A stretch of 52,173 nt of DNA. Source: an uncultured Thiotrichales bacterium (GTDB lineage Bacteria > Pseudomonadota > Gammaproteobacteria > UWMA-0217). Location: assembly GCA_964613895.1 (NCBI GenBank), contig CAZTJP010000002.1:1-52173 (forward strand), written 5' to 3'. Shown piece by piece: positions 1 through 52,173 of the stretch. Numbering within the stretch: position 1 is the first letter of the stretch; each line of letters starts with the position of its first letter. A program made the position numbers and the translations under genes. A model generated the notes under the pieces. The model saw nothing but the letters and a program-made list of their open reading frames with translations, did no database searches and had not been told where the DNA came from.

Positions 1-115
1 ACGGCATTGCGGATGATCACCCGGTACTTGAAGCGGTTGGTGCGTTGTTCGATGCCTTGCAATCCGGGTTATCCGCGATTGAAGGAGCGAGATCCTGACA
101 TTGGGCTGCCGCAGC

Positions 116-141
116 CGTGATCCTGTGAGAAATGCGGGCTA
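116..141. repeat. REP-like intergenic repeat, single-arm copy
   Basis: The 26 nt cgtgatcctgtgagaaatgcgggcta are the exact reverse complement of 52089..52114. This copy overlaps the first ATG (132) of the next ORF. Confidence 0.7.
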
Positions 142-1136
142 ACGGTATGATCGATCTTCCTGCCATTGTCATCGCCTTCCTCGTCGGCTTTGCGATGAAG
201 TACGGTGGCTTATGCACCTATGCCGCTGCGCAGCAAATCATTCGCGAAAAGCGTTTTGATCGCCTGCTGGCCTTTCTTGGTGCGGCCGGCTGGGCGACGC
301 TGCTGGTGGTGCCGCTGGCCTGGTTGCAACCGGAGGTGCTGCGACTCAGCGCCACGCATGATCAATGGAACATGGTGCTGCTCGGCGGTGTCTTGCTGGG
401 AGCAGGCGCCTGGCTGAATCGCGGTTGCGTATTCGGTACTTTCGTGCAGCTTACCGGTGGCAACCTGAACTATGTGGCGACACTGGTGGGCATGGTAGCC
501 GGGGCGGTCCTGGCCAGATACGGTCTGTCCGATATGGCACCGCTACGGACCGAATCCACCCTGGTGGCTGAACCCGGCACCGCGGCCATATTCTGGTTGG
601 CGGTGGCGGCTTTACCGGCATTGTCTCGTACCGTTGCCTGGTCTTCGCAGGCTGCGACCAGGCGCTTGCAATGGCAACCGCTGCCGACGGTGCTCGTGGC
701 GGTGATCCTCGGTGCTGGTGGTGGCTGGTTGTTTGGCACGGTCAATGGCTGGGATTTCGCCTCGGTGCTGATGCGTTATGCCTGGCACAGTTTGCACCTC
801 ACCACGACCAGTCCTACTGCGCTCGCGGTTGGTTGCACCCTGGCCATGGTTGCTGGCGGAGTCACCGCAGCGGTCAGGCAAAGCCGATTCAACTGGCAAG
901 CGCCAGCGATGGGCACGGCAATGGCCTGTCTGGGTGGAGGCATGCTGATGGGGTTGGCTGCGGTCATCCTGCCCGGCGGCAACGATGGTCTGTTGTTGAG
1001 TGGCATACCCGGGATGGCACCACATGCGCTGCTTGGTTTTGTGGTGATGCTTGCTTCGATACTGTTGTTGCTTGCGCTGTTGCCGAATGACAAGGGATTT
1101 TCCATCGGTGGCCGAATGTCGGCGCATGGCCGGTAA
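132..1136 (+). CDS. Polytopic membrane protein, YeeE/YedE-like (sulfur-transport family) candidate
   Basis: 334-aa ORF, hydrophobic throughout. Two Cys-in-helix motifs (GGLCTY, NRGCVFGT) in two half-repeats, as in YeeE/YedE proteins. The alternative start ATG 147 (MIDLPAIV...) avoids the REP copy. Family call is from motif memory only. Confidence 0.5.
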   Translation: MRANGMIDLPAIVIAFLVGFAMKYGGLCTYAAAQQIIREKRFDRLLAFLGAAGWATLLVVPLAWLQPEVLRLSATHDQWNMVLLGGVLLGAGAWLNRGCVFGTFVQLTGGNLNYVATLVGMVAGAVLARYGLSDMAPLRTESTLVAEPGTAAIFWLAVAALPALSRTVAWSSQAATRRLQWQPLPTVLVAVILGAGGGWLFGTVNGWDFASVLMRYAWHSLHLTTTSPTALAVGCTLAMVAGGVTAAVRQSRFNWQAPAMGTAMACLGGGMLMGLAAVILPGGNDGLLLSGIPGMAPHALLGFVVMLASILLLLALLPNDKGFSIGGRMSAHGR

Positions 1137-1246
1137 GGGCGTGCGAGTCGATGTTGGTGAAGCCGCAGAAGTCTGCTGGAAATTCCTGAGGGGCAGGCGG
1201 GTTACGCTATGCTCGTGATATCCAAGGCTCGAGGAGATTCGATACC

Positions 1247-1705
1247 ATGAAAGACTACAAAAAAGATCCTGACGCCATTGCGCGGCTCGACCCGGAGCAA
1301 TATCGCGTCACCCAGGAAAATGCGACCGAAAGGCCGGGCAGCGGAGAATATCTGCACAATGACGAACCCGGCCTGTACGTCGATATCGTCTCGGGAGAAC
1401 CGTTGTTCACCTCGCGCGACAAGTTCGACTCGGGTTGCGGTTGGCCGAGTTTTGCCAAACCGGTCAGTGAGGCGTTCATCAAAGAAGTCCGTGATACCAG
1501 TCACGGCATGATCCGGACCGAAGTACGTTCCAGCTATGGAGATTCGCATCTCGGACATGTCTTTCCCGACGGACCTCAGGAGCTGGGTGGATTGCGCTAT
1601 TGCATCAACTCAGCCTCACTGCGCTTCATCCCGCTGGATGAGATGGAAGCGGAAGGTTATGGCGACTATATCCCGATGGTGACCGGAGAAGCGCATGGCA
1701 ACTGA
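1247..1705 (+). CDS. msrB: Peptide-methionine (R)-S-oxide reductase MsrB
   Basis: 152 aa with SelR hallmarks: [38 protein letters not shown] upstream of the ATG. Confidence 0.95.
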
Positions 1706-2192
1706 AAAGGCAATCCTGGCTGGCGGCTGTTTCTGGGGTATGCAAGACCTGTTTCGCAAGCAACCAGGCGTGCTGCGTACCCGCGTGGGTTACACCGGCG
1801 ATCCGAATACCCCCCATGCCACCTACCGCAACCACGGCAATCACGCCGAGGCCATCGAGATCGAGTTCGATAATGAGCAGACCAGTTATCGCAAATTGCT
1901 GGCTTTCTTCTTCCAGATCCATGATCCGACGACGCCGAACCGTCAGGGGAATGACCTTGGTCCATCCTACCGTTCGGAGATTTTCTACACCACGGATGAG
2001 CAACGCCGCGTGGCTCTGAAAACCATCGAGGACGTGAATGCATCCGGGCGATGGCCGGGGCCCGTGGTCACCCGTGTCAGCGCCGCGGGCGATTTTTGGG
2101 AAGCAGAGCCGGAACATCAGGATTATCTCGAACGTCATCCAGGCGGTTATACTTGCCATTTCCCGCGCACCGACTGGGTGCTGCCGGATTGA
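1695..2192 (+). CDS. msrA: Peptide-methionine (S)-S-oxide reductase MsrA
   Basis: 165 aa with [11 protein letters not shown] catalytic motif, [10 protein letters not shown], and [11 protein letters not shown]. Overlaps msrB by 11 nt. Confidence 0.95.
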
Positions 2193-2680
2193 TGCGGGCC
2201 GGATTCGGTGGCGGCTGTCACTGGTGCACCGAAGCCGTTTTTCAGGCCCTGCCTGGTGTCGAAAAGGTCGAGCAGGGGTATATCCGTTCCATCCCCCCCG
2301 ACGATGACTGGTCCGAAGCCGTGGTTGTACACTTCTCGCCCGCATCGATCGATCTGGATACCTTGATCGAGGTGCACCTGCGAACGCATTCCGCAACCAG
2401 CCGACATGTGCTGCGACACCGCTATCGCAGTGCGGTGTATGCATTCGACGATGATCAGGCACGGCGGGCGCAGCAGATCATGACGGCGCTGCAACGTCAG
2501 TTCAGTCAACCTCTGGTCACCAGAGTGTTGCCCTTTGCTGGATTTCGAGCCTCTCAGCCACGTTACCAAAACTATTACCGCAAACACCCCGAAGCGGCGT
2601 TTTGTCAGCGGTACATCGAGCCCAAACTGGCCCGGATCCGGCAATACGATCAGAGCCATGTGCTCAAGGCTGACAAATAA
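2192..2680 (+). CDS. Divergent MsrA-family paralog
   Basis: The internal ATG at 2192 overlaps the msrA stop by 1 nt. Product starts [30 protein letters not shown] and retains RYRSAVYAF and a YQNYYRKHP...FCQRYIEPKL tail like MsrA. It lacks the usual NPTYE/TGH segment. Confidence 0.6.
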   Translation: MRAGFGGGCHWCTEAVFQALPGVEKVEQGYIRSIPPDDDWSEAVVVHFSPASIDLDTLIEVHLRTHSATSRHVLRHRYRSAVYAFDDDQARRAQQIMTALQRQFSQPLVTRVLPFAGFRASQPRYQNYYRKHPEAAFCQRYIEPKLARIRQYDQSHVLKADK

Positions 2681-2695
2681 TGCTCACGTCCTGGC

Positions 2696-2756
2696 GCGGG
2701 TTTCTCACAGGGTCACCTGCGACCGCTGAAGCGACCACCGTGGAGTGGGTATCGGG
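2696..2756. repeat. Degenerate REP-like element
   Basis: gcgggtttctcacaggg (2696..2712) resembles the left arm of the 52088..52157 element. A decayed opposing arm ccgtggagtgggtatcggg lies at 2738..2756. Confidence 0.35.
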
Positions 2757-2777
2757 AGCGGGCGCGTCTCAACCGGG

Positions 2778-2806
2778 TTGACATTCATCCGTCGCAGGCA
2801 TACATT
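2778..2806 (+). promoter_or_regulatory. Sigma70-like promoter for the rubrerythrin operon
   Basis: TTGACA (2778..2783), a 17-nt spacer, then TACATT (2801..2806), about 70 nt upstream of the rubrerythrin ATG. Confidence 0.5.
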
Positions 2807-2815
2807 ATTCACGTC

Positions 2816-2836
2816 GATTTAGAATCGTTCTAAATC
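2816..2836. promoter_or_regulatory. Perfect 9-3-9 palindromic operator candidate
   Basis: GATTTAGAA-TCG-TTCTAAATC is a perfect inverted repeat immediately downstream of the -10 element, a repressor-type position. The cognate regulator is unknown. Confidence 0.55.
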
Positions 2837-2878
2837 TATCTGGTTCTTATTTTCATTCGATCATTTGAGGAGATTCTG

Positions 2879-3295
2879 ATGGAGCTGAAAGGCAGTAAAA
2901 CCGAACAAGCCCTGAAAGACGCGTTTGCGGGCGAATCGCAAGCCAATCGTCGTTACCTGTACTTCGCGGCCAAGGCCGATGTGGAAGGCTACAACGACAT
3001 CTCGGCGGTTTTCCGCTCGACTGCTGAAGGGGAGACTGGCCACGCGCACGGCCATCTGGAGTATCTCGAGGCATCGGGCGATCCGGCGACTGGCTTGCCG
3101 ATCGGCGGCACCGCGGACAATCTGAAGTCAGCCATCGCGGGTGAAACCCACGAGTACACCGACATGTACCCGGGCATGGCGAAAACCGCGCGCGAGGAAG
3201 GTTTCGACGAGATCGCGGATTGGTTCGAAACCCTGGCGAAGGCGGAGCGTTCGCACGCCAATCGTTTCCAGAAAGCGCTGGATTCGATGGAGTAA
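2879..3295 (+). CDS. Rubrerythrin-family diiron protein (ferritin-like domain only, no rubredoxin domain)
   Basis: 138 aa. N-terminus [28 protein letters not shown] and paired E..H ligand motifs ([29 protein letters not shown]). GAGGAG RBS upstream. Confidence 0.85.
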
Positions 3296-3312
3296 TTAAA
3301 CTCCCGTCATGG

Positions 3313-3349
3313 CGGGCGGCTGGGTGTTCTCAACCGCCCGTTTTCGTTT
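3313..3349 (+). terminator. Hairpin plus T-tract (terminator or attenuator) after the rubrerythrin gene
   Basis: cgggcgg (3313..3319) pairs with ccgcccg (3334..3340) and is followed by ttttcgttt. It lies between the rubrerythrin gene and the Fe-S protein gene. Confidence 0.45.
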
Positions 3350-3375
3350 CCCCGAGGTGTTCACGCGAGGTTTCC

Positions 3376-4722
3376 ATGGCACAGTCACCCACTGGATCGA
3401 GAGAAGGTTCACTGGAAGCACCCACCCGGCATGCGGTGGACTGGAAGAATCCCGAATTCTACGATGAGGCAGCCTGTTTCAAGGAATTGGAGCGGGTTTT
3501 CGATATCTGTCACGGTTGTCGCCGCTGCGTGAGCCTATGCCAGTCCTTTCCCACCTTGTTCGATCTGGTCGATGAATCGGATACCTTTGAAGTCGATGGC
3601 GTGGCGAAAGAGGATTACTGGAAGGTCGTCGATCAGTGCTACCTTTGTGACCTTTGTTACATGACCAAGTGTCCCTATGTGCCGCCTCACGAGTGGAATG
3701 TCGATTATCCGCATTTGATGCTGCGGGCCAAGGCGATCAAGTTCAAAAAGGGGAATGTCAGCAGCCGAGACAAGCTGCTCACCTCCACCGACACGGTCGG
3801 CAAACTGGCAGGCATTCCAGTGGTCAGCGCGGTGGTGAATGCCTCCAACCGGAACCCGGCATTCCGCAAGTTGCTCGACAAGTCGCTGGGGGTGCACCCG
3901 GATGCCGTGGTGCCGGCCTATCACAGCAAGACAGCGCGCAAGCGTCTCAAAGGCCATCACAGCGCCGTCTCATCGCCGCAACCAGCGGGACGGACGCAGG
4001 GCAGGGTGGCGCTGTTCGCAACCTGTTATGGCAACTACAATCAGCCGCATCTTGCCGAGGATCTGACGGCAGTCATGGAGCACAACCGGATCGCGGTGAC
4101 GTTGGTCGAAAAGGAGCAATGTTGTGGCATGCCCAAGCTCGAACTGGGCGATCTCGAAGCAGTGGAACGGGCCAAGAATGCCAATATTCCGGCATTGCTG
4201 AAGATGATCGACGGCGGCTGGGATATCGTCGCGCCGATTCCTTCCTGTGTGCTGATGTTCAAGCAGGAACTGCCGTTGTTGTTTCCGGATGATGCGGATG
4301 TGAAAAAAGTGGCGCAACATATTTTCGATCCTTTCGAATATCTCATGCTGCGCCACAAGGAAGGTTTGCTGAATACCGACTTCAAGCAGCCATTGGGGCG
4401 CATCGATTACCATGCGGCCTGTCACTTGCGCGTCCAGAATATCGGACTGAAAACGCGTGAACTGCTGAGTCTGATCCCGGATACCGAAATCAAGACGCTG
4501 GAACGCTGTTCGGGCCACGACGGCACCTATGCGGTCAAGAGCGAGTTCCACGAAGCCTCGATGAAGATCTGTCGGCCGGTCTTCAATGCGGTGAAAAATG
4601 ATCAGCCTGACCATTATTCCAGTGATTGTCCGATGGCCGGCGCCCAGATCGAAAACGGCGTCGATGACGGCAGCCATGCGGAGCATCCGCTGAGCCTGCT
4701 GCGCCAGGCTTACGGTATCTGA
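3376..4722 (+). CDS. (Fe-S)-binding oxidoreductase with two CCG domains (HdrD/GlpC/GlcF-like)
   Basis: Start taken at internal ATG 3376 (MAQSPTG...). Two ferredoxin-type clusters (CHGCRRCVSLCQSFP; CYLCDLCYMTKCPYVPP). CCG-type motifs follow (EQCCGMPKL, IPSCVLMF; ERCSGHDG, SSDCPMAG). Confidence 0.8.
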   Translation: MAQSPTGSREGSLEAPTRHAVDWKNPEFYDEAACFKELERVFDICHGCRRCVSLCQSFPTLFDLVDESDTFEVDGVAKEDYWKVVDQCYLCDLCYMTKCPYVPPHEWNVDYPHLMLRAKAIKFKKGNVSSRDKLLTSTDTVGKLAGIPVVSAVVNASNRNPAFRKLLDKSLGVHPDAVVPAYHSKTARKRLKGHHSAVSSPQPAGRTQGRVALFATCYGNYNQPHLAEDLTAVMEHNRIAVTLVEKEQCCGMPKLELGDLEAVERAKNANIPALLKMIDGGWDIVAPIPSCVLMFKQELPLLFPDDADVKKVAQHIFDPFEYLMLRHKEGLLNTDFKQPLGRIDYHAACHLRVQNIGLKTRELLSLIPDTEIKTLERCSGHDGTYAVKSEFHEASMKICRPVFNAVKNDQPDHYSSDCPMAGAQIENGVDDGSHAEHPLSLLRQAYGI

Positions 4723-4739
4723 CCTTCCGATGAACCAAG

Positions 4740-5330
4740 GTGAATGACATGACACAACTGACTCGCCAGGATTTGATGTCGCTGGAAGAATACTCGATCA
4801 AACGCCCCGAGTTTCGCCAGCAGGTGATGGCGCACAAGAAAAACCGCGTGATCCCGGTCGGTCCCGCAATGATGATGTATTTCGAGGATCGCCTGACGAT
4901 GCAGTACCAGATCCAGGAGATGTTGCGGGTCGAGAAGATTTTCGATGCGGCGGGTATCCAGGAGGAACTGGATGCCTACAATCCGCTGATTCCCGACGGT
5001 TCCAACTGGAAAGCCACGCAAATGATCGAGTTCCCTGATCCCGCCGTGCGCGCGGCGGAACTGGCGAAGCTGATCGGCATCGAGAAAGCCACCTATGTGC
5101 AGGTCGAGGGGCATGACCGGGTTCACGCCATCGCCGATGAGGATCTCGAGCGCGACAATGACGAAAAGACCTCAAGCGTGCATTTCATGCGCTTTGAGTT
5201 GACCGGGCCGATGAAAGCGGATGTGCTCGATGGCGCCGCCATCACGGTGGGCGTCGATCATCCTCGATATCAACACGTCACCCGGCTCAACGATGCCCAG
5301 CGCGAGAGCCTCGCGAACGATCTTTCCTAG
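4740..5330 (+). CDS. DUF3501-like protein
   Basis: 196-aa soluble ORF directly after the CCG Fe-S protein. The size and pairing match my recollection of DUF3501 neighbourhoods. ATG 4749 with AAGG 8 nt upstream is the likelier start than GTG 4740. Confidence 0.55.
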   Translation: MNDMTQLTRQDLMSLEEYSIKRPEFRQQVMAHKKNRVIPVGPAMMMYFEDRLTMQYQIQEMLRVEKIFDAAGIQEELDAYNPLIPDGSNWKATQMIEFPDPAVRAAELAKLIGIEKATYVQVEGHDRVHAIADEDLERDNDEKTSSVHFMRFELTGPMKADVLDGAAITVGVDHPRYQHVTRLNDAQRESLANDLS

Positions 5331-5338
5331 TCTCAGGC

Positions 5339-6649
5339 TCAAGCCGGCTGCGCCCACAAGTCGTGCTCGTCGGCCGCGACCACCCGCACGGTGGCGAATT
5401 CGCCCACCGGAATGTGCTGGCCTTCGATGATCACCACGCCGTCGATTTCGGGCGCATCGGCGGCGCTGCGGGCCACGGTGTTGTCACCTTCGTGGCTGTC
5501 ACTCAGCACCGTCAGGGTTTGGCCGACCTTGTTCTGCAGCCGTTCACGGCTGATCCGGGCCTGGATCTCCATGAAGGTTTCCAGCCTTTCCTGCTTGACG
5601 GATTCGGGTACCGCGCCGGGCAGCGCATTGGCCGCCGCGCCTGCCACGGGTGAATAGGTGAAGCAGCCGACCCGGTCGAGTTGGGCGGCCTGAATGAAGT
5701 CCAGCAAGGTCTCGAAATCCTCATCGGTCTCACCGGGAAAGCCGACGATGAAGGTGCTGCGCAGCGTCAGCTCGGGGCAGGCCTGTCGCCATCTTTCGAT
5801 GCGTTCGAGCATCTTCTCCGCATGGGCGGGGCGTCGCATGGCCTTGAGAATACGGGGGCTGCCGTGTTGCAGCGGCACGTCCAGATAGGGCAGCACCGAT
5901 GAGTCGTTCATCAGCGGCACCAGGTTGTCCACATGGGGGTAGGGGTAGACATAATGGAGACGCACCCAGATGCCCAGCTCGCCCAGTGCCTCGGTCAGTG
6001 CCTGAATGTGGGTCTTGATCGGCCGGCCACGCCAGAAGCCGGTCTGGTATTTGCGGTCGACGCCATAGGCACTGGTGTCCTGGGAAATGACCAATAGCTC
6101 GCGAACGCCGGCCTCGGCCAGATTTTCCGCTTCCTGCAACACCTCACCAATGGGCCGGCTGACCAGATCGCCGCGGAACTGCGGAATGATGCAAAACGAG
6201 CAGCGGTGGTTGCAGCCTTCGGAAATCTTCAGATAGGCGTAGTGGCGTGGTGTGAGTTTGATGCCCTGTGGCGGGATCAGACTGCTGTGTGGATCATGTG
6301 GCGGCGGCAGGGTGCGATGGACGGCTTGCATGACCGCCTCATAGGCATGGGGGCCGGAGACTGCCAGCACGTCGGGATAGGCATTCAGCACCTTGTCGGC
6401 GTCGGCGCCGAGGCAGCCGGTGACGATGACCTGGCCGTTCTCCGCCAAGGCCTCGCCAATGGCTTCCAGCGATTCTTCGACGGCGGCGTCGATGAAGCCG
6501 CAGGTATTGACCACCACCGCATCGGCATCCTGGTACGAGGCGGAGATCTGATAGCCTTCCGCTCGCAGCCGGGTGAGGATGCGTTCCGAATCCACCAGCG
6601 CCTTGGGACAGCCCAGACTGACGAATCCAATCCGTGGCGCCGGGTTCAT
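5339..6649 (-). CDS. rimO: Ribosomal protein S12 methylthiotransferase RimO
   Basis: 436 aa. N-terminus [19 protein letters not shown], radical-SAM motif CNHRCSFC, and a C-terminal TRAM-like domain. Confidence 0.95.
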
Positions 6650-7308
6650 GGCAGGTTTTCTTCGATGAAGGACTGAAAGTCTTCCGCCCGGACGATTTGC
6701 GTGCCGTCGCAGTTGAACTGCAGCCGGACGATCGACTGGACGATCGAGATCGTGGCATTGCGCAGATAGTAGTCATCCAGCGCCCGCAAGACGCCGAGGG
6801 TTTCGAAGATCCTGACGATTTCCGCCTCCGTCATCGGCTCCCAGCTCCGATGGCGGCGATTGAAAATATTCTTCCAGAAATCCGGCACCCGCTTGAAGTG
6901 CTCGTTGCCCAGCATGAAATCGTAGATCTCCTTCATCAGCTGGATCTTTTCATCGAACGGAATGGCGGGAAAATGCCGGTTGCAATAGGCTTTTTCCAAC
7001 AGCCGCTCAGCGGAATGGATCTCCTCGCGCAATGGGTCGAAGATCGAGCGCGTGCGTATCTCGGCATTGTTGAAGCCGATGAAGATGTGATACGGCGAAT
7101 GGTCGCGCATCAGCGCTTCCAGACAGGGCGCCAGCTGCGGATAGATCTCATCGAGAATGCTGGTATGCCGCGCCCGGCCCATGGCGGTCTCGCGCATCGA
7201 CGGGTCACCCTTGAGCCCGACCTGAAGGACATTGGGTTTCAGCCCGGTGGCGCTGACGATGGCCTCTTCGACGACGAGCTCTTCGAGCTCATGTCCGGAT
7301 TCGTTCAT
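6646..7308 (-). CDS. Hypothetical cytoplasmic protein, no family recognised
   Basis: 220-aa ORF whose stop overlaps the rimO start by 4 nt. Composition looks coding with no TM segments. It lies 83 nt downstream of bcsC on the same strand. Confidence 0.6.
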
Positions 7309-7391
7309 GAGAACAGCAGTTGCGGAAAACCGCCATTATATACCGCCCCGCGGCTGCTCAGGCAGTCATCGTCAGCGTGCGTGTGTCAATC

Positions 7392-10300
7392 TCACCAGAG
7401 TTCGTGCAAGCGGTCTTCCACATCGTCACGGTGTTGCGGGAAGATATCGGTCCGCGGCAACTGATAGCGGCGCAGGAAGATCCCGGCCTGAAACTCCCGG
7501 AAGTCGTTGACATCGGTACCGCTGAGCCAGCCACCCAGCGCATACTGCCGGCCAATGGCGTATTCCAGTTCGGCGTGGATATTGTAGACGAACTCGTTCT
7601 TGTCCTCGGCGTCGTATTGGGTACGCACGGCACTGTTGACGGTATCATGAATTTCCTGCAACCGGGTCTGCAGTGGTGGATCGATCGGGAAAACATCCAC
7701 GGCGTCGGTTCTGAACTTCTGCTGGCCAAGATCGGCGCCCAGCCGCAGACTCAGCGGCCCGCGATCCATCTGGAAGTCCAGCGGCAATGAGACATTGACG
7801 TATTGCTGCGGGCTGAAGTAGCCGCCATGACCGAGGGTGAAGAAGTTCAGATTCTTCTCATACGCCATCCAGCGGCCATTGAGTCCGGTGGTGAAACGGG
7901 TCGACCCGTTGTCGAACAGCTTGAAATAGAAACCGGCCTTGGCTTCGGCGGAGCTGTTGTCGGCAACTGCCTGTCCGTCGTAGATGTGTGCGCCCAAATC
8001 GCCGTAGAAGCCGGCCTTCTCATCACCCAGCGTGAAATCGACATTGAAGCCGGTCTTGGCCACGGCGCCCCATTCCTGCTTGGTGTCCGGGTCTTTCAGG
8101 CCAGCGTAGGACAGCAGCGAGTCCTTGACCGCGCGGCGCGTCACATGGGCACCAAAGCGGGAGCGGTAGCTGCGATGTTGCCAATGCAGTCCGCCGAGCA
8201 GGGTGTTGATGCGAAATCCGATGGGGGTTACGCCAAGATCGAGCTTGTAATTCCTGCCCTGGATGAAACCGTTGACGCCAATGCCGACATCGGAAAAGCT
8301 GTAGGCGTTGTTGATGACCGGATCCCGTTCGCGCGGATCGTCGCTCTCGCGCGCCAGCACCAGTGCGCCGATGCGGTTGGGCGCCCCGACCTCCGGACGC
8401 GCCGTGCCGGCATCGACTGAAACCGCACGCACGCTCAGGCCAGAGGCGCTCTGATAGTCGCGGTAATTCTTCATCAGCAGCGGGACGGAAACCTCGGTCA
8501 GCTTGTCGATACCCTCATCGCCGTCACGCTGGCGCAGCCCCACGCCACCGAGGACGTTGTTGAGCTTGCGGTTGTTGAGGCGTCGCAGATCCTTGCGGGC
8601 CTCGAACTGCCAGCTTCCCGGACGGGCGTTGCCGAGCGTATCGCCACCACCGGAACCTGTCTCGGGACTGTTATAGGTGCGGTCGTCATAGTCATCGAAC
8701 AGTGACTGCTGCAGATCCTGGGCGGCGCCGTTGTAATCGCCTTTCAGGAGTTTCAGTTTGCCACGTAGCGCCAACAGTTCCGGGGCCTCGAGCACGGTCC
8801 GCAAGCCTTTGTCGACCACTTCACGGGCCTTGGTGAAGCGGGCCTGTTCCATCAACGAACCAGCCAGTCCGGCATAGGCAGCCCGGTAATTCGGGTCGGC
8901 GAACAGGATTTCGCGGTAGAGTTTCTGCGCCTTGTCGTGCTGGCCGCTTTCCTTGTAGATCGTAGCGCGTGACAGCTTCAGCTCCAGGTTCTTCTCGAAC
9001 CGCTTGCGCATCGGTTCGAGCACCGCCAACGCTTCCTTGTAGCGTCTCTGCTTGCGCAGATCGTCCGCTTTCTGCAATGACATGCCCAGCTTGAGATGCG
9101 CCAGGTCATCCTGCTGGGCGAAATCCATCGAATCCTTGCGGGCCTCGAGATCGGCCAGCACCGATTCGAGCATGTCGGTTTCGCGCGCCTTGAGCAGCAC
9201 GGTCGCCAATTGGGTCTTGAATGCGATATCGTCGGGGGTCGACAGCGTCTTCACCTGGTTGACGATCTTCATGGCTTCGTTGACATCGCCGATATCCGCC
9301 AGCAACTCGGCCCGGATCAGCATGGCCGAAGGATCGGATTGTTCGACGATCTTCATGGTGTCGATGATGTCCCGAACCGCGCCATAATCACCAATGGCGA
9401 CCAGTTGATCCGCTTCGAGCTTTTTCTGCTTGATCCAGAGCTGGCGGTAGACTTCGCGATAGAGCGCAGCTTCCCGCTTGTTGCGGTACGCCGGCGGGAT
9501 GCTCTCCAGCGCCACCAGTCCCTCGAACAGTTCGTTGAACTGGGCGTGGTACAAGGCCTTGGCGTGATAGGCCTCCGGATAGTTGGGATACATGGAGATC
9601 AACTGGTCCAGCAGCGACAGGGCGATCTTGGGCCGGCCGGCCTTGCGGTAATGACGCGCCAGATCGAGCCGAATCCAGGGATCTTGTGGTTGCAGACGTT
9701 GGGCGCGGGTCAGCAGCTTGATGGCTTCTTCATTGCTGCGGGCCTGGCCCGCCTCGGCACGCAATGCGGCGGCTTCGACCATATTGCGATAGCTGAGGTA
9801 GTCACTGTCCGGCAGGTTGTAGCGATGAATGATGCGGCCTGCGGCTTCCATGTCACCCATACCGGCGAGTGCACCGGCCAGGCCTTCCTGCGCATCACGG
9901 TTGTCGGGTTGCACGGCCAGCACCTGCTCGAAGTACTGTTTGGCGGTGGCGTTGTCTTTTTCACCGGCCGCAATGCGCGCCAGCAACAGCAGTGTGTCCG
10001 GATGGTCGGGGCGCATGGCCAGCGCCTGTAATGCCAGATCGCGCGCCTTGTCGGTCTCACCCTGTTTGTAGGCCCAAGAGGCATCGGAAAAGATGGCCCA
10101 GAAACGGGCTTCCTCGAGTGGTTGCTGCAAATCGGCATTGCGGCGTGGCGCGGCTTCGATCGCCAGTGACAGATAGCGTTCGGCTTCCTTGAAATTCTGC
10201 AGCCGCAAATGGGCAATGCCCAAACCCTTGAGCGCTTCGGCATCTCTGGGGTTGTGCTCGAGCAATCGCTGAAACTGGGCAATAGCCTCATCGGAGAGTT

Positions 10301-11360
10301 CTTGGTCCAGCAATTGGTAACCCTGCTGGATCTTGCGGCCGTGAGCTGCCCGTTTACGCGCCAGGCGGGCACGGCGCTCGGCTGCCCGTTGACGGGCTTC
10401 GGCGGCGCGCAGTTCCTCTTCGGTGGGTGGGGGCGCTGGCAGTGCCTGCCTCTTGGCGATGATCTCGTTATCACCGGGATGTTTCTTCAGAAATGCGTCG
10501 TAGAGATCGCGCTCGGCCTGGGTCGCATTGAGCCACAACAGGGCTTGACGCCAGGCTTCGACGGCTTCCCGGGCAAATTTGGGTTTCTCCGCCAGCACTT
10601 CCAGCATACGAATGCCATCACGCCGGGTCGCTTCACGGTAAGTCTTGAGTTTGGCCAGCGGGAAGGTGTATTCGTCGATGTCGGGATAACGCTGGTGCAA
10701 TGTGGACAGTTCGTTGTGCACCGAAGTCCAGTTATCGTCGGAGCCACCCAGCCAGGAGACGGCTTCCAGCCAGGCACGCCGCGCCTCACGCCCAATGGTC
10801 GGGTCGTCACGCAGTGCCTGGAGCATTTTGATGCCTTGGATGCGTGTCGGTTCCTGAAATGTCAGTGCGGTCGCCAGCATGTATTGGTAACGCTTGCTGG
10901 AAGGGTAGAGGCGTGTCAGCCGTTCGAGTTCCTGGCGAGCGGTTTGCCAGCCTTCCGGTGTGCCCGCCATGGTCAGATAGTATTCGGCCGCCAGAAAGGA
11001 ACTGGGCGGTTTGCCGTCACTGGCGGCGAAAGCCCGCTGATAAAGGTTGAGTGCCTGCCTGGGCTTGCCCAGACGAGCGGTTTTGCGCGCCTTTTCCAGT
11101 AATGCCTTATCGACAGCCTCGACCTGCGCGGCGTTGAGTTCTTCGAGTGCCTTTTTGGCTTCGGCATTGTCAGGATCGATCAGCAAGACCTTGCGCCAGG
11201 CTTCGGCCGAGAAGTCGGGTCGTCCCTGTTCGTACCAGTAGTGTCCCTGGCTCAGCAACTGGTCGATGTCGGTCTGGCTCGCGGCGGATGCGGTACTGCT
11301 GGCGCCGGCCAATACGGCGGCGATGCACAATCCGAGCATATTCTTGTTGAATGGCTTCAT
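7392..11360 (-). CDS. bcsC: Cellulose synthase operon protein C (TPR array plus C-terminal beta-barrel), copy 1
   Basis: Start taken at MKPFNKNMLGLCIAAVLAGASSTASA (signal peptide). Long TPR region and a C-terminal porin-like domain ending ...AGIFLRRYQ. The architecture parallels the second copy at 41615..45187. Confidence 0.9.
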   Translation of the reverse strand: MKPFNKNMLGLCIAAVLAGASSTASAASQTDIDQLLSQGHYWYEQGRPDFSAEAWRKVLLIDPDNAEAKKALEELNAAQVEAVDKALLEKARKTARLGKPRQALNLYQRAFAASDGKPPSSFLAAEYYLTMAGTPEGWQTARQELERLTRLYPSSKRYQYMLATALTFQEPTRIQGIKMLQALRDDPTIGREARRAWLEAVSWLGGSDDNWTSVHNELSTLHQRYPDIDEYTFPLAKLKTYREATRRDGIRMLEVLAEKPKFAREAVEAWRQALLWLNATQAERDLYDAFLKKHPGDNEIIAKRQALPAPPPTEEELRAAEARQRAAERRARLARKRAAHGRKIQQGYQLLDQELSDEAIAQFQRLLEHNPRDAEALKGLGIAHLRLQNFKEAERYLSLAIEAAPRRNADLQQPLEEARFWAIFSDASWAYKQGETDKARDLALQALAMRPDHPDTLLLLARIAAGEKDNATAKQYFEQVLAVQPDNRDAQEGLAGALAGMGDMEAAGRIIHRYNLPDSDYLSYRNMVEAAALRAEAGQARSNEEAIKLLTRAQRLQPQDPWIRLDLARHYRKAGRPKIALSLLDQLISMYPNYPEAYHAKALYHAQFNELFEGLVALESIPPAYRNKREAALYREVYRQLWIKQKKLEADQLVAIGDYGAVRDIIDTMKIVEQSDPSAMLIRAELLADIGDVNEAMKIVNQVKTLSTPDDIAFKTQLATVLLKARETDMLESVLADLEARKDSMDFAQQDDLAHLKLGMSLQKADDLRKQRRYKEALAVLEPMRKRFEKNLELKLSRATIYKESGQHDKAQKLYREILFADPNYRAAYAGLAGSLMEQARFTKAREVVDKGLRTVLEAPELLALRGKLKLLKGDYNGAAQDLQQSLFDDYDDRTYNSPETGSGGGDTLGNARPGSWQFEARKDLRRLNNRKLNNVLGGVGLRQRDGDEGIDKLTEVSVPLLMKNYRDYQSASGLSVRAVSVDAGTARPEVGAPNRIGALVLARESDDPRERDPVINNAYSFSDVGIGVNGFIQGRNYKLDLGVTPIGFRINTLLGGLHWQHRSYRSRFGAHVTRRAVKDSLLSYAGLKDPDTKQEWGAVAKTGFNVDFTLGDEKAGFYGDLGAHIYDGQAVADNSSAEAKAGFYFKLFDNGSTRFTTGLNGRWMAYEKNLNFFTLGHGGYFSPQQYVNVSLPLDFQMDRGPLSLRLGADLGQQKFRTDAVDVFPIDPPLQTRLQEIHDTVNSAVRTQYDAEDKNEFVYNIHAELEYAIGRQYALGGWLSGTDVNDFREFQAGIFLRRYQLPRTDIFPQHRDDVEDRLHELW

Positions 11361-11797
11361 AGAACTCCGAACTCCTACCTTCCACAGAGTGTCAGCGGGA
11401 CTGACGTGTATAGTACGCTGCGGCACTGTTACCCGTTTTCAGCGACGAGGGAGTGAAGCAGTCAACGTTTTCGCCAATTTCCGGCGGGAGACAGTCAAAA
11501 TTTAGAAACAATCGGCAATTTCAATGAGGATTGGGTCACAGTCCCGACCGGTTACCGCCCGATCGTGCCACTGAGCCGGTGGATTTGACCGGGTTGGTAA
11601 TCGTCCATCCCGAATTCAATGGCTTACGCTTTTTGTGAAACGCATTGCAGACAGTATCGGAAGGCTTCCATTAGGCTAATATCGATATCAATCGGCCGGA
11701 TGGCGCATTTTTTCCACCGTCCGCGACTTTTGGGCTTTGTTTTCGCCAGGTTGGGCTGACCGGCGAAATCACGATCAACAATAAACCGGGATCTGGC

Positions 11798-14700
11798 GTG
11801 AATAACCACTTACCCCCAAGCATGAGAGAACCACAGAAACAGGAAGGCGTGAAAATCGTCATCCAATGGCTGGCATTGGTGATTGCGCTGGGATTGATCC
11901 TGCTGATCAGCACCGTTCCGCTGGGGCTGACCGAGCAACTGGTATTCGCCATGCTGGCCATGGGCTTCACCTTTCTGGTGCGGCCGGAGAATGATAAGTC
12001 ACGTTTCCGCCTGATTTTGCTGATGCTGGTGTCGTTCGGCATCACTTGCCGGTACATCTATTGGCGGATCACGGTGTCGATGGGCTGGTTCGATCCCGAT
12101 GTGCATCTGACATTCTGGGATCATTTTTTCTCGATCGGTTTGTTACTGGCGGAAGTCTATGCCTGGTCGGTACTGTTTCTGGGTTTTATCCAGAGTATCT
12201 GGCCATTACGCCGCCCGGTGCTGCCGTTGCCGGTGGACAGAAGCGCCTGGCCCACGGTCGATGTCTATATTCCCACCTACAACGAACCGCTGGATATCGT
12301 CATACCCAGCATTCTCGCCGCCCGCGATCTCGACTGGCCGGAAGACAAGCTCAATGTCTATGTGCTCGATGATGGCTGTCGGCCTGAATTCGAAGCCTTT
12401 GCCCGCAAGGTCGGCGTGCGCTATATCCAACGTAAGGACAGTGCTGGCGCCAAGGCCGGAAATATCAACAATGCGTTGCGGATCACCGACGGCGAATATA
12501 TTGCGATTTTCGACAGCGATCATGCACCCGTTCGGTCCTTCCTGCGCAAGACCATGGGCTGGTTCCTGCGGGACGGTAATCTGGGGCTGTTGCAAACCCC
12601 CCATCTGTTCTTCACCCCCGACCCGGTGGAACGCAATCTCGGCATCTACAAGAAAGTGCCGAACGAGGGCCAGCTTTTCTACGGTTTGGTGCAGGATGGC
12701 AACGATAACTGGAATGCGGCATTCTTCTGCGGATCCTGCGCGGTGCTGCGTCGTCAGGCGCTCGATGAAATCGGTGGCATCACCGCGGATACCGTAACCG
12801 AAGATGCGCATACTTCGCTGAAGATGCACAAACAGGGCTGGAATTCGGCCTACCTCAATATGCCGCTGGCCGCCGGGCTGGCCACCGAGAAACTGTCGCA
12901 ACACATTGGTCAGCGCCGCCGTTGGGCCCGTGGCATGATCCAGATCTTCCGCAAGGACAATCCACTGTTCGCGCGTGGTCTGAGTTTGTTGCAACGGCTC
13001 AGCTACTTCAATGCCATGCTGCACTTTCTGTTCAGCGTGCCACGGCTGGTATTTCTGACCGCACCACTGGCCTATCTGCTTTTCCAGGTACATGTCATTC
13101 AGGCATCGGCTGCGATGATCGCCGTATACGCCTTGCCGCACATCTTCCAGGCCCATATCGCCAATGCCGCCATGCAGGGGCGTTTCCGCCACAGCTTCTG
13201 GGCCGAGGTCTATGAAACGATTCTGGCGCCGCATATCGTCATTCCGACGATTGCCGCATTCTTCGCACCCAACCGCGGCAAGTTCAATGTCACCAGCAAG
13301 GGAGGCGTGGTCTCGCGCGATCATTTCGACTGGTCGTCCGCCGGGTTCATCTTCGTGCTGTTGCTGCTCAATATTCTGGGACTGGTGTTCGCCTATTTTC
13401 GGTATTTCTACTGGAACACCTTCGAAACCGACACCGTGCTGCTGAATTTCGGCTGGACCGTCTATAACACCATCATCATTGGCGCCGCGCTGGCGGTGGC
13501 CTGGGAGAAGCGTCAGCGGCGCAAGCATCCCCGCATCGAACGCACGTTTCCTGCCCAGGTCATGACGGCTGACGGACGACGCTTCGAGGCGATGACCAAG
13601 GATCTCTCGATTGGAGATCTGAGTCTCGAACTGAAAGGATCGGCCCCCGTGCAGCCACATGAATTCGTGGATATCCTGCTGTCCGACAAAGGGGAGAAGC
13701 CATTGCGTTTCCGTGCCCGTGTCGCAACATGCTCGGCTGATCGCATCGGTGTGGTGTTCGAAGAACTGACGGCCAATCAGTTGGCGAAACTGGTATATCT
13801 GGCCCACGGCAAGGACAAGGCCTGGAACGCCTGGTATCTCGCCTGTGAACCGAGCAAGCCGCTACGCTCGTTCCTGGAGATCGTACGCTTTGGCATTCTG
13901 GGTGCGTTCAAGGCCCTGTTCAAACGCGAGAAAACCGAATCGGGCGCACAGCTCAAACCGCGTTTCGCCGTACTTGGCTGGGTGGTATTGCTGATCGTAC
14001 TGGCAATTGGCGGCTACCTCTATCCCCAGTACAGCAACGCGGCTGAGACGCCTGCTTCGGACACACAGGCTGGCCAGACGCTGATGTTCAGGTTGGCAGA
14101 TCTGGGCAGGGACAAGGATATCGCCCTGCGTGGTGGCAATACGGACGAAGATGTCTGGTTCTCACTGCCCACCGAACTGGTCGTCAAACAGGCCGATTTC
14201 GAACTCGGCTTTGCGCTTTCCGGTGCATTGTTGCGGGATTACAAGGCGTTGCAGGTTCGCCTGAATGAACATGAGATCGGCCAGATTCCGCTCAATGAAA
14301 TCACCACAGAGTCGCCTTATCGCAATACTTTCAGGATCGATCCGTTGCTGGTCAGTTCCAACAACCGGCTGTCGTTCAGGTTGTTACCGAAACAGCCGGA
14401 CTATTGTGAACGCCTCGATCCCGCAGCGGCCCAGGCGCTGATATCCAATCAAAGCCGGATCCGATTGCGAGCGGAGCGTATCAATCTGGTCAACGATCTG
14501 GCGTTGTTGCCCATTCCTTTTTTCGATGCCAAAGCCAGCAAGCGACAGCCCTTGCCGTTCGTGTTTCCGGCGGCGCTTGCCTCTGACATGACCACGCTGC
14601 GCGCGGCGGGAGTGCTGTCTTCCTGGTTCGGTGTGAAAGGTGGATGGAAAAGTGGTGATTTCCCTGTGCTGGTCGATCAATTGCCCAATCACCACGCCGT

Positions 14701-16222
14701 GGTCTTCGCGACCGCGGATGCACATCCGGCCTATCTCGATGGGCTGGAAATCGAGGGCCCTGGCGTTGCCATCGTCTCCCATCCGCAGCAGCCGGCGACC
14801 AAACTGCTGGTCATCATGGGGGTGAACAACGATCAATTGCTGGACGCGGTCGATACGCTGATCGCCAGCGCCGGACAGGGAACGCTGTCCGGTAGTCGGG
14901 TCGATTTTCCTTCACCGGCAAAACCTCAACGACGCGCGCCCTATGATGCGCCTTCGTGGCTGGCGACCGGGCAGATCAACCGTTTCGGGGACTTCATCGA
15001 ACCCGGTGCTTTGACGGTCAAGGGTCTGTTTCATGCTGATATCCCCGTCAAGTTTCGCGTGCCGCCCGATTTGTACGCGCTCGACGGCCATGATCCCAAT
15101 GTTTCCCTCGGGTTCGGTTTTTCCGGATTCCGGCCTGCCAGTGACAGTCGCCTGGATGTGATGCTCAACGGGGAAGGGCTGAATCAGTTCGAACTGAAGC
15201 CTGTTGCCAACACCGATCATGGCCAGGATTCAGATGCGCAAGCAGCGGTGGCAGGCAAACGGCAGGTCTCCTTTGCGCTGCCCCTGGGCAAGCTCGCCGG
15301 TGAGAATACGCTGTCACTGTTTTTCGATTTCCGCGCGGATGATGATAACCGCGTTTGTCTCAATCAGGGACAGTCGGGCATTTCCGGCACGATCGATCCC
15401 GATTCGACGATCGATCTCAAGGGATTCTCCCATTATGGAAAATTTCCCGACCTCAAAAGTTTTGCCCGGCTCGGTTTCCCGTTCACCCGACTGGCTGACC
15501 TGAGCGAGACTGCCGTTGTGCTCAGCGAAAATCCCGGCAAGGATGACGTGTACGCTTTTCTCAATCTGATGGCCAAGGCAGGCGCTTCGACCGGGCTGCC
15601 GGCCTTCCGGGTGGCCGTCACCACTAGCGGCGATGTCACCCGTTATGCCGACAGGGATCTGCTGTTGTTGGGCAGTTATCGGGAAAACCGCCTGTTGCAA
15701 AGTTGGAGCGATGCGATGCCGGTCTCCATTCACGATGGCCGCTGGACTGCGCGTCGAACCGGTCTGTTTGAGAAACTCGAGCACCTCTTCAGCAGTCAAC
15801 CGCTGAACGACACGGCAGATGCGGAAAGTTATCTCGATGACCAGGTCGAGGGCAGTGTCATTCTCATGGGCTTTCGCTCACCACTGAATTCGTCTCGCAA
15901 CGTGGTGGCTCTGACCGCTCGCGAGGCCAGCAGCCTGCCGGGCTATGTCACTTCCCTGTTCGATGAGGGATTTGCGCGGGCGATTCGAGGGGAAGTTTCG
16001 GTAGCCGGTCGATCCGAGGTCGCCAACTTTACGCTGTTTCCTTCGTATTATCTTGGCGACCTGCCGTGGTTCACCAGTCTGCGACTGATGATGGCGCGCC
16101 ATGTGCTGTTGCTGTTCCTGGTCTTTCTCACCGCCGTGCTGGTCGCGGGATGGAGTTACACCGGCCTGCTGAAAAGGCACGCCCGGGCACGTATATCGAA
16201 CGCATCAACCGTTCGGGCCTGA
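11798..16222 (+). CDS. bcsA: Fused cellulose synthase catalytic subunit BcsA plus c-di-GMP-regulated subunit BcsB (AcsAB-type), copy 1
   Basis: 1474 aa. GT2 motifs: YVLDDG, FDSDH, QTPH, TEDAHTS, QRRRWARG (QxxRW). PilZ segment: RRKHPR...DLSIGD. Then a linker TM (about 13960..14030), a BcsB-like periplasmic region and a C-terminal TM anchor. GTG start; an alternative ATG is at 11822. Confidence 0.9.
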   Translation: MNNHLPPSMREPQKQEGVKIVIQWLALVIALGLILLISTVPLGLTEQLVFAMLAMGFTFLVRPENDKSRFRLILLMLVSFGITCRYIYWRITVSMGWFDPDVHLTFWDHFFSIGLLLAEVYAWSVLFLGFIQSIWPLRRPVLPLPVDRSAWPTVDVYIPTYNEPLDIVIPSILAARDLDWPEDKLNVYVLDDGCRPEFEAFARKVGVRYIQRKDSAGAKAGNINNALRITDGEYIAIFDSDHAPVRSFLRKTMGWFLRDGNLGLLQTPHLFFTPDPVERNLGIYKKVPNEGQLFYGLVQDGNDNWNAAFFCGSCAVLRRQALDEIGGITADTVTEDAHTSLKMHKQGWNSAYLNMPLAAGLATEKLSQHIGQRRRWARGMIQIFRKDNPLFARGLSLLQRLSYFNAMLHFLFSVPRLVFLTAPLAYLLFQVHVIQASAAMIAVYALPHIFQAHIANAAMQGRFRHSFWAEVYETILAPHIVIPTIAAFFAPNRGKFNVTSKGGVVSRDHFDWSSAGFIFVLLLLNILGLVFAYFRYFYWNTFETDTVLLNFGWTVYNTIIIGAALAVAWEKRQRRKHPRIERTFPAQVMTADGRRFEAMTKDLSIGDLSLELKGSAPVQPHEFVDILLSDKGEKPLRFRARVATCSADRIGVVFEELTANQLAKLVYLAHGKDKAWNAWYLACEPSKPLRSFLEIVRFGILGAFKALFKREKTESGAQLKPRFAVLGWVVLLIVLAIGGYLYPQYSNAAETPASDTQAGQTLMFRLADLGRDKDIALRGGNTDEDVWFSLPTELVVKQADFELGFALSGALLRDYKALQVRLNEHEIGQIPLNEITTESPYRNTFRIDPLLVSSNNRLSFRLLPKQPDYCERLDPAAAQALISNQSRIRLRAERINLVNDLALLPIPFFDAKASKRQPLPFVFPAALASDMTTLRAAGVLSSWFGVKGGWKSGDFPVLVDQLPNHHAVVFATADAHPAYLDGLEIEGPGVAIVSHPQQPATKLLVIMGVNNDQLLDAVDTLIASAGQGTLSGSRVDFPSPAKPQRRAPYDAPSWLATGQINRFGDFIEPGALTVKGLFHADIPVKFRVPPDLYALDGHDPNVSLGFGFSGFRPASDSRLDVMLNGEGLNQFELKPVANTDHGQDSDAQAAVAGKRQVSFALPLGKLAGENTLSLFFDFRADDDNRVCLNQGQSGISGTIDPDSTIDLKGFSHYGKFPDLKSFARLGFPFTRLADLSETAVVLSENPGKDDVYAFLNLMAKAGASTGLPAFRVAVTTSGDVTRYADRDLLLLGSYRENRLLQSWSDAMPVSIHDGRWTARRTGLFEKLEHLFSSQPLNDTADAESYLDDQVEGSVILMGFRSPLNSSRNVVALTAREASSLPGYVTSLFDEGFARAIRGEVSVAGRSEVANFTLFPSYYLGDLPWFTSLRLMMARHVLLLFLVFLTAVLVAGWSYTGLLKRHARARISNASTVRA

Positions 16223-16333
16223 TCGTGGCAACCGAAATGGCGTCCTGTACTGGCTGAACCATTCAGCACCGATTCATGCATGAAGGGGTTTACTGACGAT
16301 CGATCCTGATCGAGGCAAAGCCCCTTCGTTGAC

Positions 16334-17107
16334 ATGTATTGGAAGCCGTTCTGGTTGGTCTGTCTGCTGAGCCTGGGCAGTCTGGTGACTGTCGAAGCCG
16401 CTACCGCAGGGCCCTGGACGAATGCCATCAGCGTTACACGGGAATATCGAGGTGATCCTGCGCAGCCTGCGTTGCAGGCCCATGAGTCACTGCAGCGGGT
16501 GCCGATGGTGTTATCTGGCCCGCGGCGGGAATCGCATGTCTTCGCGAGCGGCATCGGGGCGCGCTCGGGCATTGCATCCTATCCTTGTCCTGTCGCACCA
16601 CGTTTGGGCCAGGTCGCGGTCAGCCTCGATGACGACACCGACCGGGATGGCTATTTTTCCTTTTTCTCGCTGCGCTTTGTGCCACGGGGCTATTGCCAGC
16701 ACCGTTATGTCTTCGCGCGCCTGTTTCTCAGTTATGAAGGCGGACCCTGGAACCTGTTGTACCGAACCCATGCCTGGGAAGGCGGATCCGGCGCCGATCC
16801 GATCATGCTCGATACGCGACTCCAGCAAAACTATCCCACCGGTTTCTACGACCTGCTGATTGAGCTCTACGATGCGGCCGATGGCCGCTGGCTGCTCAGC
16901 GAGGGGCCCTACGAAACTGCGGCGTTGCGTTCGCTTCCACTCGAAGCGGAATCGCTGGACGTGTTTGACACGGGTCCCCGGCTCGGCTACGTCTTCTATG
17001 GAACAGGCGCGATTGGTGTTGAATGGCTGATGCTATTGCTGACGGTCATCTGGCGTCGTTTGGCCAACCGCCGACGTTTCCGTCGGAACGCGGTTTTTTT
17101 AGGATAG
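16334..17107 (+). CDS. Exported hypothetical protein with a C-terminal TM helix plus Arg-rich tail
   Basis: Signal peptide MYWKPFWLVCLLSLGSLVTVEA. The C-terminus GTGAIGVEWLMLLLTVIWRRLANRRRFRR resembles protein-sorting (GlyGly-/PEP-CTERM-class) tails. No family recognised for the core. Confidence 0.55.
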   Translation: MYWKPFWLVCLLSLGSLVTVEAATAGPWTNAISVTREYRGDPAQPALQAHESLQRVPMVLSGPRRESHVFASGIGARSGIASYPCPVAPRLGQVAVSLDDDTDRDGYFSFFSLRFVPRGYCQHRYVFARLFLSYEGGPWNLLYRTHAWEGGSGADPIMLDTRLQQNYPTGFYDLLIELYDAADGRWLLSEGPYETAALRSLPLEAESLDVFDTGPRLGYVFYGTGAIGVEWLMLLLTVIWRRLANRRRFRRNAVFLG

Positions 17108-17247
17108 ACGGAAATCTCAGGTATACTAGCGCCGATTTCTTGCCGGCCTCGCTGTGAGGCCAACCAAATGAACCTGCATATTGAACAGGTGGAGGCGTTT
17201 TCGCGGATGACTGTACAGGTCCCTGGGCATATCGGGAGGCTTTTTTC

Positions 17248-17820
17248 ATGACGGCGGAGTCCGCAGAGGCGGTAACCTCGCCGGAGAACCGAGAAAGCGC
17301 CGATCAACGGGCTGGTTCATGGGCGATCAATCTGCTGGTGCTGCTGGCGCTCGGGCTGATCTACAGCGCCCTGATCATGGATGACCACGTCGCGCCAGCT
17401 GTGACCCGTTCACCGAACAGTGCTTCACTGGCGGCTGGTGATGCAGCCAGGAGCTGGCTGAAACAGCAACGCGCTGCCGGCAAGGCTGGTGATCTCGAAA
17501 GTGTCTACACCCAGGCGCGCCGTTTCGATGCCGACGGCAAGCGTACCGATGCGTATCTGCTGTATTTTTATGCGGCCAGAAAAGGGCATGGCCTGTCGGC
17601 CATGGCGCTGGCGCATGATTCCGATCCGGTTGGTTTCTCTCCCGACAACTCCATCACTGGCGTGGCTGCGCCTTTCGAAGCCTATAAATGGTACAAGGTC
17701 GCGGAGAAAGCGGGCGTAAGCGAAGCAACCGGCAAACTCGCCAGCCTTGAACAATGGGCCAGAGCCGAAGCCCGCAAGGGCAACCCACAAGCACAAAGGA
17801 TCCTGTTGTTATGGCAATGA
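17248..17820 (+). CDS. Membrane-anchored Sel1-like repeat protein
   Basis: GGGAGG RBS. N-terminal TM (WAINLLVLLALGLIYSALI). Sel1-type repeats (AYLLYFYAARKGHGLSAMALA; AYKWYKVAEKAGVSEA; GNPQAQRILLLW). Confidence 0.6.
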   Translation: MTAESAEAVTSPENRESADQRAGSWAINLLVLLALGLIYSALIMDDHVAPAVTRSPNSASLAAGDAARSWLKQQRAAGKAGDLESVYTQARRFDADGKRTDAYLLYFYAARKGHGLSAMALAHDSDPVGFSPDNSITGVAAPFEAYKWYKVAEKAGVSEATGKLASLEQWARAEARKGNPQAQRILLLWQ

Positions 17821-19769
17821 TCTCGAAAACAGCGATTGCCCTGATCACCGGCCTGTTGCTGTCGCTCTTCACCGTGGTCAGTGCTGGCCAGGTCGAACCA
17901 TTGCTGCTCAAGGGGAAAAGACACCTCTACCAGCGGGTCGTGACGCGGCCAGGGGCGATGCTCGAGGCCCGGCCAGGCCACGACCAGGATGCTCACAAGG
18001 CGCCGGCCTTTTCGATCTACTACGTCTACAGCCGCAAACAGCTTGGCCAGACTGAGTGGTTGCAGGTGGGCGATAACACGACCGGCAAGCATCTCGCGTG
18101 GGTTCGCGGCTCACAGACCATTCCGTGGCAAAGGGGTCTGACCGTTCTGTTCCGCAATCCCCTGGGCCAGGAACGCGCCCTGTTCTTCAGGGATGAGAAA
18201 ACCCTGAAATCGCTGGTCGAGAAAGGCGACCGCAAAACCTACGAAAACTATTACCATCAGGCTGTCGAGGGCAAACTCGGCGCCGATTCACCCGTGGTGG
18301 CCATTCAGCCCGACGATTACATCGATCCAGCACGCCAGTTCTATCTGGCTCCGATCCTGCAATCCGAGGATGTCTTCTTCGGAGAGGGGCAGGCAAAGCT
18401 GCTGCGGGTTGCGACTGTCACTGAACAGAGTGCTGCTGGACAGCCGGTCGTCGAAGAAACCACGGCAGATGACGCCAAAACTGCCGACGCCGCCAAACCC
18501 TACACCGTGGGCGTGGTGTTCGTGGTCGATGCGACCCTGTCGATGGGACCCTATATCGACCGCACCCGACAAGCCATCCACAAGCTCTACGATGCACTCA
18601 AACAGCAGGATTCGTCGGGCCAGATGCGCTTTGGTCTGGTCGCGTTTCGTGACAACACCGAAGCGGTTCCGGCGCTGGACTATGTCGTTCGCCGTTTTGC
18701 CACGCTGGCGCAGGGTGCGGACGCCAATCAGTTCTTTGCGGCCGTGGACCAGGTCGCGCCAGCCACCGTTTCCAGTCAGGACTTTCGCGAGGATGCCTAC
18801 GCCGGTATTCGTGAAGCGCTCGAACATACCGACTGGAAAGGGGTCGATGGACGCTACGTGATCCTGGTGACCGATGCCGGTCCACGTGGTGCACATGACC
18901 CGCTCGGCAGCACCGGTCTGAGCGCTGACACGCTCAACAAGCTGGCCCAAAGACAGCATATCTCGCTGACAGTATTACACCTGCTGACGCCCCAGGGTGC
19001 CGCGAACCACGCCGAAGCAGCCGATCGTTACCGCCATCTGTCGCGCTATCCCGGCCTCGGTTCACTCTATTATGGTGTCACCGCGGGTGATCTTCAGCAA
19101 TTCGGCCAGGCAGTCGATACCGTGGCGCAACAGATCGGGCTGAGTATCGAGACCGCCATGAAAGCACAGCCTGGAGCGCCTGACGGCAAGGCATCCCTGG
19201 AAGCCCTGAAAGGCAAGATTTCCCGCATCGGCCACGCGATGAAGATTCACTATCTGGCGGCTGGCAAGAAGAAAGTGCCCGATCTGGTGGATGCCTGGGT
19301 GCTGGATCGCAGCTTCTCCGACCCCGGTCGCAAGACACTCGATGTCGGCGTGCTGATGACCCGCGACCAGCTCAGCGATCTGCACCAGCGACTCACCGCC
19401 TTGCTGGCTTCATTCGAGGACGGTCTGTTGCAGCCGGAGAATTTCATCAATGACATCAAACAGGTGGCAGCGACGCTGACACGTGACCCCGACAAGCTGA
19501 AGGCGGTGGCAGACAAGGATCTCGCCTCGGTCGGTCTGATGCGCGAATACCTCGAGGATCTGCCATATCAGAGTGAAGCGATGTCGATCTCCCTCGAAGA
19601 CTGGAAACGCTGGCCGGTGGCGCGTCAGTTACGGTTCATCCATCGCCTGCAAGAGAAACTGGCCTATTATCAGGCGCTCTACGATCACCCCGACATGTGG
19701 TATTCGCCCGACGGCCAGCCGGTCAATGGCGAATCGGTCATCGCGCTGTCGCTCGACATGTTGCCTTGA
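17811..19769 (+). CDS. Secreted or anchored von Willebrand factor A (vWA) domain protein
   Basis: The start overlaps the Sel1 gene stop, with AAGGA 10 nt upstream. Signal/anchor MAMISKTAIALITGLLLSLFTVVSA. vWA core VGVVFVVDATLSMGPYI (DxTxS MIDAS variant) ... YVILVTDAG. About 230-aa flanking regions on each side are of unknown family. Confidence 0.8.
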   Translation: MAMISKTAIALITGLLLSLFTVVSAGQVEPLLLKGKRHLYQRVVTRPGAMLEARPGHDQDAHKAPAFSIYYVYSRKQLGQTEWLQVGDNTTGKHLAWVRGSQTIPWQRGLTVLFRNPLGQERALFFRDEKTLKSLVEKGDRKTYENYYHQAVEGKLGADSPVVAIQPDDYIDPARQFYLAPILQSEDVFFGEGQAKLLRVATVTEQSAAGQPVVEETTADDAKTADAAKPYTVGVVFVVDATLSMGPYIDRTRQAIHKLYDALKQQDSSGQMRFGLVAFRDNTEAVPALDYVVRRFATLAQGADANQFFAAVDQVAPATVSSQDFREDAYAGIREALEHTDWKGVDGRYVILVTDAGPRGAHDPLGSTGLSADTLNKLAQRQHISLTVLHLLTPQGAANHAEAADRYRHLSRYPGLGSLYYGVTAGDLQQFGQAVDTVAQQIGLSIETAMKAQPGAPDGKASLEALKGKISRIGHAMKIHYLAAGKKKVPDLVDAWVLDRSFSDPGRKTLDVGVLMTRDQLSDLHQRLTALLASFEDGLLQPENFINDIKQVAATLTRDPDKLKAVADKDLASVGLMREYLEDLPYQSEAMSISLEDWKRWPVARQLRFIHRLQEKLAYYQALYDHPDMWYSPDGQPVNGESVIALSLDMLP

Positions 19770-19784
19770 CGACTGCGCCGATCC

Positions 19785-20540
19785 ATGCAGGTTTCCAGAA
19801 CGGAATCCCCGCGGGTGTTGATCTACCACCTGAGGGAAGTCATCAAGACCCGCGAGGCAGAAGGTGCCAATTTCCGCCTCACCGTGCCGAGCCTGCAGAT
19901 CGGTCTGGGTGAAAAGATCGCACTGATCGGTGAAAGCGGCTGCGGCAAGAGCACCCTGCTGGACCTGCTTGCGCTGCTCTCCCGTCCGACCGAATCGGCG
20001 GCTTTCCGCTTCCGCCCGGAAGGCACCCGCGAAGCACTCGATATTGCGGCATACTGGCGCAGCAGGGACCTCGACGAGCTTGGCGATCTACGCAAGCAGC
20101 AGATCGGTTACGTCATGCAGACCGGCGGCCTGCTGCCCTATCTGACGGTCCGTCAGAACCTTACGCTGTCGCGCAAATTGCTGAATATGCGCGACGACAG
20201 CAAGGTCGATGACCTAGCCCGGAATCTGGGCATCCACCGCCACCTGGACAAGCTGCCGAGCCAGCTTTCCACCGGCGAACGACAGCGGGTCGCCATCGGT
20301 CGTGCACTGGCGCATCATCCCTCGATCGTGATCGCCGACGAGCCGACCGCATCGCTCGACCCGATCGCCGCCAAGAAGATCATGGCCCTGTTCATCGAAC
20401 TGGTGGAAGCCATGAACATCACCGTCATCGTTGCCAGCCACGCCTGGATGCACGTACGGGAACTCGGATTGCGGCGGATTTCGCTGCATACCCGGGTCTC
20501 GGCTGACGGCCAGCTGGCGGAAACCGTCGTGCGGGGGTGA
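19785..20540 (+). CDS. ABC transporter ATP-binding protein (LolD/MacB-type)
   Basis: Walker A GESGCGKST, Q-loop YVMQ, signature LSTGERQRV, Walker B IVIADEPT. Starts 15 nt after the vWA gene. Confidence 0.9.
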   Translation: MQVSRTESPRVLIYHLREVIKTREAEGANFRLTVPSLQIGLGEKIALIGESGCGKSTLLDLLALLSRPTESAAFRFRPEGTREALDIAAYWRSRDLDELGDLRKQQIGYVMQTGGLLPYLTVRQNLTLSRKLLNMRDDSKVDDLARNLGIHRHLDKLPSQLSTGERQRVAIGRALAHHPSIVIADEPTASLDPIAAKKIMALFIELVEAMNITVIVASHAWMHVRELGLRRISLHTRVSADGQLAETVVRG

Positions 20541-20550
20541 ATACGGTACC

Positions 20551-21753
20551 ATGAGCCATCGAATCCGCACCCTGTTCTGGCTGGCCGGCCGCGATTATTT
20601 CCTCGAATGGCAGATGTCGGGATTCACCGTGCTCGCGCTGGCCGCGGTACTGGGTCCAATGCTGATTCTGTTCGGTCTCAAGAATGGCATCGTCGGCAGT
20701 ATGCTCGACCAGTTGGTCAACAACCCGGCCAACCTCGAGGTGCACAGTACCGGCCCGGCCCGTTTTGGCCAGTCGTTCATCGATGCGCTGCGCAGCCGTC
20801 AGGATGTACAGTTTGCCATCCCCGAGTTTCCCGATATCGCCTCCAGTATTCAGCTCAAGGGTGGCCGGGCAGGGCGGATCGTCAAACTCAGACTGCGGCC
20901 CAGCGGTGCCCGGGATCCGCTGCTGACGGGGGCTGCGCCCCCGGAGGGCATCGATATCCTGCTGTCGGAGAACGCCGCCAGAACCTTGCAAGCACAACCC
21001 GGTGATGTCCTGGAAGCGCGTCTGTCGCGTATCTACGGCGGACACAATGACAGCCGAAAGCTCAAACTGGTGGTCAAGGGCATCGACACCGCGCTGGCCG
21101 GGATGACCGCGCTGGCACCACTGGAACTGGTCCAGGCCATTGCCGACTATCGCGACGGCCGCGCTGTCCCGACCATGAACTGGCCGGGCGATGACTCGCC
21201 TCGCGGTGAGCGTAGCTATCCCGGATTCCGCGTCTATGCCCGTTCGATACACGACGTACAGACCATCCGCCGGGATCTCGAGCTGCAGGGCGTCGATACC
21301 GAATCACGCAGCAAGGACATTGCCGTGGTTCAGTCGGTCGATCGTAATCTGACCCTGATCTACTGGCTGGTCGCCATCATCGGGCTGCTCGGCTACACGC
21401 TGTCACTGAGCGCCAACCTGTGGGCCAACATCGACCGCAAGCGGCGCGATCTGGCTGTGCTCCGGGTAGTGGGTTTTCGCACCAGCGATATCATCTGGGT
21501 GCCGGTCATTCAGGCCATCTATACCGCGCTGCTGGGCTGGGGCTTGGCCGTCGCAATCTATTTTGCCGTCAGCCGCTCGATCAACCACATCATGGCCGGC
21601 CACCTGCAGGCGGGGCAAACCGTTTGCAAACTGGCGCCCTGGCATTTCACCGCCGCGTTACTGCTGACCCTGGCCGCGGCAATCCTCTCGGCCGTGCTGG
21701 CGGGCTATCGCGCCTCCCGCATCGAGCCGTCGGACGGGCTCAGGGAGCTATAG
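20551..21753 (+). CDS. FtsX/MacB-type ABC permease (4 TM, large periplasmic loop)
   Basis: Internal ATG 20551 (MSHRIRTLFWLAG), 10 nt after the ATPase stop. TM1 is followed by an approximately 230-aa extracytoplasmic domain and three C-terminal TMs. It ends ...AGYRASRIEPSDGLRE, as FtsX-family permeases do. Confidence 0.85.
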   Translation: MSHRIRTLFWLAGRDYFLEWQMSGFTVLALAAVLGPMLILFGLKNGIVGSMLDQLVNNPANLEVHSTGPARFGQSFIDALRSRQDVQFAIPEFPDIASSIQLKGGRAGRIVKLRLRPSGARDPLLTGAAPPEGIDILLSENAARTLQAQPGDVLEARLSRIYGGHNDSRKLKLVVKGIDTALAGMTALAPLELVQAIADYRDGRAVPTMNWPGDDSPRGERSYPGFRVYARSIHDVQTIRRDLELQGVDTESRSKDIAVVQSVDRNLTLIYWLVAIIGLLGYTLSLSANLWANIDRKRRDLAVLRVVGFRTSDIIWVPVIQAIYTALLGWGLAVAIYFAVSRSINHIMAGHLQAGQTVCKLAPWHFTAALLLTLAAAILSAVLAGYRASRIEPSDGLREL

Positions 21754-22500
21754 TCGGTCATGGCCGCAGACCGGGCAGGCCGGATCCTTCGGCAGCGTGA
21801 TCGTTCGCCATTCCATCGTTCGGATATCCATCAGCAACAGCCGACCTGGTCGTACCTCGAGTCCACCCAGTAACTTGATCGCCTCACTTGCCTGAATGCT
21901 GCCGATGATGCCCGGCGCCGACGCCAGCACCCCGATCTGCCGGCAAGTCTCACCCTCACCCTCGTTCACCGGCTTGTAAAGGCATTGATAGCAGGGTGAC
22001 GCGGGATCTCGCGCATCGAACACACAAACCTGACCCTCGTAGCGAATCACACCGCCGGAAACCAGTGGCGTTTGGGTGGCATGACAGACAGCATTGAGTT
22101 CGAAACGTGATGCGAAGTTGTCACTGCAATCGATGAAGACATCCACTTCACGCGCCAGCGCGGTGAGTTCATCCGCATCCAGCGCACGGGCCAGGGTTCG
22201 GACCTCGATATCGGGATTGATCGCCGCCAGCTTTTCCGCCCCGGATTCGACCTTGAACTTGCCGACATCCCGCTGGGTATGAATGATCTGGCGTTGCAGA
22301 TTGCTCGTTTCGACGACATCGAAATCGACCAGCGTGATCACCCCCACGCCGGCCGCAGCGAGATACAGCGCCACCGGTGCACCCAGCCCACCAACGCCGA
22401 TGATGCAGGCATGCGCATCGAGCAGACGTTGTTGCGCCTCGACCCCGAAGCCTTCGAGCTGCAGATGGCGGCCATAACGGCGGCTTTGTTCGGGTGTCAT
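21748..22500 (-). CDS. moeB: Molybdopterin-synthase adenylyltransferase (MoeB/ThiF family)
   Basis: 250 aa. RYGRHLQLEGFG, GVGGLGAPVALYLAAAGVG nucleotide loop, and CYQC...CPVCG zinc site. Confidence 0.85.
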   Translation of the reverse strand: MTPEQSRRYGRHLQLEGFGVEAQQRLLDAHACIIGVGGLGAPVALYLAAAGVGVITLVDFDVVETSNLQRQIIHTQRDVGKFKVESGAEKLAAINPDIEVRTLARALDADELTALAREVDVFIDCSDNFASRFELNAVCHATQTPLVSGGVIRYEGQVCVFDARDPASPCYQCLYKPVNEGEGETCRQIGVLASAPGIIGSIQASEAIKLLGGLEVRPGRLLLMDIRTMEWRTITLPKDPACPVCGHDRL

Positions 22501-22697
22501 TGGAAAAAATGGGCGTATGTAAACATTTTGTTCGAAGTTTGACCCAGATCACTATTCAATGTAAAACCGATGATCGGTTGGCCAGTACGCCGACAGGTCG
22601 ATTTACCACGAAGGTGGTTGATTGTCATGCAAAATGTCCGCCGCATTGGTCATGCACGATGCGCGGATACGACATTCCACAAACAGCGAGAGGAACG

Positions 22698-23486
22698 ATG
22701 AAGACCAGATTGATAGTCACAAGTATTGCCATTGCCATGAGTCTCGGCGCCTGCGAAAAGGCGAGCGACCTGGCGGAGGCTGGCAAGGAAGCCGCCAGCA
22801 ATGTCGCGGAGAAAGCGGGTGATCTTGGCTCCGCAGCCATGGACAAGGCCAAGGAAGCGGGTGCAGCCGCGATGGATACCGCCAAGGAAGCCGGCGCGGC
22901 GGCGGTTGACAAGGCGAAAGAGGCCGGATCGGGCGCGATGGACGCCGTCAAGGATGCCGGTTCCGCCGCTGTCGAAGGCGCCAAGCATCTCGGTGACAAG
23001 GCTGCCGAGGGCGCGGCTGCGGTTGCCGACAAGGCCAGCGAAGCGGGAGCAGCCGCGATGGAAAAGGCGAAAGAAGCCGGATCTGGCGCCATGCATGCAG
23101 CCACGGAAGCGGGTTCGAAAGCTGTCGATACCGCCAAACAGGCAGGACAGGCCGCTGCCGAAGGCGCTGGCAACCTTGGCCACAAGGCAGCGGCAGCCGC
23201 TGGCGCCGCGGGTGCGGCTGTGGCAGCAGGTGCCGCGGCCGCTACGTCCGGTGGCGGGGGTGACGACGTCAGCGCCGCAATCCAGGCCGCGAAAGACCTC
23301 TATGCCAAGGCCAAATCCCATGATGCCGCCTGGCGGGATACTGAAAAACTGATCAAGGCCGCGGAAGAAGCCGCCAAGGGTGGCGATACGGACAAGGCCA
23401 TGAAACTGGCTGCCCAGGCCAAGGCACAATCCGAAAACGCGCTCAAACAGGCGGAAGCACAGAAATCCGCCGGCCCGCGTTTCTGA
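22698..23486 (+). CDS. Ala-rich lipoprotein with tandem 11-residue repeats
   Basis: GAGAGG RBS. Lipobox AMSLGAC. About 13 consecutive 11-mers (e.g. GAAAMDTAKEA / GAAAVDKAKEA / GSGAMDAVKDA), then a poly-Ala/Gly linker and a helical C-terminal domain. Confidence 0.7.
   Translation: MKTRLIVTSIAIAMSLGACEKASDLAEAGKEAASNVAEKAGDLGSAAMDKAKEAGAAAMDTAKEAGAAAVDKAKEAGSGAMDAVKDAGSAAVEGAKHLGDKAAEGAAAVADKASEAGAAAMEKAKEAGSGAMHAATEAGSKAVDTAKQAGQAAAEGAGNLGHKAAAAAGAAGAAVAAGAAAATSGGGGDDVSAAIQAAKDLYAKAKSHDAAWRDTEKLIKAAEEAAKGGDTDKAMKLAAQAKAQSENALKQAEAQKSAGPRF
22761..23189 (+). repeat. In-frame 33-nt periodic tandem repeat (coding 11-mers)
   Basis: Successive 33-nt units, e.g. gccaaggaagcgggtgcagccgcgatggatacc / gccaaggaagccggcgcggcggcggttgacaag / gcgaaagaggccggatcgggcgcgatggacgcc. 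Boundaries are approximate. Confidence 0.7.
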
Positions 23487-23499
23487 ACCATCCACAAGG

Positions 23500-23543
23500 A
23501 TCGAGCCGGCACTTTCATTACCGGCTCGATTCTGATCGTTTTT
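23500..23543. terminator. Bidirectional rho-independent terminator candidate
   Basis: 10-bp stem atcgagccgg / ccggctcgat with an 11-nt loop, followed by tctgatcgttttt. It lies between the convergent lipoprotein gene and pdxA. Confidence 0.6.
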
Positions 23544-23574
23544 ACGCCCCGAAGTGATGGATTCAGGGTTCCGT

Positions 23575-24549
23575 TCAAGTTGCCATCTCGGTGGCCAGCT
23601 TGATGGCGGCCCGCAGGCTGCCATCATGGGCTTCGCCGCTGCCGGCCAGATCCAGCGCCGTGCCGTGATCGACCGAGGTGCGAATAATCCCCAGCCCCAG
23701 GGTCACATTGATCGCGTGGCCGAAACCAATGTGCTTGAGTACCGGCAAGCCCTGGTCGTGATACATCGCCAGCACCGCATCGGCCTGTTCGAGTGTGGCC
23801 GGGGTGAACAGTGTATCGGCCGGCAGCGGCCCGGTCAGATGCAGGCCACGCGCCCGTAGCGTCTCCAGCGCTGGAATGATGGTATCGATCTCTTCGGTAC
23901 CGAGATGTCCGTTCTCGCCGGCATGCGGATTGAGTCCGCACACCAGAATCCTCGGCGCCTCGATGCCGAATCGCCGGCGCAGTTCATCGTTCAGGATCGT
24001 CAATACCTCGATCAGCAGTTCGCCGGTGATCCGCGCAGAAACCTCCTTGAGCGGACAATGCGTCGTCGCCAACGCCACGCGCAACCTGTCCGCTGTCAAC
24101 ATCATCACCGGCCGGACATCGCCACAACGCTTGGCGATGTATTCGGTATGGCCGGTGAATGCCACGCCGGCCTCATTGATGATGCCCTTGTGAACCGGTG
24201 CAGTGACCAGGCCGGCGAAACGGCCGTCCAGGCAGCCATCGACCGCGATATCGAGCATTTCCAGCACTGTTGCCGCGTTGCCGGCATCGAGTCGTCCGGC
24301 CGTGACCGGCCTGGGGAAATGTACCGGATGCAACCGCAGACCAGGCGTCTTGCCCGAGCGGTCGGTAGTCAGCGTGGATTCGCTCAGATGGAGCGGCAGC
24401 CCCAACTGGCGTGCCCGTTCGGTCAGCACATCGGGATCGCCGATGACGACCGAATCACCGAGTTGACCACGCGCTGCCAGGCCGATGACGAGGTCGGGCC
24501 CAATGCCGGCAGGTTCGCCGGAAGTGATGACCAGGGGCAGGGCAGGCAA
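23575..24549 (-). CDS. pdxA: 4-hydroxythreonine-4-phosphate dehydrogenase PdxA
   Basis: 324 aa. LVITSGEPAGIGPDL, GHTEY, NPHAGENGHLG, HGTALDLAG. Confidence 0.95.
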   Translation of the reverse strand: MPALPLVITSGEPAGIGPDLVIGLAARGQLGDSVVIGDPDVLTERARQLGLPLHLSESTLTTDRSGKTPGLRLHPVHFPRPVTAGRLDAGNAATVLEMLDIAVDGCLDGRFAGLVTAPVHKGIINEAGVAFTGHTEYIAKRCGDVRPVMMLTADRLRVALATTHCPLKEVSARITGELLIEVLTILNDELRRRFGIEAPRILVCGLNPHAGENGHLGTEEIDTIIPALETLRARGLHLTGPLPADTLFTPATLEQADAVLAMYHDQGLPVLKHIGFGHAINVTLGLGIIRTSVDHGTALDLAGSGEAHDGSLRAAIKLATEMAT

Positions 24550-24561
24550 CGCGGGTTTCCG

Positions 24562-25872
24562 TCAGCTGGCCGGCTTCAGCTCGGGCAAACGGTTCTCGAC
24601 AAAGGATTCATCGCGTAGCCGTTGCAGCCACAGTTGCAGGTCTTCCTCCTGTTTCTGCTGGGTCAGCACCGCTCGCGCCCGTTCGCGCAGCACCTTCATC
24701 GGCACCGATGCGTCGCGGCGACCCTCGAGCTGAACGATATGCCAGCCATAGCGGCTCTTGAATGGCTGACTGATCTCGCCGGGCTTGAGTTTGGACAGCA
24801 CGGCCTCGAATGCGGGGACGAAAGTGCCGGGAAAATTCCAGCCCAGATCGCCGCCTTGTTCCGCGCTGCCCTTGTCCTCGGAATATCGACGGGCCAGTTT
24901 GGCAAAATCCTCGCCAGCCAGGATGCGGGACCGGATCTTTTCGAGTTTTTCCTTACCGTCGTCGGAGGTGATGAGAATATGGCGTGCATGCGATTCGACA
25001 CTCTTGGCCACATTCTTGTCGCCGCGAATCTCCTTGACCATGACCAGATGAAAGCCGCTCGGGCCACGGATTGGTTGCGAGACTTCACCGGGCTTGAGCT
25101 TTTTCACTGCATTGGCGAACACGGTGGGTAACTGGCTGGCCTTGCGCCAGCCCAGATCACCACCCTTGAGCGCATGCTGACCATCGGAATTGGCGATCGC
25201 CAGTTGCGAGAAATCCTCGCCCAGCAGGATTTGCTGGCGTAGTTTTTTGATCTTCGCGCGGGCCTGCTCGACCTGTTCCGGTGTTGCGCCACCCGGCACT
25301 GCCACCAGAATGTGCGCCAGCTTGTATTCGAGATTGCTGTGTTCGTTGAGGTTGGCGGCGATCAGATCATCGACTTCCTGTTCCGAAACATGGATGCGGC
25401 GATTGATCTTGCGCTCATGCAAGGTGCTGATGATCAACTCGTCACGAATGTTGTTGCGGAAATCGACGTAATCGAGCCCTTCCTTCTCCAGCGCCAGCCG
25501 GAAGTGCGACAGATCCATGCCGTTATCACCGGCAATCTTGCGCAAGGCCTTCTCCAGCGTTTCGTCATCGATCTGGATGCCGGCGCGTTTGGCTGCCTGC
25601 AATTGCAGCTTCTTGAGGATCAGCCGTTCCAGGATCTGGCGGTCGAGTGCCGCGCCGGACGGGATCTTGGCATCCCGGGCCTGCAACTGCTGGCGTATCA
25701 GCTTTTTCTCCCGTTCCAGTTCAGCCTGGGTGATGGCCTGTTCACCGGCAATGGCGACGATCTTGTCCAGCCACATCACTTCCGCATGCGCCGCGGGCAA
25801 CCAGGCCAGGGCAGTCAGCAGGATCAGGGTGAGCCACCCGGCCGGGCGACGGGCGGGGGCGTCAGTTGTCAT
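24562..25872 (-). CDS. surA: Periplasmic chaperone / PPIase SurA
   Basis: Signal peptide MTTDAPARRPAGWLTLILLTALAWLPAAHA. Two parvulin domains (GGDLGW... twice). Canonical lptD-surA-pdxA order. The start is uncertain (25872 or 25881). Confidence 0.9.
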   Translation of the reverse strand: MTTDAPARRPAGWLTLILLTALAWLPAAHAEVMWLDKIVAIAGEQAITQAELEREKKLIRQQLQARDAKIPSGAALDRQILERLILKKLQLQAAKRAGIQIDDETLEKALRKIAGDNGMDLSHFRLALEKEGLDYVDFRNNIRDELIISTLHERKINRRIHVSEQEVDDLIAANLNEHSNLEYKLAHILVAVPGGATPEQVEQARAKIKKLRQQILLGEDFSQLAIANSDGQHALKGGDLGWRKASQLPTVFANAVKKLKPGEVSQPIRGPSGFHLVMVKEIRGDKNVAKSVESHARHILITSDDGKEKLEKIRSRILAGEDFAKLARRYSEDKGSAEQGGDLGWNFPGTFVPAFEAVLSKLKPGEISQPFKSRYGWHIVQLEGRRDASVPMKVLRERARAVLTQQKQEEDLQLWLQRLRDESFVENRLPELKPAS

Positions 25873-28066
25873 CGAGTACATAACCAGGGATGCTCTTTTC
25901 CAGTAAGGTGTTGCCGGTTCCAAACGAGGCCAGCCCCTTGAGAACCAGTTGGATATACAGACTGCTATTATATTCCCCCTGGTCGTTGATCACATAGCGG
26001 CGATTCAGCAATCGCGCCTTCCAGCAACAGGAATCATATTCCAGACCCGCCATGATCTCGAGATCATCGTGGGATTCGTGAGAGATCAGCCAACGGCCAA
26101 AGAAGCGCCAGCGCTGATTGATCGGCCACACCGCCGAGAGATTGCTCTGATTGATGTCATCGTCACGATGGAAGCGGTGTTCGAGATTCAGCACCCGCTG
26201 TGCCTTGCCCTGATAATGCAGCCGCACCGTCGCGACCTGCGCCCGCTTGAAGCGGTTGTCGGCAATCAGACTGCCGCGCAGCGTCCAGTGCGAATTGGGC
26301 TGGAAGGACAGCTCGGCCGCCAGATCGGAGCTGTGCGCGGTCTTCGGGGATTCGCCGGGCAGGGTCACCCGCCGATCGCGGAAATAGTAGATCTGGCCAA
26401 GGCTGACCGCAAAGCGTTCACTCGCATCCTTGTCACGCAGTACCCGGCTGGACAATGCCGCGGTGAGCTGACGGGTGTCACCGACCCGGTCGAGTCCGCT
26501 GAAGCGGTTGTCGCGGAACAATGACGAAAAGATGAATGCCGGTTCGTCCGAGTCGAGCACCGGAATGTCCGTCTGGTCGCGAAACGGGATATCGACATAA
26601 TGCAGGCGCGGCTCCAGTGTCTGGACCGCATCGTTCGATGCCGTCCGGCGCTCCAGTACCATCCCGGCATCGATCGAGGTCGTCGGGACTTCGCGGCTGA
26701 GGGTGCGCCGTTTTCGTTCACCGGGCTGATCCAGATCGTAGCGGGTGAAGCGCCAGGTGGCGGTAGGCTTGAACCACATCCCCGGTGTCAGCCAGGCCAG
26801 ATTGAGCGTCGGCGCGATATCGAAGCGGGTGACATCGGTCAGGCTGTCATGCAGAAAACGGGTGAAATCGGTGGCCAGAGACAGGTTGACGTGCTGGTTG
26901 TCCCAGGGCAGATCCGCTTCCACCGTCAATTGCGGCAGACGCCGGTAGGGACGGTCATCGGGCAGGATCGTCGCATCCACCGTCTGGAAGGCCTGGGCGC
27001 GAATCAGACCGTTGACATGCTGAGCGCCATAGATGAAGTCGGCCCGTCGCTCGATATGCGTGGTACTGGTGGTGCTCAGTTCACCGGAGAAATCCGAGAA
27101 ATAGTTACCGTCGGAGACCACACCGCCGTTGAGCTGGATGCGCCAGTGCCGGTCGGGGCGGTAGTTGTGCTTGAGGCGGTAATAATAGCGATCCTGTTTG
27201 CGCACCTGATCGCGGTTGAGATAGTCGAGTTGCAACTCGCCTTCGTAGCGACGGCCAAGATAGCGGAACTCGTCACCCAGCATCACCCCGCGTCGTGACA
27301 TGTAACGAGGCGTCAGCGTCATGTCCATCTGTGGCGCGATGTTCCAGTAGAACGGTTGCGAGAACTCTGTGCCGATCTCCTTGGCGCGGCCGATGGTCGG
27401 GTAGAGCAGGCCCGTGCGGCGGCGGTCGTCGATCGGAAAAGTGGCGGCCGGAAAATAGAGCAGCGGCACGCCCTTGAAGCGCAGCAGGGCATTGGTGGTG
27501 TAGCCGAATCCCAGGGCCTGGTCCAGTTGCAGCTTGCTGGCGGTGAATACCCAGTCACGCTTGCCGGGTGGACAGGTGCTGTAACTGGCGTCTTTCATCG
27601 TCAGCACCTTGTCCTTCTGGTCGATCGAGCGGGCTTCGCCGAAAGCATGTCGGGGAATGAACTTGTACTGAACCTGCTGGTAGTGACTGGTGTGCTGCCC
27701 GGGTTCGATGACCGCCGAATCGGCCTGCAGGATGAAATCGCGCGTACTGGCCTCGATCTTGCCGGCAGCCTCGATCTTCTGTGGCTGCTGATAGACCTTG
27801 ACATGATCGGCGCTCAGGCGGCGGCCATCCTGACGCAGCCTGACGCCACCTTCGAACAGCAGCGCCCGATCGCCGGAGGTTTCCAGTTTGGCCGCATCCA
27901 CCTGGATCACACCCGTGGCGGGATCGTCCTTTGCAGGCAATGACTGCTGCGGTATGGGCTGGCAATAGTGCCAGCGGGCCTCATCGGTGGGCGCCGACAC
28001 CGAACTGGCGCTCCACAGCAACAGGCTGGCAAGGAAAAGCGTTGAATGAAACCGGGGTTGGGTCAC
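25862..28066 (-). CDS. lptD: LPS-assembly outer-membrane protein LptD
   Basis: 734 aa with a signal peptide, an OstA-like N-terminal domain and a large beta-barrel. Lies upstream of surA. GTG start. Confidence 0.9.
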   Translation of the reverse strand: MTQPRFHSTLFLASLLLWSASSVSAPTDEARWHYCQPIPQQSLPAKDDPATGVIQVDAAKLETSGDRALLFEGGVRLRQDGRRLSADHVKVYQQPQKIEAAGKIEASTRDFILQADSAVIEPGQHTSHYQQVQYKFIPRHAFGEARSIDQKDKVLTMKDASYSTCPPGKRDWVFTASKLQLDQALGFGYTTNALLRFKGVPLLYFPAATFPIDDRRRTGLLYPTIGRAKEIGTEFSQPFYWNIAPQMDMTLTPRYMSRRGVMLGDEFRYLGRRYEGELQLDYLNRDQVRKQDRYYYRLKHNYRPDRHWRIQLNGGVVSDGNYFSDFSGELSTTSTTHIERRADFIYGAQHVNGLIRAQAFQTVDATILPDDRPYRRLPQLTVEADLPWDNQHVNLSLATDFTRFLHDSLTDVTRFDIAPTLNLAWLTPGMWFKPTATWRFTRYDLDQPGERKRRTLSREVPTTSIDAGMVLERRTASNDAVQTLEPRLHYVDIPFRDQTDIPVLDSDEPAFIFSSLFRDNRFSGLDRVGDTRQLTAALSSRVLRDKDASERFAVSLGQIYYFRDRRVTLPGESPKTAHSSDLAAELSFQPNSHWTLRGSLIADNRFKRAQVATVRLHYQGKAQRVLNLEHRFHRDDDINQSNLSAVWPINQRWRFFGRWLISHESHDDLEIMAGLEYDSCCWKARLLNRRYVINDQGEYNSSLYIQLVLKGLASFGTGNTLLEKSIPGYVLDDN

Positions 28067-28161
28067 GCAGTCGGGATCGTTAAAAGAGCGCGGATAGGAT
28101 AATCTACGGCCCCGAAAATACCAATCGGTTTTCCGTCCGCGAGGATTTCGAAAAAAAGACC

Positions 28162-30030
28162 ATGGCGCGTATTCCCGTTATCAAGGATATCCACGTCGAG
28201 CGCGCGATGTTCAGCTCGCGATTGCTGTTCCTGGTGCTGCTCGTGGGCGTGTCGACCGCTATCCTGCTGACCCGGATCTACAAACTCCAGGTGCTGGATT
28301 ACAACCACTACAGTACGCTGGCCAAGGAGAATCGCATCCGCATCCGGCCGGTCGCACCGGCGCGTGGCATCATCTACGACCGTAATGGCAAGGTACTGGC
28401 GGACAATCACACCGCCTTCAACCTGGAGATCACGCCCTACCGGACCAGGGATCTCGGCAACACCCTGTTGCGGTTGCGCAAGCTGCTCGGGGTCAGCGAG
28501 GATCAGATCCAGCGCTTCCAGAAGCTGCGCCGCACCACACCGCCGTTCAGGCCGGTGCCGCTGCTGTACAACCTCAGCGATGAGCAAGTGGCACGGTTCT
28601 CGATGGAACGGGCGGAGTTCCCCGGGGTGGAGATCAAGACCCGGCTGCGGCGTTATTACCCCCAGGGCGAGCGTATGGCGCATGTGCTCGGCTATGTTGG
28701 CCGCATCAACGACCGGGATCTGAAAACCCTCGACAGCCGTGCGTATCGAGGCGCCACCCATATCGGCAAAAGCGGGATCGAAAAGTTTTACGAGGCCAGC
28801 CTGCACGGCGCTCCCGGCACCCGTCAGGAAGAGATCAACTCCAGGGGACGTTATATCCGCACCCTCAGTGAAAGGCCGCCGGTCCGCGGTGAGGGTCTGT
28901 TGCTGACGCTCGATACCCGCTTGCAGCAGGTGGCCTATGAAGCGTTGGCGAAATACAAGAGTGGCGCCATCGTGGCCATGGATCCCCGCAATGGCGAAGT
29001 GCTGGCGGCAGTCAGCCTGCCTGCCTTCGACCCGAACCTGTTCGTCAACGGTATTTCCGGCCGGGATTATGGACGCTTGCGCGATGATCCCGACCGGCCG
29101 CTGTTCAACCGGCTGACCTCGGGGCAGTATCCGCCGGGTTCGACCATCAAACCGTTGACCGCGCTGGCGGGTCTGGCGGCGGGGGTCGTCACCGCCGACC
29201 AGCGGATGTTCGCCGGCCCGTACTACACCCTGCCGAATTCACCTCGCAAGTATCGCGACTGGAAACGCGGCGGACATGGCTGGGTGGACTTGGACAAGGC
29301 CATCACCCAGTCCTGCGATGTCTATTTCTACGATCTTTCCTATCGGCTTGGCATCGATCGCTTGCATGCCATGTTTGCGCAGTTCGGATTGGGCCGGCCG
29401 ACCGGCATCGACCTGGTGGGCGAGAAAAAAGGCCTCAATCCCTCCCGGCAATGGAAGCGCAAGACGCGTCATCAGGACTGGTTTCCGGGCGAGACGGTCA
29501 TCGTCGGTATCGGTCAGGGCTATCTGCTGGCGACACCACTGCAACTGGCGGAAATGACCGCCTGCCTGGCCGAACGGGGTCGTTGCGTGACCCCGACCCT
29601 GCTCAAGTCACGGTTCGCCCGGGATGAGCGCCTCACGACCGCGCAAGCGCAGCGCGTTCACCAGATCGAAGGGGTCAGTGCCGAGCAATGGCACACGGTG
29701 ATCGCATCGATGCGGCATGTCATCGAAGCACCCAACGGTACCGGCCGGCGGGCCTTCAAGGGAGTGCGTTATTCGGCAGCGGGCAAGACCGGTACGGCCC
29801 AGGTGTTCGGGCTCGACGAGGGTGAGGATTATGATGCTGACGAACTCAGCCGGCGATTGCGTGACCATTCCCTGTTCATCGGTTTCGCGCCGGTCGAATC
29901 ACCACGCATCGCAGTCGCAGTGGTGGTCGAGCATGGCGGTCATGGCAGTCGTGCAGCGGCGCCGGTGGCACGCCAGGTCATGGATGCCTGGCTGCATGAC
30001 GGTGCCGGAGCCAACAAGGAGGTGCCGTGA
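28162..30030 (+). CDS. mrdA: Penicillin-binding protein 2 (elongasome transpeptidase)
   Basis: 622 aa. N-terminal TM, active-site motifs STIKP, SCD and KTGTAQ. Followed by rodA. Confidence 0.95.
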   Translation: MARIPVIKDIHVERAMFSSRLLFLVLLVGVSTAILLTRIYKLQVLDYNHYSTLAKENRIRIRPVAPARGIIYDRNGKVLADNHTAFNLEITPYRTRDLGNTLLRLRKLLGVSEDQIQRFQKLRRTTPPFRPVPLLYNLSDEQVARFSMERAEFPGVEIKTRLRRYYPQGERMAHVLGYVGRINDRDLKTLDSRAYRGATHIGKSGIEKFYEASLHGAPGTRQEEINSRGRYIRTLSERPPVRGEGLLLTLDTRLQQVAYEALAKYKSGAIVAMDPRNGEVLAAVSLPAFDPNLFVNGISGRDYGRLRDDPDRPLFNRLTSGQYPPGSTIKPLTALAGLAAGVVTADQRMFAGPYYTLPNSPRKYRDWKRGGHGWVDLDKAITQSCDVYFYDLSYRLGIDRLHAMFAQFGLGRPTGIDLVGEKKGLNPSRQWKRKTRHQDWFPGETVIVGIGQGYLLATPLQLAEMTACLAERGRCVTPTLLKSRFARDERLTTAQAQRVHQIEGVSAEQWHTVIASMRHVIEAPNGTGRRAFKGVRYSAAGKTGTAQVFGLDEGEDYDADELSRRLRDHSLFIGFAPVESPRIAVAVVVEHGGHGSRAAAPVARQVMDAWLHDGAGANKEVP

Positions 30031-31151
30031 TCGAAACCGTTAGCCAACCTGTCGCCAGGCCGGTACGACAATTTCTCCAGCGCCTTCACATCGATCCGCT
30101 GCTGTTGGTGCTGTTGCTGGCTTTGACTGGTGTCGGTCTGCTGGTGCTGTATAGCGCTTCCGGCCAGAGTGAAGTCCGTATGACGCGGCAATTACTGCGT
30201 TTCGGCGTGGCTTATCTGGTGTTGATCGGCTTTGCCCAGCTACGAATCAATACCTTGTTCACCTGGTCGCCGATCATCTATCTGGCCGGCGTCGGGTTCC
30301 TGTTGCTGGTGCTGTTGCTGGGCAGCGAAGGCAAGGGCGCGCAGCGATGGCTGGATCTCGGTCTATTGCGTTTCCAGCCATCGGAATTGATGAAGCTGGC
30401 GGTGCCGATGATGGTGGCTTTTCATTTTTCCGAACGCCGTCTGCCACCCAACAGCCGCGAAGTACTGACCGGCCTGGCACTGGTACTGGTGCCCACGATG
30501 CTGGTCTATCTGCAACCGGATCTGGGTACAGCGGTGCTGATCGCCTTTTCCGGGCTGGTGGTGGTCTTCACCGCTGGCATTCGCTGGCGCACGCTGTCCA
30601 TCGCCGGCCTGCTGGCGGCTGGCGCGGCGCCACTGCTGTGGCACTTCATGCACGATTATCAGAAAAAACGCGTGATGGTCTTCCTCAAGCCGGAAACCGA
30701 TCCGTTGGGCGCGGGTTACCACATTATTCAGTCGAAGATCGCGCTCGGCTCGGGCGGTTGGCATGGCAAGGGCTGGCTGGAAGGTTCACAGGCGCAACTG
30801 GCATTCCTGCCGGAGCAATCGACCGATTTCATCTTCTCGGTGTTTGGCGAGGAGTTCGGCCTCGTCGGTGTGCTGTCGCTGTTTCTGCTCTACCTGTTGA
30901 TCGTCATGCGCGGGTTGTACATTGCCTGGCGGGCGCCGGATACCTATTCCCGGCTGCTCGCCACCAGTCTCAGCATGACGTTTTTCATCTATTTCTTCGT
31001 CAATGTGGGCATGGTGTCCGGCTTGTTGCCCGTGGTGGGTGTGCCACTGCCACTGGTGAGTTATGGGGGCACGTCGATGGTGACCTTGATGGCCGGCTTC
31101 GGTATGCTGATGGGTATTCATAATCAACACAGACTCCTCGGTCACGAATGA
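30027..31151 (+). CDS. mrdB: Peptidoglycan glycosyltransferase RodA (SEDS)
   Basis: 374 aa, polytopic. RWLDLG..FQPSELMK and SDFIFSVFGEEFG motifs. 4-nt overlap with mrdA. Confidence 0.95.
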   Translation: MIETVSQPVARPVRQFLQRLHIDPLLLVLLLALTGVGLLVLYSASGQSEVRMTRQLLRFGVAYLVLIGFAQLRINTLFTWSPIIYLAGVGFLLLVLLLGSEGKGAQRWLDLGLLRFQPSELMKLAVPMMVAFHFSERRLPPNSREVLTGLALVLVPTMLVYLQPDLGTAVLIAFSGLVVVFTAGIRWRTLSIAGLLAAGAAPLLWHFMHDYQKKRVMVFLKPETDPLGAGYHIIQSKIALGSGGWHGKGWLEGSQAQLAFLPEQSTDFIFSVFGEEFGLVGVLSLFLLYLLIVMRGLYIAWRAPDTYSRLLATSLSMTFFIYFFVNVGMVSGLLPVVGVPLPLVSYGGTSMVTLMAGFGMLMGIHNQHRLLGHE

Positions 31152-32179
31152 AATCCCTGTATCCGCTACCGAAGGCGTCGCTCAGGCGCTGTCTCGTTGT
31201 GCTGCTGTGGTTCATCAGTGGCGGGGTTCCGGTGCTCGCGAACACCGGTGTGATCGAGCGGGGCGACTATCTGCATCGCCCGGACGTGCAGGCATTCATT
31301 CAGTCCGTGAGCCAACAGCACGCCATCCCGGTGGAGAAGTTGCGCCGCATCCTCGCTCAGGCACGCCGCCAGCAGGCCATCCTCGATGCCATATCACGGC
31401 CGGCGGAGGGCAAGCCGTGGTCACAATATCGGCCTATTTTCGTCAATCCGGAGCGGATCGAAAAAGGCGTCGCATTCTGGAATGCCCATGCCAATGAACT
31501 GGCGCGTGCCGAGCAGGTCTATGGTGTACCCGCCGAGATCGTGGTGGGTATCATCGGTGTGGAAACCTTCTATGGCACGCGCATGGGCCGTTACCCGGTT
31601 CTCGATGCGCTGGTGACGCTCGGTTTCGACTATCCGCCCCGTGGTGCATTCTTCCGCTCGCAACTGGAGCAACTGATCCTGCTGGCGGATGAGGAAAAAC
31701 TCAATCCGGTCGGTCTGCTCGGTTCCTACGCCGGCGCCATGGGAATGGGGCAGTTCATTCCCAGCAGTTACCGGAAGTTTGCGGTGGACTTCGATGGTGA
31801 TGGCAAGCGTGATCTGTTTCATTCGGCAGCGGATGCAATTGGCAGTGTGGCGAACTATTTCAAGGTGCACGGCTGGCGCAATGGCCAGTGGATCATCAGT
31901 CCGGCACGGGTTGTCGGGCACGGCTTCGAGCAACTGGAGGCCAATGATCGGCGGCCGCGCTATAGTCCCCGCGAGCTGACGATGGCGGGCATTTTCTCCA
32001 GCGGGCCGGTTGCACCGGATGAAAGTTTGCTCTATCTCCGGCTGAATGGTGAAAAAGGGCTCGAACATTGGGTGGGACACCATAACTTTTTCGTCATTAC
32101 CGAGTACAATCACAGCGTCAAATATGCGCTGGCGGTGTTCCAGCTGGCGCAGGCGATCAAAGACAGGAGAAAGCATTAG
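31148..32179 (+). CDS. mltB: Lytic murein transglycosylase B
   Basis: 343 aa. GIIGVETFYG catalytic-Glu motif, GAMGMGQFIPSSY, and DFDGDGKRDL. Confidence 0.9.
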   Translation: MKSLYPLPKASLRRCLVVLLWFISGGVPVLANTGVIERGDYLHRPDVQAFIQSVSQQHAIPVEKLRRILAQARRQQAILDAISRPAEGKPWSQYRPIFVNPERIEKGVAFWNAHANELARAEQVYGVPAEIVVGIIGVETFYGTRMGRYPVLDALVTLGFDYPPRGAFFRSQLEQLILLADEEKLNPVGLLGSYAGAMGMGQFIPSSYRKFAVDFDGDGKRDLFHSAADAIGSVANYFKVHGWRNGQWIISPARVVGHGFEQLEANDRRPRYSPRELTMAGIFSSGPVAPDESLLYLRLNGEKGLEHWVGHHNFFVITEYNHSVKYALAVFQLAQAIKDRRKH

Positions 32180-33108
32180 TGCGCCTTCGATCTCATCATG
32201 GCGATTCAGCGGCAATCATGCCCCGGCGGTTCGGCTGGCTGCTGGTCTGGCTGGCGGTTCTGTTGTCGGCCTGTTCTCATATGCCGCGCGAACCGGAGGG
32301 CAAGGAAGCCATCGATATCAATCTGATTCCGGAACCCAAACCCCGCTTCGAACCGCGTAGCAAATACGGTAATCCCGAATCCTATGTCCAGAACGGCAAG
32401 CGCTATTGGGTGATCCCCAATCCGAAAGGCTTCGTCGAACGCGGCAAGGCATCCTGGTATGGCGCCGAGTTCGATGGCAAGCGCACCTCCAGCGGCGAGA
32501 CCTATAACATGTATGACATGACCGCGGCGCATCGTACTCTGCCTTTGCCCACCTATATCCAGGTCACCAATCTGCGCAACAACAAAAAGGTCATCGTCCG
32601 CGTCAACGACCGCGGGCCGTTCGCCAAGGATCGGATCCTCGATCTTTCCTATGCCGCCGCCCGCAAACTGGGCATGGTGGGGGAGGGCACCACCCCGGTC
32701 GAGATCCGGGTACTCGACCCGGCCGACTATGCGCCGAAATCCACGCCGAAGACAACTGTCGCCAAGCCCCGGCCGGTGCCGCTGACGACACCGGCGCCGG
32801 TCAGCGAACACCCTCCCGGGCAGGCGGTCGGCAGCAAAGCACAAGCCGTTGCAGAAACGCCGGCAGCAGCGACGCCGGGTATCTATGTCCAGGTCGGCGC
32901 CTATGCCCGCAAGGAGAGTGCCGATGCGGTCATGCAAGATGTGCAGGAGGCGCTGCAGTCACCCGCGCTGATCGTGCCGATCGAGAGTGCCATTGGCATT
33001 CTCTATCGCGTACGTGTCGGGCCATTTTCGTCGGAGAAGGCTGCGCGCAAGGTGTTTCCGGGGCTGCGTGACCGGGGCTATTTCCAGTACCGCATCGTGC
33101 GCCAGTAA
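32179..33108 (+). CDS. rlpA: Septal-ring lytic transglycosylase RlpA (DPBB plus SPOR domains)
   Basis: AGGAGA RBS 8 nt before GTG 32179. Lipobox LLSAC. DPBB motifs ASWYG, TASGE, AAHRTLPLPT, VRVNDRGPF. C-terminal SPOR domain (YVQVGAY...YRVRVGPF). Confidence 0.9.
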   Translation: MRLRSHHGDSAAIMPRRFGWLLVWLAVLLSACSHMPREPEGKEAIDINLIPEPKPRFEPRSKYGNPESYVQNGKRYWVIPNPKGFVERGKASWYGAEFDGKRTSSGETYNMYDMTAAHRTLPLPTYIQVTNLRNNKKVIVRVNDRGPFAKDRILDLSYAAARKLGMVGEGTTPVEIRVLDPADYAPKSTPKTTVAKPRPVPLTTPAPVSEHPPGQAVGSKAQAVAETPAAATPGIYVQVGAYARKESADAVMQDVQEALQSPALIVPIESAIGILYRVRVGPFSSEKAARKVFPGLRDRGYFQYRIVRQ

Positions 33109-33161
33109 CCGCGTTGTTATTCCGAATCCTTTCAACCTGAAATCAGGGACGTATCGAACCG

Positions 33162-34292
33162 ATGATCCGCATTGCTTTCTTTCTCTGTACATTGATGCTC
33201 GCCATCCCGAGCTGGGCCGGCCAGCCGGTGCCCACGCCACCGGAATTGAGCGCCCGGGCGTATCTGCTCGGCGACTATGACAGTGGTGAATTGCTGGCCC
33301 AAAAAGCCATCCACGAACGCATGGAACCCGCCAGCATCACCAAGATGATGGCCTCCTACATCGTCTATCAGGCGTTGCGAGACAAGCAGATCAGTTTGAC
33401 GGATCGGGTCACGGTCAGCAAGAAGGCCTGGAAGATGGAAGGCTCACGCATGTTCATCGAAGTGGGCAGCAAGGTTTCGGTCCAGGATCTGCTCAAGGGT
33501 ATGATCGTCCAGTCGGGCAATGATGCGACCGTGGCACTGGCCGAACATGTGGCCGGCACCGAGGATGTGTTCGTCTCGCTGATGAATACCCAGGCCAGGC
33601 GACTGGGGATGAAGGATACCCATTTCGCCAATGCCACCGGCATGCCGAATCCCGAGCATTACACTACGGCGGCCGATCTGTTCATTTTGGCGCGGGCACT
33701 GATTCGGGATTTTCCTGAAGACTACAAGCTGTATGCGGTGAAGAATTTCGAATACAATAAAATCAAACAATCCAACCGCAACCGTCTGCTGTGGACCGAC
33801 AAGTACGTCGATGGCATCAAGACTGGCCATACCCAGTCGGCCGGCTACTGTCTGGTTACTTCCGGGAAAAAGGGTGGCATGCGACTGATTTCGGTCGTGC
33901 TGGGAACGGACAGCGATCAGGCGCGAACGGAACAGAGCCGCAGCCTGCTCAATTACGGATTCCGCTTTTTCGAAACCCGCAAACTCTACGCCGCCGGGGA
34001 GCAGGTGGCCAAGGTCCGTGTCTGGAAAGGGGACAAGACAGAGATCCCGCTGGGCATTGGCGAAGACATCTATCTGACTTTCCCACGCGGGCGTTTCGCT
34101 CAGCTCAAGGTGACGCTCGACCGCCCGCGCAATCTGTTCGCGCCGATCGACAGTGGTCAGAAGATCGGCAAGGTGGTGGTGCGCCTCGACGACAAGGTGT
34201 TGCGCCAGACACCACTGGTGGCGCTGGACCAGGTTGGTGAGGGCGGTCTTTTCCGCCAGGCCATGGACACCCTCCGGCTGATGATGGAATAG
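33162..34292 (+). CDS. dacA: D-alanyl-D-alanine carboxypeptidase (PBP5/6 family, DacA/DacC)
   Basis: 376 aa with a signal peptide and SITKMM (SxxK), SGND (SxN) and KTGHT (KTG) motifs. Confidence 0.9.
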   Translation: MIRIAFFLCTLMLAIPSWAGQPVPTPPELSARAYLLGDYDSGELLAQKAIHERMEPASITKMMASYIVYQALRDKQISLTDRVTVSKKAWKMEGSRMFIEVGSKVSVQDLLKGMIVQSGNDATVALAEHVAGTEDVFVSLMNTQARRLGMKDTHFANATGMPNPEHYTTAADLFILARALIRDFPEDYKLYAVKNFEYNKIKQSNRNRLLWTDKYVDGIKTGHTQSAGYCLVTSGKKGGMRLISVVLGTDSDQARTEQSRSLLNYGFRFFETRKLYAAGEQVAKVRVWKGDKTEIPLGIGEDIYLTFPRGRFAQLKVTLDRPRNLFAPIDSGQKIGKVVVRLDDKVLRQTPLVALDQVGEGGLFRQAMDTLRLMME

Positions 34293-34303
34293 CAGCAACA
34301 TTC

Positions 34304-34573
34304 ATGAGCGAAGAATCCGACACGCTGTTCGAGTTTCCTTGTGAGTTTCCCATCAAGGTAATGGGCGCGGACGAGGATGCGCTGGCGGTGGTGTTGCGCC
34401 GCGCACTGAAGACCCATGCGCCGGATTCTGCCGACAACGAGTTCATACTGCGCGCCAGCAGCAAGGGCCGCTATGTGTCGCTGACGGTCACCATCACCGC
34501 TACCAGCAAACCCCAGCTCGATGCCATCTATCAGATGCTGACCGATGCCGAGGAGGTGCTGGTCGCGTTGTGA
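34304..34573 (+). CDS. ybeD: YbeD-family protein (DUF493)
   Basis: 89 aa. [11 protein letters not shown] motif and the conserved dac-ybeD-lipB position. Confidence 0.85.
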
Positions 34574-35208
34574 GCAGGCTGGCGGCGCCAGAGATCGTTC
34601 GTTTGGGCGTGCGGGACTACGAATCCGTCTGGCGCGATATGCAGGCGTATACCGATCAGCGTGACAGCGACACGCCGGATCAGCTCTGGCTGGTGGAACA
34701 TCCCGCGGTTTTCACACTGGGTCAGAATGGCCGTCTGGCGCATGTACGCGATCCGGGCGATATTCCGGTGGTCCATGTCGATCGTGGCGGGCAAGTCACC
34801 TACCACGGACCGGGCCAGGTGGTGATGTATGTACTGCTCGATCTCCGACGCTGGCGGCTCGGGGTGCGCCAGTTGGTGACCCTGCTGGAGCGAGCGGTGA
34901 TCGGCCTGGCAGCGCAGTTCGGGCTGCAGGCCGCCAGCCGCCCCGATGCGCCGGGCGTCTATCTGGGCGACGCCAAGTTGGCTTCGCTGGGTCTGCGTAT
35001 CCGCCGGGGATGCAGTTATCACGGCGTAGCGCTCAATGTCGATGGCGATCTGACACCGTTTTTCCGTATCGATCCCTGCGGCTTTCCCGGCCTTCAGGTG
35101 ACGCGGCTCGCCGATCATGCCGTCTTGCCGGAGCGGCAAGCCATTGCCACCCGCCTGGCGAACCAGTTCACGCTCGCTTTGCAGCGTCATGACCAAATCC
35201 ACCGTTAG
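34570..35208 (+). CDS. lipB: Octanoyltransferase LipB
   Basis: 212 aa. [25 protein letters not shown], and [17 protein letters not shown]. Confidence 0.95.
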
Positions 35209-35377
35209 ATTCCGGCCCTGAACCATTCATCCGGCGGCAAAAGTTTGCCGCTTCCCCTGCTGCCGGCAAGGCGGCAAACTCTTGCCATCTCGAACGGCAA
35301 CGTTCACCGGAATCGCAGACCGTCCGACTCGTCGGCACGTGAGCACTCGAACAACAATAACAATAAAGGGTCTATTC

Positions 35378-36034
35378 ATGAATTCTGCAAAAACGCTGGT
35401 TTCCACTGCCTCCGCCGCTGTCGTCCTTCTGTTTCTCTCCGGCTGTCAGCAGCCCGATGTCGCCAGTCTGGTGGAGCAGGCGCAATCGGGCCGGGGCGTG
35501 GATCTCAACGGTCAGAACTATCAACAGTATCTCGACCAGGTCGGCAACCAGGGTGATGCCGCCTCGGGCGCTGGTCAGACCGACAGCCACGATACCGGCG
35601 CTGGCTGCGCGATCACCGAGGCACAACAAAAGATGCTGGACGAGATCAACAAGGCCAGAGCGGCCGGTCAGGACTGTGGCGACGAGGTGTTCCCACCCGC
35701 GCCGCCGTTGACCTGGAACTGCAAGCTCGAACAGGCCGCCTGGGCCCATACCGACGATATGGTGCGCAACAATTTCTTCAGCCACACCGGCTCCGACGGT
35801 CTCGATGCCGGCAACCGGCTGGATGCGGCGGGATACAACTGGAAGGTGTACGGTGAAAATCTCGCGGCAGGCTTTCTCACCGAGGAGGAAACCATCAAGG
35901 GTCTGCTGAAAAGCCCGGGCCATTGCCACAACATCATGAATCCCAAGTTCCGCGAATTCGGCTCGGCACGGGTTTTCACCGAAGGCAACGATTTCATTTC
36001 CTACTGGACTCACGAATTCGGAACGGCGTTCTGA
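35378..36034 (+). CDS. CAP/SCP (YkwD-like) domain lipoprotein
   Basis: Start at internal ATG 35378. Lipobox FLSGC. CAP motifs NFFSHTGSDG, GENLAAG, GHCHNIMNP, and YWTHEFG. Confidence 0.75.
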   Translation: MNSAKTLVSTASAAVVLLFLSGCQQPDVASLVEQAQSGRGVDLNGQNYQQYLDQVGNQGDAASGAGQTDSHDTGAGCAITEAQQKMLDEINKARAAGQDCGDEVFPPAPPLTWNCKLEQAAWAHTDDMVRNNFFSHTGSDGLDAGNRLDAAGYNWKVYGENLAAGFLTEEETIKGLLKSPGHCHNIMNPKFREFGSARVFTEGNDFISYWTHEFGTAF

Positions 36035-37037
36035 TTCGCCGCGCTGATCCCGCCGGCCTTGCTACGCCGTTCGGTGCGGCAAGGCCGGCATTTTCGAAAC
36101 AGCCCGCGGGAATCTCGGGCTGTTGGCCGAAGCCCCGCGCGGAAGCATCGAGCGCACAATCGCCAGCGAGCATCTTCAGTAATGGCGCCTGATGGTGGCG
36201 GGCCTGAACCTTGCCGCAAGCGTCGATACATTGCATGCACTGGGTACAGGTGAACATGTGGCGTTTGTAGCGACGGGGTTTGAGGCGCATGGGACAGGCG
36301 TGCTCGCAGGAGGCGTCGCATTCGGCGCAGGACCGTGCTCGGCTGCGGTCGAAAGCGACGACCATGGCTCGGCGGTTGCCCATCCATACCAGACTCTGAA
36401 ACAGGCCGATGGCGCAGCCAAAACGACAAAACAGATGGCGCGCGAATGTGAATTCCACGGTCAGCAGCAAAGTGGCGATGCCAATGAACAATGACTGGTT
36501 TCGACTGAGCGTGGCGTGAAACAGATTGGCATAGATTTCCCGGGGCGGCAGCAGGTAGGTGAGCAGAACCACTGCCCAGAGAAAGGCGAACAGCAGAGCG
36601 GCGGTGATGGCGGGCAACCACCATCGTCTGTGGGGAATGATCCGGATGCCATTCTGCTGGACGTCGGGCAGCGGGGCTTTGTCCCATAGCGAAAGTCGGC
36701 CGCTGGCGCGTCGCATCAGGCCATTGATGATTTCGACCACGGAGAAATGTGGACAAAGCCAGCCACAATAGAGTCGGCCCCATTTCCAGGCAACCAGGAT
36801 GCCGGCGCCGATGACCATCACGATGGGGAGCAGGAAACGGCTGAGCATGTTCCAGGCCATCTGTACCGATGATATTTCCCCGCTCCGATAGGCCGCCGTC
36901 CCCAGCAGCCAGGGATGGCGGAAGAAGATGAAATGATTCTGTTCCAGGTCGAAGCGGAACAGATCGAAAACCGGCGCCAGGATGAACAGCAGGAAAAATG
37001 CGCTTCGCCACAGCAGGCGTTGCTGCTGCATCGTCAT
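35994..37037 (-). CDS. Membrane-bound 4Fe-4S ferredoxin-type protein (CcoG/NapH/MauN-like, short form)
   Basis: Several TM helices. CGWLCPH and CRFGCAIGLFQ motifs, plus two ferredoxin clusters CAECDASCEHACP and CTQCMQCIDAC. It lacks the long C-terminal domain of full CcoG. The start is uncertain (37037 or 37103). Confidence 0.65.
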   Translation of the reverse strand: MTMQQQRLLWRSAFFLLFILAPVFDLFRFDLEQNHFIFFRHPWLLGTAAYRSGEISSVQMAWNMLSRFLLPIVMVIGAGILVAWKWGRLYCGWLCPHFSVVEIINGLMRRASGRLSLWDKAPLPDVQQNGIRIIPHRRWWLPAITAALLFAFLWAVVLLTYLLPPREIYANLFHATLSRNQSLFIGIATLLLTVEFTFARHLFCRFGCAIGLFQSLVWMGNRRAMVVAFDRSRARSCAECDASCEHACPMRLKPRRYKRHMFTCTQCMQCIDACGKVQARHHQAPLLKMLAGDCALDASARGFGQQPEIPAGCFENAGLAAPNGVARPAGSARRIRTPFRIRESSRK

Positions 37038-37096
37038 GGCGTGGATTCGTTCGAGGTGCTCATGGCGCAATGGTAGCGTTGCTGATCCGCCCCGCA

Positions 37097-37110
37097 TTGA
37101 CAAGTATCAA
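37097..37110. promoter_or_regulatory. FNR/DNR/NnrR-type box
   Basis: TTGACaagtATCAA against the consensus TTGAT-N4-ATCAA (1 mismatch). TAGAAT (-10-like) lies at 37134..37139, putting the box centre near -42, a class II geometry. It is upstream of norE-like 37162. Confidence 0.55.
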
Positions 37111-37161
37111 TGTCCGGCCGGTTGATGCATGCCTAGAATTCGGGTCTGAGCAGCGGATTCG

Positions 37162-37743
37162 ATGACAACAATGCCAACCGAAAATGAGCCGCGATTGTTG
37201 CCTGGCGATTTTGCCATCTGGATTTTCATTTTTGCCGAATTGCTGGTATTCGGCGTGGCGTTCGTCACCTATTCGGTCGTGCGTCTCCAGCATCTGGAGA
37301 TGTTCAATCACTATCAGTTGACGCTCAACCGGGCATTCGGTGCCATCAATACCGCACTGCTGATCACTGCCAGTTATTTCGTTGTTCGCGCGGTGCAATC
37401 GATCCATCACGACCGGGTGAGGCAGTGCATCGTCTGGCTGTATCTGGCACTTGGCTGCGGGATGGGCTTTCTGATTCTCAAGTCGCTGGAATTCCACCAG
37501 AAGTTTTCTCATGGTATCGGGCTGGGCAGCAACACTTTCTACATGTTCTATCTGTCGCTGACCTTTTTTCATTTCATGCACGTGATCCTCGGCATGATCA
37601 TCTTGCTGGCGGTGGCCATCAAGGCGAAACAGGGTCATTACAGCGCGCAGAATCCGGTTGGCGTCGAGACCGGCGCTTCCTACTGGCATATGGTGGATCT
37701 GGTATGGATCATTCTTTTTCCATTGGTGTACATCATTCGATGA
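37162..37743 (+). CDS. norE: Heme-copper oxidase subunit III-like protein (NorE/NirO-type)
   Basis: 193 aa with 5 TM. C-terminal YWHMVDLVWIILFPLVY is typical of subunit III. First gene of the norQ/norD operon. Confidence 0.75.
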   Translation: MTTMPTENEPRLLPGDFAIWIFIFAELLVFGVAFVTYSVVRLQHLEMFNHYQLTLNRAFGAINTALLITASYFVVRAVQSIHHDRVRQCIVWLYLALGCGMGFLILKSLEFHQKFSHGIGLGSNTFYMFYLSLTFFHFMHVILGMIILLAVAIKAKQGHYSAQNPVGVETGASYWHMVDLVWIILFPLVYIIR

Positions 37744-38009
37744 ACAGGCTCTATAACGTGCATACGCTGTGGCTGGTGATGCTGGCCCTGACATTGTCGA
37801 CCTATCTGATGGGGCGGCTGGGCCTGCACGGCCTCGGCATCGTCGGCTTTCTGTTGGCGACTTCGGTGATCAAGGGCACTTTCATCATCCGCGACTTCAT
37901 GGCCTTGCGGGGTGTGTCACTGCTCTGGCGGGTGATCATGTACGGCTGGCTGTGGGGTGTGTGCCTGACCATTTTGCTGTGCTATTGGCTGGGGGTGCGA
38001 TCATGGTAA
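37740..38009 (+). CDS. Small 3-TM membrane protein (NorF/NirP-like, oxidase subunit IV-like)
   Basis: The ATG overlaps the norE-like stop (ATGA). 89 aa, hydrophobic. Position matches norF/nirP. Confidence 0.5.
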   Translation: MNRLYNVHTLWLVMLALTLSTYLMGRLGLHGLGIVGFLLATSVIKGTFIIRDFMALRGVSLLWRVIMYGWLWGVCLTILLCYWLGVRSW

Positions 38010-38476
38010 CGGTGTATCCGGTGTTCGATGTCAGAACCCTGCCGCGTGTCGATATCGACTTCATGAACCGGACCCATCTCGAGGAAGTCGAACTGGTCAA
38101 CCAGGTTGGCGATATGATGCAGCGCTGGCAGTCCGCGTCATCGAATGCGAGCGGGTCAGTGCGCTCGATCGAGACGTTGCTGGATCACTGGCTCGAACAC
38201 GCCAGGGCACATTTCGCCCGTGAAAACGCGTTGATGCAGGAGTATGCATTTCCGGCACTGGCCGTGCATGCCGAGGAACACCGGGCAGCGCTGGCCTTGC
38301 TCCAGGAGCGGGTGAGTGACTGGCGTCGCGGGCACGATTTCGAGCCGCTGGAGCGTTTTGTCTTCCACCGCTGGCCCAAGTGGTTCAATAATCACGTGAT
38401 CACCATGGACATGATGACTGCGCGCTATGTCGTCATGAATGGCTATCACCCCTATTTGAGTGAAGATCCGGTATGA
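38003..38476 (+). CDS. Hemerythrin-like metal-binding protein
   Basis: Start ATG 38003 overlaps the previous gene by 7 nt. His/Glu ligand pattern: NRTHLEE, HWLEHARAHFARE, VHAEEH, HRWPKWFNNHVITMD. Confidence 0.7.
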   Translation: MVTVYPVFDVRTLPRVDIDFMNRTHLEEVELVNQVGDMMQRWQSASSNASGSVRSIETLLDHWLEHARAHFARENALMQEYAFPALAVHAEEHRAALALLQERVSDWRRGHDFEPLERFVFHRWPKWFNNHVITMDMMTARYVVMNGYHPYLSEDPV

Positions 38477-39264
38477 ACGACGATATACCTTTCTACCAGT
38501 GCCAGCGGGATGAAGTGGAATTGTTCCGTCACGCCTATGCGCATCAGCTGCCAGTGCTGATCAAGGGGCCAACCGGTTGCGGCAAGACCCGTTTCGTTCA
38601 GCACATGGCGGCGAAGCTTGGTCGACCTCTGTATACCGTCGCCTGCCATGACGATCTGACCGCTGCGGATCTGGTCGGGCGTCATCTGATCGGAGAGGGC
38701 GAGACCTACTGGCAGGACGGACCGTTGACACGGGCGGTTCGTGAGGGCGCGATCTGTTACCTGGACGAGATCGTCGAGGCGCGCAAGGACACCACGGTGG
38801 TTTTGCATCCACTGTCCGACGACCGGCGGATACTGCCCATCGAGCGCAGCGGCGAGTTGTTGCAGGCGCCGCCGGAATTCATGCTGGTGGTTTCCTACAA
38901 TCCGGGGTACCAGAACCTGCTCAAGGGTATGAAGCCCTCGACCCGGCAGCGTTTCGTCGCCTTGCGTTTCGATTATCCCCGGCCGGATGACGAGCAGGCG
39001 ATCGTATGCCGGGAAAGTGGTATCGAGCCTGCCATGGCGCAGCGGCTGATCGAACTGGCGCAGGCTTTGCGCGCACTCAAGGATCATGATCTGGAAGAAT
39101 CCGCATCGACCCGCTTGCTGGTGTATGCGGCAACCTTGATCCGTTCGGGCTGCGATCCGATCAGTGCCTGCCGAGCTGCCATCGTCGAGCCGCTGACCGA
39201 TGAGGAAGAGACTGTCGAGGCCCTGATGGCAGTGGTTGTCGCCAAGTGGGGGGAGGCGGCATGA
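38473..39264 (+). CDS. norQ: MoxR-class AAA+ ATPase, CbbQ/NirQ/NorQ family
   Basis: 263 aa. Walker A GPTGCGKT, CHDDLTAADLVGR, Walker B CYLDEIVEA. ATGA overlap with the hemerythrin gene. Confidence 0.9.
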   Translation: MNDDIPFYQCQRDEVELFRHAYAHQLPVLIKGPTGCGKTRFVQHMAAKLGRPLYTVACHDDLTAADLVGRHLIGEGETYWQDGPLTRAVREGAICYLDEIVEARKDTTVVLHPLSDDRRILPIERSGELLQAPPEFMLVVSYNPGYQNLLKGMKPSTRQRFVALRFDYPRPDDEQAIVCRESGIEPAMAQRLIELAQALRALKDHDLEESASTRLLVYAATLIRSGCDPISACRAAIVEPLTDEEETVEALMAVVVAKWGEAA

Positions 39265-39455
39265 ATCCGCTGCGGTGCCGCCATTGCGATGGGTACGTGC
39301 AACGCGGCCAGGCGCAGTGTCCACATTGCGGCATGCCATTGCCGCCGGCCAGCCGCATACCGATCCATCGAAGATTCCTGCTGTTCTTCGTCGCGCTGGT
39401 GGTTTTCGCCATGATCATGATGCTGTGGTTGCCGCCCGACTGGGCCGGACGCTAA
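39261..39455 (+). CDS. Small zinc-ribbon protein with a C-terminal TM helix
   Basis: The ATG overlaps the norQ stop (ATGA). MNPLRCRHCDGYV...CPHCGMPL (CxxC-N12-CxxC), then FLLFFVALVVFAMIMMLWL. 64 aa. Confidence 0.5.
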   Translation: MNPLRCRHCDGYVQRGQAQCPHCGMPLPPASRIPIHRRFLLFFVALVVFAMIMMLWLPPDWAGR

Positions 39456-39480
39456 ATGTGATTTGAATCACTGAGTAAGA

Positions 39481-41316
39481 ATGGAAGAATTCATTGGCAA
39501 GATCTGGCATCGATTCGTCACCTCGCGGGCGGAACGCGAATATCCGGCGGCAGCGGTCGAACTGGACGAGATTCGCAGGACGATCGGGATTTTCTTTCGA
39601 GCACTGGGCGGGGCAGGGGGGTTGCGTGTCGAGACTTCGACCCGTTCGTCGATGAACGCACGGCGGTCGTTGCTGGAGCGCATCGCCGGGACTGGCAAGA
39701 CTGTTCATTATGCCTGGCGGGATGAAGAAACGTTGCGGCTGCCCCAGCGGATTGCGCTGTTTCCGGAACGGGCGCGCAACCGCGATCTCTATTTCTGGCT
39801 GACCGCCTTGTCGGTCGTACCGGCCCGGGGTTCGGACTGGATTCGACGTAATCAGAGCCGTACCCGGGCGGTGCTGGCGGCCTGGCCGGGTCTGTCACCC
39901 TGTTATCGGCGACTGTTGGCAGCGCATTTGCAGCAGCGTCCCGATCCGGCCACTTTGCCGGCCGATGAAGCGGCCCAGGAAACGGCGATTCGCAGGGCAT
40001 TGCAGGATTTCGATTGCAAGGTCCAATTACGTTACGCCAGATATCCTCCAAGACCGGTGCCATTGTGGTTGCATCCGGCGCCACCTGTGGCGGAGCCCGG
40101 GACCGTACCCGTCGATCCCGATACGCCGGCGCAACAGAAGCCATCCAGTGGCGGTGGGCCACAGCAGCGGTCGAAGCAGCGTAAACGGGCCGAGCGGGTG
40201 GATGCGCCAGCGGGCAAGGATGGGCTGATGAGCTTCCGGCTCGAGAGCCTGTGGAGTTGGGCGGAATATTCTCGGCTCGACCGGGCGACCAGCGAGGAGG
40301 ATGACGATGATGCCATGCGCACCGCGGAGGATCTCGATTTTCTGTCGCTGGCGCGTGACAGCCAGCCCGGCAAGAGCCGGATTCGGCTGGATCTCGATCT
40401 GCCGGCCAGCGCCTGGGATGACATCGTGCTGGCGGCAGGCATTCCAGTGGATGAATGGGATTACCGCCAGCAGCGGTTGTTGAAGGGGCATTGCCGCTTG
40501 CAGCGGATGACAGCACGCCATGTCGATGATGTGGCGCTGCCAGCCCGCTTGCAGCCGCAGGCGCGGCGGATTCGTCGGCAGTTCGAGATGTTACGACCTC
40601 AGCGCCGCTGGGTGGGGCGCCAGAACGACGGTTCGGAAGTCGATTTGGAAAATTATCTTCGTTTTCTGACTGATCGCCGTCTGGGGCAGGTCGCCAGTGA
40701 TTTTCCGGTCTATCGGGCTTTGCAGCGGCAGCAGCGGGATCTGGCCTGTCTGTTGCTGGCGGATTTGTCATTGTCCACCGATACCTATGTCAATGATGAG
40801 GCGCGGGTCATCGATGTGATCCGGGATGGATTGCACTTGTTTTCGGAGGCGCTGAATGCGACCGGGGACCGCTTTGCATTGCACGGGTTTTCATCGCGTC
40901 ATCGGAATCACGTTCGTTTCTATACGATCAAGTCATTCGATGAACCGCTGGGGGATGCGGTGCGCGGGCGCATCAATGCGGTCAAGCCCGGCTACTATAC
41001 GCGGATGGGGGCGGCGATTCGTTACGCTACCGGTTTGCTGGCGCAGCAGCCTGCGGCTGACAAGCTGCTGTTGATGCTGACGGATGGCAAGCCGAATGAT
41101 CTCGATCGTTACGAGGGACGTTACGGAATCGAGGATACACGCCAGGCGGTATTGGAGGCGGAACGACAGGGCCTGCAACCTTTTTGTGTGACGGTGGATG
41201 AGCGGGCAGAGGATTATCTGCCCTATCTGTTTGGCAGCCGGTCGTGGGTACTGATCCGTGATGCCAGCGAGTTACCGCGCAAGTTACCCTTGTTGTACCT
41301 GCGACTCACCCGTTGA
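39481..41316 (+). CDS. norD: vWA-domain partner of NorQ (NorD-type)
   Basis: 611 aa. C-terminal vWA domain with MIDAS LLADLSLSTD (DxSxS) and LLMLTDGKPND. The size fits NorD rather than the larger CbbO. Confidence 0.8.
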   Translation: MEEFIGKIWHRFVTSRAEREYPAAAVELDEIRRTIGIFFRALGGAGGLRVETSTRSSMNARRSLLERIAGTGKTVHYAWRDEETLRLPQRIALFPERARNRDLYFWLTALSVVPARGSDWIRRNQSRTRAVLAAWPGLSPCYRRLLAAHLQQRPDPATLPADEAAQETAIRRALQDFDCKVQLRYARYPPRPVPLWLHPAPPVAEPGTVPVDPDTPAQQKPSSGGGPQQRSKQRKRAERVDAPAGKDGLMSFRLESLWSWAEYSRLDRATSEEDDDDAMRTAEDLDFLSLARDSQPGKSRIRLDLDLPASAWDDIVLAAGIPVDEWDYRQQRLLKGHCRLQRMTARHVDDVALPARLQPQARRIRRQFEMLRPQRRWVGRQNDGSEVDLENYLRFLTDRRLGQVASDFPVYRALQRQQRDLACLLLADLSLSTDTYVNDEARVIDVIRDGLHLFSEALNATGDRFALHGFSSRHRNHVRFYTIKSFDEPLGDAVRGRINAVKPGYYTRMGAAIRYATGLLAQQPAADKLLLMLTDGKPNDLDRYEGRYGIEDTRQAVLEAERQGLQPFCVTVDERAEDYLPYLFGSRSWVLIRDASELPRKLPLLYLRLTR

Positions 41317-41354
41317 AGCACGCCACCTCAGAAAAGTAATACGGGCGGCGTGCT
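41317..41354. terminator. Hairpin between the convergent norD and small ORF (no T-tract)
   Basis: agcacgcc (41317..41324) pairs with ggcgtgct (41347..41354) across a 22-nt loop. It overlaps the 3' end of the minus-strand small ORF. Confidence 0.3.
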
Positions 41355-41615
41355 GATGGGTTGGATCACTGGCCGGGGGCGCAACAGTATCTGGTTGGCT
41401 GGCTGGCCGGCGATGGTCGTTCGGTGGCGTGGCTGGAGCAGTTCGAAGCGCCTTGGGGGCTCGGGATGCCTGGTTCCGGCATTCAGGCCGTACCGGGATG
41501 GATCGAGGGGTGTCGTTTGTTGTTCATGGGTGTTGCCAAGGTTGACCTGATATCCGTGCAATACCAGGGGGGTGCTGATCAACAGGGCTGCCAGCACTGT
41601 TTTTGTGGAGTGCAT
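41328..41615 (-). CDS. Small secreted Pro-rich protein, last gene of cellulose locus 2
   Basis: ATG (41615..41613) overlaps the bcsC stop by 1 nt (TAATG), with GGAGG 7 nt upstream. Signal peptide MHSTKTVLAALLISTPLVLHG. The mature part is Pro/Gln/Arg-rich. Confidence 0.55.
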   Translation of the reverse strand: MHSTKTVLAALLISTPLVLHGYQVNLGNTHEQQTTPLDPSRYGLNAGTRHPEPPRRFELLQPRHRTTIAGQPANQILLRPRPVIQPISTPPVLLF

Positions 41616-44600
41616 TACCAAACCTCCGGAGTCTCGAACTTTTTGCCGGGAAAGGCTTCTTTCGACGAGACCGGGTTCCAGAAGTATCGAAGAAAGACGC
41701 CTGCCGCGGATTCTTTGAAGTTGTTCGTGTCAGTCAGCGAGGCCCATGCTCCGAGGGCCAGCCGCTGGTCGGGAGAATACCCGATTTCACCCCGGAGAGT
41801 ATAGACGGCTGAAGACTTTTCTGCAGCGGGACGGCTGGTGACCACATTGGGGTCGCTGGTGGCGCGATCGTCGAGTTGCCGTTGCAGTGCCGGATCGTTC
41901 GGGAAAACGGGGCTGATGGGTCGGGAATAACGTTGCATGCCGACGGCAGCGTTGAGGCTGAGACTCAGTGGCCCGCGGGTTTGCCGCCAATCGAAGGGAA
42001 TCCGAATCGCCAGATAGTCGTCGGGGCTGAAGTACCCGCCCTGGCCGAGGGTGAAGCCATCGAGATTGCGCTGGTAGTCCTGATATTCCAGTTGCAGGCC
42101 AATGCTGGCTTGTCGCTCGTCCTGCGATAGCAGGGGCCACTGGAGTCCACCATCGAGCCGCAGCTGGGCATTGTCGCGTACATGCTTGCCTGTCAGGCGG
42201 GCGACACTGAAACGGGAGTAGAGCGTGCTGGTCTCGCTGGGAAGCACCACGCCCAGTTCGGCGCTGGTGCGGCTGACACCGCCCCATTTGTGGCCGGTTA
42301 GCGGGTCGATGGCGCCAGCGTAGGCGAGCAGCGACTCGCGCACGGGCCGCCGGGACACCGTGCCGGATACCTGATAGCCGAAATCGTAATGGCGCCAGCT
42401 CAGTCCGCCATAGGCCTGCCGGACCGGGAAGGTCGACGGTGTCAGGCGCAGATCGGCGCTGAGATTGTCGCTGTGATAGGCGATGCCGGGACTGAATCCG
42501 CTGTAGCGATGCTCGATGCCACGGGTATCCGGGGTACTGTCGGACAGGATGAGCGACCCGTATTGCGATGCCTGGTTCGCCGAGAGTTGTCCACTGTCGA
42601 GTTGCAGGTGGCGCAGTTCGAGGGTGAGTTTCCCATCCCGGGGTTTCGCTATCTCCAGACTCACAGGCAGGACACGTTCTTCCAGTCTATCCAGTCCATG
42701 CTGCTCGCCGCGTGTCCGAATGGCCAGGCCTGTGCCAGCCGTCGGCAGACGATGGTCGATGACGCTGTCCAGCAATGTTCGAGTCCGGTCGCGCCAGTGC
42801 GGGGGCAGGTCTTCGGCGTTGTCTGCGCGGGCCAGCGCCTTTTCCAGATCATGCCGGGCTTTTGCTTTTTGCTGCCGCAACAGCGCCAGCCGGGCTTTCC
42901 CGGCCAGCAGACGAGGGTGGTCGGGGTGGCGCTGCAAGGCGCGCTGGTTGATCTGCTCGGCCAGCCGGAACTGTTTCAGTGTCATGGCGGCGCCAAAGGC
43001 GCCGGCAGCAGCATCGATACTGTCCGGATCCCGCCGCAGCACATCCTGAAACAGGGTCAGTGCCTTGCGGTCCTGATGTGTCGCTTGCAGGCCAGCGGCC
43101 AGCGCCAGCTTGAAATCGGGGTTGTTGCTGTAGTCCTGTTTCAGCGGCTCGAGCAATGCAAGGGCCTTTTCCGCCTGGCCCCGGGCCAGCCATGTTCGCG
43201 CTCGGGTCAACGCTGCGGACAGGCGCATGGCTGCGACGGCTTCGGTTTGTGCCGCATCGAGCGTCGAGGTGTTTAGCAGTCGCGTGACCAGCGCGTCGAA
43301 TTCCGGCCATTGTTGCGTCTTGAGCAACAGGTCGGCATAGCGTACCCACAATCCCGGATCCGCGTCATGCGTCAGCATGTGACTGGCCTGGTGCGCGGCT
43401 TCGACACCGGCTTCACGTTGCCCGAGCCGAATCAGCAGGTCGGCCCGGTGCAGCGCGATGCGTGGAAAGCGCGCGCTCAGTGGCTGCATCCGCTCGGCCA
43501 GCACCCGGGCAGCCGGTTTGTCTCCGGCCCGGAGACGGGTCAGCGCTTGCTGGTAATCGAGTTCCCCCTGGGCTTGATCGAGCAGTCGTTGCATGGGGTA
43601 ACTGCGACTCGATTCGGGAATTTGGGACAGCTCGGCCTGAACGGCGGGCCAGTTGGCAAGCCCCGCCTCGAACAGCGCCAAGGCATAATGCGCGCTGCCA
43701 TCCTCATCCGGCAGTGTCCGCAACGGCTCCATCACTTTCCGGGCTTCCGTCTTGCGGTTCAGCCGAACCAGAGTGCGGGCCAGGTCGAGGTGCAACCAGG
43801 GGTTGTCGGCATCCAGCGCCAATGCCTGACGCAACAACGTCTCGCTCTGGTGGGGATCCTGGCTGAGGTTCGCCCGGGTACGAAGCCGGGTGGCCTTGAG
43901 ACGATCCCGGGCCCGTTCATACTGGTCGGTGGGCAAGTGGTATTTCTTCAGCAAGGTGGTGGCTTGTCGGTCGTCACCCAGATTGATGAAGGCATCGATC
44001 AGGCCGGCCTGGGCGGTCTTGTTGCGCGAATCCTTTTGCAGGACCCGTTCGAAATAGTCGGCGGCGACACCGAAATCCCGGTTCCAGGAGGCTATCTGGG
44101 CGCGAAAGAGCAAGACTTCCATTTGTTCCGGGCGCTCTTTCAGCAAGCTCTCGATGATCTGTCGTGCGCGTTTCGATTCGCCGATATCGAAGAGATGGTT
44201 CGCCCAGTGATACCGCCGCCAGAAACGGGCATCATCGATGGCCGGGCGCAGCGATTGTTCTTTGCGCTTGTCGGCGCGGATGGCTTGTTCCAGCAGCCGT
44301 TCGGCTTTGCGGTAGCGGTGTTGTCTGAGCCGTACCAGTCCCAGGCCTTCGAGGGCATCGGCCCGTTTGGGTTGTTTTTTCAACATGGCGGCGAAACCCC
44401 GCGCCGCGTGTTTCAGGTCACCTTTCTCGAGCAGTGCAAAGGCGCCCTCCGGTGTTTCGTCGATGGGTATCGTCAGTTGTGCATAACGGTGGCGGATTTG
44501 TGGAAAGCGGGATTGTGGATACCGGGTGAGAAAATGCTGGTACAACGGCGCATCGCTGCGGCGGGCATGCAGCCAGAGCAAGGCATCTTTCCAGGCAGCC

Positions 44601-45187
44601 AGCAGTTTTCTTTCGCTTGCCGGATCGAGGGATTCCTCGCTCACGGATTCGAAATGCGCAATGGCCTGGCGGCGGGTTTTCTCGTTCAAGCTTTCAACCC
44701 GCGCCAGCGCCAGCCGGTAGGCGGTATTGGAAGGGTAGTGCTTGACCAGCTTTTCGAGCGCCAGCCTGGCCTGTTTCCAGTGCTTGGGGACACCGCCCAT
44801 CGTTTCGAAATATTCAGCAGCATGAAAGCTGGAGGGTGGTTTCTTGCCGTGGAAGGCGGCCTCGTAAGCCTTCAGGGCCTCATCATATTTTCCCTGCAGG
44901 GCCAGGCTTCGGGCGCGTTTGAGTTGTTCATGGTCGATGGCGTCCGGATCGAAATGCCGGATTTCCTCGATGCCGAACAAGGCCTCCCGATTTCCCGGTT
45001 CGGCGCGCAGGACCTTGCGCCAGGCCTTGATGGCCAGTTCGGTCTGGCCCTGCCCATACCAGAAATGTCCCTGAACCAGGAGTTGGTGAATATCCTCGGT
45101 TCGGTTCGCGGCCAGCACGGGCGTGGCGCAGACGATGCTCAGCCCGCAGGCAACGAGGACTTCGGATTTCCAGCAGCGTCGGTGCAT
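41615..45187 (-). CDS. bcsC: Cellulose synthase operon protein C (TPR plus beta-barrel), copy 2
   Basis: Start taken at MHRRCWKSEVLVACGLSIVCATPVLA (alternative 45199). TPR array and a C-terminal barrel ending AGVFLRYFW, parallel to copy 1. Overlaps the bcsZ 3' end by about 49 nt. Confidence 0.9.
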   Translation of the reverse strand: MHRRCWKSEVLVACGLSIVCATPVLAANRTEDIHQLLVQGHFWYGQGQTELAIKAWRKVLRAEPGNREALFGIEEIRHFDPDAIDHEQLKRARSLALQGKYDEALKAYEAAFHGKKPPSSFHAAEYFETMGGVPKHWKQARLALEKLVKHYPSNTAYRLALARVESLNEKTRRQAIAHFESVSEESLDPASERKLLAAWKDALLWLHARRSDAPLYQHFLTRYPQSRFPQIRHRYAQLTIPIDETPEGAFALLEKGDLKHAARGFAAMLKKQPKRADALEGLGLVRLRQHRYRKAERLLEQAIRADKRKEQSLRPAIDDARFWRRYHWANHLFDIGESKRARQIIESLLKERPEQMEVLLFRAQIASWNRDFGVAADYFERVLQKDSRNKTAQAGLIDAFINLGDDRQATTLLKKYHLPTDQYERARDRLKATRLRTRANLSQDPHQSETLLRQALALDADNPWLHLDLARTLVRLNRKTEARKVMEPLRTLPDEDGSAHYALALFEAGLANWPAVQAELSQIPESSRSYPMQRLLDQAQGELDYQQALTRLRAGDKPAARVLAERMQPLSARFPRIALHRADLLIRLGQREAGVEAAHQASHMLTHDADPGLWVRYADLLLKTQQWPEFDALVTRLLNTSTLDAAQTEAVAAMRLSAALTRARTWLARGQAEKALALLEPLKQDYSNNPDFKLALAAGLQATHQDRKALTLFQDVLRRDPDSIDAAAGAFGAAMTLKQFRLAEQINQRALQRHPDHPRLLAGKARLALLRQQKAKARHDLEKALARADNAEDLPPHWRDRTRTLLDSVIDHRLPTAGTGLAIRTRGEQHGLDRLEERVLPVSLEIAKPRDGKLTLELRHLQLDSGQLSANQASQYGSLILSDSTPDTRGIEHRYSGFSPGIAYHSDNLSADLRLTPSTFPVRQAYGGLSWRHYDFGYQVSGTVSRRPVRESLLAYAGAIDPLTGHKWGGVSRTSAELGVVLPSETSTLYSRFSVARLTGKHVRDNAQLRLDGGLQWPLLSQDERQASIGLQLEYQDYQRNLDGFTLGQGGYFSPDDYLAIRIPFDWRQTRGPLSLSLNAAVGMQRYSRPISPVFPNDPALQRQLDDRATSDPNVVTSRPAAEKSSAVYTLRGEIGYSPDQRLALGAWASLTDTNNFKESAAGVFLRYFWNPVSSKEAFPGKKFETPEVW

Positions 45188-46317
45188 GGTGTCTCCCATT
45201 GGGTGGTCAAACGTCCATCGGGCTCGAAACGAAACCGTTTCTCCAGCCAGGCGAGGGCGAACAACGCCAGATTCTGGTCGTAGTAACGCGGTTCGTCGGT
45301 CAGCAGCCCGTTTTTCCACTGTGAATCGATCATCCGGATCGTGCGGTGCAGACGGCGTTCCGCTTGTTTGGACTTGAAGAAGGGCGCCAACGCGGCCTTG
45401 AAACCAATCGGTGATTTGCCAGCGCCCATGCGCGAGCGGGTGTCGATCTTCTCGGGTGGCAGCCCGAACGAGTCGTTGGTGAAGTCCAGCAGGTTGAGGA
45501 AGCGGGCCTTGAGCGGATCGGCGTCATTGAGCATTCCCAGCCAGAGATAGACCCGGATGGCGTCGTAGCTGCCGATCGATTCATTCGGCAGGGTCGTGAA
45601 TCCCTTGTGGTGGTCATAGACGATCCAGTCGGGGACGATGCCGGTCGCGCCCGCCGCCAACAGCATCTTGCGGGTCGTGACGATGACCTGATCCCAGACC
45701 GTGGTGGATGATGCCCGCGAAAAGCGGCGCAGCAGCTGTAAAGGCAGATAGCTGGGATTGAGCTTCCAGCGCCCGGCATCGAGTTGGAAGCCCTCGCGTC
45801 CGGGCAGAACCGTTTTCCCCAGTCCGGGCAGATCACGGATATCCTGTATTTCGATATTGTGCAGAACGGCCTTGCCGAGGCGTCGCAGCTCGGGCCGGTT
45901 CCACAAGCGTCCAGCTTCCAGCAGCGCATAGGCCAGCCACATGTCGGCATCACTGGCGGTATTGGCATCGAGGATGCCCCAGTGCCCGCGATCGTCCTGG
46001 CCCCAGAGCCAGGCGGGCAGATGACGGCTCAGGTCACCTGCCGCCAGGTTGTCCCGGGTCCAGGCGAGAATCTTGTCGAACCGCTGGCGGTCATTGGCTA
46101 CCAACGCATGGAAGAGTGAATAGGCCTGTCCCTCCGAGGTGGTTCGCCCCTTCTGGCTATGCTCGATCACGCGTCCATCGGACTGGATGAAATGTCCGGC
46201 ATAGGCGTTCCACAGCTGCCATTGGCCCGTGCAGGCCGCCGCGTTGGCAGCAGTGGCCCGAACGGTGAACAGAAACAGCAGGATCAGCAGCGAGGGTTTG
46301 AGGAAATCCATATTCAC
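45139..46317 (-). CDS. bcsZ: Endo-1,4-beta-glucanase BcsZ (GH8)
   Basis: 392 aa with a signal peptide. TTSEGQAYSLFHAL catalytic-Glu motif and SDADMWLAYALLEA. Position is between bcsAB and bcsC. Confidence 0.9.
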   Translation of the reverse strand: MNMDFLKPSLLILLFLFTVRATAANAAACTGQWQLWNAYAGHFIQSDGRVIEHSQKGRTTSEGQAYSLFHALVANDRQRFDKILAWTRDNLAAGDLSRHLPAWLWGQDDRGHWGILDANTASDADMWLAYALLEAGRLWNRPELRRLGKAVLHNIEIQDIRDLPGLGKTVLPGREGFQLDAGRWKLNPSYLPLQLLRRFSRASSTTVWDQVIVTTRKMLLAAGATGIVPDWIVYDHHKGFTTLPNESIGSYDAIRVYLWLGMLNDADPLKARFLNLLDFTNDSFGLPPEKIDTRSRMGAGKSPIGFKAALAPFFKSKQAERRLHRTIRMIDSQWKNGLLTDEPRYYDQNLALFALAWLEKRFRFEPDGRLTTQWETPCTDAAGNPKSSLPAG

Positions 46318-46329
46318 ATGACCACCGCT

Positions 46330-49300
46330 TCAGCTCGGACGCAGGTCGTAGTCGAAGCGGTTCTCGGCCTGATGTCGCAGCATGATCTTCATGATCAGTG
46401 ACATGATCAGTACCACGGCGGTGAACAGCAGCAACAACGCCATGATGTGGTTGGAGAGGTACCAGCGGGTCCAGGTCAGCCAGGGCAGGTAGCCCACGTA
46501 GTAGCTCGGGGCGATCCGGAAACTGTCGACACGGTTGGTCTGGAACAATGTCAGGTCGCCGGTGAAGTTCCGCAGTGAGTCATCATCGTTGAGCGCGGCG
46601 GTGATGAGCGGGTAGTCGCTCTGATGATTGGCCGCCAGCAGCACCACGGTGCGGTTGTCGCCAATGGGTGACTCGAAGCTGCTGACCGCGGCCAGGTTGG
46701 GGCCAATATCCGAGAGAATTTCCGAAGCACTGGCAAAACGCTCACTTTTCTCGCCTTTCCACCAGAGCGCCGCCTTGTCCTGCCACGACAGCCGGCGAAC
46801 CGACCACTGGCCATTGGCATTGCGGACGATGGGCATGGCGTCCCGCCAGTCGTCGAGCAGGCTCTGACGCTCATCGCCGCCGATCATGATGATGTCGCGA
46901 TCGGTGGCGTCCACTGCCTGGCGCGGAAAGGTGACCAGCAGCCGAAAAGCAGGGTATCCCGATGCCGCGCCCAGTTTGCCCAGCACGTCGAGCATGGTGC
47001 GGATCTCGTTCGCGGTAGGGGACTCCGGCAGGATGACGGCGCTTTCGGACAGATCGGCCATGCGGGTGAAGGGATAGCCGATATTGGCAAACTTGGCATT
47101 GTCCGGCATGCGCGCGTAATGGGTCCAGCCGGTCAAATCGAAATGCGAATCCGGGTCGATGCCGGTCGTCATGTTGTCGGTATAGAGACTGGCGCAGGTC
47201 CTGGCGGCATCATCCGGCAGCTGGATATCATAGTAGAGCGTCAGCGTATTGAGCCCGGCCAGACCATCCTTCTTCAGGTACAGCGCACTGCTGTCCTCGA
47301 TTCGGGGAATCTTGTAGCGTGGACCGTCCGGTGTCTCCACCGGCTGGGGGAGCGTATCGTTGGTGGCGACATGGAGGCTCTTGATCCACTGGCCACTGAC
47401 CAGCACATCCAGACTGCTTTCAGCCTTGAGTGGCAAATCGCTGTAACTGTAGTTCACCGTGACCGGCAAGTCGTTCGCCCGCCAGTTGAACAGGTCGGGC
47501 GCGACCCGGAAATGGATGTCGATCCTGTCGGGAGAGATGCCATACTGGGTGAACCCCTGTGGTGGTGCCAGCTCACTGAAATAGGTCTTGCCGCCGTCGT
47601 TGAGCCAGCGTGGCGCATCATAGGGCTGACGCTTTCCGGGCATCACGGTATGGTTGAAATCGACATGGTCGCCGGCCAGGGGCGTCTGGCCCGAGACCAG
47701 GGTGGTCGCCGCCGCAATCAGTTCACTGTTGTTGCGCCCCTTGATGACCAGCAGTTTGATATGGGATTTGTCCTTGTCTGGCAGGGAGCGCATTTCCACG
47801 CCGGGGCCCTGGATCGTGAGCGATGGCAGAAAGTCATAGTGGGTGGCGGGAGTGGCCAGGACCACCGCGTGTCGCTCCGGTGCCTGATCGATCAGCACCG
47901 GAAAATCCAGGCTGCGATAGTCGGCCTTGCCACCGAACCAGGATGCCAGAATGCCAGCCGCTTTCAGCGCCGCCGGGGATTGACTGAGCGCCTGGGAGAA
48001 AATGAACGGCAGGTTGAGCGGTGCGTCATCGTTTTTGTCGTAGAACGGCAGTGGGAAGTCGGACAGATCATTGGCCAGATCGAGCGGGTGGGTCACGATC
48101 GTGAGCATGCTGTCCTTGTGGATGCGGGCGGTGACTTCTCGTCGCCCCAGCTTTTCGCAGTTTTCCTGAGAAACTGGCTGAAGTTTAAAAGATAACTGAT
48201 TGATATCACTGATATATAAAGGATCAATCGGGAAGGTCTGAACGATGTCTTGCTCGACGGTGTCCGCAGTGAGGGGAATATTTCCCAACGGCTGGCCGTT
48301 CAATGAGATATCCAGCGCGCGGTAATCCTTCAGCAGCTGCCTGGCGATATCGACATGGAGTTTCAGTGAAGCCTGCTTGGCGACCCGATCCGCACGCAGC
48401 GCAAACCAGACAGAATCCTGGGAGTTGCCGCCACGCAGGCGGATCGGTCGATCGAGCCCCAGGTCACTGAAAGCCAGATGACGGGTTGTGACATCGACGA
48501 GCACCGGCCTTTCCTGTGCACCGGCGATCTGTGGCACCAGATAGCTGCTGAGTACCAGCAGGAAGATCACCATCAGCCACAGTGCGGTGCTGAAACCGGG
48601 CCGAACCCGGTTCTCGGGGTCATCGCTGTGGCCGCCCAGCGCCCGGAAAACCCCCAGTACGCCAAAGCGCACGATCTCGAAAAATGACGCCAGCGGCTTG
48701 CGCGGACTCCAGACGTGATACCAGCGTTCCCATGAGTCATCGCGGGCATGGGTGAAATACACCAGGTCACTCAACTGCGCTGGTGACAGATTGCCGAACA
48801 GCACACCGAGATGTTCGCCGGCCACGGTTTTCGCAAGGCCGGGGAAGGAATAGCCCTTGTCCCCATCGAACAGTTCGACGATGACGGGCTCATCACGTTC
48901 GACCGGCGCGCCACCGGGAACGTGCAGCGAGGTGTCGGTGAGCGAGATATCGCGCGACATGGCATCCACCGAGTGGCCATCGGGCAGATGAACCCGGGCG
49001 CGGAATTCGCGGTGGATGCGTGGGGTATCGCGGCGCTGCCGTTTCTCCCAGGCGACGCTCAGCGCGGTACCCAGAATAATGCTGTTGTAAACGGTCCAGC
49101 CCAGGTTGATCAGCACGGTGCCCGATTCATCGGGATTCAGCCAGAACAGTCTGATGAAGGCCACCAGCAAACCTGTCAGGTTCAGAATCAGCAACAGGAA
49201 AACCACCCGTGCAGAGCGCCAGTCGAAATGATCTTCGCGCACCACACCACCCTTGTCGGTGACATTGAAGCGGCCCCCGGAGGGATTGATGAGCGGCCCG

Positions 49301-50802
49301 AGTGTCGGCCCGATCAGGTGAGCGGAGATCAGGGTTTCATAGACATCGGCCCAAAAGCTGTGCCGGTAACGCCCCTGCATGACCGAATTGGCCACCTGTG
49401 CCTGGAACACATGTGGCAATGCATACACCGCGATCATGGCTGCCGAGGCCTGGATCACATAGGCCTCGAAAAACAGATAGGCCAATGGCGCCGTGAGAAA
49501 GATCAGCCGTGGCAGGCCGAACAGGAAGTGCAGCATGGCATTGAAGTAACACAGCCGTTGACCCAGCGACAAACCTCTGGCTACCAGCGGGTTGTCCTTG
49601 CGGAAGATTTGCACCATGCCCCGCGCCCAGCGGGTTCGCTGGCCGATATGTTGCGACAGCCGTTCGGTCGCCAGTCCTGCCGCCAGCGGTTCATTGAGAT
49701 AGGCCGTGTTCCAGCCTTTTTTCTGAATCAACAGGGAGGTATGCGCATCCTCGGTGACCGTATCGGTGGCAATACCACCGATCTCGTTCAGCGCCTCGCG
49801 CTTGAGCACCGCGCAGGAACCGCAGAAGAACGACGCATTCCAGGTATCGTTGCCGTCCTGTACCAGCCCGTAGAACAACTGCCCCTCCGGCGGGACGCGG
49901 TGATAGACCTGCAGGTTGCGCTCCACCGGATCGGGGGTGAAGAAGAAATGCGGGGTTTGCACGATACCGAGTTTGTCGTCCCGCAGGAACCACCCCATCG
50001 TCCTGCGCAGAAACGAACGAACCGGCACATGATCACAATCGAAAATGGCGATATAGTCGCCGTCGGTGTATTGCAGCGCATGGTTGATATTGCCGGCCTT
50101 GGCGCCCTCGGATGATTCCCGCTCGATATAGTGCACGCCGGCTTCCTTTGCAAACGAGCGGAATTCCTCGCGGCAACCATCATCGAGCAGATAGACATTG
50201 AGCCGATCAGCCGGCCAGTCCAGCTTGGCTGCGGCCAGTACCGAGGGTATGACGACCTTCAGGGGTTCATTATATGTGGGGATCAACACATCGACCGATG
50301 GCCACAGGCTACGGTCGGCCGGCAGCGGATAGACTGGCCGCCGCAACGGCCAGATGGTCTGGAAATAGCCGAGAAACAGAACCACCCAGGCATAGATCTC
50401 GGCCACCAGCAGGGCGAACGAGAAGACGTAGTCGAGCAGCGTCAGGTCGAGGTTGGAATTGAACCAGCCCAGTGACTGGGTCAGCCGCCAGTAGATATAA
50501 CGGCCGGTGGCGATCACCGAGATCGATATCAGAACGATGACGCGATAGCGCGCCAGTTCGTTTCGAGGTCTCAGCAACAGGGACAGCCCCAGTGACGCCA
50601 GCACGAACAGTAATTGCTGGTCGAGCGTCAGGGGAATCGAGCTGAGCAGCAATACCAGCAACGCGGACGCCAACAGCGCCGGCCATAGCAGCCAGCGCCA
50701 GGAGGTTCGCTCGTTACGTCCACGTGGTTTGGTACGAGCGTGGTTGCCAGTTTTGTTGTTCAACATTTTTTCTCGGATCGCCCGCCAAGGCGCGTATTGC
50801 AT
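46330..50802 (-). CDS. bcsA: Fused cellulose synthase BcsA-BcsB (AcsAB-type), copy 2
   Basis: 1490 aa. YLLDDG, FDCDH, QTPH, TEDAHTS, QRTRWARG. PilZ segment RRDTPR...DISLTD. Linker TM, BcsB-like region and C-terminal TM. By eye the GT domain is highly similar to copy 1, and the BcsB part much less so. An alternative start is at 50766. Confidence 0.9.
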   Translation of the reverse strand: MQYAPWRAIREKMLNNKTGNHARTKPRGRNERTSWRWLLWPALLASALLVLLLSSIPLTLDQQLLFVLASLGLSLLLRPRNELARYRVIVLISISVIATGRYIYWRLTQSLGWFNSNLDLTLLDYVFSFALLVAEIYAWVVLFLGYFQTIWPLRRPVYPLPADRSLWPSVDVLIPTYNEPLKVVIPSVLAAAKLDWPADRLNVYLLDDGCREEFRSFAKEAGVHYIERESSEGAKAGNINHALQYTDGDYIAIFDCDHVPVRSFLRRTMGWFLRDDKLGIVQTPHFFFTPDPVERNLQVYHRVPPEGQLFYGLVQDGNDTWNASFFCGSCAVLKREALNEIGGIATDTVTEDAHTSLLIQKKGWNTAYLNEPLAAGLATERLSQHIGQRTRWARGMVQIFRKDNPLVARGLSLGQRLCYFNAMLHFLFGLPRLIFLTAPLAYLFFEAYVIQASAAMIAVYALPHVFQAQVANSVMQGRYRHSFWADVYETLISAHLIGPTLGPLINPSGGRFNVTDKGGVVREDHFDWRSARVVFLLLILNLTGLLVAFIRLFWLNPDESGTVLINLGWTVYNSIILGTALSVAWEKRQRRDTPRIHREFRARVHLPDGHSVDAMSRDISLTDTSLHVPGGAPVERDEPVIVELFDGDKGYSFPGLAKTVAGEHLGVLFGNLSPAQLSDLVYFTHARDDSWERWYHVWSPRKPLASFFEIVRFGVLGVFRALGGHSDDPENRVRPGFSTALWLMVIFLLVLSSYLVPQIAGAQERPVLVDVTTRHLAFSDLGLDRPIRLRGGNSQDSVWFALRADRVAKQASLKLHVDIARQLLKDYRALDISLNGQPLGNIPLTADTVEQDIVQTFPIDPLYISDINQLSFKLQPVSQENCEKLGRREVTARIHKDSMLTIVTHPLDLANDLSDFPLPFYDKNDDAPLNLPFIFSQALSQSPAALKAAGILASWFGGKADYRSLDFPVLIDQAPERHAVVLATPATHYDFLPSLTIQGPGVEMRSLPDKDKSHIKLLVIKGRNNSELIAAATTLVSGQTPLAGDHVDFNHTVMPGKRQPYDAPRWLNDGGKTYFSELAPPQGFTQYGISPDRIDIHFRVAPDLFNWRANDLPVTVNYSYSDLPLKAESSLDVLVSGQWIKSLHVATNDTLPQPVETPDGPRYKIPRIEDSSALYLKKDGLAGLNTLTLYYDIQLPDDAARTCASLYTDNMTTGIDPDSHFDLTGWTHYARMPDNAKFANIGYPFTRMADLSESAVILPESPTANEIRTMLDVLGKLGAASGYPAFRLLVTFPRQAVDATDRDIIMIGGDERQSLLDDWRDAMPIVRNANGQWSVRRLSWQDKAALWWKGEKSERFASASEILSDIGPNLAAVSSFESPIGDNRTVVLLAANHQSDYPLITAALNDDDSLRNFTGDLTLFQTNRVDSFRIAPSYYVGYLPWLTWTRWYLSNHIMALLLLFTAVVLIMSLIMKIMLRHQAENRFDYDLRPS

Positions 50803-50882
50803 ACGTTCGGTTTATGGTTCCGATCGTGTTAACCCCCTTTGTTGCAGCACTGTGGGGGCAACGGCAATCACACAAAAACGTA

Positions 50883-50911
50883 AGAATAATGAAGGCATTA
50901 TGCACTGTCTA
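50883..50911 (-). promoter_or_regulatory. Candidate sigma70 promoter for bcsAB copy 2
   Basis: On the minus strand, TAGACA-N17-TATTCT lies within the only AT-rich stretch of the 337-bp intergenic region. Confidence 0.3.
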
Positions 50912-50963
50912 GCACGTAATACTGTGATATTCCTTCCGTTTTTTGACAATTATTTCCAACCGG

Positions 50964-50993
50964 TAGCCCAAATTCCTCACAGGGTATCGTGAC
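50964..50993. repeat. Degenerate REP-like arm
   Basis: tagcccaaattcctcacagggtatcgtgac compared with tagcccgcatttctcacaggatcacgac (52089..52116). Confidence 0.4.
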
Positions 50994-51139
50994 GGTGACT
51001 GCCAATGCGGCGCGCTGATTGGTATTCACTGAGCTGGTTGCACAACCCGTCAGGAAAATCGACGGCGAAAACGGGTATTGGTTCCTGGTATTCCGGCTTC
51101 CGGCCCGAATCGCCACAAAATTTTACAAAAACAGGGCAG

Positions 51140-52063
51140 TCAGCGAGGACCGGAAAATCCAGCCATCGAACGCAGTGTACGGATCCAGATACCGACCATC
51201 GCCAGCACTCTGCGAAGTTGCCCAAGCGGCTGCCAGACCCTGTTGTTGATCGCTGTACCAGGCGGATCCTCCGGTTCGGCCTGTTCCCAGGGAAAACAGT
51301 GGTAGATGCCCGGCGTGCTGAGGGGGATCCAGGGAAACTTGAGGATATCGAAGTAGGGCGAGGTATCGAAATCCGCTGGTGTACAAAGCCTCGCGTTCGG
51401 CATGTCCATGCGCAGATTGCCTTGCTTATCCTTTCTGACGACCGGCTGAATGGGGAAGTCCACCGAATAGAAAGCCTCAGCGATCAGGGTGGAGCATATC
51501 GTCCGTTTACGGGCAGGCGCACCTTGTCGGGTCTCGAACAGCGTCGAGCGCCAGCGGCGGGGCATGAAACAGTAAGGATACATCCAGCGCGCCAGATCGA
51601 ACAGGTGTCGGACATCATATTGATGGCCGAGCCGCCCTAGCCCATGACGAACGATTCGTCTGGCATCCTGGCGAGTCAGCGACTGGGGGCGGCAAATGCG
51701 GACGTTGAAATCATCGTACTTGTCGATCGGGCTGAGTGTGGCGCCGATACCTAGCTCCGCCTCCAGCAGGAGATAATCGTCATCCCGGCCCATCCAGGCC
51801 TGCCGCATACACGAACGGATGTCACCTTCCTCCCAGTCGCAGATGCGGCCGATGAAAATCGCTGAATGTGTCCAGCGGCTATGTGTGACACTCTTGATCC
51901 ACTGGGCGATGCGGGTTCTGCCTTCGACCAGGATGACATCACCCGGCGCCAGCACCGGCGCCGCCCGGTGCAATTCGGATTGTCCCTCGACCGGTGGCCG
52001 GACTTTGGTATTCAGCCAGCGCGCCAGCGGGGTATACAGACGATTGCCCATGCGGTTTGTCAT
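51140..52063 (-). CDS. YiiX/YaeF-like permuted papain-fold (NlpC/P60 clan) hydrolase
   Basis: 307 aa. The His motif SRWTHSAIFIG precedes the Cys motif RTICSTLIAEAFY, the permuted order typical of the YiiX family. Same strand as bcsAB copy 2 and directly upstream of it. Confidence 0.55.
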   Translation of the reverse strand: MTNRMGNRLYTPLARWLNTKVRPPVEGQSELHRAAPVLAPGDVILVEGRTRIAQWIKSVTHSRWTHSAIFIGRICDWEEGDIRSCMRQAWMGRDDDYLLLEAELGIGATLSPIDKYDDFNVRICRPQSLTRQDARRIVRHGLGRLGHQYDVRHLFDLARWMYPYCFMPRRWRSTLFETRQGAPARKRTICSTLIAEAFYSVDFPIQPVVRKDKQGNLRMDMPNARLCTPADFDTSPYFDILKFPWIPLSTPGIYHCFPWEQAEPEDPPGTAINNRVWQPLGQLRRVLAMVGIWIRTLRSMAGFSGPR

Positions 52064-52087
52064 GATGAGTCGGCCGCGGTATTCGGG

Positions 52088-52157
52088 CTAGCCCGCATTT
52101 CTCACAGGATCACGACTTGCGGCCTCGCTACGCGACCCTGTGAGAAATCCGGGCTAG
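52088..52157. repeat. Complete REP-like palindromic element
   Basis: 21-nt arms ctagcccgCatttctcacagg (52088..52108) and cctgtgagaaatCcgggctag (52137..52157) form an inverted repeat with 1 mismatch around a 28-nt loop. Confidence 0.75.
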
Positions 52158-52173
52158 GTTCCGATGCCATGCT

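Follow-up and report, generated by a model that had tools for sequence, protein, structure and literature searches.

The four genes at positions 17,248–21,753 of the window (the whole 52,173-nucleotide stretch of DNA that was analysed, from an uncultured Thiotrichales bacterium) likely encode a self-contained envelope machine that corresponds to the 'sensor half' of the T6SS threonine-phosphorylation pathway, with the cytoplasmic output absent. Judged by sequence homology, the module appears to be a kinase-less, stripped-down relative of the PpkA/TagS/TagT envelope sensor, which turns on type VI secretion in Pseudomonas, and we infer its biochemical function from this kinship.

All four genes lie on the plus strand, as do the other features located below, and are packed as tightly as the first-pass annotation had described, with a 10-nt overlap at the first junction followed by gaps of 15 and 10 nt. 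The first gene (17,248–17,820), preceded by a GGGAGG Shine-Dalgarno sequence, encodes a small bitopic protein of 190 aa. The second (17,811–19,769) encodes a vWA protein of 652 aa, predicted to be secreted, soluble and periplasmic; its ATG lies 10 nt within the small-protein gene, and a second ATG at 17,817 overlaps the TGA stop of that gene. An ABC ATPase of 251 aa (19,785–20,540) follows after the 15-nt gap, and an FtsX-family permease of 400 aa with four transmembrane helices (TMs) (20,551–21,753) after the 10-nt gap. Upstream of the module, a terminator-like hairpin and T-run (17,075–17,100) sit at the 3' end of a choice-of-anchor-H gene (16,334–17,107; NF038116). A consensus scan placed the hairpin at 17,075–17,090, with a 6-bp stem and then CGGTTTTTTT, which tentatively suggests that the module's transcription unit is probably bounded here on its 5' side.

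The vWA protein begins with a signal peptide (aa 1–24, 17,811–17,882; placed at aa 8–26 in the feature prediction, with cleavage VSA|GQ) that has a signal-peptidase-I site and no lipobox Cys. Its AlphaFold model (pLDDT 76.8) comprised three domains: an N-domain (aa 30–205, 17,898–18,425), the central vWA/MIDAS domain (aa 232–450, 18,504–19,160) and a C-domain (aa 475–652, 19,233–19,766). The Pfam match of the central domain to VWA_4/VWA was marginal (aa 235–390, 27.1 bits vs a cut-off of 27), and Foldseek matched the model to integrin I-domains and BatB with E of 1e-9 to 1e-7. Across 32 vWA homologs, MIDAS residues D240, S244 and D355 were invariant and T242 nearly so. The N-domain was modelled with a pLDDT of 81.5, and its structure matches were confined to weak SH3/SH3b-like hits that were not significant (best E 0.045). 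By BLASTP, aa 30–652 of the vWA protein aligned with residues 414–1028 of a T6SS-cluster PpkA (P0303) at 33% identity (E 3e-111), and by tblastn aa 16–652 aligned with the fused PpkA of another T6SS cluster (L095) at 41% identity. By homology and gene context, the protein of 652 aa represents the entire ectodomain of PpkA, produced as a separate secreted protein.

The ATPase matched ABC_tran in Pfam (E 8e-28) and retains intact Walker A (GESGCGKS), signature (LSTGERQ) and Walker B (IVIADE) motifs. Its best NCBIfam matches were LolD, DevA and FtsE, each under its own cut-off, and BceA, LolD and MJ0796 were among its best PDB sequence matches. The permease matched FtsX (PF02687, E 3.5e-13) over aa 273–393 and has predicted TMs at aa 25–43, 267–285, 314–332 and 361–379. 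A periplasmic domain of about 223 aa (aa 44–266, 20,680–21,348) separates TM1 from TM2; Pfam detected no MacB_PCD signature in this loop, and the PDB sequence matches of the permease, to MacB and LolC only, were restricted to TM2–4. The ATPase was 49% identical to the product of the gene directly after the fused PpkA in L095, and 45% and 48% identical to its Tistrella and Inquilinus counterparts. Over aa 10–400, the permease shared 40% identity with the T6SS-cluster permease of L095, 40% with that of Inquilinus and 38% with that of Tistrella. The two proteins are thus homologous to the ABC and FtsX proteins encoded directly after PpkA in T6SS clusters, at the TagT and TagS positions.

These results bore out the anatomy given by the first-pass annotation, namely a secreted vWA/MIDAS protein with two unplaced flanks, an FtsX permease with four TMs and a ~230-aa loop, and an ATPase of the LolD/MacB type, as well as its type VII ABC framing. 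Its statement that the genes belong to no recognisable system, and that no vWA-partnered member is known, has to be rejected in view of the end-to-end PpkA alignment (41%, 33%) and the colinear ABC-FtsX homologs (49%, 40%). Most of the novelty claimed for the module goes with it, the system matched being a characterised one; what survives is that the version in the window is without several of the defining parts.

The small protein consists of a short acidic cytoplasmic tail of ~25 aa, one TM (aa 26–44, 17,323–17,379), a variable linker and a periplasmic Sel1-like domain (aa ~82–190, 17,491–17,817). A family alignment showed the C-terminal domain to be conserved (DAYLLYFYAAR.GH ... ADP ... QAYKWYK.AA) and the tail to be poorly conserved. 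The first-pass annotation had called this a TM-anchored Sel1-repeat protein. The anchor is there, but Sel1 was undetectable by Pfam in the window's own copy even at E<=10; 17 of 25 homologs matched Sel1 (PF08238) weakly, and a homolog bears the RefSeq name 'sel1 repeat family protein', so that the label appears apt at the level of the family only. In hhalign comparisons, the small-protein family matched a 339-aa Haematospirillum protein encoded upstream of a vWA gene (probability 98.4%, E 4e-15) and aa 380–467 of the Tistrella T6SS kinase (96%, E 3e-9). The corresponding probability with the fused PpkA P0303 was 4%, and the Sel1-like domain is absent there. A tblastn search with aa 77–168 of the window's protein hit the 3' end of a kinase gene in locus L091 (33%, E 1e-6). 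By homology and gene context, the small protein is the TM helix and periplasmic Sel1-like domain that form the C-terminus of 'split' PpkA kinases, without the kinase. Because the fused PpkA has no Sel1-like domain, we believe, from such patterns of presence and absence, that this domain is probably a dock for the free vWA protein.

In P. aeruginosa, the H1-T6SS TagQRST-PpkA-PppA-Fha1 pathway (PA0070–PA0075) likewise pairs an FtsX permease and an ABC ATPase with a periplasmic vWA region. PpkA has an extracellular VWA domain (PMC3224232), and this domain and the TagQRST-PpkA module have been described (PMC3224232, PMC6657622, PMC12607579, PMC13584744). In the inner membrane, TagS and TagT make up an ATPase-active ABC complex that takes part in activating PpkA (PMC6657622, PMC12607579), and TagS, TagT and TagR are assigned to COG4591, COG1136 and COG1262, respectively (PMC13584744). 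Unlike that pathway, the module has no kinase domain, PppA, Fha, TagF, TagR (FGE-sulfatase), TagQ or T6SS, and the ectodomain that is part of the kinase in Pseudomonas is here a separate secreted protein with a presumed tether. The equivalence is drawn through T6SS clusters from metagenomes and from Alphaproteobacteria that match in both gene content and gene order, and 41%, 49% and 40% are identities to these clusters. In L095, the order is fha-tssJ-tssK-tssL-tssM-tagF-[fused kinase-vWA, 995 aa]-ABC-FtsX, followed by FGE-sulfatase-2 small-tssA-tssB-tssC-hcp; in L093 it is tssJ-tssK-tssL-tssM-tagF-PP2C-[fused, 1028 aa]. The fused proteins contain Pkinase and the vWA region. Split-PpkA clusters, such as that of Tistrella mobilis pTM1 (tssK-dotU-tssM-tagF-PP2C-kinase-vWA-ABC-FtsX-SUMF1-small-vgrG) and the similarly arranged one of Inquilinus, share with the module the series [TM + periplasmic Sel1-like]-vWA-ABC-FtsX and overlapping junctions. 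Their homologous Sel1-like domain is the C-terminus of a 475–515-aa Ser/Thr kinase, and, in contrast to the module, SUMF1/FGE-sulfatase and small-protein genes follow and T6SS genes surround them.

A TagQRST/PpkA-like cassette linked to srfABC is, like the module, T6SS-independent, with the order Sel1-type protein (317–339 aa)-vWA-ABC-FtsX and homologous Sel1-like domains. It differs in that SUMF1/FGE-sulfatase and small-protein genes always come after and srfA/B/C before, and its upstream Sel1-type protein is ~150 aa longer than the module's small protein. We found this cassette in Klebsiella pneumoniae IncFIB plasmids, Enterobacter 638, Haematospirillum, Gluconobacter and Cereibacter; it has been reported from host-associated Deltaproteobacteria (PMC3608642) and from Haemophilus and Xenorhabdus (preprint 10.64898/2026.09.18.752743). 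The cytoplasmic partner of the periplasmic core varies among relatives: a Ser/Thr kinase with T6SS, a longer Sel1-containing protein with SrfABC and, in one fusion, an ExeA-like AAA domain (AAA_22).

Relatives of the vWA protein occur in 420 GTDB species genomes, and in a separate search 648 clusters at 50% identity matched it with E<=1e-30. In all 82 related loci, inspected over ±8 kb around the module, the four-gene order was kept wherever the contig reaches, which strongly bears out the neighbourhood conservation proposed as a check by the first-pass annotation; the module is therefore more than a chance assembly. In two loci (L001 and L030), an insertion of 3–4 kb separates the vWA gene from the ABC gene. 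Beyond the four genes, no further conserved gene turned up in the 82 loci. Neither the window nor these loci within ±8 kb held homologs of the kinase, PP2C, TagF or the TagQ-position protein, and the sole SUMF1 match was one stray in L053. T6SS genes did not accompany the module.

A BcsA-BcsB fusion gene lies 1 kb upstream on the same strand, and the window contains two cellulose loci. This is what favours a cellulose or exopolysaccharide accessory machine, in which the module would cooperate with the neighbouring bcsAB/bcsC locus and stand in for its missing accessory genes, as the first-pass annotation had proposed. We reject this link and consider the idea very improbable: the order is conserved in 82 loci, none of which has bcsAB or the choice-of-anchor-H gene adjoining the module, and homologous cassettes are located among T6SS or srfABC genes. 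In the closest relative, L002, the genes downstream (thiF, surA, lptD, PBP2 and rodA) are syntenic with those of the window and the genes upstream are unrelated. Nor does the module directly follow the cellulose locus, as had been stated, since the choice-of-anchor-H gene, the hairpin and a 140-nt spacer intervene. The absence of the kinase, PppA, TagR, TagQ and T6SS genes could also mean that a decaying T6SS regulatory cassette has lost its kinase and secretion system and has no current function; we give this next to no credence, as across 82 loci and many genera all four reading frames remain intact and colinear (identities of 43–61% for the vWA protein and 60–88% for the ATPase), the catalytic and MIDAS motifs are conserved and starts and stops are tightly coupled.

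Lol- or MacB-like export, in which the ABC pair would extract membrane-anchored or periplasmic cargo (the vWA protein, a lipoprotein or a toxin) and pass it outward, seems doubtful to us. In its favour, relatives of the permease with solved structures are limited to MacB and LolC, the ATPase is similar to LolD and BceA, and a preprint (10.64898/2026.09.18.752743) interprets the cassette linked to srf genes as a LolF-type module that serves outer-membrane-vesicle export or the processing of toxins. However, the module encodes no lipoprotein, the vWA signal peptide being of the signal-peptidase-I type, a MacA-type adaptor or TolC gene occurred in 0/82 loci, srf genes are absent here, and in T6SS clusters the same triad is joined to a signalling kinase, by fusion or by linkage, an arrangement more in keeping with a sensor than with an exporter. 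Somewhat less unlikely is that the module is the periplasmic input of a larger signalling system, acting in trans on an orphan PpkA-like kinase or other transducer elsewhere in the genome. The swapping of cytoplasmic partners across relatives (kinase, Srf-linked protein, AAA_22 fusion) and the inspected span of ±8 kb speak for it; against it, in all the kinase-linked relatives that we saw, the kinase is either encoded next door or part of a fusion, and the short, poorly conserved tail of the anchor would have little with which to transmit a signal.

Under the preferred reading, a kinase-less sensor half, the Sel1-like domain would anchor the free vWA protein to the inner membrane, substituting for the covalent link of fused PpkA. 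As in the type VII ABC superfamily (MacB, LolCDE, FtsEX, BceAB), with which the module shares the 4-TM FtsX fold, the large TM1–TM2 periplasmic domain and a LolD/BceA-like NBD, mechanotransmission may be expected by analogy: cytoplasmic ATP hydrolysis by the ABC complex would move the ~220-aa periplasmic domain, and the target of this movement would be the vWA protein or a ligand bound at its conserved MIDAS site. Unlike in those systems, the partner would be a vWA protein, with no MacA/TolC, lipoprotein substrate or EnvC/amidase partner; patterns of presence and absence suggest that the permease loop may touch the vWA protein. The analogy that the module works like TagST would carry over little mechanism. 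TagQ and TagR reportedly make up the indispensable core of the sensor in Pseudomonas (PMC6657622), and the input of the module may differ because both are absent here. Our literature search found no description of the minimal Sel1-anchored form, which occurs in sulfur-oxidising Gammaproteobacteria. T6SS-independent cassettes beside srfABC have already been published, and it is this minimal form that appears to be new; because its cytoplasmic part is only the ~25-aa tail, it would either perform periplasmic work alone, such as surveillance or handling of an envelope component, or signal via a partner encoded elsewhere.

The four genes that the first-pass annotation had placed at 17248–21753 on the forward strand are co-directional and tightly packed. 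The ORF of the small protein (190 aa, 17248–17820, +) is followed by that of the vWA protein (652 aa, 17811–19769, +), which starts 10 nt within the small-protein gene, and then, after gaps of 15 nt and 10 nt, by the genes for the ABC ATPase (251 aa, 19785–20540, +) and the FtsX permease (400 aa, 20551–21753, +). The 3' end of the module is overlapped by a convergent ThiF/MoeB gene. Hydropathy and motif checks gave the small protein a single TM segment (aa 26–44), oriented N-in/C-out from its charge distribution, and the vWA protein a cleavable signal peptide with the lipobox absent; the Walker A, signature and Walker B motifs of the ATPase are all intact. The permease shows the features of a type VII ABC system, with a Pfam match to FtsX (PF02687, E = 3.5e-13), four TM segments by hydropathy (25–43, 267–285, 314–332 and 361–379) and a large periplasmic domain of ~223 aa between TM1 and TM2, so its earlier description as a 4-TM FtsX-family protein with a large periplasmic loop holds.

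Pfam also assigned ABC_tran to the ATPase and a marginal vWA domain to aa 235–390 of the 652-aa protein (VWA_4, 27.1 bits against a cut-off of 27). The AlphaFold model of the latter, built on 32 homologs, contains three domains (pLDDT 76.8), of which the central one matched integrin I-domains and BatB with a probability of 1.0 in Foldseek. MIDAS residues D240-x-T242-x-S244 and D355 are invariant or nearly so across the family, and the vWA/MIDAS domain first read from the sequence was thereby confirmed. At E ≤ 10, Pfam gave no match for the N- and C-terminal regions of the vWA protein, the permease loop or the small protein; aa 1–283 of the permease matched nothing at this threshold, PF12704 included, and the permease of one relative (L092) gave a weak MacB_PCD match. 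NCBIfam models covered neither the small protein nor the vWA protein, and those that matched the ATPase and permease all scored below their cut-offs, while PADLOC returned nothing specific for the four proteins, only generic ABC/AAA cross-matches. The vWA-family profile had zero matches among PDB sequences, vWA domains included, and a fold search with the full vWA model retrieved vWA-domain matches and nothing else. No significant match was obtained with the N-domain model; because the best folds, SH3/SH3b-like, reached only E 0.045–1, a cell-wall-binding SH3b role for this modelled domain stays a weak lead.

When 1.84 billion representative proteins were searched exhaustively with the family profile, 648 clusters matched at E ≤ 1e-30. 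Some matches were long proteins that carry the whole profile on their C-terminal ~640 aa, and two of these, P0303 (1028 aa) and P0269 (995 aa), have an N-terminal Pkinase domain. Such fused kinase-vWA proteins surfaced only in this search: there were none among word-index matches to the Tistrella protein, where the long ones had no Pkinase domain. The mature window vWA protein (aa 30–652) aligns with aa 414–1028 of P0303 at 33% identity (E = 3e-111), reaching a common C-terminal 'LP', and homology to the PpkA ectodomain covered positions 22–664 of the family profile at E = 2.6e-153. P0303 lies in the order tssJ-tssK-tssL-tssM-tagF-PP2C-P0303, and P0403 (995 aa, from the P0269 cluster) in the order fha-tssJ-tssK-tssL-tssM-tagF-P0403-ABC-FtsX-FGE-sulfatase-two small proteins-tssA-tssB-tssC-hcp. 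We take their content and order to be those of the P. aeruginosa HSI-I region PA0070–PA0080 (tagQ, tagR, tagS, tagT, ppkA, pppA, tagF, tssM, tssL, tssK, tssJ). Equivalence to P. aeruginosa PA0072 (TagS), PA0073 (TagT) and PA0074 (PpkA) rests on these T6SS clusters of identical content and order.

In the P0403 cluster (L095), the window vWA protein is 41% identical to the fused PpkA, and the two genes that follow it correspond, in colinear order, to the window ATPase (49% identity) and permease (40%). A translated plasmid search found full-length vWA homologs in 126 plasmid records at 31–40% identity. The T6SS cluster of Tistrella mobilis pTM1, in which kinase and vWA protein are separate, reads tssK-dotU-tssM-tagF-PP2C phosphatase-Ser/Thr kinase (475 aa)-vWA-ABC-FtsX-SUMF1/FGE-sulfatase-small protein-vgrG; Inquilinus has the same arrangement, and the Tistrella pair is 45% (ATPase) and 38% (permease) identical to that of the window. 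PpkA has been described with an extracellular VWA sensor domain (PMC3224232), and TagS/TagT as an inner-membrane ABC complex upstream of PpkA together with TagQ/TagR (PMC6657622, PMC12607579); TagS, TagT and TagR are assigned to COG4591, COG1136 and COG1262 (PMC13584744). The pairing of an FtsX-type ABC system with a periplasmic vWA region is thus known from TagST-PpkA, and the earlier statement that no described member has a vWA partner does not stand. Going by sequence homology and gene context, the module represents those components of the PpkA/TagST device that lie in the periplasm and the inner membrane.

Compared with the TagST-PpkA sensor of T6SS, the window has the PpkA-ectodomain homolog and an adjoining TagT/TagS-type pair but lacks the kinase, PP2C, TagR, TagQ and the T6SS cluster. 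No similarity to a Ser/Thr kinase or PP2C (PppA), and no homolog of TagF or of the outer-membrane lipoprotein at the TagQ position, was found in the window or within ±8 kb of 82 related loci. TagR (SUMF1/FGE-sulfatase, COG1262) had no homolog in the window, and one stray FGE-sulfatase occurred among the 82 loci. T6SS Pfam families were absent from the scanned window ORFs.

These 82 loci are the best 80 from a scan (one genome per GTDB species) that found vWA relatives in 420 genomes, plus two from an exact look-up. The order small-vWA-ABC-FtsX is kept in 82/82, as far as contigs reach, which establishes conservation of the neighbourhood. Identities to the window proteins were 31–51% for the small protein, 43–62% for the vWA protein, 60–88% for the ATPase and 45–73% for the permease, and in two of the loci 3–4 kb of inserted DNA separates the vWA gene from the ABC gene. 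No fifth conserved gene emerged when flank ORFs were clustered all against all; the remaining recurrent clusters consisted of overlapping antisense ORFs or of housekeeping genes, among them queA and tgt, that neighbour the module in particular lineages. The vWA protein has hundreds of full-length homologs at 43–61% identity, and nearly all of them come from sulfur-oxidising Gammaproteobacteria (Sedimenticolaceae, Candidatus Thiodiazotropha, Chromatiales, Thiotrichales, Thiolapillus, Kentrum and tubeworm/clam symbionts). On plasmid pTs485 of Candidatus Thiodictyon syntrophicum (L086, 70107–72883), vWA and ABC genes are annotated with no small anchor or FtsX gene, among IS and toxin-antitoxin genes; either the copy has decayed or the PLSDB gene table may be incomplete at this point.

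The 'Sel1-repeat' label given to the small protein finds no support in the window copy itself, which had no match at E ≤ 10, and gains weak support from its family, in which 17 of 25 homologs matched the Sel1 HMM (PF08238) at best E = 4.5e-4, below the gathering score. The Haematospirillum homolog reached E = 4e-5 against the Sel1 HMM, and the Gluconobacter homolog is named 'sel1 repeat family protein' in RefSeq. In hhalign, the periplasmic domain of the small protein matched the C-terminal end of the protein encoded ahead of vWA in Haematospirillum (probability 98.4%, E = 4e-15), the same position in Klebsiella (91%) and residues 380–467 of the Tistrella T6SS kinase (96%, E = 3e-9), where this Sel1-like stretch follows a kinase domain (50–297) and a TM segment; against fused P0303 there was no match (4%). 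By tblastn, the Tistrella kinase C-terminus matches the small gene in 11 sulfur-oxidiser loci, and in L091 the window small protein matches the kinase gene that precedes vWA, at its 3' end. Throughout, the Sel1-like domain is found on the membrane partner where kinase and ectodomain are separate and is absent where they form one polypeptide. Because of this presence in split kinases and absence from fused ones, it likely acts as an adaptor by which the ectodomain is held to its partner in the membrane, a dock for the free ectodomain. By this comparison the window small protein, with a poorly conserved cytoplasmic tail of only ~25 aa, is the putative TM-plus-dock element of split kinases on a short tail.

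Records linked to srfABC share the order srfA-srfB-srfC-[317–339-aa Sel1-type protein]-vWA-ABC-FtsX-SUMF1-small protein(s), which we confirmed in Klebsiella pneumoniae, Haematospirillum, Gluconobacter and Cereibacter. Klebsiella accounts for 114 of the 126 plasmid records with a vWA homolog, and the gene is also present in Enterobacter sp. 638 and Lelliottia plasmid records (gene presence only). A 2013 paper (PMC3608642) and a 2026 preprint (10.64898/2026.09.18.752743) already mention T6SS-independent TagQRST/'PpkA' cassettes linked to srfABC. The K. pneumoniae IncFIB/IncU plasmid NZ_CP138739.1 (L084, 147935–167863) carries srfA-srfB-srfC-[339 aa]-vWA-ABC-FtsX-SUMF1-small protein, with a tellurite-resistance gene as neighbour; this cassette, to which 113 other Klebsiella plasmid records are assigned, is T6SS-independent, TagRST/PpkA-ectodomain-like and very common in clinical isolates. 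In another relative (L094, 667–3792), the 1041-aa P0262 has an ExeA-like AAA_22 ATPase domain N-terminal to the full ectodomain, replacing the kinase, with no FtsX gene after it and a divergent ABC ATPase fragment upstream. The metagenomic locus L091 (4436–6796, −, and its surroundings) holds a kinase-vWA-ABC-FtsX-FGE-sulfatase cassette, and T6SS genes are absent for 10 kb around it; its neighbours are a 786-aa Pkinase-FGE-sulfatase fusion, a Sel1 protein, another kinase and one more FGE-sulfatase.

The window contains two separate cellulose synthase loci, each with a fused ~1480-aa BcsA-BcsB (GT2 + PilZ + BcsB) and its own BcsC: locus 1 with bcsAB at 11798–16222 (+) and a divergent bcsC at 7392–11426 (−), and locus 2 with bcsAB at 46330–50802 (−) and bcsC at 41615–45319 (−). 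The module was said to follow locus 1 directly, but a choice-of-anchor-H gene (16334–17107, +; a 257-aa secreted protein with a C-terminal TM, NCBIfam NF038116, E = 1.8e-25), a terminator-like hairpin and 140 nt lie between bcsAB and the module. A promoter scan found no sigma-70-like site in 16100–22600. The proposed role as a cellulose or exopolysaccharide accessory machine is contradicted by the comparison across genomes, as none of the 82 loci has bcsAB or the choice-of-anchor-H gene beside the module. Downstream of the module, the closest relative (L002) is syntenic with the window (thiF, surA, lptD, PBP2, rodA), but its upstream genes differ; together these observations indicate that the cellulose neighbourhood is specific to this genome. 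A second, unrelated VWA protein (611 aa, 39481–41316, +; PF00092 at C-terminal aa 456–577, E = 2.8e-8) adjoins the second cellulose locus. Downstream of the module, a 330-aa Ala/Lys/Glu-rich ORF (22494–23486, +) has repeated 'AKEAG(A/S)(A/G)AMD'-like units and no Pfam match; its true start is probably internal, at the MKTRLIVTSIAIAMSLGAC lipoprotein-like signal, and L002 has at this position a 266-aa gene without a Pfam match. The rest of the window holds lptD-surA-pdxA, PBP2-rodA-mltB-rlpA-dacA and housekeeping genes.

The same core occurs with varied couplings: its partner can be a T6SS kinase, SrfABC (on many Klebsiella pneumoniae plasmids among others) or an AAA domain, or there is none at all. 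The motifs of both the ATPase and the MIDAS site are conserved, and by topology the vWA protein shares the periplasm with the Sel1-like domain and the permease loop. The anchor would tether the vWA protein there, and the type VII ABC complex would turn ATP hydrolysis into movement of periplasmic domains, as is established for MacB, LolCDE and FtsEX; the target of this movement would be the vWA protein or a ligand bound at its MIDAS site. With no cytoplasmic output domain, the module would either work in the periplasm alone or report to a partner encoded elsewhere. We tentatively consider, as a possibility rather than an expectation, that the kinase-less module is an autonomous envelope machine, in which PpkA ectodomain and TagST perform an ATP-driven periplasmic task of their own (for example, an envelope component may be captured, extracted or repaired through the MIDAS site), and that T6SS and Srf systems later attached a kinase or other output domains that report the status of this task.

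Output in trans, through a kinase or other partner encoded elsewhere in the genome, appears unlikely to us. A Lol/MacB-like exporter, as proposed for the Srf-linked cassette (preprint 10.64898/2026.09.18.752743), is possible if unlikely, but the module encodes neither a lipoprotein nor an adaptor or toxin, and in other genomes this triad is connected to a kinase. A MacAB-type pump in particular was rejected, since the MacA adaptor of MacAB-TolC is missing and the 82 loci have no additional conserved neighbour. That the module is a decaying remnant of a T6SS regulatory cassette is contradicted by its conservation.

We found no description in the literature of a minimal four-gene form devoid of kinase and TagQ/TagR, of a Sel1-like anchor as counterpart of the split-kinase C-terminus, or of the wide distribution of this form in sulfur-oxidising Gammaproteobacteria. 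For annotation, P0054, P0058, P0090, P0094 and many other ~650-aa proteins auto-named 'serine/threonine-protein kinase PpkA' are kinase-less; the name derives from similarity to the PpkA ectodomain and is misleading. Current reviews call TagST merely 'ABC-transporter-like', and at stake are how TagQRST-PpkA detects envelope damage or attack and the job of the TagST complex. The widespread natural version, the form of all 82 inspected loci, consists of ectodomain, ABC pair and docking anchor only, which implies that the periplasmic triad can function as a unit by itself; this version would also be easier to dissect. If the autonomous envelope machine is real, the minimal form in free-living and symbiotic sulfur-oxidising Gammaproteobacteria would be the simplest route to what TagQRST-PpkA senses, a question dating from 2007–2013.
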